Origin: Nitrosomonas europaea
Lineage (GTDB): Bacteria; Pseudomonadota; Gammaproteobacteria; Burkholderiales; Nitrosomonadaceae
Assembly (NCBI RefSeq): GCF_900167395.1
Contig: NZ_FUWK01000002.1
Span: forward strand, 120,001 to 152,000
Length of the DNA stretch: 32,000 bases
Direction: 5' to 3'
Position 1 is the stretch's first letter; the number at the start of each line of letters is the position of its first letter. This document shows positions 1 through 32,000 of the stretch, one piece after another. A program made the position numbers and the translations under genes. The notes below the pieces were generated by a model. That model saw only the letters and a program-made list of their open reading frames with translations. It searched no databases and was not told where the DNA came from.

Positions 1-390
1 GCACCGGTAAAAAGCATGCTGGAACATATTTTTCAAACAGAAAATACCCGTTTCACTCACAACACAATCAGGTTGTACTGGGGTGCACGAACCAGAGATG
101 GTCTCTACTTGAGTAATCTGGCAGAAAAATGGGCAGCTGAGAATGAAAACTTCAGTTATATCCCGGTGCTATCCGAGCCACTCATAACTGATGACTGGCA
201 GGGAAGAACCGGCCTGGTACATCAAGCTGTCATAAATGATATGAACACGTTGTCTGATTGTCAGGTTTACGCCTGTGGCGCGCCCGCCATGGTAAAAGCT
301 GCTTTTGATGATTTCACTCATCAGCGCAATTTGCAGAGCGAAAATTTCTTCTCCGACGCATTCGTTCCTTCCAAACCGGCAACAGCCTGA
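1..390 (+). CDS. FNR-family flavin reductase / ferredoxin-NAD(P)+ reductase-type oxidoreductase, C-terminal NAD-binding part (5' end lies outside the window)
   Basis: Frame 1 is open from base 1 (APVKSML...), so the ORF-track Met at 16 is internal. APVKSML resembles the G-T-G-I-A-P-x-x-S-M nucleotide-binding motif. YACGAPAMV near the C-terminus is typical of this family. Confidence 0.6.
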   Translation, partial: APVKSMLEHIFQTENTRFTHNTIRLYWGARTRDGLYLSNLAEKWAAENENFSYIPVLSEPLITDDWQGRTGLVHQAVINDMNTLSDCQVYACGAPAMVKAAFDDFTHQRNLQSENFFSDAFVPSKPATA

Positions 391-394
391 GAAA

Positions 395-1564
395 TCAGGC
401 TGTACCGATCCGTTTCAGTGCAAAATCAAGCCCTTTGCGATAGTGTTCACTCGCTGCCTCCTGCTTGCCCAGTTTCTCGAATAACTGCGCCAGCGCAAGG
501 TGCACCGGGTATCCCGGCTCGATTGACAAACTGGCTTCAAGGTAACTCTGTGCCTTACCCCACAACTCTCCGTAAGTGCAAAGTCTTCCCAGTGTCAGCA
601 GCAAACCGGCATTGTTCGGATATTTTGCAAGCCAGCTTTCGGCACGCTGTATCTGCCAGCTGACCACCCCACTCTTACAGTCGGCATATAACGTCACGAG
701 TTCCGGATATGGCTGAGCATCCAGGCCGTTCTCGATAATTTTCTGGGCTGTGGCATTATCCCCCAGGAAAATCAGGGCACGGGCAGCGGCTACCGCAAGT
801 CTGCCATCGAGCTTTTCCCGATACGACAAACTCCCCCAATACTTTCTCAACGAGGCAATATCTTTCGCATTCTTTCTGATATTTTCCAGATGAGCGCGGA
901 ATCGCAGCTCATCTATGAGAGTTCTATCAACAGCAGGTCGATTCACCAGCACCTTCGTCAATTCCAGTACAGCATCCCAGTTTCCAGCCATCTGACGCGC
1001 TTTCAACTCCAGTAACAGCACTGCTGTACTTTGCAAGCCACCGGTCGAGTAAAGCGATTGCAACGCGGCCAGCGCATCGCCATGGCGCCCCTCATCCAGC
1101 AGCAACTCTGCTTCGGCGATCAATGCAAGTGCCCGCCCCGCTGGCGCCTGCTCTCTGGCAACAGCCAGCAAACGGTCACGCAGCGCATAGTTTCTCTGCT
1201 GATGGGCTGACCGGGCTGCCACAACGGCGTTCAAAACCTTGATCGTTTGTCTGTCAGCCAGTCTGGCAGCTTTTTCTGCAAGCGCTACAGCTCTGTCATA
1301 GCGGGTTTCAAAGAATGCCTTCAGTCCGGACCGTGTCAGCTGTTCGACTTTCCTGCTGCGCAGACCGGACAAACCGGACAGCGCCCTCAGCAATGCATAA
1401 AACAGGATAAAAGCAAACAGCAAGATCAGAACGAATGTATTGAACGCAAGCTCAACTTTATAAGGCGGCACCGTAAACAGTACCGAACCCGTATTGTAAT
1501 ATGCAGTCAATACAATGACGGCCGCTGCCGCGAGCAGCGCCAACACCCACAATACCAGCTTCAT
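395..1564 (-). CDS. hemY: HemY-family membrane protein (N-terminal transmembrane segments plus TPR-like C-terminus)
   Basis: Two N-terminal hydrophobic helices are followed by Ala/Leu-rich TPR-like repeats. It is the last gene of a hemC-hemD-hemX-hemY array, 22 nt after hemX. Confidence 0.75.
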   Translation of the reverse strand: MKLVLWVLALLAAAAVIVLTAYYNTGSVLFTVPPYKVELAFNTFVLILLFAFILFYALLRALSGLSGLRSRKVEQLTRSGLKAFFETRYDRAVALAEKAARLADRQTIKVLNAVVAARSAHQQRNYALRDRLLAVAREQAPAGRALALIAEAELLLDEGRHGDALAALQSLYSTGGLQSTAVLLLELKARQMAGNWDAVLELTKVLVNRPAVDRTLIDELRFRAHLENIRKNAKDIASLRKYWGSLSYREKLDGRLAVAAARALIFLGDNATAQKIIENGLDAQPYPELVTLYADCKSGVVSWQIQRAESWLAKYPNNAGLLLTLGRLCTYGELWGKAQSYLEASLSIEPGYPVHLALAQLFEKLGKQEAASEHYRKGLDFALKRIGTA

Positions 1565-1586
1565 CCTTCTCCCCTTTCATGGTAAG

Positions 1587-2594
1587 TTAGTTGTAACGCA
1601 CGGCTTGCAGAAGTTTTCCGGTATCCGGCAACCGTGATCCGATATCGATGCCAGCCAGCCTCTCCAACTCTTTCAGTACATCTCTGACTGACTGAGCCTC
1701 GATATCAAAATACCGCTGTATCCAGTCTGATGCCGATTTGACAGCGGAACCAAAACTCTCCTCGTCCCGGGTCAGCAAGGCGAGACGAGCCAGTATCAAT
1801 TGCAACTCGATGTTTTCTTTCAGAAGGTGAGCTTGAGAAGGTGACAACAGGGGTATTCCCTGATCTGTCTTTTCAATTTTGACCAGTCGACTGAGATCCT
1901 CACCGATTTCACGCAGATAACGCTGCCACCATTCTGGTTCAGGCATATCATCGTATTTTTCAGATAAATCGACGTTGATCAGATGGGCTTCCATTGCCAG
2001 CGGAAGCGTTTCGATCTGTGCTGCAAGTTTGTCAATATTCCGGGAAATTTCAGAGACATCCACAACGGGTTGTGTTTCCAGTCGTTCAATTTCTCCAGCC
2101 AGTATTACAGCCAGTTTTGAAGCGCCGAGGACATCACTCGATTGCAGTAATTCGTACGCGTGTTTCAACGAAACAAGTGCGGAACGCACATCACCTGTCA
2201 ATCGTAATTGACGATCAGTCGAGACGACAAGGCGTTCAACCGTACCCAGAATCCAGGCATCGGACCGGGTACCATTACCTTCGTCAGCAGGCAGTTCAAC
2301 AACTGCCGGGGAGGATGCAGGATCAGCCTGCAAATTTTCTTCAAGAAGATTTAACTGCTGTTCCACTTCTGCTTTCTTCGCTTCAAGCTCGTCAAGCATC
2401 TTGCGGGAACGATTGCTGAAAACATCTGCATCTGCCAGATATTTCGTCAGGGAGTACTCCATTGCAGCGATGTATCCCTGCTTGCCTGCCCAGTTCCACA
2501 GCATGACAGCCACGGCAAGCAGCAGGATGATCAGTATGAAAAGAGCCAGGCGACGGGCTGATCCGGAAGTCGAGGTCTGCGTGTGCTTATTCAT
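1587..2594 (-). CDS. hemX: HemX-family membrane protein (often annotated as uroporphyrinogen-III C-methyltransferase; true function unclear)
   Basis: It has a single N-terminal transmembrane helix (LALFILIILLLAVAVML) followed by a coiled-coil region. It sits between hemD and hemY. Confidence 0.65.
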   Translation of the reverse strand: MNKHTQTSTSGSARRLALFILIILLLAVAVMLWNWAGKQGYIAAMEYSLTKYLADADVFSNRSRKMLDELEAKKAEVEQQLNLLEENLQADPASSPAVVELPADEGNGTRSDAWILGTVERLVVSTDRQLRLTGDVRSALVSLKHAYELLQSSDVLGASKLAVILAGEIERLETQPVVDVSEISRNIDKLAAQIETLPLAMEAHLINVDLSEKYDDMPEPEWWQRYLREIGEDLSRLVKIEKTDQGIPLLSPSQAHLLKENIELQLILARLALLTRDEESFGSAVKSASDWIQRYFDIEAQSVRDVLKELERLAGIDIGSRLPDTGKLLQAVRYN

Positions 2595-2617
2595 ATGATC
2601 GAATATTCTTAGCGAAA

Positions 2618-3424
2618 CTACATTTTTTCGAAATACTCCAGCAAGCCTTGTACTGTTCCTTCATCTCCGAGAAGAGTGCGATATATTTTTCTGATACCCA
2701 GCTCCCGGGCTTTGCGCTCTATCCGCTCATGTGCAGTGAACACCGGCGTGGCTTTGAGCAATTGTTGGCCGGTTTCACCGATCATGTCAAATAAATTATC
2801 CAGACCTTCACTACTGCTTATGATCACTGCCTGAATCCCGTCATCACGCCAATGTTTCAGCAACGGCAGCGGATCAGCTTCCGGTTTGTGACGACGGTAG
2901 CATTCAATGTATTCAACACTGGCTCCGCGCTCACGCAATGTATCTCCCAGCAATCTCCGTCCGTCATTGCCGCGAAAAATCACTACGTGCCTGCCCTGCA
3001 TGACCTGAAACTGAGGCATGCGCAGCAATGCCTCGCTGTCAGAACCCTCTTCAGGAACAATCACATTGGTGATGCCGTAGCGTTCAAGTACCCTGGCACT
3101 CCCTTTACCCACAGTTGCTACCAGTACATGCCGAGGCCAGCTGTGGCTGACCTGAACCAGTGGGATGACTTTCTCCACGGCATTCGGACTGACGAATACG
3201 GCTAAATCAAACTCATCGAGTCTTGCAATCAGATCAAGCAAGGGCTGCTTGTTTTCACTGTCGGAAATTTCCAGCACGGGAAACAACCAGGGCTCTCCGC
3301 CCAGTTCTCTGACCCATGTCGCCAAACCACCTGCCTGATGCAGAGGACGTGTAATCAGGATACTTTTACCGGCCAGCCGATTGGAGGACAAATCCACCCC
3401 GGTTTCAACCCCGGTCCCAGTCAC
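2618..3424 (-). CDS. hemD: uroporphyrinogen-III synthase
   Basis: 268 aa. The N-terminus ILITRP...Q is HemD-like. It begins 3 nt downstream of the hemC stop. Confidence 0.85.
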   Translation of the reverse strand: MTGTGVETGVDLSSNRLAGKSILITRPLHQAGGLATWVRELGGEPWLFPVLEISDSENKQPLLDLIARLDEFDLAVFVSPNAVEKVIPLVQVSHSWPRHVLVATVGKGSARVLERYGITNVIVPEEGSDSEALLRMPQFQVMQGRHVVIFRGNDGRRLLGDTLRERGASVEYIECYRRHKPEADPLPLLKHWRDDGIQAVIISSSEGLDNLFDMIGETGQQLLKATPVFTAHERIERKARELGIRKIYRTLLGDEGTVQGLLEYFEKM

Positions 3425-3427
3425 TTT

Positions 3428-4354
3428 TCACGCCAGTGCAGCAAGAATTTCCTCCGCACCATGAGCTTTCAGGTTTTGTGCCAGTTGCTGACCCACCTGC
3501 TCACCCGATTCCGGTTTACCGCATAATTTATCCGCAATCATTCTCGATCCGTCAGGAGTCGCCACAAAACCGCGCAGGGTCAATACATCTTCGAAAATCT
3601 CGGCAAAGCCACCCAGAGGCACTTGACAGCTGCCCCCCAGCATACGGCTCATGGCACGTTCCGCCTCCACACAGCAAGCTGTTGCAGCGTGGTGCAATGG
3701 CTTCATCCACTCCACCATATCAGGATCATTGTCACGGCATTCGATACCCAGCGCACCCTGTCCAACCGCAGGAAGGCTCAGTTCGGGTGGCAGCAGCATA
3801 CTGATGCGATACCCCAGTTCCAGACGCTTCAATCCGGCTGCAGCCAGAATGATCGCACTGTATTCTCCCTCATCCAGTTTTCTCAGCCGCGTCTGGACAT
3901 TGCCACGCAACGGCCGCACCTGCAGATGAGGAAAACGTGCACGCAACTGGGATTCACGTCGCAGGCTGGAGGTACCCACCACACTTCCGGCAGGCAATTC
4001 TTCCAAGCTGGAAAAATCATTTGAAACAAACGCATCACGCGGATCTTCCCGTTCCGTAATAGCTGCCAGTGTGAATCCGGATGGAACAATCATCGGCACA
4101 TCTTTCATGGAATGCACGGCGATATCCGCACGACCATCTTCCAGCGCCAGCTCGAGCTCCTTGATAAAAAGTCCCTTGCCACCAATTTTCGACAGGGAAA
4201 CATCCAGAATCTGATCTCCTTTGGTCGTCATGCCAAGTATGGTGATATCAGTTTGCGGGTATAATTCGAGCAGACGGCCCCGGATGAAATTCGCCTGCCA
4301 CAAAGCGAGCTGGCTCTCGCGTGATGCAATAACAATTTTTTTAGGACTGGACAT
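3428..4354 (-). CDS. hemC: hydroxymethylbilane synthase (porphobilinogen deaminase)
   Basis: [34 protein letters not shown] and the cofactor-cysteine block GGSCQVPLG are all present. I chose the internal ATG at 4354 ([11 protein letters not shown]...), because the 39 upstream codons of the ORF have no HemC counterpart. Confidence 0.92.
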
Positions 4355-4477
4355 AGCAGAAATCCGAATTTGCGGCAATGCAGCCATTCTAGCATGGCCG
4401 CCCCCGGTACGGATGATGACGGATGACTGCGCCTTCATCCCGGCCCCCAAATCCATGATTACAGGAGACATGCAATA
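4355..4477. promoter_or_regulatory. divergent hemC / ppc promoter region (inferred from gene arrangement only)
   Basis: This is a 123-bp spacer between divergently oriented starts. I did not map any specific -35/-10 elements. Confidence 0.3.
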
Positions 4478-7279
4478 ATGAGTCTGAATACCCGAGCAAA
4501 CATTATTCCCGAGAAAAACACGCCCAACGAAAAAGATTATCCGTTGCGGGAAGATATTCGTTTGCTGGGACGTATGCTGGGGGACACCATACGAGAGCTG
4601 GAAGGTGAAACGATGTTCAACCTAGTCGAAACCATTCGCCAGACATCCGTACGCTTCCGGCGAGATCAGGATGAAGCGGCCGAACACGAGCTCGATACCA
4701 TCCTCAACCATCTCAGCCACAAGGAAACCATCGCTGTCGTACGAGCATTTAGTTATTTCTCACTGCTGTCAAATATCGCTGAAGATTTGCACCACAACCG
4801 CCGTCGTCGTGCCCATTTGCGTGCAGGCTCCCCTCCCCAGGATGGCAGTGTCACGCTGGCTCTGCAACGCGTAGTGAAAAAAGGCATCGATGCCGAGCAA
4901 CTGCAGAATTTTTTTGCCAGCGCATTGATCTCCCCTGTACTGACAGCTCATCCGACTGAAGTGCAGCGACGCAGCATCCTGGATTATCAGCTGAAGATTC
5001 AGCGCCTGCTCAAAGAACGGGATCGTACCCAGCTCACACCCAATGAAATGCGCCACAACGAGGAAGATCTGCGTTCCGCCATCCAGACACTATGGCAGAC
5101 CCGGGTGCTACGTTCCGTCAGGCTGACGGTACAGGATGAAATTGAGAATGGCCTGATCTATTACCACTACACTTTTCTCCGGCAAATTCCCTATATCTAC
5201 GCCAAGCTCGAGGATATCCTGGAACGCCACATGGACAAGGCAGCGCCGCGCATTGCCTCATTTCTACGGATCGGCAGCTGGATAGGTGGAGACCGGGACG
5301 GCAACCCTTTCGTTACCCACCAGATCATGCTGCATGCCGCTGAGCGGCACTCGGCACTGATACTTGATTTCTACATCAGCGAAGTGGAAAGAATCGGCCA
5401 GACCATGAGTCTGTCCGAGCGTCTGATCAAGGTCAGCAGTGATCTGGAAGGACTGGCTTCCACCGCACCCGGCCTGCCGGCCAGCAGGATCGATGAGCCC
5501 TACCGGCGTGTATTTCTCGGCATCCATGCCCGTCTGATCGCAACCAGCAGACATCTGGGATCGTCCATTCGTGGATGTTGCCAGGAAAACAATGCCGAAC
5601 CTTACGCCGACAGTGCCGAATTCGTACATGATCTCGATATCGTCATCCGTTCATTGAGACAACACCGGTCAGACAGACTGGCCCAGGGGGCTTTACGTGA
5701 TCTGCGACGGGCGGCAGATGTATTCGGTTTCCACCTGGCACCGCTGGATATGCGCCAGCACAGCAAGATTCATGAACAGGTCATCTCTGAACTGTATGAG
5801 AAAAACACCCGGGACGACCGGAATTACCTCGAGATGTCTCGCTCTGAACGTGTTGAATGGCTGCTGGCCGAACTCAGGCATCCACGTTCACTGGTCACCT
5901 CTTTTTCAGATTTCTCCGACGTTACCCAGGGCGAATTACGCATCCTGAAAATGGCTGCTGAAATCCAGCGCCGTTTCGGCCACGCCGCACTGCCCAACTA
6001 CATCATCTCGATGGCAACCGGCGTTGTACATATCCTGGAAGTGGCATTGCTGCTGAAAGAAGCCGGATTATTGCAATTTGGTGATGACCCGCGCTCGACC
6101 GTAAACATCATCCCGCTATTCGAAACGATCGATGATCTGCGCGGCTGCGCCAGCGTCATGGATGAATTGTTTTCTCTTCCGGATTACCGCAAGTTACTGC
6201 TTTCACGAGACAATCTGCAAGAAGTCATGCTGGGTTATTCTGACAGCAACAAAGACGGTGGATTCGTTACTTCAAACTGGGAAATCTATAAAGCCGAAAT
6301 CGAGCTGACTCGGGTATTCGATCGCCACGGAGTAAGGCTGCGTCTGTTCCACGGCCGCGGCGGTACGGTAGGACGTGGCGGTGGTCCCAGCTATCAGGGA
6401 ATACTGGCTCAGCCACCAGGCAGTGTCAGTGGCCAGATCCGGCTGACCGAGCAGGGTGAAGTCATCGCCAGTAAATATACAGACCCTGAAATCGGACGGC
6501 GTAATCTCGAAACCCTGGTTGCCGCCACCATCGAATCCACACTACTGGATCGTGATGCCGTCCATTATCACGCACCCCATTATCACCAGATCATGGAAGA
6601 ACTGTCTTCCAGTGCGTGTGCTGCCTATCGCGATCTGGTCTATAAAACACCGGGATTCAAGCAGTTTTTCCTGGAATCCACCCCGATCCGTGAAATTGCC
6701 GGTCTGCATATCGGCAGTCGGCCGACTTCGCGCAAACCTTCTGACAAAATCGAAGATCTGCGGGCGATTCCGTGGGTATTCAGCTGGAGCCTGAATCGCA
6801 CGATGATTCCTGGCTGGTACGGGTTTGGTACAGCCGTGGAAAATTTCGTGCAGCAAGCCGGGAATGAGCAGGAAGCATTGAAACAACTGCAGGAGATGTA
6901 TCGCACCTGGCCTTTTTTGCAAACCCTGCTGTCCAACATGGACATGGTGCTGTCAAAGAGCGATCTGGGTATCGCCTCGCGCTACGCCGAACTGGTAACT
7001 GATCCCGAATTACGACAAAGCGTTTTCACCAGCATCCGCACTGAATGGGAGCTTTGTATGAAATGGCTGTTTGCCATTACCGGCTATTCTGAACTTCTGC
7101 AGGATAACCCGACTCTGGCGCGCAGCATCCGTATCCGGACACCCTATATCGACCCGCTGAACCACTTGCAAATAGAACTGCTCCGCCGCTATCGCTCGGG
7201 AGATGATGACGATACCGTTCGTCGTGCAATTCATCTGACTATCAATGGAGTCGCTACCGGGCTCAGGAACAGCGGTTAA
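4478..7279 (+). CDS. ppc: phosphoenolpyruvate carboxylase
   Basis: 933 aa with [32 protein letters not shown] and a C-terminal GLRNSG. Confidence 0.97.
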
Positions 7280-7532
7280 TATTTCCCGGAAACCACCTGC
7301 CTGAATTTCTGTGGTTAAAATAACTGCAACTCACGATAACAGCGGATAATATTTAAGTATAGGATTACTGGCCGGTTACCGGCATTAATTAAACTGTGAA
7401 TTGCCTGGCTTGCATTCATGCTGGCGTCGTATTTAATCGAACCAGGAAACAGACCGGAAGCCATGAATTGAAGCGTTACTCCTTCAACCGGTTTTTTCCT
7501 GAACCTGACTGTCGTCACTACCGGGAGGAATA

Positions 7533-9518
7533 ATGAAACAAGAGAGTCCTCGATTGGAAAACACCACACCCGTCGAAGAAAAAATGACCCGCTCTCTTCT
7601 CGATCACCTCACCCGACTCAAACCAACCCGACTGGTCATTTTCACCTCTGTTTTTTTATCCTGCCTGTTACTTTCGCTCGGTTTCGTTTTTTTACAACCG
7701 GCAACTTATCAGAGCTATGCCACCCTGCTGACCGTTGCCAAAACAGCCATCGATCAGGCAAGCAGGGAAGCCGACATCCAGCATGTTGCCATTCAGAAAC
7801 AGGTTCTCCTCGGTTCGGAACTGCTGACCGAAACGGCAGATCGTCTGCGGAAAGGCGACGATGCTGAAGCGGGAATCAATCTGACACACGCTGCCATTCG
7901 CGACATGCTGGATGTCCGGCCGGTAGACGACACCAATCTGGTCGAAATGGTGGCTGAAGGGAATGAACCCGGGTTACTGCCACGCCTCATCAATACCTGG
8001 ATCGACGTCTATCTGGATGCACGATCAGCAGAAATTGCCCGATCCAAAGGCTCGACGGTAGAAATGATGCAGGAGGAACTGGTTGCGCTGACCGAAAAGA
8101 TTCAACAAAAAAGGCTCGAGCTCGAGCAATTCCGACAGCATAACGAAATCGTCTCGACCGAACGGCAGGACAATGAAGCACTGGCACGTCTCAAAGGACT
8201 GACTGATTCGCTGAATAAAGCCAGCGAAGAAGAAGTCAAGGCCAAAGCACGTCTCGACACCATCAGGAAATCGATCGAAAGGGGACAGATCGTCGTACCC
8301 AATGAAGATACACGCACACTGAGTGCGCTCGAGAGACGTGCACAGGAGTTACGAGAACAACTGGAAGAACTGGATCGGCAATACACCCGTGAATACATGG
8401 CTTTATCCCCTGATCTCAAAGTGATTCCGGACAAACTGCGAGCACTCGAAGATGAAATTCAGCACATCCGTCGGAAAGGTCAGACCGTAGTCGTCAGTGA
8501 TGCCGAGCAGGAATATGCTGCTGCCCGGCAGGCTACCCGTTCAATCCAGGAACAACTCGACCAGCACAGAAAAAAAGCGGCTGAATTCACAGCCCGCTTC
8601 ACCGAACATGATGCATTGAAATCCGATCTGGAAGAACTGGAGCAGCTCTACCGCGATACTCAGGCAAGACTGGCTCAGATCGAGGCGCAACATACCGGAA
8701 AATACCCCTACGTCGATGTCATTGAACGTGCTTTCCTGCCCCATCACCCGATCGGACCGGATTACCTGTGGAACGCCATGATCGCGACACTGGCGTCTTT
8801 GTTGCTGGGCCTGACTGCGATCTGGATCCTTGAATTCCTGATGCACAAGGAGCAGGAAAAACTGGCAATCCATCTATCCGGTATCCATCTTCACAATCAG
8901 GATAATTTGCCCCACAGTGCCTTCGATGTCCTGCCGTCGACATCAGTCAATCTGCCTCGGCAACCTGCTCAGGCACTCGAACATACCAGTATGAACGGGC
9001 TCACGCCACAGCAGATCGCCACCCTGTTTCAGACAGCGAACATCCGGGAAAAACAGCTGCTGCTCTTGCTGCTGAGTGGTTTGACGCCGGATGAAATCAC
9101 CCATTTGCAGCAGGATGACATCGATCTTGAACACAATTCACTCACGGTCAGAAGCGTGCCGGCCAGAACGATTCCTCTACATCCTGTCCTGGCCGCGCTC
9201 TACGGTAAATACGGCCACTGTCTGACGGATCCTGCCGGGAATCGTTTGAATCAGGAAGAGCTGGAAGCCTTACTGATCTGCCTGCAGATCGATGCCGATC
9301 TGTCAGCAGATAACCAGATTTCGGCTGAAATATTGCGCCAGACTTATATTCTCTATCTGGTAAGGCAAGGCATTCGCCTCGGTGATCTCGAATCGGTCAC
9401 GGGTTATATCTCACCGACAGAACTGTCCGGTTACGGCACTTATGCTCCTGCAGGTACCAGATACCCGGTCGAATCAGTCAATCTGTTCTACCCGATCGAT
9501 TACAAACAGGATGTGTGA
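7533..9518 (+). CDS. Wzz/GumC-type polysaccharide chain-length-determinant-like protein with a C-terminal cytoplasmic domain resembling an inactive tyrosine-recombinase fold
   Basis: A GGAGG lies 5 nt upstream of the ATG. The layout is transmembrane helix 1 (LVIFTSVFLSCLLLSLGFVFL), a long Glu/Arg/Leu/Gln-rich coiled coil, transmembrane helix 2 (NAMIATLASLLLGLTAIWILEFL), then a ~225-aa tail. There is no Walker A / BY-kinase motif. Confidence 0.55.
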   Translation: MKQESPRLENTTPVEEKMTRSLLDHLTRLKPTRLVIFTSVFLSCLLLSLGFVFLQPATYQSYATLLTVAKTAIDQASREADIQHVAIQKQVLLGSELLTETADRLRKGDDAEAGINLTHAAIRDMLDVRPVDDTNLVEMVAEGNEPGLLPRLINTWIDVYLDARSAEIARSKGSTVEMMQEELVALTEKIQQKRLELEQFRQHNEIVSTERQDNEALARLKGLTDSLNKASEEEVKAKARLDTIRKSIERGQIVVPNEDTRTLSALERRAQELREQLEELDRQYTREYMALSPDLKVIPDKLRALEDEIQHIRRKGQTVVVSDAEQEYAAARQATRSIQEQLDQHRKKAAEFTARFTEHDALKSDLEELEQLYRDTQARLAQIEAQHTGKYPYVDVIERAFLPHHPIGPDYLWNAMIATLASLLLGLTAIWILEFLMHKEQEKLAIHLSGIHLHNQDNLPHSAFDVLPSTSVNLPRQPAQALEHTSMNGLTPQQIATLFQTANIREKQLLLLLLSGLTPDEITHLQQDDIDLEHNSLTVRSVPARTIPLHPVLAALYGKYGHCLTDPAGNRLNQEELEALLICLQIDADLSADNQISAEILRQTYILYLVRQGIRLGDLESVTGYISPTELSGYGTYAPAGTRYPVESVNLFYPIDYKQDV

Positions 9519-9537
9519 CAGGCCTCGTAACGTAATT

Positions 9538-10974
9538 CTATAACGCTGGATTTTTCAACAACGCATCGATCAGTCTTTTTTCGATCGAGCTGTACTGCCG
9601 GGTATCGTCCGTATGCAGTCCTGGTGATCTGCCCCAGGCTGGGTTCTGCCTGAGCATATCGATGATCTGCTGCCAGCCGTCCGGCAGCTCACCACGCTCC
9701 GGCTGCTGACTTACCTGATCGGTATGACAGGCAGCGTGCCCCCGGTTCATCAGTTTATCCAGCAGTTGGCGCTGGCGCAGATACAGCAACTGCAAGGTGC
9801 TGTCATCTACACATAACCACCGGGTACCCCGGATTTTCGCCTGAATCTCCTTGCCGTAACGTCTGAATGTAGACCAGCCGGTTCCGGCAAGTGCGCCCAG
9901 CATGCTGGCAACCCCAAGACTCAATCCTCCTGTCATCAGATCGATTCCTGCTCCAGCAGCAGCCCCCTTGAGTGCCGCACTGCCGATATCCAGACCATAG
10001 GCTTTCAGTACACCGGGTGCAAACAGATCAAGCTGCCAGTAGCCATTCTGTACCGGGATCTTTTGCAGTTCGATATCCTTATCCGTGAAATTGAACATCT
10101 TCAGCAAATCAACCAGACAGTGCTGCTCTGCCTGACGGATGAAATCCTGCAATCTGATCGCTGCAGATGAAGTATCACCAGCCGAACTGCGTTCATCACC
10201 CGTATGCTCCCGGTAACACGCCGTAGTAATGATCAAGCCGGCAATCCGCCTGGCGGCAGACATGCAAAGCTGATTCCAGACTCTGGCACGGTGGTCGATC
10301 AGACGTTGCAGGCGGGTATAGTGCACTTCCAGCAGGCTTTGTATTTTCTGGTACAGGCGCTTTTCCGCTTCAAAGGCAAATGCCACGGTATCCAGTTCAA
10401 GCGAGGCGTATATGTTGAACGCCGCCAGCTTTTTTCTCCACAGATCGAGCTCGGCCCGATGCGCCGCAGTAAAATTGAATATCGGGATCATCGGCTTCAT
10501 TGCCTTGCCGAGTATCTCGATTTCGATGAGATATTTTTCCAGCACCGGCTCACGCACGTCGATCACATATAACAGCACATCACTACGCAACACCTGCCGG
10601 ATAACCTTGGCTTCCTGTTCCAGCGGATCGTTGAGAGGCGTCGCAGCAACAAATTTTTCCAGCAGTTCACTTTGCGTGCTGCGCTTGTTTCTGGTCGCAA
10701 TCAGATGGAGTTTGTCCTGCAGTGCATAGACATCTTCGATTCCGGGTGTATCGTGCAAATTGAGCACCGCTTCACTTCCGGCAAAAATGGTAGCCCGTTC
10801 GACATGACGGGTCGTCCCCGCTGCATCATCCACTCTGCCAAAGCTGGTACTGCGCAGCAAAGTACGAATCAGCGAGGTTTTTCCGGTATTGGTATGGCCA
10901 ACGACAGCAATCTCCAGCAGCGGTGCTTCCTGCATCGAGACTGTCCCGACAGATTTCATATCAGTATGCATCAT
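9538..10974 (-). CDS. GTPase with a C-terminal membrane-associated domain (DUF3482-type)
   Basis: G1 is GHTNTGKTS and G3 is DTPG. I saw no canonical NKxD. A glycine-zipper-like stretch (GSAALKGAAAGAGIDLMTGGLSLGVASMLGALAGTG) is present. Its start overlaps the upstream stop as TGATG. Confidence 0.7.
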   Translation of the reverse strand: MMHTDMKSVGTVSMQEAPLLEIAVVGHTNTGKTSLIRTLLRSTSFGRVDDAAGTTRHVERATIFAGSEAVLNLHDTPGIEDVYALQDKLHLIATRNKRSTQSELLEKFVAATPLNDPLEQEAKVIRQVLRSDVLLYVIDVREPVLEKYLIEIEILGKAMKPMIPIFNFTAAHRAELDLWRKKLAAFNIYASLELDTVAFAFEAEKRLYQKIQSLLEVHYTRLQRLIDHRARVWNQLCMSAARRIAGLIITTACYREHTGDERSSAGDTSSAAIRLQDFIRQAEQHCLVDLLKMFNFTDKDIELQKIPVQNGYWQLDLFAPGVLKAYGLDIGSAALKGAAAGAGIDLMTGGLSLGVASMLGALAGTGWSTFRRYGKEIQAKIRGTRWLCVDDSTLQLLYLRQRQLLDKLMNRGHAACHTDQVSQQPERGELPDGWQQIIDMLRQNPAWGRSPGLHTDDTRQYSSIEKRLIDALLKNPAL

Positions 10975-12368
10975 CAGGAAAGGATATGTTCGGCTGGAAT
11001 CGCACAGGTTTGTGCCAGCCGGTACCAGGCCTGTCTGCGTGATTCCGCCACCGGAATTGCAGGGCTGCTTTGCAACAATATCAACCAGATCTGACCGGAT
11101 ACCAGTGTTGCAAGCTCTCTTACCATCCGCTGCACTCCACGATCAGGCAACCGATGTGCCGCCACGCCAATGACTAACGCTCCTTTGGATTTTTTGAGCA
11201 TTTCCGAGACCCGGGCAAATGTTTTCTGATCCGCCACATTTTCCTGGCAAACCAATCCTTCCGGCCAGATGGCATGGCTGTCCAGTTCGACACCGATCAC
11301 CAATGCATTTTCGGGAAAACGACGACTGTGTTTCGCACGGGTAATCGGTTCCAGCGATTCTTTTGCCATTCCGGGATCGCGGTCGATCACACTGGTCACG
11401 AATTCTTTTGCGATCAGGCTCTGCCGCAGGGTGACGTAGTAAGGCAGGTATAAATCCAGTTTGTAGCGATACTCGGACAGCTTCAACATGAAAAAGGCAA
11501 GCAGCATCAGGATCAGCCGGGGCAGCAATCCATATACGATCAGTGCTCCCACCAGAAATTCCGCCCAGGCGCTTCTGATGACTGAATCCTGCACACCTGC
11601 CCCGATCCGGCTGGCTGCGATCTGCTGGCCGTCAGGAACAGCGAGGCCAATATGCTGCATGGGAACACCCAACAGACGAGTCAGCTCTGGCAGGCTGTTT
11701 TCCGGCAGCAATGTCGTCCCCCAGACGAAATCGTACTGTTTTGCCAGCATCAGCAGAATCAGCACGCCCATCCCTGCAAGCAGATAAACCAGCCAGAACT
11801 GATGAGTCAACATGCTGATTCGCCACCGGCCCACCCTGCCGGACAGGCAGGTTTCCCACCAGGCACGTGCAGCAAACGTACCAGTGGAGTCACTCTCTCT
11901 TTTCTTGAGCTGAAAAGGCAGCCAGCAGGCCAGTTGCGCAGCAATGCCCGAGCTCAATCCCTGAACACTCAGCAAAATCCCGGCACACCACAGCAACATC
12001 GACAGGAAATTGAACCCAAGCAACACGACCAGCAACCAGTAAATATTCAGCGTCGAAGATTCGCTGGCTGCATTGACCGCGGCCAACCCTCCGAGAACCG
12101 CCGCCAGCAGCAGAATGATTCTGCTTGCACGTATGAACAGCTTCTCCGGCTGCTGGAGCACCTCGTCCAGATGATTGTCATGAACCAGATGATGAGCGCG
12201 ATCCAGTAATCTTTCCAGAAAAGCAGCGTAACTGAAACCGGAAGCAGGGTACGCTTCCATACTCGCAATACCGGCGTAAGAAAGTGCCTGAGGCTGGCCT
12301 GTTTCAATATGCCGCAATTGTTCCAGTCGAACCAGATCATTGAAATCGTGGTTTTTTAATGCCATCAC
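10974..12368 (-). CDS. multi-pass membrane protein (DUF2868-type), partner of the downstream GTPase
   Basis: 464 aa with several hydrophobic helices in the middle third. It shares a 1-nt stop/start overlap with the GTPase gene. The family name is from recall of this conserved gene pair. Confidence 0.5.
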   Translation of the reverse strand: MMALKNHDFNDLVRLEQLRHIETGQPQALSYAGIASMEAYPASGFSYAAFLERLLDRAHHLVHDNHLDEVLQQPEKLFIRASRIILLLAAVLGGLAAVNAASESSTLNIYWLLVVLLGFNFLSMLLWCAGILLSVQGLSSGIAAQLACWLPFQLKKRESDSTGTFAARAWWETCLSGRVGRWRISMLTHQFWLVYLLAGMGVLILLMLAKQYDFVWGTTLLPENSLPELTRLLGVPMQHIGLAVPDGQQIAASRIGAGVQDSVIRSAWAEFLVGALIVYGLLPRLILMLLAFFMLKLSEYRYKLDLYLPYYVTLRQSLIAKEFVTSVIDRDPGMAKESLEPITRAKHSRRFPENALVIGVELDSHAIWPEGLVCQENVADQKTFARVSEMLKKSKGALVIGVAAHRLPDRGVQRMVRELATLVSGQIWLILLQSSPAIPVAESRRQAWYRLAQTCAIPAEHILS

Positions 12369-12636
12369 TATCGATATCTAAACAGAAAAATAAAAATGAG
12401 ATCACCTCGCCATAACCCGGGCGACCTGGAAAACCTGTCACCAGCCGATGAGGCAAGCAGCATAAACGGCCGGAATACGATAATGGAAAACGGTTATCTC
12501 ACTTCGGAATATCGTAATACAACCTGATCCCCGTAAAAACTTGGAAAACCGTACAATCCACGCTCTATCGAACAAAACAGAGTATCCGCAAGAGGACAGT
12601 AAAGTCCGTTCATTTATTTCAGGAAGGATGTCATCA

Positions 12637-13347
12637 ATGAAACCCGTCGCAATTCTCAGGTTTTTCCCGATCGAAGGGCCCGGCTATTTTGCCACATTTC
12701 TCAACCACCATCACATACCATGGCAACTGATCTGTCTGGATGAAGGAACGCCTCCGCCGAAAAATATGAACAAATACAGCGGCCTGGTATTGATGGGCGG
12801 GCCGATGAGCGTACATGATGATCTACCCTGGATCGGCTCGGTACTGTCACTCATCAGGCAAGCGACAAGTACCGATATTCCGGTACTGGGCCACTGCCTG
12901 GGTGGGCAGCTTTTATCAACCGCTCTGGGAGGTGTGGTAACAAACAATCCGATCAAGGAACTGGGCTGGGGACGCGTGGATGTCACTTCTTCATCCATCG
13001 CGCATGACTGGTTTGGTACTGATCTCACGGAATTCGATGCCTTTCACTGGCACGGCGAAACTTTCAGCATACCGGCAAACGCAGTCAGGCTGCTATCCAG
13101 CCCTTACTGCCCCAATCAGGCCTTTGCCCTGGGGATTCACCTGGGCCTGCAGTGTCATATCGAAATGACCGCCGAGATGGTAAAAATATGGTGTGAGGCA
13201 AATGCTGCCGAGCTGGTACAAAGCCGGGAAAGTCCCGCTGTCAGCAGCAGTGAAGAGATTCAGGCGAATCTCGATGACCGCATTGCTGCACTGCAATCAA
13301 TCGCAGATCGCCTGTACAAAAAATGGATTAAGGCATTGAAAAACTGA
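12637..13347 (+). CDS. class-I (type 1) glutamine amidotransferase-like protein
   Basis: The nucleophile elbow is VLGHCLGGQLL and a His-x-Glu is found in QCHIEM. I chose the ATG at 12637, 9 nt after GGAAGG. The 12541 start in the ORF track is a TTG with no equivalent N-terminal homology. Confidence 0.8.
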   Translation: MKPVAILRFFPIEGPGYFATFLNHHHIPWQLICLDEGTPPPKNMNKYSGLVLMGGPMSVHDDLPWIGSVLSLIRQATSTDIPVLGHCLGGQLLSTALGGVVTNNPIKELGWGRVDVTSSSIAHDWFGTDLTEFDAFHWHGETFSIPANAVRLLSSPYCPNQAFALGIHLGLQCHIEMTAEMVKIWCEANAAELVQSRESPAVSSSEEIQANLDDRIAALQSIADRLYKKWIKALKN

Positions 13348-13374
13348 TGGTCGCCACCAACACGCAACCATCAG
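13339..13374 (-). terminator. candidate intrinsic terminator for rpoH
   Basis: An 8-bp stem pairs ctgatggt (13344..13351) with accatcag (13367..13374), with a 15-nt loop. On the minus strand it is followed by TTTTT (13343..13339). The large loop makes it a weak candidate. Confidence 0.35.
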
Positions 13375-13403
13375 CCCAAGGCATGTTCATGATTCGTACC
13401 GGT

Positions 13404-14258
13404 TCAGATGGCGATCTCGGCTCGCATTTTCTTCATGGCTTTTGCTTCGATCTGACGCACACGCTCAGCAGAAACGCCCAGCTCATCAGCCAGCTCATGC
13501 AAGGTGGCAGCCTTGTCTTCCCGCAGCCAGCGTGCCTCGATGATACGGCGGCTGCGTTCATCCAGACTGTCCAGCGAATTTTTCAGCCGGGCGTGTGTCA
13601 GTCGCTCCAACTGCTCTTTTTCCAGCTCCCTGGAGGGATCGGATCCATCCGTCAGCCAGGCAATCGGGCTGAAATCATCTTCATCACTGTCCGTCACCGG
13701 TTCCAGTGAAATATCCCGGCCGCTGAAACGTGTTTCCATCTCGACGACTTCCTCAGCTTTGACACCCAACTGTTCCGCCATCGAAGCCACTTCAGCCTGG
13801 CTCATCGTATCCAGCCCTTTTTTCATGCTGCGCAGATTGAAAAAAAGCTTTCTCTGCTGTTTGGTCGTGGCGATCTTGACCAGCCGCCAGTTACGCATGA
13901 TGAATTCATGAATTTCCGCCCTGATCCAGTGAATCGCAAAGGAAATCAGCCGGACACCCCGTTCAGGGTCAAACCGTCTGACAGCCTTCATCAGGCCGAT
14001 ATTACCCTCCTGTATCAAGTCAGCATGCGGCAGCCCATATCCCAGATAACCGCGTGCAATGGTAACCACCACGCGTAAATGGGAAAGCACCAGCTGATGC
14101 GCTGCATTGACGTCACCCTCTTCTCGCATACGTTTAGCCAGGGAAGCTTCCTCTTCCCGGGATAAGACAGGAAAGCTGCTGGTCGCACGAATATAGCTGT
14201 CCAGATCACCGCCTGCCATCACCGGTAAAGCCATAATCTCATTCATGATTTTCTCCAT
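13404..14258 (-). CDS. rpoH: RNA polymerase sigma-32 (heat-shock sigma factor)
   Basis: The RpoH box QRKLFFNLR is present, along with DLIQEGNIGLMKAVRRFDPERGVRL and near-colinear similarity to E. coli RpoH. The start could be 14258, 14246 or 14234. Confidence 0.93.
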   Translation of the reverse strand: MEKIMNEIMALPVMAGGDLDSYIRATSSFPVLSREEEASLAKRMREEGDVNAAHQLVLSHLRVVVTIARGYLGYGLPHADLIQEGNIGLMKAVRRFDPERGVRLISFAIHWIRAEIHEFIMRNWRLVKIATTKQQRKLFFNLRSMKKGLDTMSQAEVASMAEQLGVKAEEVVEMETRFSGRDISLEPVTDSDEDDFSPIAWLTDGSDPSRELEKEQLERLTHARLKNSLDSLDERSRRIIEARWLREDKAATLHELADELGVSAERVRQIEAKAMKKMRAEIAI

Positions 14259-14532
14259 TGATTTTCAGAATGTACTTGCGTGATTTGAAGCGAATAGACA
14301 TATCCTAGCACTCTTAGTTCATGAGTGCTAATTTCATCAGTACCTGATTATCCCTCTTAACCGCATATTCACGCTGCTGCTCAATCAAAACAATCTCTCA
14401 TATATTAAATTCAGATAAAGAAATCATTATTTATTATTTTTATAAATAAGAGATTATTGTTATCTTTGCTTCGCTCGAACGACGTCGAGAGCCATAAACC
14501 AATAAACCTACAACTATAAAACAGAGGCATAA
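14259..14532. promoter_or_regulatory. AT-rich divergent intergenic region between rpoH and the outer-membrane barrel gene
   Basis: This is a 274-bp spacer with long A/T runs around 14400..14470. It holds an 8-bp inverted repeat, tagcactc (14306..14313) and gagtgcta (14323..14330). I did not map any promoters. Confidence 0.3.
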
Positions 14533-16107
14533 ATGAAACACCGTACATGGATATGGCTTTATCTGATTACTCTCCCATCGCTGACAAACATGGTTCATGC
14601 AAAAGAAACGCTTCCAGACAACCAGAATGGCCAGACAACAGCAGTCGATTCCGGTTCTGCAGCATCCAAGGAAGTAATTATACAAACTGCGGCCAACCAG
14701 CAAACTGAATCGACCAAACCAACATTCATCGCTGGTAATGCACCCTCCAGTTTCTACCAGCGCGCGCGCAGTTACAGCACCCACCCGGAATCCGATCCGC
14801 CCCGTTATGTTCGCACGCTGTCCAAAACGGGGATCGACGCTTTCAAAAATCTTTACTGGCTGGATGTCGGGTTGGATTACCGCGTACGTTATGAACATCG
14901 CCACAATGATATCCGGCGCTCACGTATCACCACGGATGACCCTGTTCTCCTGCGAACACGGGCTTATCTGGGTATCAAAGAAATCCTGGATCCTCTGCGC
15001 TTCGTCGTCGAATTTGAAGATGCACGCCGCTATAACGGTAAATTCCCTAAAGATAACCGCGACTGGAATGAATTCGAACTGATCCAGACCTATGGCGAAC
15101 TCTATTTCAAAGATGCGCTGGGGCGAGATGACCTGGGTAATTATCGTCCTGTCAGAATCCGGGGTGGTCGCATGGCATGGGAAACGCTGGATCGGCGCTT
15201 ACTGGGTAGTAATCAATGGCGCAACACTACCAATAATTTTGAAGGCTTCCGCGTTACACTCGGCCAGGAATCGAATGACTGGGAGTTCGATGCATGGGGA
15301 GTGCAACCGGTCATAAGACTGATAGACAAATTTGACCGGCGCGACAAAGGCCAGTGGTTTTATGGCGCAATCGGACATTTTCGTCAATGGTCAAAAATAA
15401 TCACCATTCAACCCTACTATATGGGGTTAATACAGGATGACGATGGTGGAACACGAGTCAAACGTGAAATCCACTCTCCTGCCATACGAGCCTATGGTGT
15501 TGTGCCCAACACTGAAGTCGATTTCGATCTCGGTGCCATTTATCAATTTGGCCGTGACGGTGGACAGAAAAAATCAGCACATGCCTATCTGCTCGAATTC
15601 GGCTATACCTTCCAGCAGGCTGCCTGGAAGCCCCGCGTCAGTGCCTTTTACGGTTATGTAAGTGGTGATCGTGATCCTAACGATCGCACAAACAACCGTT
15701 TTGAAAGATTCTTCGGTTTTGCACGCCCCTGGTCAGCTGATGACTACATCATTATGGAAAACATCCAGGCACCGAAAATCAAGGTAGAGTTCCAGCCACA
15801 TCCCGACTTACAAATCGACGGAGGCTATAACGGCTTCTGGCTCGCCAGTAAGACTGACCGTTTCAACAACCTTCTCAACGGCAGTGGAAATAACCGTGAT
15901 CGCAGCGGGAACAGTGGCAGCTTTATCGGGCATTCAGCCGATATTCGCGCCCGTTACAAGCTGACACCTCATATCAGTACCACACTAGGCTATTCACACT
16001 GGTTCAACGGCGGATTCATAAAAAACCAGCAGTTGGCGGAACTGGGAGAAACCACTGCCGGGACGGATTTTTTCTATGTTGAAGTCGCTATCAGCGCATT
16101 CAAATAA
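14533..16107 (+). CDS. outer-membrane beta-barrel protein, alginate-export (AlgE-like) family candidate
   Basis: A signal peptide ends in ...MVHA/KE, a low-complexity linker follows, and then alternating aromatic/polar beta-strand patterns. The C-terminus is ...VEVAISAFK. It is rich in Arg. A GAGG lies 6 nt upstream. The sbp start lies 28 nt after its stop. Confidence 0.55.
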
Positions 16108-16135
16108 CATCAACTTATCTATAAAAGGGAATCAA

Positions 16136-17143
16136 ATGAAATTCAATATATGGTTGTCAGTCGGATTACTGACGTTTGCTCTGGCAGGTGCCAGTCAGGC
16201 ATTTGCTGACCGGACTCTTCTCAATGTTTCCTACGATCCGACACGCGAGTTGTATGAGGAATATAACCGCGAGTTCATCCGCTACTGGCAGGAAAAAACC
16301 GGGGAGAAAATTACTGTCAAACAGTCACATGGCGGCTCCGGCAAACAGGCACGTGCGGTCATTGACGGTGTGCCTGCAGATATAGTGACACTTGCCCTTG
16401 CTCATGACATTGACGCGATCAGCGAGCAATCGGGGCTGATCCCGGCAGAATGGCAGAAACGCTTACCCAACAACAGTTCGCCCTATCTCTCAACGATCGT
16501 CCTGCTGGTACGCAAAGACAATCCCAAAGGAATCAGGGACTGGGATGATCTGATCAAACCGGGTGTCGCCGTCATAACGCCCAATCCGAAAACATCGGGT
16601 GGTGCACGCTGGAATTATCTGGCGGCGTGGGGTTTTGCACTGAAAAAATACGATGGCGATGAAGCAAAAGCACAAGAGTTCCTCACCCGACTTTATAAGA
16701 ATGTCTCAATACTTGATTCAGGGGCACGTGGATCAACCATCAATTTCATCCAGCGCGGCATAGGGGATGTTCTGATTTCCTGGGAAAACGAAGCTTTTCT
16801 GGCGCTCAAGGAATATGGCCCGGAGAAATTCGAAATAATCATTCCCTCGATCAGCATTCTTGCCGAACCCCCTGTCGCTGTCGTCGACAAGAATGTCGAC
16901 AAACATGGCGTACGTAATATTGCCCAGGCCTACCTCGAGTACCTGTACGACAAAAAAGGGCAGGAAATTGCGGCACGCAACTTCTATCGACCGAGCGATC
17001 CGGAAATCGCCAAAAAATATGCTCATCAGTTCCCGGCAATCAATCTGTTTACGATCAATGAAGTATTTGGCGGCTGGCCGCAAGCCCAGAGCATCCACTT
17101 CAAGGACGGCGGCCTGTTCGACAAAATCTATGTAAATCAATGA
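16136..17143 (+). CDS. sbp: periplasmic sulfate/thiosulfate-binding protein
   Basis: The signal peptide is [53 protein letters not shown] and [17 protein letters not shown] are Sbp/CysP hallmarks. The ATG at 16136 follows AAGGGA. Confidence 0.92.
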
Positions 17144-17201
17144 TCGATTCTGTATCCGGCACATTGATTGCTCATAACCTCAAACTCGAAAAGAATCAGA
17201 A

Positions 17202-17507
17202 ATGACAGTACTGATAGTGGGTGGAGATTACATTGCATCTCTCAAACAGAGAATCACGGCACACGGCTATTCCCGTATAGAACACTGGAACGGTCGTAAA
17301 AAAGGGTTCAACAAGCGAGCACTGCCCGGCAGAACAAAGCTGGTCGTGATTATCTACGATTACGTCAGCCACAACCTTGCCAATTCAGTGAAAGATCAGG
17401 CCAGCCGTATCGGGATCCCGATGATTTTCTGCCGTCATGCCATGCACGAAATCGACACGATCTTCGATGAGAAAAAAGCTGAAGAAAGTTGTTGCAACTT
17501 TGTATAA
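17202..17507 (+). CDS. small DUF2325-type protein
   Basis: 101 aa. VLIVGGD...LVVIIYDYVSH...IPMIFC matches my recollection of DUF2325. The C-terminus ends in ...ESCCNFV. Confidence 0.55.
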   Translation: MTVLIVGGDYIASLKQRITAHGYSRIEHWNGRKKGFNKRALPGRTKLVVIIYDYVSHNLANSVKDQASRIGIPMIFCRHAMHEIDTIFDEKKAEESCCNFV

Positions 17508-17618
17508 GTAATGAACAAGTCCAGTGAAGCAAGAAGTGCGCAGATCCCGTTGAAATGGATGAACGATTTACCCGCTTCTCTTGCTTCAATTCAGATAGCT
17601 TCTTTGCTGGAGTTACAA

Positions 17619-18530
17619 ATGCTGCCATCAACGTTAAAAACACTGGTACACGGTGATTATATGATTCGTACGATAGAACGCATTATCACAAGCACCGGTT
17701 TTTCCTTACAACACTCTGATAATGGCGAGATTACTGGCCTTTTTTACCATTGCAAGTTATCAAGCGCTTATCAACCTGTTTTTGAAGCTGCCCGGAACAA
17801 TATCATTGGACAAGAAGCTCGTATCCGCGCTGATTTAAATGGAAATGGAGAAATACAACTTTCTCCCTGGCATATATTCGCACTCGCCCCCGACGATGAA
17901 CAGCTCATCAAGCTGGATCGCCTCTGCCGAACGATTCATGCCCTCAATTTTCTTGACAATATTACTAACAAACAGATGAAGCTGTTCGTCAGCGTACAGC
18001 CCCGTTTGCTGGAAAGTGTCAAGGATGATCATGGCAGCGCATTTGAGCAAATACTCGACATTATCGGAATACGTACCTCCAGAATCGTTATCGAGATCCC
18101 AGTTGAAGCCAATCGTGACTGGCGGCTGCTGAAACGCGTGATCATGAACTATCGTGCACACGGGTATCTGATCTCAGTCAATTACAGCGGTACCAATAAT
18201 GACCGGATATCCGAACTTGGCAAGCTATATCCTAATGTCATACGTATTGATGCACGTGATCTGTTACGGCGTAGCGTACTGGATCCGTTGATAGTCACTG
18301 CTCATAATCAAGGAGCAGATGTTCTGGTAGGCAACATAGAAACTTCATATCAACTGACAGATGCAATACACGCAGGTGCAGATCTGCTACAGGGAAATTT
18401 CCTGGCCAGATATTCGCGTAAAGCCGACAACATGCTGACTCCCTTTTCCTGGCAGATACCAGACGAGCGGAATGGATACAGATTCGATAATGAATCACTG
18501 CAGGAAAATCAACCTTACAGAAGCATATAA
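17619..18530 (+). CDS. EAL-like domain protein with degenerate catalytic motifs (paralogue 1)
   Basis: The EAL-fold blocks are recognisable: YQPVF, EARIR, VSVQP, VIEIPVE, VNYSGTN, IRIDA, GNIET and LQGNFL. I chose the start at 17619 (GGAG 6 nt upstream) because MLPSTLKTLV aligns with MNRTTAKPFTV of paralogue 2. Alternative starts are 17511, 17559 and 17661. Confidence 0.6.
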   Translation: MLPSTLKTLVHGDYMIRTIERIITSTGFSLQHSDNGEITGLFYHCKLSSAYQPVFEAARNNIIGQEARIRADLNGNGEIQLSPWHIFALAPDDEQLIKLDRLCRTIHALNFLDNITNKQMKLFVSVQPRLLESVKDDHGSAFEQILDIIGIRTSRIVIEIPVEANRDWRLLKRVIMNYRAHGYLISVNYSGTNNDRISELGKLYPNVIRIDARDLLRRSVLDPLIVTAHNQGADVLVGNIETSYQLTDAIHAGADLLQGNFLARYSRKADNMLTPFSWQIPDERNGYRFDNESLQENQPYRSI

Positions 18531-18620
18531 CCCGTTCTATTTACGAGACATCGAATCATGTACCCGAAAACAGCCTTGCATATAAAAACAGCGACAAACC
18601 ATCTTGAAAGGAGCGCTTTC

Positions 18621-19409
18621 ATGAATAGAACCACTGCCAAGCCTTTTACCGTAATGGATGAGTTCGAATTGATCAAAGCTGCTACCGACTACTCGCTGGA
18701 ACAGGATGAAAATGGCCGGATCAGTGGAAATTTCTACCATTGCAAACTGACCAGTGCCTTTCAGGTAATCCTCGATATTCATGAAAATAACATAATTGGG
18801 CACGCAGCCTACATTCGCTCTGAATCAAATGGTGAAGTCTCGCTCTGGCCCTGGCAGGTATTTGCACTTGCTTCCAAAGATGAACAATTGATCGACCTCG
18901 ACCGCCTGTGCAGAGCAATTCACGCCCTGAATTATTTTAAGAAGAACTTTGACACCAACACTGGTCAGCTTTTCCTGAGTGTACATCCACGCCTGCTGAG
19001 CAGCATCCAGAATGAACACGGACGAACATTCAAAGATTTTCTGGATTTAACCGGAATCAGTACTTCACGGATCGTGATTGAAATACCGCCAGCCCTGAAT
19101 CACGACTGGAAACTGCTGCAGAAACTGATCATTAACTACCGCTCATACGGTTATCAAATAGCCCTTAATTTCAGCAGTACCAACGGACACTGGTTACTGG
19201 GAACAGATGATCTCCATCCGGACATCCTGATCGTGCAAGCACACGAATTATTACACTATCAGCTGAATGACTATCCGGAAGACAACAGCACCCGTGATGC
19301 CGGCTTCCGCCTGCATGTCAGAAAAATCGAAACGCAAGAGCAGCTGACAGCGGCAAAGCAAGCGGGCGCACATTACCTGCAGGGTAACTTTCTAGGAAAA
19401 ACAGTATGA
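18621..19409 (+). CDS. EAL-like domain protein with degenerate catalytic motifs (paralogue 2)
   Basis: AAGGAG lies 7 nt upstream of the ATG at 18621. The protein is colinear with paralogue 1: FYHCKL, NNIIG, ALA..DEQLI.LDRLCR.IHALN and TSRIVIEIP. The EAL glutamate is replaced (AAYIR) and the DDFGTG block reads LNFSSTN. Confidence 0.6.
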   Translation: MNRTTAKPFTVMDEFELIKAATDYSLEQDENGRISGNFYHCKLTSAFQVILDIHENNIIGHAAYIRSESNGEVSLWPWQVFALASKDEQLIDLDRLCRAIHALNYFKKNFDTNTGQLFLSVHPRLLSSIQNEHGRTFKDFLDLTGISTSRIVIEIPPALNHDWKLLQKLIINYRSYGYQIALNFSSTNGHWLLGTDDLHPDILIVQAHELLHYQLNDYPEDNSTRDAGFRLHVRKIETQEQLTAAKQAGAHYLQGNFLGKTV

Positions 19410-19474
19410 CTCACAACATGATCCCGGCAATCACCCAAAAGGATTTTTACAATCGAATAACAGGAGTCTGAATT

Positions 19475-20308
19475 TTGAGCACTTTCAAACAATACAGTGT
19501 ACTACCAGGCTTCAATCTGGCACTGGGATTTACCCTGCTTTACCTGAGTCTGGTCGTACTGATTCCTCTGTCGGCAGCATTCATCCACAGCGCGAAACTG
19601 ACCTGGCCGGAATTTTGGAGTACGGTGACTGCACCCCGAGTCGTCGCGTCCTATCGGCTGACATTTGGAGCCTCGTTTGCAGCCGCAGTGGTTAATACAT
19701 TTTTCGGATTGCTGGTAGCCTGGGTACTAGTACGTTACCCGTTTCCGGGTAAGCGCCTGGTCGATGCCCTGATCGATCTGCCTTTCGCACTACCCACCTC
19801 CGTTGCCGGTATCACGCTCACCGCAATCTATGCGGGTAACGGCTGGCTCGGTCAGTATCTGGAACCATTGGGAATCAAGGTCGCCTTCACCCCGGTCGGT
19901 GTTTTCGTGGCACTGACATTCATCGGGTTGCCGTTCGTCGTTCGCACCGTTCAACCTGTACTGGAAGATATCGAGAAAGAACTGGAAGAAGCTGCTGCCA
20001 TGCTGGGCGCAACACGCTGGCAGACTTTCCGGTACGTTATTTTCCCGGCAGTTCTACCTGCACTGACCACCGGTTTTGCACTGGCTTTTGCCCGCGCCAT
20101 CGGAGAATACGGCTCCGTTATTTTTATTGCCGGCAATATCCCGATGGTCTCGGAGATCACGCCATTACTCATCATCACCAAACTCGAACAATATGATTAC
20201 GCTGGTGCAACGGCCATTGCCGTCGTGATGCTGGTGATTTCATTCATTCTTCTGCTGATCATCAACCTGCTGCAGTGGTGGGTTCGTCATCGCAGCATAA
20301 AGGCATAA
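19475..20308 (+). CDS. cysT: sulfate/thiosulfate ABC transporter permease
   Basis: The TTG start lies 8 nt after AGGAG. It has 6 transmembrane segments. The EAA loop is [21 protein letters not shown]. Confidence 0.9.
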
Positions 20309-20317
20309 AGGAAAATC

Positions 20318-21196
20318 ATGACTGCCGTCCCGTTACTCCAAACCTCTCCGGCACCGCACAAGGTGGTTACGCAGGAATCACCGTGGGCGCGCTGGACACT
20401 CATCCTGCTGGCCCTCTCCTTCCTGTCGCTTTTTCTTTTACTGCCCCTGGTAGCAGTTTTCTTTGAGGCACTGAGAAAAGGATGGGAAGTTTATCTTGCA
20501 GCCATCACTGAACCCGATGCCCTCGCCGCCATCCGCCTGACCCTGATTGCAGCCGCCATCGCCGTACCGCTCAACCTGATATTCGGTATCGCAGCCGCCT
20601 GGGCAATTGCCAAATTTGAGTTCCGCGGCAAAAGTATCCTCACCTCCCTGATCGATCTGCCATTCTCCGTCTCTCCCGTCGTCGCCGGATTGATTTACGT
20701 ACTGATATTCGGCCTGCAGGGCTGGATCGGTCCATGGCTGCGGGAGCATGATCTTTCCATCATTTTTGCCGTGCCCGGCATCGTTCTGGCAACGATTTTC
20801 GTGACTGTGCCGTTCATTGCACGTGAGCTGATTCCACTGATGCAGGCACAGGGAAGCGAGGAGGAAGAAGCCGCCATCATTCTGGGCGCAAGTGGCTGGC
20901 AGACACTGTGGTACGTCACGCTTCCCAACATCAAATGGGGATTGCTGTATGGCACCATTCTCTGCAATGCCCGAGCAATGGGCGAGTTTGGCGCCGTCTC
21001 GGTCGTTTCCGGACATATTCGCGGCCTGACCAACACTCTTTCCCTGCACGTCGAAATTCTCTACAACGAATACAACTTTGTTGCTGCTTTTGCAGTGGCT
21101 TCCTTGCTGGCATTACTTGCACTGATTACGCTGGTACTGAAAACGCTGGTTGAAGCAAAAGTGGCACAACAAACCTCCAGAGGAAATCATTCATGA
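20318..21196 (+). CDS. cysW: sulfate/thiosulfate ABC transporter permease
   Basis: The EAA loop is [22 protein letters not shown]. It is paralogous to cysT. Its stop overlaps the cysA start as ATGA. Confidence 0.9.
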
Positions 21197-22281
21197 CTAT
21201 CGAAATACACGATCTCTCCAAGCAATTCGGCTCTTTCACCGCACTGAACGACATCAATCTGAAAGTCAACCCGGGAGAGCTGCTCGCGCTGCTGGGTCCT
21301 TCCGGCTCCGGTAAAACCACTCTGCTGCGGGTCATTGCCGGCCTTGAAACAGCTGATTCCGGTCAAGTGCTGTTCAACGAGGAAGATTCAACCGACAAAC
21401 ACATTCGTGATCGGCATGTCGGATTTGTCTTCCAGCATTACGCACTTTTTCGCAATATGACCATTTTCGAGAACGTAGCATTCGGCTTGCGTGTACGCCC
21501 TAGAAAACAGCGCCCCAACGCTCCGGAAATCAATCACCGCGTGACTGAACTGCTGCAACTGGTGCAACTCGACTGGCTGGCAGATCGTTATCCGCACCAG
21601 CTTTCCGGGGGGCAACGCCAGCGCATCGCATTGGCACGGGCACTGGCAGTCGAACCCAGTGTTCTGTTACTGGATGAGCCATTCGGTGCGCTCGATGCCA
21701 AAGTGCGCAAGGAGCTGCGTGCCTGGCTGCGCAAACTGCACGATGACATGCACATTACCAGTGTCTTCGTGACACATGATCAGGAAGAAGCACTGGAAGT
21801 GGCAGATCGGATCGTCGTCATGAACCGGGGCCGTATCGAACAAATCGGCACTCCCGATGAAGTCTATGAGAAACCGGCCAACCCGTTCGTATATGAATTT
21901 CTTGGACACGTCAATCTGTTCCACGGGCGTGTGCATCAGGGCCATGCATGGATTGGCGATCTCGAAGTCGATGCCCCGGAGTACTCAGAAGCAGAAGATC
22001 TCAGTGCCATCGCCTATGTGCGGCCGCATGACATCGAAGTGGACCGGACATTAAACGGTGAACCGGCTCTGGCTGCTCATATCGTCCATATTCTCGCTAT
22101 CGGACCGGTCGTACGGCTGGAGCTGGCAGGCAAAGACAATCAAAGTACAAACAGTATTTATGCCGAGATCAGCAAGGAGCGTTTTCGTGAGTTGCAACTG
22201 GCAAGAGGAGATCAGGTTTTCATCAAGCCGCGCAAGCTCGATCTGTTTCCAAACCATGCCCAAAACGGATCGATACATTGA
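21193..22281 (+). CDS. cysA: sulfate/thiosulfate ABC transporter ATP-binding protein
   Basis: Walker A is GPSGSGKTT, the signature motif is LSGGQRQR and Walker B is LLLDEPF. A C-terminal TOBE-like regulatory domain is present. Confidence 0.95.
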
Positions 22282-23219
22282 TGACAGCCTCTGAAAAAAC
22301 GGTTTTGCCGGAATTATCCTATCTGCGCACGACAATCAGCAACGTTGTCATTGAGTTGCGTAATTTACGCGAGACTTCACTGGAGCATCGGCAGAGACTC
22401 AACAATCCGCCCAAACTTCCCTCACGCAAAACGCTGGCGGACATCATCGACAAATTGAGTGCCGCATTGTTTCCCAACCGCCTGGGTCAACCCGACCTGA
22501 CCGGAGAAAGTATCGATTACTTCGTAGGGTACACACTGGATACCGCCCTGCGCGATCTGTCGGCAGAGGTAATCCGGGAGCTCCATTTTGCTTCCGGGCT
22601 CGAGGCCGTCAGCCATACGGTTCGAGAGCGGGCGGTGGAAATCACGCATGTATTTGCCGGGCAGTTGCCTGCCATACGCCATATTCTGGACAGTGACATT
22701 CGTGCAGCCTATGAAGGCGATCCGGCTGCACACAATATCGACGAGGTACTGGTCTGCTACCCAGGGATCACCGCCATCATCCATTACCGGCTGGCACATG
22801 AACTGCACAAGCTGGGAGTCCCTCTGATTGCACGCATGATTTCAGAAATCGCGCATTCTCTGACCGGCATAGAAATACATCCCGGAGCCCGGATTGGTGA
22901 CAGTTTCTTCATAGATCACGGAACCGGAGTCGTCATCGGGGAAACGGCCATCATCGGTCGTAAAGTACGCCTGTATCAGGCAGTCACTCTAGGCGCCAAA
23001 CATTTCCCGGTAGATGAACAAGGTGCCTTGATCAAGGGAAATCAGCGTCATCCTGTCGTCGAAGACGATGTCGTGATCTACGCGGGAGCGACCATCCTCG
23101 GGCGTATCACTATCGGACATGGCTCCACGATAGGCGGAAATGTCTGGCTGACACACGACATCCCCCCCGGGAGTCATATCACCCAGGCGCAGATGCGCCA
23201 TGAAAAAGTACCCGGTTAA
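22281..23219 (+). CDS. cysE: serine O-acetyltransferase, long form with a ~130-aa N-terminal helical extension
   Basis: The left-handed beta-helix hexapeptide region is GARIGDSFFIDHGTGVVIGETAIIGRKVRLYQAVTLG...VVIYAGATILGRITIGHGSTIGGNVWL. The ATG at 22281 overlaps the cysA stop as TGATG. The ORF-track start at 22278 is a TTG. Confidence 0.85.
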   Translation: MTASEKTVLPELSYLRTTISNVVIELRNLRETSLEHRQRLNNPPKLPSRKTLADIIDKLSAALFPNRLGQPDLTGESIDYFVGYTLDTALRDLSAEVIRELHFASGLEAVSHTVRERAVEITHVFAGQLPAIRHILDSDIRAAYEGDPAAHNIDEVLVCYPGITAIIHYRLAHELHKLGVPLIARMISEIAHSLTGIEIHPGARIGDSFFIDHGTGVVIGETAIIGRKVRLYQAVTLGAKHFPVDEQGALIKGNQRHPVVEDDVVIYAGATILGRITIGHGSTIGGNVWLTHDIPPGSHITQAQMRHEKVPG

Positions 23220-23327
23220 TTTCAATTGCATATCTTTATTTCGTATATGCGAATAACGCCGGATTATTCAGAATAGTTCGGTGACACAAAACGCTGTTTC
23301 TTCCCAACAATCTTCAGGAGAATTTAA

Positions 23328-24245
23328 ATGACTGATATTCATCAGGCACAGACCGCATTAGGTGATGTTGCGGCCCGTACACTTGCCAACGCGACTAAAA
23401 CCATTCCCATGATGGGCACGATCACGCCACGGTGGCTAACTCATCTGCTGCAGTGGGTTCCGGTCGAGGCGGGTATCTACCGCGTCAATAAAGTCAAAGA
23501 TCCTGACGAGGTTGAAGTCGACTGCTCCAACAAGGATGAGCGCGAATTACCTGCCACTTACGTAGATTATGAGGAATGGGGGCGTGAGTATGTACTCAGT
23601 GCAGTCAATACCGTGCTGGATGTCCACACTCGCGTCGCCGATCTTTACAGCAGCCCGCACGATCAGACCCGCGAGCAACTCCGGCTGATCATTGAAACCA
23701 TCAAGGAACGCCAGGAAAAAGAACTGGTGAACAACAAGGAATACGGTTTGCTCAACAATGTTGCCAGAAACATGAAGATCAAAGCGCGTACAGGCGCACC
23801 CACCCCGGATGATCTGGATGATCTGATCTCACTCGTCTGGAAGGAACCGGCCTTCTTTCTGGCACATCCCAAAGCCATTGCGGCATTTGGTCGGGAGTGC
23901 ACACGGCGTGGCGTACCTCCTCCCACCGTATCGATGTTCGGCTCACAATTCCTTACCTGGCGCGGGCTACCCCTCATTCCATGCGACAAGATAGGCATTA
24001 CCGGAGGGAAAACAAGTATCCTGCTGCTACGCACGGGTGAAAGCCGGCAAGGGGTGGTAGGACTCTATCAGCCGGGACTGCAAGGCGAACAGGGCATGGG
24101 ATTATCTTTACGTTTCATGGGGATCAACCATAAGGCCATCGCTTCTTATCTGGTTTCACTGTATTGCTCACTGGCCGTGTTGACTGAAGATGCACTCGGT
24201 GTTCTGGAAAATGTCGAAGTGGGTAAATACCATGAATACAAATGA
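23328..24245 (+). CDS. Family 2A-type encapsulin shell protein (HK97-fold nanocompartment, SrpI-like)
   Basis: 305 aa, with AGGAG 8 nt upstream. The blocks ITPRWL, VEAGIYRVNKV, SAVNTVLDVHTRV, REQLRL, WKEPAFFLAHPKAIAAFGRECTRRGVPPP, GESRQGVVGLYQPGL, GMGLSLRFMGIN and ASYLVSLYCSLAVLTEDAL match my recollection of SrpI-type Family 2A shells. There is no cNMP-binding insertion. The downstream cargo-type desulfurase also supports the call. Confidence 0.8.
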   Translation: MTDIHQAQTALGDVAARTLANATKTIPMMGTITPRWLTHLLQWVPVEAGIYRVNKVKDPDEVEVDCSNKDERELPATYVDYEEWGREYVLSAVNTVLDVHTRVADLYSSPHDQTREQLRLIIETIKERQEKELVNNKEYGLLNNVARNMKIKARTGAPTPDDLDDLISLVWKEPAFFLAHPKAIAAFGRECTRRGVPPPTVSMFGSQFLTWRGLPLIPCDKIGITGGKTSILLLRTGESRQGVVGLYQPGLQGEQGMGLSLRFMGINHKAIASYLVSLYCSLAVLTEDALGVLENVEVGKYHEYK

Positions 24246-25857
24246 GTTCAACCAGTGGATAGATAAAGTATCGGGTGAGGCATCCGCTTATGTACCCGAT
24301 ATTGAGTCACTGACGCAAATGGGCAATGCGTTATTCAACACTCCTCCGCTTTCCCGATCGACCGAACCGCCTGCTTTGACGGTTCCCGGTGCTGAAGTCA
24401 GTCATTCACGCCCGGCCACCGGGTCGAGCTACCCTTCGACCATTCCACTGCCTTGCGAAGCGGAACTGAAAGCCCTGTTCACACCGAATCAGTATCGTGC
24501 GCCGGCTCATATCAGCCTGTCTGATTCAGATCATTCCGGTCATCCACCGTGGGAATCATCATTTTATTTCCTCGATGAAGGGATAGCACCCGAGCGCCAT
24601 GACCGGGCAGCACAAATTCCTGCTGCCCATCCCCCCTTCGATATCCATGCGATCCGGCGTGATTTCCCCATTTTACAGGAACACGTCAATGGGCATTCCC
24701 TGGTCTGGCTGGACAATGCGGCAACGACACAGAAACCTCAGGCCGTCATCGATCGGCTGACCTATTTCTACACGCACGAAAATTCCAATATTCACCGGGC
24801 AGCACATGAACTGGCAGCCCGTGCGACAGATGCGTATGAGGAATCGAGGAATAAGGTTCGCCAGTTTCTCAACGCCGCATCCACCGATGAAATCATCTTT
24901 CTGCGGGGAACGACGGAAGCGATCAACCTCGTTGCCCAAAGCTGGGGGCGGCAGCATATCAGCGCCGGAGACGAGATCATCATTACCTGGCTGGAACATC
25001 ATGCCAATATCGTTCCATGGCAGATGCTGTGTAATGAAACGGGCGCCCGATTGCGCGTGGTACCGGTCGATGAGGATGGACAGGTTTTGCTGGAAGAATA
25101 TCAAAAGCTGCTCAACTCACACACCAGACTCGTTGCATTCTCACAGGTTTCAAATGCACTCGGGACCATCACACCTGCCAGACAAATGGTGGAAATGGCA
25201 CACCGCGTCGGTGCACGTGTACTGGTCGATGGAGCACAATCGGTTTCACACATGCGGGTCGACGTCCAGCAACTCGATTGTGACTGGTTCGTTTTTTCCG
25301 GGCATAAGGTATTCGGCCCGACCGGTATTGGTGTTCTATATGGCAAGACAGAACTGCTCAACGACACACAGCCATGGCAGGGTGGCGGCAATATGATTCA
25401 AGATGTCACTTTCGAAAAGACAGCTTATCACGGTGCCCCTGCCCGGTTCGAGGCGGGGACCGGTAATATTGCCGATGCAGTAGGACTGGGCGCCGCAATC
25501 GACTATGTGGAACGTATCGGTCTTGAAAATATCAGCCGCTACGAGCACGAATTGATGACCTATGCTACCGGGTGCCTAAAATCGATAGCAGGACTGCGAC
25601 TCATTGGTACCGCACCAGATAAAGCAGGTGTACTGTCTTTTACCCTGAAGGATTTCTCTACGGAAGAAGTCGGTACTGCTCTCAATCGTGAAGGTATTGC
25701 GGTACGTGCCGGTCATCATTGTGCCCAGCCTATTCTGCGCCGCTTCGGCGTGGAAAGTACCGTCCGCCCCTCGCTGGCTTTTTATAACACGTATACGGAT
25801 ATCGACAGGCTGGCCGCTGCCATAGACCGTATCCGGGGAAAGAAAAACGCATTCTGA
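24232..25857 (+). CDS. group II (SufS/CsdA-type) cysteine desulfurase with a ~135-aa disordered N-terminal extension (putative encapsulin cargo)
   Basis: The core starts near 24637 (FDIHAIRRDFPIL...LDNAATTQKP). The PLP lysine lies in SGHK (Lys codon 25306..25308) and the catalytic Cys in RAGHHCAQP (codon 25720..25722). The first in-frame ATG after the ORF-track start that gives a sensible N-terminus is 24232, which overlaps the shell gene by 14 nt. Confidence 0.88.
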   Translation: MNTNEFNQWIDKVSGEASAYVPDIESLTQMGNALFNTPPLSRSTEPPALTVPGAEVSHSRPATGSSYPSTIPLPCEAELKALFTPNQYRAPAHISLSDSDHSGHPPWESSFYFLDEGIAPERHDRAAQIPAAHPPFDIHAIRRDFPILQEHVNGHSLVWLDNAATTQKPQAVIDRLTYFYTHENSNIHRAAHELAARATDAYEESRNKVRQFLNAASTDEIIFLRGTTEAINLVAQSWGRQHISAGDEIIITWLEHHANIVPWQMLCNETGARLRVVPVDEDGQVLLEEYQKLLNSHTRLVAFSQVSNALGTITPARQMVEMAHRVGARVLVDGAQSVSHMRVDVQQLDCDWFVFSGHKVFGPTGIGVLYGKTELLNDTQPWQGGGNMIQDVTFEKTAYHGAPARFEAGTGNIADAVGLGAAIDYVERIGLENISRYEHELMTYATGCLKSIAGLRLIGTAPDKAGVLSFTLKDFSTEEVGTALNREGIAVRAGHHCAQPILRRFGVESTVRPSLAFYNTYTDIDRLAAAIDRIRGKKNAF

Positions 25858-25866
25858 ACACCATGC

Positions 25867-25900
25867 GGTACAGATAACAGGCCTGCATAATTTCTGTACC
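25867..25900. other. 8-bp inverted repeat between the desulfurase stop and the cysB start
   Basis: ggtacaga (25867..25874) pairs with tctgtacc (25893..25900), with an 18-nt loop. No U-tract follows. It could be a weak terminator or a protein-binding palindrome. Confidence 0.2.
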
Positions 25901-25951
25901 ACATCCATTCCTCCACGCCACCACACACGTATCGACAACAGGTATAAACAC

Positions 25952-26869
25952 GTGAATTTTCAGCAACTCCGCATCATCAGTGAAACAATTCGGCAGAATT
26001 ACAATTTGACGGAAGTGGCCAATGCCCTGTTTACCTCGCAATCCGGGGTCAGCAAGCATATCAAAGATCTGGAAGATGAACTGAACATCGATCTGTTCAT
26101 CCGAAAGGGCAAACGCCTGACCGGACTGACCGCACCGGGCAAGGAACTGGTCAAAATCGTTGACCGCATTCTGCTGGATACCAGAAATATCAAACGACTG
26201 GCAGAACAGTTCAGTCAGCATGACCAGGGTGAACTGACCGTGGCTACCACCCACACCCAGGCACAATACGCCTTACCGGATGTTGTTAGGCAATTCAAGG
26301 AAATATTCCCAAAAGTACATCTCGTACTTCACGAATCCAGTCCCGGCGAGATCGTATCCATGCTGCTGAATGGCCAGGCGGATATTGGCATCGCAACCGA
26401 AGCGCTGGAGAGTACTTCTGAACTGGTATCGTTTCCGTACTATACCTGGCATCATGCGATCATCGTACCGGCAGAACATCCGCTGCAATCGATACACCCT
26501 CTCACACTCGAAGCTGTTGCGCAATTTCCGATCATTACCTATCACAAGGGTTTTACCGGGCGTTCCCGAATCGATCAGGCGTTCTCTCGCGCGGAATTGA
26601 CACCCAATATCGCCATGTCCGCTCTCGATGCAGATGTCATCAAAACCTATGTCACTCTGGGTATGGGAATTGGTATCGTTGCATCTGTCGCATTTACACC
26701 GGAACGGGATACAAAACTGATCAAACTGGATGGTTCTCATCTGTTCGAGCAGAATACCACCTGCATATCCATACGACGTAACCACTATCTGCGCGGATAC
26801 GCCTACCGGTTCATCGAGCTGTGCATCCCTTCACTGAGCAGAGATACCATCTGCTCAGAAATACAATAG
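25952..26869 (+). CDS. cysB: LysR-family transcriptional regulator of the cysteine regulon (CysB/Cbl type)
   Basis: The GTG start aligns residue-for-residue with the E. coli CysB N-terminus (MNFQQLRII vs MKLQQLRYI). TSQSGVSKHIKDLEDEL, ATTHTQAQYALP, ADIGIATEAL, TGRSRIDQAF and DADVIKTYVTLGMGIGIVAS are all present. Confidence 0.9.
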   Translation: MNFQQLRIISETIRQNYNLTEVANALFTSQSGVSKHIKDLEDELNIDLFIRKGKRLTGLTAPGKELVKIVDRILLDTRNIKRLAEQFSQHDQGELTVATTHTQAQYALPDVVRQFKEIFPKVHLVLHESSPGEIVSMLLNGQADIGIATEALESTSELVSFPYYTWHHAIIVPAEHPLQSIHPLTLEAVAQFPIITYHKGFTGRSRIDQAFSRAELTPNIAMSALDADVIKTYVTLGMGIGIVASVAFTPERDTKLIKLDGSHLFEQNTTCISIRRNHYLRGYAYRFIELCIPSLSRDTICSEIQ

Positions 26870-26881
26870 AACGACTACTGA
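26783..26881. repeat. direct repeat copy 1 (the functional 3' end of cysB and 12 nt beyond its stop)
   Basis: I aligned this by hand to 27971..28068. There is a perfect 37-bp core (26809..26845 = 27998..28034), about 6 substitutions and 3 small indels overall. It contains a 9-bp-stem hairpin, ctgagcaga (26834..26842) and tctgctcag (26850..26858). Confidence 0.85.
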
Positions 26882-27178
26882 TGCGAGATTGGCATGAGTC
26901 CATATTCCAGCGTTTCAAATGACTGATTGGTGCCGTCGTATAGCGTAAACTCTTACAGTTCGGCGCGTTCAGAACTTCATGGATGGTTGTCCGGCTGACA
27001 CAGAAGCGTTCCGCCAGCTGTGTTATTTTCCAGAGTCAAATTTAATAAAGATGCAAAATTTCCTGATGATCCGGTAAAGTCAGGCATGTGCATCTATGTA
27101 CGTTCATCTGCAGTATTTTTCTGAATACTGTAAATAACACTAGAAATTCTTATATATAAAAGAAGAAGGGGAAATTGC

Positions 27179-27940
27179 GTGTTTAAAAGAGTCGGTATTT
27201 TTGTTGCGCTCGTTACATTGAGTTTGATATTTAATCAACCCGCCACGGCTGGCAGAACCGTAGAGGATTTTCAGGTTTGGGGAAATATTACTGCACTTGG
27301 TAATTTTGGCTTCGTCAATCCGGGCAACCCCGATTTGAAGAAATTCAGATGGTGGATGGAAGGACAGGGACGATTCGGTAATGATTCCTCACAGTTTACG
27401 CAGGCTATCATCCGCCCGGGTTTGGGCTATGCGATCACTGATAAAATCATCATCTGGGCGGGCTATGCCTGGATTCCCTCGGATGAACCGCTGGTACCAA
27501 AGTCAGGGCTCCCGTTCGATGAGCATAGAATCTGGCAGCAGGTAACCTGGGCGGATGAATTTTCTTTCGGTAAATTGTCATTGCGCAGTCGCTTTGAGCA
27601 GCGCTTCTTTGATCACAATGCACCTGTTTCTGGTAGTGACGATGTGGCTTACCGTTTCCGTCAGCTGGTAAAACTGGCGATTCCAGTCGCCATGATCGAT
27701 CCCAATCTTACTTTTATCATTCAGAACGAATTGTTCATCGGGTTGAACACGGTTAGTAACCCGGGCTTTATTTCTCGCGGCTTCGATCAGAATCGCGCTT
27801 TTGTGGGTCTGGGTTACAAAGTTCATCAGAATGCGACCGTTGAACTGGGTTATATGAACCAATTCATTGACAGGCGCCATAATCCTCGTCCTGATCAAAT
27901 GATGCACAATTTTGCAGTTAACCTGTTTCTGAATTTCTAA
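27179..27940 (+). CDS. outer-membrane beta-barrel protein, DUF2490-type candidate
   Basis: The GTG start follows AAGGGGA. The signal peptide ends in ...NQPATA/G. Alternating beta-strand patterns are present, and the C-terminus ...AVNLFLNF ends in Phe as in typical outer-membrane proteins. Confidence 0.5.
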   Translation: MFKRVGIFVALVTLSLIFNQPATAGRTVEDFQVWGNITALGNFGFVNPGNPDLKKFRWWMEGQGRFGNDSSQFTQAIIRPGLGYAITDKIIIWAGYAWIPSDEPLVPKSGLPFDEHRIWQQVTWADEFSFGKLSLRSRFEQRFFDHNAPVSGSDDVAYRFRQLVKLAIPVAMIDPNLTFIIQNELFIGLNTVSNPGFISRGFDQNRAFVGLGYKVHQNATVELGYMNQFIDRRHNPRPDQMMHNFAVNLFLNF

Positions 27941-27970
27941 TATGCAAAGTCATTAATCCAGAGAGGTAAT

Positions 27971-28068
27971 CACTATTATTTGCGCGGATGCCTGCCAGTT
28001 CATCGAGCTGTGCATCCCTTCACTGAGCAGAGATCATCTGCTCAGAAATACAGCAGAACGATTACTGA
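27971..28068 (+). pseudogene. decayed duplicate of the cysB 3' end (direct repeat copy 2)
   Basis: This is the same ~98-bp sequence as 26783..26881. It carries a 3-nt insertion, two 2-nt deletions (the first shifts the frame relative to cysB) and loss of the stop (caatag becomes cagcag). The hairpin arms are intact and only the loop is shortened. Confidence 0.7.
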
Positions 28069-28412
28069 AACCAGCTGGTCTTTTCCGGATTCTCGTTCGG
28101 AGTACGATTATCTGCATTGTCCGAGGTACGGTTATCTGTATCAGAAGGCCAGGAAGAAAATGGAAACGGGCGTTGTTCGCTGTTGAATGTCAGGAACAGA
28201 CTGATCTGGTAATCATACATTGCCAGCTGGCGGCCCAGTTTGAGCAGTCGGGTATTGGCCTGCCCGGTCAGGACAGTCGATCCGAGCTGAAACAGGGCCA
28301 GCAGCACGATCAGAAATTTCACACTCCCCTGGATAAACATGAACAGCAACATAAAAAGTACACGAATCCAGGTTTCAGTACTCTGCAATCGTTGTTTTAC
28401 TTCGTCATTCAT
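28062..28412 (-). CDS. small membrane protein, DUF4389-type
   Basis: TWIRVLFMLLFMFI...LFQLGSTVLTGQANTRLLKLGRQLAMYDYQISLFLTFNSEQRPFPF matches my recollection of DUF4389. I chose the ATG at 28412, because the 28427 start in the ORF track is a TTG. Confidence 0.55.
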   Translation of the reverse strand: MNDEVKQRLQSTETWIRVLFMLLFMFIQGSVKFLIVLLALFQLGSTVLTGQANTRLLKLGRQLAMYDYQISLFLTFNSEQRPFPFSSWPSDTDNRTSDNADNRTPNENPEKTSWFQ

Positions 28413-28462
28413 AAAGTGATGTCTCAAACGGGTTGATGAATTCGGCTATATATTTACTACTT

Positions 28463-29965
28463 TCAATCGGTGCGGGATTTGCTCATTCTTTTCTGCAGGA
28501 TCTTTAGTATCTCCTGCAGAAAATGCATTGACCAGGTCACACCAAAACCGGTAACTTCCGTACCCACCGCACCCAGTCCATCCTGATGACGGCAAGCAGA
28601 AAGATCCATGTGCAGCCAGGGAATATCATTCACAAAATGCCGCAGAAAACAGGCGGCAAGAATATGGTCAGCTTCGCTTTCTATAGTGCACTGTTTGATA
28701 TCAGCGATTTTACTGTCGAGATCAGCCTCGTAATCACTGTCCACCGGTAATACGCACACCCGCTCACCACTTGACCGGCCAACAGCCACCGCATTCTGCG
28801 CCAGATAATCCCGATTGGTGAAGACTCCGCTGTAACGTGATCCCAGCGCGGTAATCAGACTGCCCGTCAGCGTGGCGTAATCGATGATCAGATCCGGTTT
28901 TTCCCTGGCGGCAAGCGTCAGCGTATCAGCCAGCACCAGACGGCCTTCGGCGTCGGTATGAACGATTTCTATGGTCATACCATTCAGAGCGGTGATCACA
29001 TCGTTTTGCTTGAATGCCGCGGGACTGATGTGATTCTGTGCGATGGCAAGCCAGCAGTCGATATTGATCGGCAGATCGGCTCGCGTGGCTGCCAGCAGCA
29101 CACCGAGCGCCACTGCGGAACCATTCATATCCTCATGCATGCCATACATATAGCGTGCCGGTTTCAGATTATGACCGCCGGTATCGAAGCAGATCCCCTT
29201 CCCCACCAGCGCAATCGTTTTACCGGTTTCCCCGTGCCCTGCGGTTCTGCGCAAATGGACGATCGCTGCATCGTCCGTGAGGCTGCCCTGGGCAACGGCA
29301 CTGAATGCACCTGCTCCCAGTTCGCGCAATCGGGACAGCTCATATTCCTCATATTGCCAGTTCTCACTGGCGGCCAGCTTTCTGATCTGCTCGCGGTAAG
29401 TTCTGGGTGTCAGTTCATTAGGTGGCAGAATGGTCAATCCTCTGGCAAGAAAATTTCCCTCTGCCTGCGCACATTGCATGGCAAACCCGGTGGAATCCAC
29501 TATCCCGTGCAGGCAAATTCGCTCCAAAGGCTTATCGTCCGGCTTACGCTGCTTGCGTACCGGCAGAATTGCTCCATTGACCCAGGCAACATACACTGCA
29601 AGCTCAGCCAGATGACGCCTTTGAGCATCATCCCCATAAACAGCGAGATGGATTTCGGCCGGATGTTCATTCAGCAGCAATTGCATGGCCTTGCGCAGAC
29701 TGGTCTGCTGCTCGAACAGCGATCTACCGGGATCCACCATCACCCAGGCATACAACCCTCCATGCTGCAAACTGGCCGACAAAGGCGTTTCAGCCAGCCG
29801 GTTTACCGGTATACCCTGCCGTTGCAGCAAATCATTCAATACCTGCTCGGCAGGCAATTGATATTTCCCGGGGATTTTGTCTGTCTTGGGAAAGATAATC
29901 AGTAAGTGAGAAGTCCGGGTTGATTCGTCGAAAGTGTTATCGTTTTGTATAAGTGTGGCGAGCAT
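28463..29965 (-). CDS. M17-family leucyl aminopeptidase-like protein
   Basis: VGKGICFDTGGHNLKP, HTDAEGRLVLAD and LATLTGS are metal and active-site blocks of M17. The start is uncertain: ATG at 29965, ATG at 30010 or 30007, or TTG at 30016. Confidence 0.85.
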   Translation of the reverse strand: MLATLIQNDNTFDESTRTSHLLIIFPKTDKIPGKYQLPAEQVLNDLLQRQGIPVNRLAETPLSASLQHGGLYAWVMVDPGRSLFEQQTSLRKAMQLLLNEHPAEIHLAVYGDDAQRRHLAELAVYVAWVNGAILPVRKQRKPDDKPLERICLHGIVDSTGFAMQCAQAEGNFLARGLTILPPNELTPRTYREQIRKLAASENWQYEEYELSRLRELGAGAFSAVAQGSLTDDAAIVHLRRTAGHGETGKTIALVGKGICFDTGGHNLKPARYMYGMHEDMNGSAVALGVLLAATRADLPINIDCWLAIAQNHISPAAFKQNDVITALNGMTIEIVHTDAEGRLVLADTLTLAAREKPDLIIDYATLTGSLITALGSRYSGVFTNRDYLAQNAVAVGRSSGERVCVLPVDSDYEADLDSKIADIKQCTIESEADHILAACFLRHFVNDIPWLHMDLSACRHQDGLGAVGTEVTGFGVTWSMHFLQEILKILQKRMSKSRTD

Positions 29966-30063
29966 TGGTTTCCGGCCGGGTGGCACTCCCAAAAAGCCCA
30001 CCGGCATCATTGTCAAAATAACGTTGTATTATATCCGCTTGATTCACCCTTTCAGGATTATTC

Positions 30064-30858
30064 ATGTATCAGTACCTCGACCTGATGCGACATGTGTTGC
30101 AATACGGCCATAAAAAGAGTGATCGCACCGGCACCGGCACACTCTCCGTTTTTGGCTATCAGATGCGCTTTGATCTGCAAACGGGTTTTCCGCTGGTGAC
30201 AACCAAGAAATGTCATGTCAAATCGATCATTCATGAACTGCTATGGTTTCTGCGCGGCGAAACCAACATCGATTACCTGAAAAGAAACGGGGTTTCCATC
30301 TGGGATGAATGGGCAGATGAAAACGGTGATCTGGGCCCGATCTACGGCCATCAGTGGCGATCCTGGGCAGCTTCCGACGGCACTGTCATTGACCAGATAT
30401 CGCAAGTGATCCAGCAAATCAAAGAAACACCGGACTCACGCCGGATGATCGTCTCCGCATGGAATGTAGGTGATCTCGACAAAATGAAGCTCGCCCCCTG
30501 TCACGTACTGTTCCAGTTTTACGTGGCGGATGGCAGACTCTCCTGCCAGCTTTACCAGCGCAGTGCCGATATCTTTCTGGGCGTTCCCTTCAACATTGCC
30601 TCTTATTCACTGCTGACACTGATGATCGCACAATGTTGCGACCTGCAGCCCGGCGAATTCGTCCATACCTTTGGTGATGCGCATCTGTATCTGAACCACC
30701 TTGAACAGGCGCGGTTGCAACTGGAACGCGAACCCAGAGCACTCCCAGCCATGCAACTGAATTCAACAGTCAGAAATATCTTTGATTTCGGATACGAGGA
30801 TTTTACCTTGCACGATTATGATCCTTACCCGCCTATCAAGGCACCGGTGGCTGTATGA
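30064..30858 (+). CDS. thyA: thymidylate synthase
   Basis: 264 aa and nearly colinear with E. coli ThyA. DRTGTGT, the catalytic Cys in [11 protein letters not shown], and DAHLY are present. Confidence 0.97.
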
Positions 30859-31403
30859 CCATCCCGTCGCTTTCACCCCCCCGGCTGGCGATTCTGGCTG
30901 CTGTTTCAGCCAACCGGGTAATCGGGCTGAATAATACACTGCCTTGGCATCTGCCGGCTGATCTCAAGCATTTCAAGCAACTGACCACCGGCCAGATCGT
31001 CGTGATGGGGCGCCGGACGTTTGATTCGATTGGCAGGCCACTGCCTGATCGTACCAATGTCGTGCTCACCCGACAACGTCACTTTAATCAGCCCGGTATC
31101 CTCACGGCAGGTTCGATACAGGAAGTGCTGGAGCATTTTTGTGGTGACGATCGGCAGATCTTCATCATCGGTGGTGCTGAAATCTATCAGCAGACGTTGC
31201 CGTTCTGCCAGCGTTTATATCTGACCGAGATTCAGCAGGATTTCGCAGGAGATACTTTCTTTCCGGAGTATGATCGTGACAACTGGCGGGAGATCTCCCG
31301 TGAAATGCATCAGGCAACAGATAGCGGCATCGAATATCACTTCGTGGTACTGGACCGCAAGCAGCCGGTCAATGCAGGTGCCTGTTCGACAGATTTATCC
31401 TGA
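30855..31403 (+). CDS. folA: dihydrofolate reductase
   Basis: [41 protein letters not shown] and IIGGAEIY are present. It overlaps thyA as ATGA. It carries a short C-terminal extension. Confidence 0.93.
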
Positions 31404-31445
31404 CTTTGAACGGTATCGATCTCCCTGATCGGCGGTAAACGCTTA

Positions 31446-32000
31446 TCACAACGCCTTGCCTGCTTTTGGAGAAACCAGCGATTCAGCCTCGATTCGCACA
31501 TGCCATTTCTCCATCCACTCACCCAGCGCTTCGGCCGGCATCGGTCGCGAGATGAAATTACCCTGTGCCAGATCACAACCGGTCTGGCGCAGTAATTCCC
31601 AGTCTTCACGATCTTCCACCCCTTCGGCAACGGCTTCCATATTCAACTGCTTTGCCAGGGCCAGACTGGCATCATATATCGCGCGCAGTGTTTCATCGCC
31701 CGAGGCCCGATGTACGAACCCCTGATCGATCTTGAGTTCATCAAACGGAATATCCCGCAATTGTGTCAGTGAGGAATGGCCGGTACCAAAATCATCGATA
31801 GACAAATGAAAACGTTTCAGACGCAAGCGGGTTAAAATCTCCAGCGAGACACGCACATCCCCCATCAGCTGGCTTTCAGTGATTTCCAGTACGATTTTGC
31901 CGGGAAGAATTTCAGCCTCGGCAGCCAGCCTTACCACAGCATCCTGAAAATCGAGCGATGTCAGATTATCCATCGATACATTGACGGCCACTTTCAGCTC
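31446..32000 (-). CDS. canonical EAL-domain c-di-GMP phosphodiesterase, C-terminal part (5' end lies outside the window)
   Basis: The frame stays open to base 32000 (ELKVAVNVS...). The full catalytic set is visible: VNVS, EITES, SIDDFGTGHSSL, LKIDQGF, AEGVED and AQGNFISRP. Confidence 0.85.
   Translation of the reverse strand, partial: ELKVAVNVSMDNLTSLDFQDAVVRLAAEAEILPGKIVLEITESQLMGDVRVSLEILTRLRLKRFHLSIDDFGTGHSSLTQLRDIPFDELKIDQGFVHRASGDETLRAIYDASLALAKQLNMEAVAEGVEDREDWELLRQTGCDLAQGNFISRPMPAEALGEWMEKWHVRIEAESLVSPKAGKAL

Follow-up and report, generated by a model that had tools for sequence, protein, structure and literature searches.

In Nitrosomonas europaea ATCC 19718, two overlapping genes lie in the tail of a sulfate-uptake cluster. 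The product of the upstream gene is still called 'Major membrane protein I' in UniProt, and the downstream gene has been read as the Fe-S gene sufS under the locus tag NE0573, with its neighbour unmentioned (PMC11024918). Do they encode a membrane protein and a housekeeping desulfurase, or the two components of a protein nanocompartment? We addressed this in a window of 32,000 nucleotides (contig NZ_FUWK01000002.1, positions 120,001 to 152,000), whose relevant features are collected in Table 1. The reading that we favor, with a probability of about 0.93, is that one gene of the pair supplies the shell and the other the cargo of a desulfurase encapsulin of Family 2A (SrpI-type), that the two are expressed at the distal end of a sulfate-uptake/sulfur-starvation cluster, and that the loaded shell would store or sequester sulfur. 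Nothing that contradicts the shell/cargo identification was found.

Table 1. Features of the sulfate-uptake and encapsulin cluster; positions are those of the window.
Feature	Position	Strand	Basis or remark
Outer-membrane porin, Alginate_exp family	14533-16107	+	PF13372 E 1e-107; gene calls in identical contigs
Sulfate-binding protein Sbp	16136-17143	+	NF008022 519 bits; gene calls in identical contigs
DUF2325 ORF, between sbp and cysT	17202-17507	+	DUF2325 assignment
Tandem degenerate EAL-domain ORFs, between sbp and cysT	17511-18530, 18558-19409	+	PF00563 E 7e-37, 1e-18
cysT, sulfate ABC permease	19475-20308	+	TIGR02139 CysT 428 bits
cysW, sulfate ABC permease	20318-21196	+	TIGR02140 CysW 415 bits
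cysA, sulfate ABC ATPase	21193-22281	+	TIGR00968 398 bits; overlaps cysW
Serine O-acetyltransferase, EpsC-type, 312 aa (CAD84486.1, NE0575)	22281..23219	+	NF041874, TIGR01172
Perfect AT-rich inverted repeat GCATAT-N11-ATATGC	23228..23250	none	In 108-nt acetyltransferase-shell spacer
Shine-Dalgarno-like AGGAGA	23316..23321	+	Read from sequence; 6 nt 5' of shell ATG
Family 2A encapsulin shell protein, 305 aa (by sequence)	23328..24245	+	PF19307, NF041162, 6x8m, exact database match
Family 2A cargo cysteine desulfurase, 541 aa	24232..25857	+	NF041166, TIGR01979, PF00266, 8kg1, synteny; 14-nt overlap with shell gene
Predicted N-terminal cargo-loading domain, 135 aa	24232..24636	+	Outside all desulfurase profiles
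Cargo-loading motif 1, LTQMGNALF, residues 27-35	24310..24336	+	Counterpart of published LARLANEFFS
Cargo-loading motif 2, SSFYFLDEG, residues 109-117	24556..24582	+	Counterpart of published AASPYYFLDG
Lys359, PLP-binding lysine (SGHK)	25306..25308	+	Motif; aligned to SGHK of 8kg1
Cys497, persulfide-forming catalytic cysteine (RAGHHCAQP)	25720..25722	+	Motif; identical alignment in 8kg1
CysB/Cbl-family LysR regulator, 305 aa, NE0572	25952..26869	+	NF009327; directly downstream of desulfurase

The upstream protein is identical to database entry CAD84485.1, and its gene is probably NE0574. Its sole Pfam match is PF19307 ('Type 2A encapsulin shell protein SrpI-like', E 2.6e-106), and it scores 527.9 bits against the NCBIfam model NF041162 encap_f2a (cut-off 380). 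Its matches among solved structures fall into three Family 2A groups, namely SrpI (6x8m), the Acinetobacter baumannii shell (8t6r), and the mycobacterial shells (8wol, 8won, 9ksl); E values for 6x8m, 8t6r, and 8wol range from about 1e-132 to 5e-150, the best being that of 6x8m (E 5e-150). Identity over 300 residues, aligned without gaps, is 73% to 6x8m and 72% to 8t6r, and identity of this degree to a cryo-EM structure settles the fold. The assignment rests on solved structures since an AlphaFold2 model built from the single sequence without an alignment was uninformative (mean pLDDT 36, pTM 0.21). The cNMP-binding insertion of Family 2B shells is absent, as judged by length and Pfam, and the 2A model scores above the 2B model (528 vs. 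430 bits). The 2B profile, NF041163, covers the protein only with profile positions 210-449, and Family 2B structures align to it only via their C-terminal halves, from their residue ~220-238 on. By its sequence, the 305-aa protein is a Family 2A shell. The first-pass annotation of this DNA had proposed such a 2A rather than 2B shell at the coordinates given in Table 1 and had quoted seven sequence blocks in its favor; the ORF lies there, its translation contains all seven (ITPRWL, EAGIYRVN, VNTVLDVHTRV, KEPAFFLAHPKAIAAFGRECTRRGVPPP, GESRQGVVGLYQP, LRFMGIN, and SYLVSLYCSLAVLT), and the profile comparisons bear the proposal out.

The downstream protein is identical to CAD84484.1, and its gene is probably NE0573. 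In its longest form the ORF starts at 24190, overlaps the shell gene by 56 nt, and ends at 25857, whereas the ATG at 24232 gives an overlap of 14 nt. The latter start is better supported because the resulting 541-aa product of 59 kDa equals CAD84484.1, and because in 63 of 74 related loci an ATG likewise precedes the stop codon of the shell gene by exactly 14 nt, so that the 14-nt overlap originally reported holds. Its description as cargo of this shell family also proved right: the protein scores 884.3 bits against NF041166 f2_encap_cargo1 ('family 2A encapsulin nanocompartment cargo protein cysteine desulfurase'), for which the cut-off is 800 bits. It further matches PF00266 (Aminotran_5, E 9.6e-149) and the solved desulfurase 8kg1 (E 3e-185). 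With both the PLP lysine and the persulfide cysteine present, it is predicted to be a catalytically competent desulfurase.

An extra N-terminal domain had been claimed for this enzyme, and the profiles agree, beginning only at residue 158 (Aminotran_5) and residue 140 (SufS model). The preceding 135 aa are rich in proline (13%), serine (12%), and alanine (11%). Across 75 homologues the N-terminal domain has a median length of 205 (range 63-456), and it is ~225 aa long in both studied systems. The motif comparison covers the two loading motifs named in the eLife paper that defined them, LARLANEFFS and AASPYYFLDG (PMC8049743). A regular expression for motif 1 matches 52 of the 75 homologous N-terminal domains at a comparable position, and in the N. 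europaea protein Gly replaces the Ala of most homologues. The motif-2 core, [FYW][FY]F[LIVM][DENQS], is found in 62 of the 75 and occurs once among the long ORFs of the window. A loose motif-1 match in the helix-turn-helix region of the LysR regulator was taken as chance. Regarding a second cargo, no other long ORF of the window carries both motifs together. Loading efficiency could differ from that of the studied systems, given the short loading domain and the Gly for Ala in motif 1. A naturally short domain that keeps both motifs could serve as a template for minimal targeting tags in the engineering of Family 2A shells; that the 135-aa domain itself marks a minimal natural tag is a more speculative idea, which we hold to be improbable.

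The pairing of the two genes is conserved. A desulfurase gene directly follows the shell gene in all 74 related loci, which span Beta-, Gamma-, and Alphaproteobacteria as well as other phyla, and an acetyltransferase gene lies directly 5' of the shell gene in 60 of 73. The N. europaea pair closes a co-directional series of porin, sbp, DUF2325, two EAL genes, cysTWA, and acetyltransferase, with the CysB-family regulator following. The acetyltransferase has a long N-terminal extension, and its start overlaps the cysA stop; it exceeds the cut-off of NF041874 EpsC (171.2 bits vs. 150) and falls below that of TIGR01172 cysE (172 bits vs. 210.65). The regulator scores 444 bits on the CysB-family model NF009327 (cut-off 402) and was named cbl in PMC11024918. 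Acetyltransferase, ABC transporter, and LysR regulator make up the published neighborhood of desulfurase encapsulins (Nichols et al., 2021, PMC8049743, Supplementary file 2), and operon types that include 'AT-Enc-CD' have been distinguished (PMC10836720). The EpsC-type acetyltransferase is the 'AT' accessory gene of such operons, and its position directly upstream makes this operon one of the 'AT-Enc-CD' type.

Among characterized relatives, SrpI/CyD of Synechococcus elongatus PCC 7942 (6x8m; Nichols et al., 2021, eLife, PMC8049743) has the most similar shell. Its SufS-type cargo likewise bears an N-terminal loading domain containing both motifs, a serine acetyltransferase gene lies upstream, and there is a link to sulfate-starvation genes; its loading domain, however, is 225 aa long. 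The srp genes of S. elongatus are plasmid-borne. In N. europaea, a chemolithoautotrophic ammonia oxidizer, the encapsulin pair lies on the chromosome at the tail of the sbp-cysTWA operon, whereas srpI has been described among neighboring sulfur-metabolism genes. The A. baumannii 118362 system (8t6r; Benisch, Andreas & Giessen, 2024, Sci Adv, PMC10836720) shares the gene order acetyltransferase-shell-desulfurase, but its four-gene operon starts with a rhodanese gene, which the N. europaea operon lacks, and its longer loading domain has five partly conserved motifs. The mycobacterial shells known as 'major membrane protein I' (MMP-I) are also members of this family (E 2e-132) and share the historic misnomer with the UniProt entry of the N. 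europaea protein, but are more distant in sequence. Family 2B encapsulins (9bje, 9bhu, 9bix) have a homologous HK97-fold core; they differ in their shells of ~470 aa with an inserted cNMP-binding domain and in their terpene-cyclase cargo, the partner of the N. europaea shell being a desulfurase.

What might such a compartment do? By analogy with SrpI and the A. baumannii shell, 60 copies of the HK97-fold protein would form a T=1 icosahedral shell of ~24 nm. The desulfurase would be tethered to its inner surface through the N-terminal domain, predicted to be disordered as in homologues, with LTQMGNALF and SSFYFLDEG as the putative shell contacts. L-cysteine would enter by diffusion through the shell pores and be converted by the PLP enzyme (Lys359, Cys497) to L-alanine and a persulfide. 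Since the shell is proposed to hold no sulfur acceptor, sulfane sulfur would accumulate as polysulfide or elemental sulfur, and the particle would then store or sequester sulfur. This mechanistic model follows the work on A. baumannii, which described a T=1 shell, a loading domain that binds discontiguously, and storage of elemental sulfur; loaded shells build up elemental sulfur, and the operon is upregulated ~10-fold in sulfur limitation (PMC10836720). Encapsulation of the desulfurase by way of its N-terminal domain has been shown for both S. elongatus and A. baumannii. By homology we infer that in N. europaea, too, the shell would assemble and be loaded, sulfur would be deposited in it, and sulfur starvation would induce the genes. 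The first-pass annotation had called the physiological role of these compartments still open, which is partly out of date now that elemental sulfur storage by a desulfurase-loaded Family 2A shell has been shown (PMC10836720); our literature search found no demonstration of in vivo sulfur storage in any native host.

The same desulfurase encapsulin could instead be a stress device rather than a long-term sulfur store. Cysteine breakdown would then be confined to the shell during sulfur starvation or oxidative stress, and would release alanine, feed Fe-S or thio-cofactor pathways with sulfur, or shield the cytosol from reactive persulfide. The only N. europaea expression data that we found are consistent with this account: in an RNA-seq experiment the NE0572-NE0583 cluster was co-upregulated, the trigger being low-dose ionizing radiation and not sulfur starvation, with iron and redox responses alongside (PMC11024918). 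A literature search for sulfur-starvation expression data from N. europaea returned none, and co-regulation of the cluster is taken from the irradiation study. A redox stress role was also raised by Benisch et al. (PMC10836720). In addition, no gene is present here for rhodanese, the proposed sulfur-remobilizing partner that roughly half of such operons encode. Pfam and NCBIfam scans detected none among window ORFs of at least 150 aa, the remaining gaps being short, and none was present among ten unassigned ORFs 5' of the operon in related loci. Against a stress device, sulfur deposits have been observed directly inside the loaded shells of the A. baumannii system (PMC10836720), and no sulfur-acceptor gene (sufE, sufU, rhodanese) lies nearby to receive the sulfur. 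That the pair is closely linked to sulfate-import genes and to a CysB-family regulator also argues against it, speaking for sulfur economy rather than redox defense as such. On balance a stress device seems rather unlikely to us, and a store or sequestration compartment for sulfur remains the preferred function. The response of the sulfur cluster to irradiation in PMC11024918 should be reinterpreted as the induction of a nanocompartment that would sequester sulfur.

Far less credible is the literal reading of the names quoted at the outset, a membrane protein next to a housekeeping SufS. The enzyme's catalytic domain does score above the cut-off of TIGR01979 sufS (570.8 bits). However, it stays below the cut-offs of the specific equivalog models for SufS (NF006791, 518.6 bits vs. 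661) and CsdA (NF008126, 422 bits vs. 607) while exceeding that for encapsulin cargo, both loading motifs are present in its N-terminal domain, and Pfam and NCBIfam scans of the window's ORFs found no sufBCDE or csdE gene. The upstream protein, for its part, has no transmembrane segment, as had been stated before: its highest 19-residue Kyte-Doolittle mean is 1.61, compared with 1.01 for the desulfurase and 3.16 for the CysT permease used as control. A single borderline hydrophobic stretch (residues 275-293) falls inside the part aligned gap-free to the soluble icosahedral SrpI shell. This reading is thus refuted at the level of sequence. That the gene is a remnant prophage capsid lying beside a desulfurase by chance has a negligible probability: although the HK97 fold is common to encapsulin shells and phage capsids (PMC10836720, PMC8346489), phage genes are absent from the window, whose ORFs are those of housekeeping and sulfur metabolism, GC content is even across the region, and the invariant synteny and the family models refute it.

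The identification of the shell and cargo as such is already known, with the family, structure, loading principle, and neighborhood published. It is a correct but ordinary finding, since public databases annotate these exact proteins in the same way: the NCBI and UniRef names of identical proteins are family 2A encapsulin nanocompartment shell and cargo. The literature on N. europaea lags behind this annotation. A search combining Nitrosomonas with encapsulin or 'major membrane protein I' found no study of the shell/desulfurase system, and in the accessible part of the encapsulin catalog of PMC8346489, Nitrosomonas sp. Nm166 is the only Nitrosomonas among the entries listed. As a tractable ammonia oxidizer with a heavy demand for iron, haem, and Fe-S clusters, N. 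europaea is a possible native host in which to test for in vivo sulfur stores.

Control of the pair may involve the spacer upstream of the shell gene. An intergenic alignment shows both the GCATAT-N11-ATATGC block and the AGGAGA preceding the shell gene to be conserved across four Nitrosomonas loci. The repeat is possibly a LysR-type (T-N11-A) box or an internal promoter region. In its perfect form it is unique in the window, and matches with up to 2 mismatches occur at chance level; a regulon-wide motif was not demonstrable from copies sought across the window. A sigma-70 scan called no promoter at 23228-23250. Over 14200-27200, promoter-like sites were fewer than in shuffled controls and terminator-like sites were at chance level, so that these scans do not define transcription units. 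Across the entire window, Rfam and tRNA scans gave zero matches, indicating neither a riboswitch nor an RNA gene in the cluster.

The two EAL-domain ORFs, for which YkuI is the best PDB match, have their catalytic N, DD, and K residues replaced. One could speculate that these degenerate proteins sense c-di-GMP or another nucleotide and so couple sulfate uptake and encapsulin sulfur storage to a second messenger, the LysR-type box providing the shell and cargo genes with a CysB/Cbl-dependent promoter of their own, but we hold such an arrangement to be improbable. In Nitrosomonas and methylotroph relatives, the encapsulin pair lies within the sulfate-import operon together with DUF2325 and one or two dead EAL proteins. 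In the N. oligotropha lineage, the pair is even flanked by sbp-EAL on one side and cysT on the other.

The gene pair almost certainly encodes a Family 2A encapsulin shell and its desulfurase cargo. The 305-aa ORF proposed in the first-pass annotation is present in the ORF map, and all seven peptide blocks quoted there occur in its translation. Assignment to the SrpI-type shells, claimed at the same time, was borne out by profile searches against encapsulin families: the sole Pfam match was PF19307, "Type 2A encapsulin shell protein SrpI-like" (E 2.6e-106), and the protein scored 527.9 bits against the NCBIfam family 2A shell equivalog NF041162 (curated cut-off 380). The top PDB match was SrpI of Synechococcus elongatus (6x8m, E 5e-150); the Acinetobacter baumannii shell (8t6r, E 3e-148) and the mycobacterial "major membrane protein I" shells 8wol, 8won, and 9ksl were also among the best. 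Ungapped alignments over 300 residues gave 73% identity to 6x8m and 72% to 8t6r. A single-sequence AlphaFold2 model, at pLDDT 36, was uninformative; given 72–73% identity to cryo-EM structures, the predicted HK97-type fold is not in doubt. Family 2B shells, in contrast, are ~470 aa long with a cNMP-binding insertion, and only their C-terminal halves align to the N. europaea shell. Since Pfam also finds no cNMP domain in the 305-aa protein, it is the 2A form, as had been proposed. Hydropathy revealed no membrane-spanning segment in shell or cargo, unlike the CysT control, in line with the earlier claim for the shell.

The cargo ORF overlaps the shell gene and has possible starts at 24190, 24211, and 24232. 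Two findings support the last: the databases hold a protein identical to the resulting 541-aa translation, and in 63 of 74 related loci the shell stop codon is preceded by an ATG at a distance of exactly 14 nt, which agrees with the 14-nt overlap noted previously. In the window this start codon straddles CAT GAA, which encodes His-Glu close to the C-terminus of the shell (...YHEYK). The cargo exceeds the cut-off of NCBIfam NF041166, the model for Family 2A encapsulin cargo cysteine desulfurases (884.3 bits vs. 800), and passes the SufS subfamily model, but scores too low to pass the specific SufS and CsdA equivalog models. Its catalytic domain begins near residue 136, has 8kg1 (E 3e-185) as its best match among the type II desulfurases of known structure, and retains the PLP lysine (Lys359, SGHK) and the catalytic cysteine (Cys497, RAGHHC). 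Residues 1–135 lie outside all enzyme profiles, consistent with the extra N-terminal domain described in the first-pass annotation, and are rich in proline (13%), serine (12%), and alanine (11%). The conserved motifs LARLANEFFS and AASPYYFLDG (Nichols et al., PMC8049743) have counterparts in LTQMGNALF (residues 27–35) and SSFYFLDEG (residues 109–117); no other long ORF of the window carries both. Among 75 desulfurases adjoining related shells, motif 1 occurs in 52 and motif 2 in 62, and N-terminal domain length has a median of 205 aa (range 63–456). The N. europaea domain is thus on the short side, though not exceptional, and is of interest as a naturally short loading domain.

Features of the window discussed here
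Feature	Position	Strand	Remark
hemC, hemD, hemX, hemY	within 395-7279	-	haem biosynthesis; divergent from phosphoenolpyruvate carboxylase gene
661-aa ORF	7533-9518	+	
GTPase with DUF3482 domain; DUF2868 protein	9538-10974; 10974-12368	-	
rpoH	13404-14258	-	
Porin	14533-16107	+	Alginate_exp family
sbp	16136-17143	+	sulfate-binding protein
DUF2325 ORF	17202-17507	+	101 aa; directly after sbp, before EAL ORFs
EAL-domain ORFs	17511-18530; 18558-19409	+	tandem, between sbp and cysT
cysT, cysW, cysA	19475-22281	+	
Serine O-acetyltransferase	22281-23219	+	EpsC-type
Inverted repeat	23228-23250		GCATAT-N11-ATATGC
AGGAGA	23316-23321	+	precedes shell ATG
Shell	23328-24245	+	305 aa
Cargo desulfurase	24232-25857	+	541 aa
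LysR regulator	25952-26869	+	CysB/Cbl family; after shell and cargo
DUF2490 protein	27179-27940	+	hydrophobic N-terminus
DUF4389 membrane protein	28062-28427	-	
EAL domain	31446-32000	-	canonical

Pfam and NCBIfam matches, together with gene calls of identical contigs, place the pair at the end of a co-directional, tightly packed cluster. Overlaps of cysA with cysW and of the acetyltransferase gene with cysA suggest translational coupling of these genes; a 108-nt spacer lies upstream of the shell gene. The acetyltransferase passes the EpsC model and none of the housekeeping CysE models, carries an N-terminal extension of ~135 aa ahead of its hexapeptide domain, and has the appearance of a dedicated paralogue, not of the main CysE.

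Across the 78 related loci (Nitrosomonas, Methylophilaceae, Methylococcaceae, Azoarcus, Aquabacterium, Hyphomicrobium, and others), the desulfurase adjoins the shell in all 74 whose downstream DNA extends far enough, the acetyltransferase immediately precedes the shell in 60 of 73, and cysT or cysW lies within the flanks in 34 of 78. The order in the N. oligotropha lineage (L010–L015, locus coordinates ~7500–16600) is sbp-EAL-shell-desulfurase-cysT-cysW-cysA-acetyltransferase, which puts the encapsulin pair inside the transporter operon, not at its end. Published neighbors of Family 2A shells include Aminotran_5 (95%), Hexapep (56%), Rhodanese (49%), ABC-transporter permease (38%), and LysR (27%) (Nichols et al., PMC8049743); no window ORF of at least 150 aa matched a rhodanese family. 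Of the four desulfurase-encapsulin operon types of Benisch et al. (PMC10836720), the N. europaea operon is the acetyltransferase-shell-desulfurase type.

By homology, 60 shell subunits would assemble into a T=1 icosahedral compartment of ~24 nm, with the desulfurase tethered to the inner surface through short motifs of its N-terminal domain, predicted to be disordered; cysteine entering through pores would be converted to alanine and enzyme-bound persulfide. Loaded A. baumannii shells accumulate elemental sulfur, and their operon is induced ~10-fold upon sulfur limitation (PMC10836720). Sulfate deprivation strongly induces the SrpI system, in which encapsulation raised activity ~7-fold (PMC8049743). 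A sulfur store is the leading reading of function. Confined cysteine breakdown or a redox-stress role stays a live alternative because the sole N. europaea expression data come from irradiation. That RNA-seq study, in which the cluster NE0572–NE0583 was co-upregulated, calls NE0573 sufS and NE0575 an acetyltransferase, lists a CysB-like cbl, and does not mention an encapsulin (PMC11024918). As the twelve genes from regulator to porin fit its range NE0572–NE0583, the shell would be NE0574 by inferred numbering.

The acetyltransferase-shell spacer contains a perfect inverted repeat, lying in a block that four Nitrosomonas loci conserve. The repeat fits the T-N11-A pattern of LysR-type boxes and may be one. 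An internal CysB/Cbl-dependent promoter before the shell gene is only a suggestion, because the perfect repeat has no second copy in the window, looser copies occur at chance level, and a consensus promoter scan was uninformative for the cluster. Rfam and tRNA scans found no families or tRNAs in the window.

Overall, the first-pass observation was confirmed and its interpretation supported. Shell, cargo, and acetyltransferase are identical to CAD84485.1, CAD84484.1, and CAD84486.1 of Nitrosomonas europaea ATCC 19718, and the shell sequence recurs on many metagenome contigs with gene order unchanged. NCBI already names the shell "family 2A encapsulin nanocompartment shell protein" and the cargo likewise as family 2A encapsulin nanocompartment cargo; the UniProt name of the shell remains "Major membrane protein I." The pair belongs to a published family with solved structures, was already annotated as such, lies in a typical genomic context, and would not surprise a specialist. 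It is a pointer for the Nitrosomonas field, where NE0573 has been read as an Fe-S desulfurase.

Where the canonical EAL domain has the catalytic Asn (NVS), the DD pair (DDFG), and the catalytic Lys (KID), the tandem EAL ORFs carry SVQ or SVH, NY or NF, and RID, respectively, and because of these replacements they are predicted to be inactive as phosphodiesterases. In the PDB they match YkuI best. Of the 78 related loci, 19 have an EAL ORF no more than 400 nt from sbp or cysT; homologues occur in L007, L008, L010–L016, L018, L019, L023, L025, L027, L030, L031, L034, L035, L058, L063, L065, L070, and others. The DUF2325 ORF has no NCBIfam match, and its position is conserved in identical and related contigs. 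The hem genes, phosphoenolpyruvate carboxylase gene, and rpoH are ordinary housekeeping context. The 661-aa ORF has no Pfam match and shows an unusual combination of weak NCBIfam similarities, both far below cut-offs: to polysaccharide chain-length determinants (residues ~20–440) and, in its C-terminal third, to tyrosine recombinases (E 3e-06). The DUF2490 and DUF4389 genes directly follow the CysB-family regulator, an order repeated in identical contigs, and the DUF3482 GTPase and DUF2868 genes form a conserved pair sharing one base at 10974.

Follow-up and report, generated by a model that had tools for sequence, protein, structure and literature searches.

The encapsulin locus and its neighbourhood

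The window, i.e., the whole stretch of 32,000 nucleotides that was analyzed, carries an encapsulin shell gene that is immediately followed on the same strand by a gene for a cysteine desulfurase with an unusual N-terminal extension. The features of the locus are listed here by position.

19475-22281 (+): cysT, cysW and cysA, sulfate ABC transporter genes, directly upstream (BPD_transp_1 twice; ABC_tran, CysA_C_terminal, TOBE_3)
22278-23219 (+): EpsC/SrpH-type serine O-acetyltransferase, the "AT" component (Hexapep; NF041874, 171 bits, cutoff 150)
23328-24245 (+): Family 2A (SrpI-like) encapsulin shell, 305 aa (Pfam, NCBIfam and structure matches)
24232-24245 (+): overlap of the desulfurase and shell genes, 14 nt, with the ATG at 24232 lying within the shell's last codons and stop
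24232-24636 (+): residues 1-135 of the desulfurase, an N-terminal extension interpreted as a cargo-loading domain (CLD) from composition, pLDDT and orthologues
24295-24348 (+): motif M1, residues 22-39, VPDIESLTQMGNALFNTP, with a predicted amphipathic helix at 24-35
24442-24486 (+): motif M2, residues 71-85, IPLPCEAELKALFTP, with a predicted helix at 76-82
24553-24579 (+): motif M3, residues 108-116, ESSFYFLDE, without predicted secondary structure
24622-24636 (+): junction AAHPP, residues 131-135, a conserved (S/A)AHP(P/A) block at the onset of the confident fold
24637-25857 (+): SufS-type (group II) PLP cysteine desulfurase core and stop codon (profile and structure matches)
25952-26869 (+): CysB-family LysR regulator, directly downstream (NF009327, 444 bits, cutoff 402)

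The shell protein matched the Pfam SrpI-like family (E = 2.6e-106), the NCBIfam model encap_f2a over its full length (528 bits, cutoff 380) and the solved SrpI structure of Synechococcus elongatus, 6x8m (E = 5e-150), and tblastn gave 72.8% identity to the S. elongatus srpI gene. It is of the 2A type, without the cNMP-binding insertion, and the 2B model was matched only at its C-terminal positions 210-449. F263 and Y274 of the shell are conserved and equivalent to F262 and Y273 of SrpI, which adjoin the cargo density (PMC8049743).

The desulfurase core was recognized by Pfam Aminotran_5 (E = 9.6e-149), by TIGR01979 (571 bits, cutoff 475) and by 8kg1, a solved 426-residue cysteine desulfurase chain beginning at the core (E = 3e-185). 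The PLP lysine K359 (SGHK) and the catalytic C497 (HHCAQP) are invariant in 75 sequences. The protein scored 884.3 bits against NCBIfam NF041166, the family 2A encapsulin cargo cysteine desulfurase (cutoff 800), the best stretch being residues 104-534, M3 included, and NCBI already names a 93%-identical Nitrosomonas protein as family 2A cargo. The features that mark members of this family were found together here: a SufS-type core, a position downstream of the shell, a disordered N-terminus rich in Pro, Ser, Gly and Ala, and both published motifs. We rejected a Family 1 cargo with a C-terminal targeting peptide, since the extension is N-terminal and the C-terminus is the ordinary end of a SufS core; no Family 1 (Linocin_M18-type) shell was found among the scanned ORFs.

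The gene order corresponds to the AT-Enc-CD arrangement, one of the operon types described in PMC10836720. In addition to cysT, cysW and cysA, sbp also lies upstream. Genes for sulfur acceptors (sufE, sufU, rhodanese) were not found among the scanned ORFs. A promoter and terminator scan of 22000-27200 returned fewer sites than shuffles and nothing above chance, and is thus silent on the transcription unit. Across the entire window, neither Rfam nor tRNA scans gave a match, hence no RNA element lies beneath the extension.

Start codon and disorder of the N-terminal extension

Read from the ATG at 24232 (+), the desulfurase ORF encodes 541 aa, in which residues 1-135 (24232-24636) precede the core block FDIHAIRRDFPIL; the translation thus agrees with the boundary drawn in the first-pass annotation. 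The 14-nt overlap with the shell gene probably reflects translational coupling. Since gene calls conflict, the start needed testing: the call for the exact sequence gives a 512-aa product starting with MGNALF at Met30 (24319), and alternative calls begin at 24190. In 66 of 77 shell-adjacent loci, an ATG is present at the position equivalent to 24232 (-13). In 36 of the 77, the open frame offers no start codon of any type ahead of this position, which eliminates 24190 and 24211 by equivalence. The frame upstream of the core is open up to the shell stop in all 77 loci. This sequence comparison supports 24232 over both 24190 and 24319, so that the 512-aa call would truncate the first docking motif, while the 555-aa call would add 14 spurious residues.

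A true start at Met30 would still yield about 106 residues of the extension, with M1 cut to MGNALFNTPP. Such a start has the existing 512-aa call on its side, it avoids the gene overlap, and no strong Shine-Dalgarno sequence is visible ahead of 24232. However, it would remove VPDIESLTQ, the conserved N-terminal half of M1 (D at 82%, L at 100%), most orthologues have no Met at the equivalent of residue 30, and NCBI annotates the 93%-identical orthologue in its 541-aa form. Together with the ATG conserved at -13, this makes the downstream start, which the first-pass annotation had itself raised as an objection, quite improbable. Even under a Met30 start, M2 and M3 would be retained, so that the interpretation as a cargo-loading domain survives.

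The extension has the biased composition that had been proposed for it. The estimate of about 18 prolines proved to be exact: 18 of 135 residues (13.3%) are proline, whereas the core has 11 in 406 (2.7%; binomial p = 3e-8), and Pro, Ser, Thr, Ala and Gly jointly account for 47% of the extension. The term "low-complexity" holds for this bias but not for entropy, which at 4.01 bits is not below that of the core (4.06 bits for core windows of the same size). DNA tandem repeats are absent from 24100-24800, so the extension did not arise by recent expansion of repeats.

Disorder was predicted using AlphaFold2 with a 75-sequence alignment. The pLDDT was below 50 at residues 1-23, 25-27 and 31-130, and three short helices were predicted, at 4-13, 24-35 (the first island of the earlier description) and 76-82 (the second island). 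These predictions identify residues 1-130 as disordered, as expected from the earlier observation that no regular domain is predicted. The confident core fold starts at about residue 131, the solved SufS/CsdA structures (406-420 aa) begin aligning only at about residue 123-141, bearing out that ordinary SufS/CsdA enzymes lack the extension, and the Pfam Aminotran_5 match begins at residue 158. The junction pattern occurs in 45 of 78 sequences and in none of the shuffles, and H133 and P134 are nearly invariant in the 75-sequence alignment. These two residues and the rise in pLDDT place the fold boundary nearer to residue 131 than to residue 136, where it had been set.

Conserved motifs among shell-adjacent desulfurases

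Orthologues were gathered through shell-anchored loci and a full-length search; a homology search with the extension only gave just two matches, because the linkers evolve too fast for a word-based search. All 77 desulfurases encoded next to a shell gene in other genomes carry an extension, which answers the concern that it might be absent or unconserved in orthologues. Its length ranges from 63 to 456 aa, and with 135 aa the extension studied here is short compared to the sample median of 205 aa and to the characterized domains of 155 to about 225 aa.

We found three conserved motifs in the extension. M1 has the family consensus LPDVxxLTRLANELFSALP, in which the fourth position is also written x and which was drawn from 64 instances. 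It scores 24 bits here (best shuffle 6.2) and was found in 76 of 78 sequences. Its helix has the highest pLDDT within the extension and N32 is nearly invariant in the 75-sequence alignment; M1 departs here from the consensus at three positions, with Gly for an Ala conserved at 81%, Ala for Glu and Met for Leu. M2, with the consensus (G/I)LP(G/F)EAELxxL(L/F), scores 17 bits (best shuffle 7.4) and was found in 61 of 78 sequences. It is present in a single copy here and in zero to six copies among the orthologues, and its P74 and L79 are nearly invariant in the same alignment. M3 scores 16 bits (best shuffle 5.6) and was found in 75 of 78 sequences; in the independent 75-sequence alignment, Y112 and F113 are invariant and F111, L114 and D115 are conserved at 90% or more. 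Across the 78 sequences, M1 is placed at the N-terminal end and the final M3 copy adjoins the core, and the order M1-M2-M3 is kept in all but two loci, which carry a duplicated M2-M3 module. The motif models were trained and scored on the same 78 sequences, a circularity that is mitigated in part by 1,560 shuffled sequences (maximum 7.4 bits), the 75-sequence alignment and the reference proteins.

The three islands pointed out in the first-pass annotation, ALF(N) and SSFYF included, are thus the conserved positions of the alignment. They also correspond to published motifs (PMC8049743): LTQMGNALFN in M1 to LARLANEFFS, and ESSFYFLDEG in M3 to AASPYYFLDG. In contrast, the repeated L-F-x-(T)P pattern that had been put forward as the docking signature did not hold up, as the Pro after LF in M2 is conserved at only 27% across the family. 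M1 and M2 have only weakly in common a leading hydrophobic-Pro-x4-L-x2-L, and the hhalign similarity is too weak (P = 0.0026, probability 12%) to establish them as copies of one motif.

Rough dN/dS values against the nearest genome, for which dS is near saturation, were 0.07 for the motifs, 0.42 for the linkers and 0.04 for the core. We also searched for a second cargo by scanning the window and 80 loci with the three motif models, taking every stop-to-stop ORF of 50 aa or more. No motifs were found in other ORFs within 4 kb in the 80 loci or elsewhere in the window; the sole significant match not labelled as a desulfurase was a contig-truncated desulfurase (locus L028). Two look-alikes, KLSAALFPNRL from the acetyltransferase and LTEVANALFTS (3.9 bits) from the CysB-like regulator, were dismissed as chance resemblances.

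Probable cargo loading and comparison with known systems

Experiments on homologues have shown that a disordered N-terminal domain with short motifs mediates encapsulation in Family 2A systems (PMC8049743, PMC11659603), as the first-pass annotation had stated. Deletions and GFP fusions in S. elongatus and M. smegmatis and cryo-EM in Acinetobacter have shown that several motifs jointly load the cargo (PMC8049743, PMC11659603, PMC10836720). Loading in M. smegmatis requires the 155-aa domain, of which residues 1-50 or 51-155 are each enough, while single motifs are not (PMC11659603); lone motifs were insufficient in both tested systems (PMC8049743, PMC11659603). Together with the Family 2A shell, the score above the NF041166 cutoff and the conserved motifs, these experiments support the cargo-loading function proposed earlier. 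Residues 1 to about 130 very probably form an intrinsically disordered domain that loads the cargo in a Family 2A encapsulin system, encoded in an AT-Enc-CD operon within a sulfate-assimilation cluster, and the extension is almost certainly a cargo-loading tag for the sulfur-storing shell encoded upstream.

Two other functions have to be weighed. The extension might be a flexible region unrelated to encapsulation, for example for sulfur-acceptor recruitment or regulation of activity, with its co-occurrence with the shell being incidental. Disordered tails often have several partners, and the activity of the S. elongatus enzyme is altered by encapsulation (PMC8049743). Nevertheless, extension and motifs accompany an adjacent shell gene in 77 of 77 loci, while free-standing SufS enzymes lack the extension, and neither sufE, sufU nor a rhodanese gene is among the scanned ORFs. 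In addition, deletion of the domain in M. smegmatis abolished loading and left the catalytic rate unchanged (PMC11659603), which renders this explanation very unlikely. An export signal or an envelope-spanning spacer, as in the Pro-rich spacers of TonB-like proteins, is barely conceivable, because MNTNEFNQWIDKVSGEASAYVPD has neither a hydrophobic core stretch nor a twin-arginine motif, a Sec/Tat signal peptide does not fit the acidic and polar residues 1-40 on direct reading (no hydrophobic stretch, no RR), and in every system studied so far, both the shell and the PLP enzyme reside in the cytoplasm.

The present analysis itself shows the sequence features, the predicted disorder, the conservation and order of the motifs, the selective constraint, the gene context and the membership in the family, whereas docking, multivalency and a role in sulfur storage are inferred from the homologue experiments. 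For the cargo-loading domain, we propose the following mechanism. Translation would start at the ATG at 24232, where the last 14 nt of the shell gene begin, and would produce three islands in fixed order, the amphipathic helix M1, the short helix M2 and the aromatic M3 (SSFYFLDE), separated by fast-evolving linkers rich in Pro, Ser and Ala. By analogy, the islands would dock discontinuously and multivalently during shell assembly on conserved, mostly non-polar patches of the inner surface, which may be located close to the threefold pore, around F263/Y274 of the shell, and on the A-domain. Docking would tether the SufS-type dimer inside the T=1 shell, where the desulfurase might be stabilized, more active and deposit elemental sulfur, as in the homologous systems.

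This interpretation is already known and the locus is an ordinary example of it, because the loading mechanism has been experimentally shown in three other bacteria. It carries little weight as a discovery, also since a curated NCBI model names near-identical Nitrosomonas proteins. Disordered loading domains on other Family 2 cargos have already been described as well. The compact natural domain of 130 residues, with one copy per motif, could however be used as a short tag to direct foreign proteins into Family 2A shells, and, by analogy, the locus would place a sulfur-storage compartment within a sulfate-uptake cluster of an ammonia-oxidizer-like genome.

A more tentative idea, which we regard as possible but doubtful, is that the loading domain is a modular array of variable valency, given the zero to six copies of M2, the duplication of M2-M3 in some Methylococcales and the two M3 copies in A. 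baumannii. If so, copy number could set the shell sites occupied per cargo dimer and hence loading density, and the M1-M2-M3 domain of the window would come close to a minimal natural tag. Publications on the loading domain describe a few partially conserved motifs. We found no mention of copy-number variation in them, and the word "repeat" is absent from the main text of PMC10836720; the variation may already be described, for example in supplementary figures outside that main-text search.

Among the known systems, CyD (Synpcc7942_B2661) and SrpI of S. elongatus PCC 7942 (Nichols et al. 2021, PMC8049743) have a shell about 73% identical to that of the window and the same gene order of SAT, shell and desulfurase. 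The N-terminal domain is likewise disordered and Pro-rich (15% Pro there, 13% here) and contains M3 (SGFYFIDEQ, 11.5 bits). In contrast, it is longer (about 225 aa versus 135 aa), its M1 has diverged into two ERSLxQLxQxVLQD copies, the desulfurase gene lies 234 nt past srpI instead of overlapping the shell gene by 14 nt, and the locus has an adjacent rhodanese gene and cysK, neither of which is adjacent here. In Acinetobacter baumannii (Benisch et al. 2024, PMC10836720), the shell 8t6r matches that of the window (E = 2.8e-148), M1 of the desulfurase, IARLANEFFSAVP (16.5 bits), is nearly identical to the family consensus, the SAT gene is part of the operon, as here, and the domain is likewise rich in Pro, Gly and Ser with few short conserved motifs. 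It differs in its length of about 225-247 aa, its second M3 copy, where the window has one, and its four-gene operon that includes a rhodanese gene. Mycobacterium smegmatis, with Enc-CD and the Mmp1 shell (Tang et al. 2024, PMC11659603), provides the closest solved desulfurase core (8kg1, E = 3e-185) and a domain of comparable length (155 aa), and several motifs act jointly following the same logic; the host, however, is an actinobacterium, and the motif positions 1-21, 35-55 and 107-121 were defined on mycobacterial sequences only.

More distant parallels also exist. The targeting peptides of Family 1 encapsulins are cargo-encoded tags docking on the inner shell surface too, but they are single C-terminal peptides of about 10-15 residues for one P-domain site, whereas the tag of the window is a multi-motif N-terminal domain of 130 residues. 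CsoS2 of alpha-carboxysomes, an analogy drawn in PMC10836720, is also disordered and contacts the shell interior through short repeated motifs and linkers; unlike the tag described here, which is part of the cargo enzyme itself, CsoS2 is a scaffold protein in its own right and unrelated in sequence.

Shell, cargo and surrounding genes

The 305-aa ORF directly upstream of the desulfurase is, judged by its sequence, a Family 2A encapsulin shell. It matched Pfam SrpI-like (E = 2.6e-106), NCBIfam encap_f2a (528 bits, cutoff 380) and the solved structures of S. elongatus SrpI (6x8m, E = 5e-150) and of the Acinetobacter shell (8t6r), and its identity to the S. elongatus srpI gene was 72.8% in tblastn. 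In the desulfurase, the core of which is SufS-type, Aminotran_5 spans residues 158-527. The protein scored 884 bits (cutoff 800) with NF041166, the NCBIfam model [quoted passage not shown], a name that NCBI already gives to a 93%-identical Nitrosomonas protein; the genomes closest to the window are Nitrosomonas.

Features of the window around the operon
7533-9518, plus strand: 661-aa ORF, no Pfam match at E <= 1e-5
9538-12368, minus strand: conserved gene pair, function not known, DUF3482 GTPase (MMR_HSR1) and DUF2868
14533-16107, plus strand: Alginate_exp-family outer-membrane porin ORF, overlapping 16076-17143
16076-17143, plus strand: sulfate-binding protein ORF, directly downstream of the porin ORF
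17511-18530 and 18558-19409, plus strand: two neighbouring ORFs with an EAL domain only, between the sulfate-binding protein gene and cysT
22278-23219, plus strand: serine O-acetyltransferase, EpsC/SrpH-type
23328-24245, plus strand: 305-aa ORF, Family 2A encapsulin shell by Pfam, NCBIfam and structure matches
Ending at 25857, plus strand: desulfurase ORF, in-frame ATGs at 24190, 24211, 24232 and 24319
27179-27940, plus strand: DUF2490 protein, just downstream of the CysB-like regulator
28062-28427, minus strand: small hydrophobic 121-aa ORF, just downstream of the CysB-like regulator

Upstream of the shell, cysT, cysW and cysA are followed by the acetyltransferase on the same strand, and a CysB-family regulator comes next after the desulfurase. 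No rhodanese was seen near the operon among the ORFs scanned, which therefore assigns it to the AT-Enc-CD type (PMC10836720). The Alginate_exp-family porin may be an anion porin of the sulfate-uptake cluster, an otherwise standard cluster that is interrupted by the EAL-only pair. Called mechanically, the acetyltransferase ORF opens with a TTG and has a 4-nt overlap with the cysA stop; CysE/EpsC catalytic models match it from residue 138 onward only, its first ~135 residues are without a Pfam domain, and its S. elongatus homologue SrpH is of similar length (319 aa). Rfam families and tRNAs were absent across the window.

Start codon and disorder of the extension

Public gene calls for the desulfurase differ. 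A 512-aa form of the window sequence starts at Met30 (MGNALF, 24319), 555-aa forms start at the equivalent of 24190, and a 541-aa form (NCBI orthologue call) is equivalent to 24232. We took 80 loci around shell homologues, one genome per species, 77 of which have a desulfurase core downstream. In 77/77 loci no stop interrupts the frame between the shell gene end and the core, and 66/77 carry an ATG 13 nt ahead of where the shell stop codon ends, corresponding to 24232. In 36/77 no start codon of any type precedes this ATG within the open frame, so that equivalents of 24190 and 24211 are impossible there and both starts were dropped. A start at Met30 is also disfavoured, since it cuts the conserved island M1, the conserved first half of which falls between 24232 and Met30. 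Together, the locus comparison and the position of M1 point to 24232 as the best-supported start, with a 14-nt overlap with the shell gene; the comparison of 77 loci thus argues against a downstream start that would leave the extension untranslated. The cargo ATG sits within the last shell codons (cATGAAtACaAAtGA, 24232-24245), so that the conserved H-E-Y-K end of the shell fixes cargo residues 1-4 (M-N/S/T-T-S/N). The overlap probably couples translation of shell and desulfurase.

The 541-aa product from ATG 24232 places residues 1-135 (24232-24636) ahead of FDIHAIRRDFPIL, in agreement with the first-pass annotation, and its count of about 18 prolines was exact: 18/135 (13.3%) in the extension compared to 11/406 in the rest (binomial p = 3e-8). 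Together, Pro, Ser, Thr, Ala and Gly account for 47% of the extension. The description as low-complexity held for compositional bias only, because the Shannon entropy equals that of core windows of the same length (4.01 versus 4.06 bits). There is no DNA tandem repeat in the extension and no ORF of at least 60 aa on the opposite strand beneath it. Ordinary SufS/CsdA enzymes lack the region, as the alignment to solved chains of 406-420 aa begins only at about residue 123-141. AlphaFold2, run on a 75-sequence alignment, gave pLDDT < 50 at residues 1-23, 25-27 and 31-130, and the core is confidently predicted from about residue 131 on. Within the extension, predicted secondary structure is limited to three short helices at 4-13, 24-35 (M1) and 76-82 (M2), with none in M3; the helical hydrophobic moment peaks at residues 3-14 and 24-37.

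Conserved islands and their variation

All 77 shell-adjacent desulfurases carry an extension, 63-456 aa in length (median 205); the 135 aa of the window are on the short side, with 14/77 equally short or shorter. Overall similarity fades fast, and searching 5.8 billion proteins with the extension alone returned 2 matches. Conservation is concentrated in three islands, which include the ALF(N)TP and WESSFYF segments proposed earlier as the conserved positions.

Conserved islands of the extension
M1, residues 22-39: window VPDIESLTQMGNALFNTP; consensus LPDVxxLTRLANELFSALP
M2, residues 71-85: window IPLPCEAELKALFTP; consensus (G/I)LP(G/F)EAELxxL(L/F)
M3, residues 108-116: window ESSFYFLDE; consensus SSFYFLD(E)

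On profile models trained on the very sequences they were scored on, the window reached 24, 17 and 16 bits for M1, M2 and M3, compared to maxima of 6.2, 7.4 and 5.6 bits among 1,560 shuffled extensions. M1 was found in 76/78, M2 in 61/78 (0-6 copies) and M3 in 75/78 sequences, where M1 sits N-terminally and the final M3 adjoins the core; the order M1-M2-M3 holds in all loci except L045 and L037 (duplicated M2-M3 module). In an independent 75-sequence alignment of another database's proteins, Y112 and F113 are invariant and N32, P74, L79, F111, L114, D115, H133 and P134 at least 90% conserved. Compared with the nearest genome, dN/dS was ~0.07 for the motifs, 0.42 for the linkers and 0.04 for the core, values that are rough since dS is near saturation. 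Experimentally studied desulfurases served as a further independent check of the models: that of A. baumannii matched with IARLANEFFSAVP (16.5 bits) and two M3 copies, and that of S. elongatus with SGFYFIDEQ (11.5 bits).

In the window, the M1 and M2 helices both terminate in ALF(N)TP. The suggestion that a repeated L-F-x-(T)P is the docking motif did not carry over to the family, in which Pro follows LF in 27% of M2 instances. M1 and M2 weakly share a leading hydrophobic-Pro-x4-L-x2-L segment (hhalign P = 0.0026, probability 12%), and they are fused into GLPGEAELARLAARFFNEPP in an Azoarcus-like group.

The sequence comparison indicates that duplication of modules shapes the evolution of the loading domain. 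In Methylococcaceae, M2 reaches up to six copies (L049, with a 456-aa extension, L041, L033, L053, L054 and L060 among the loci concerned), and ALPCDGSRLG immediately follows M1. Methylophilaceae-like extensions (L010-L013, L015-L017, L019-L021, L024-L027, L029, L035, L052, L057, L059, L064) have an additional conserved block ahead of M1, SSFEPEAILAxLPGEHPRMAAxLAVGRxA, and an M1 variant ending in YAEGFP. M1 is absent from L002 (Nitrosomonas MAG, 117 aa) and M3 from L077 (63 aa), L078 and L075; such single-motif absence is consistent with motif redundancy.

The three models were also run on all stop-to-stop ORFs (minimum 50 aa) of the 80 loci and of the entire window. Apart from one contig-truncated desulfurase, no significant match fell outside the desulfurases, which gives no hint of a second cargo. 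The acetyltransferase and the regulator contain ALF-P-like strings, which gave no significant model match and were set aside as chance resemblances.

Cargo loading compared with known systems

The extension itself is confirmed, and its reading as a Family 2A cargo-loading domain is supported by the adjacent shell, the NF041166 score, the conserved motifs and the predicted disorder. In S. elongatus, the disordered N-terminal domain comprises ~225 aa, of which residues 1-100 are less effective and the YYFLDG segment alone is ineffective; additional density lies at the threefold axis by shell F262 and Y273 (PMC8049743). The M. smegmatis domain has 155 aa, and its deletion abolishes loading with the catalytic rate unchanged; either residues 1-50 or residues 51-155 are enough for loading, and a single motif is insufficient (PMC11659603). 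The window shell retains the equivalents F263 and Y274. Given these published steps and the retained residues, the most likely mechanism is that M1, M2 and M3 would dock multivalently and discontinuously on the inner face of the shell as it assembles, the Pro-rich linkers serving as putative spacers between them. The desulfurase is the only cargo in Acinetobacter, and elemental sulfur builds up in the loaded shell (PMC10836720).

A cargo-loading extension is of an already known and routinely annotated kind. Mildly new are only the corrected start codon, the compact layout with one copy of each motif, and the differing numbers of M2 and M3 copies in relatives. The arrangement also differs from that of S. 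elongatus, in which a 234-nt gap separates the shell and cargo genes, in contrast to the 14-nt overlap in the window.
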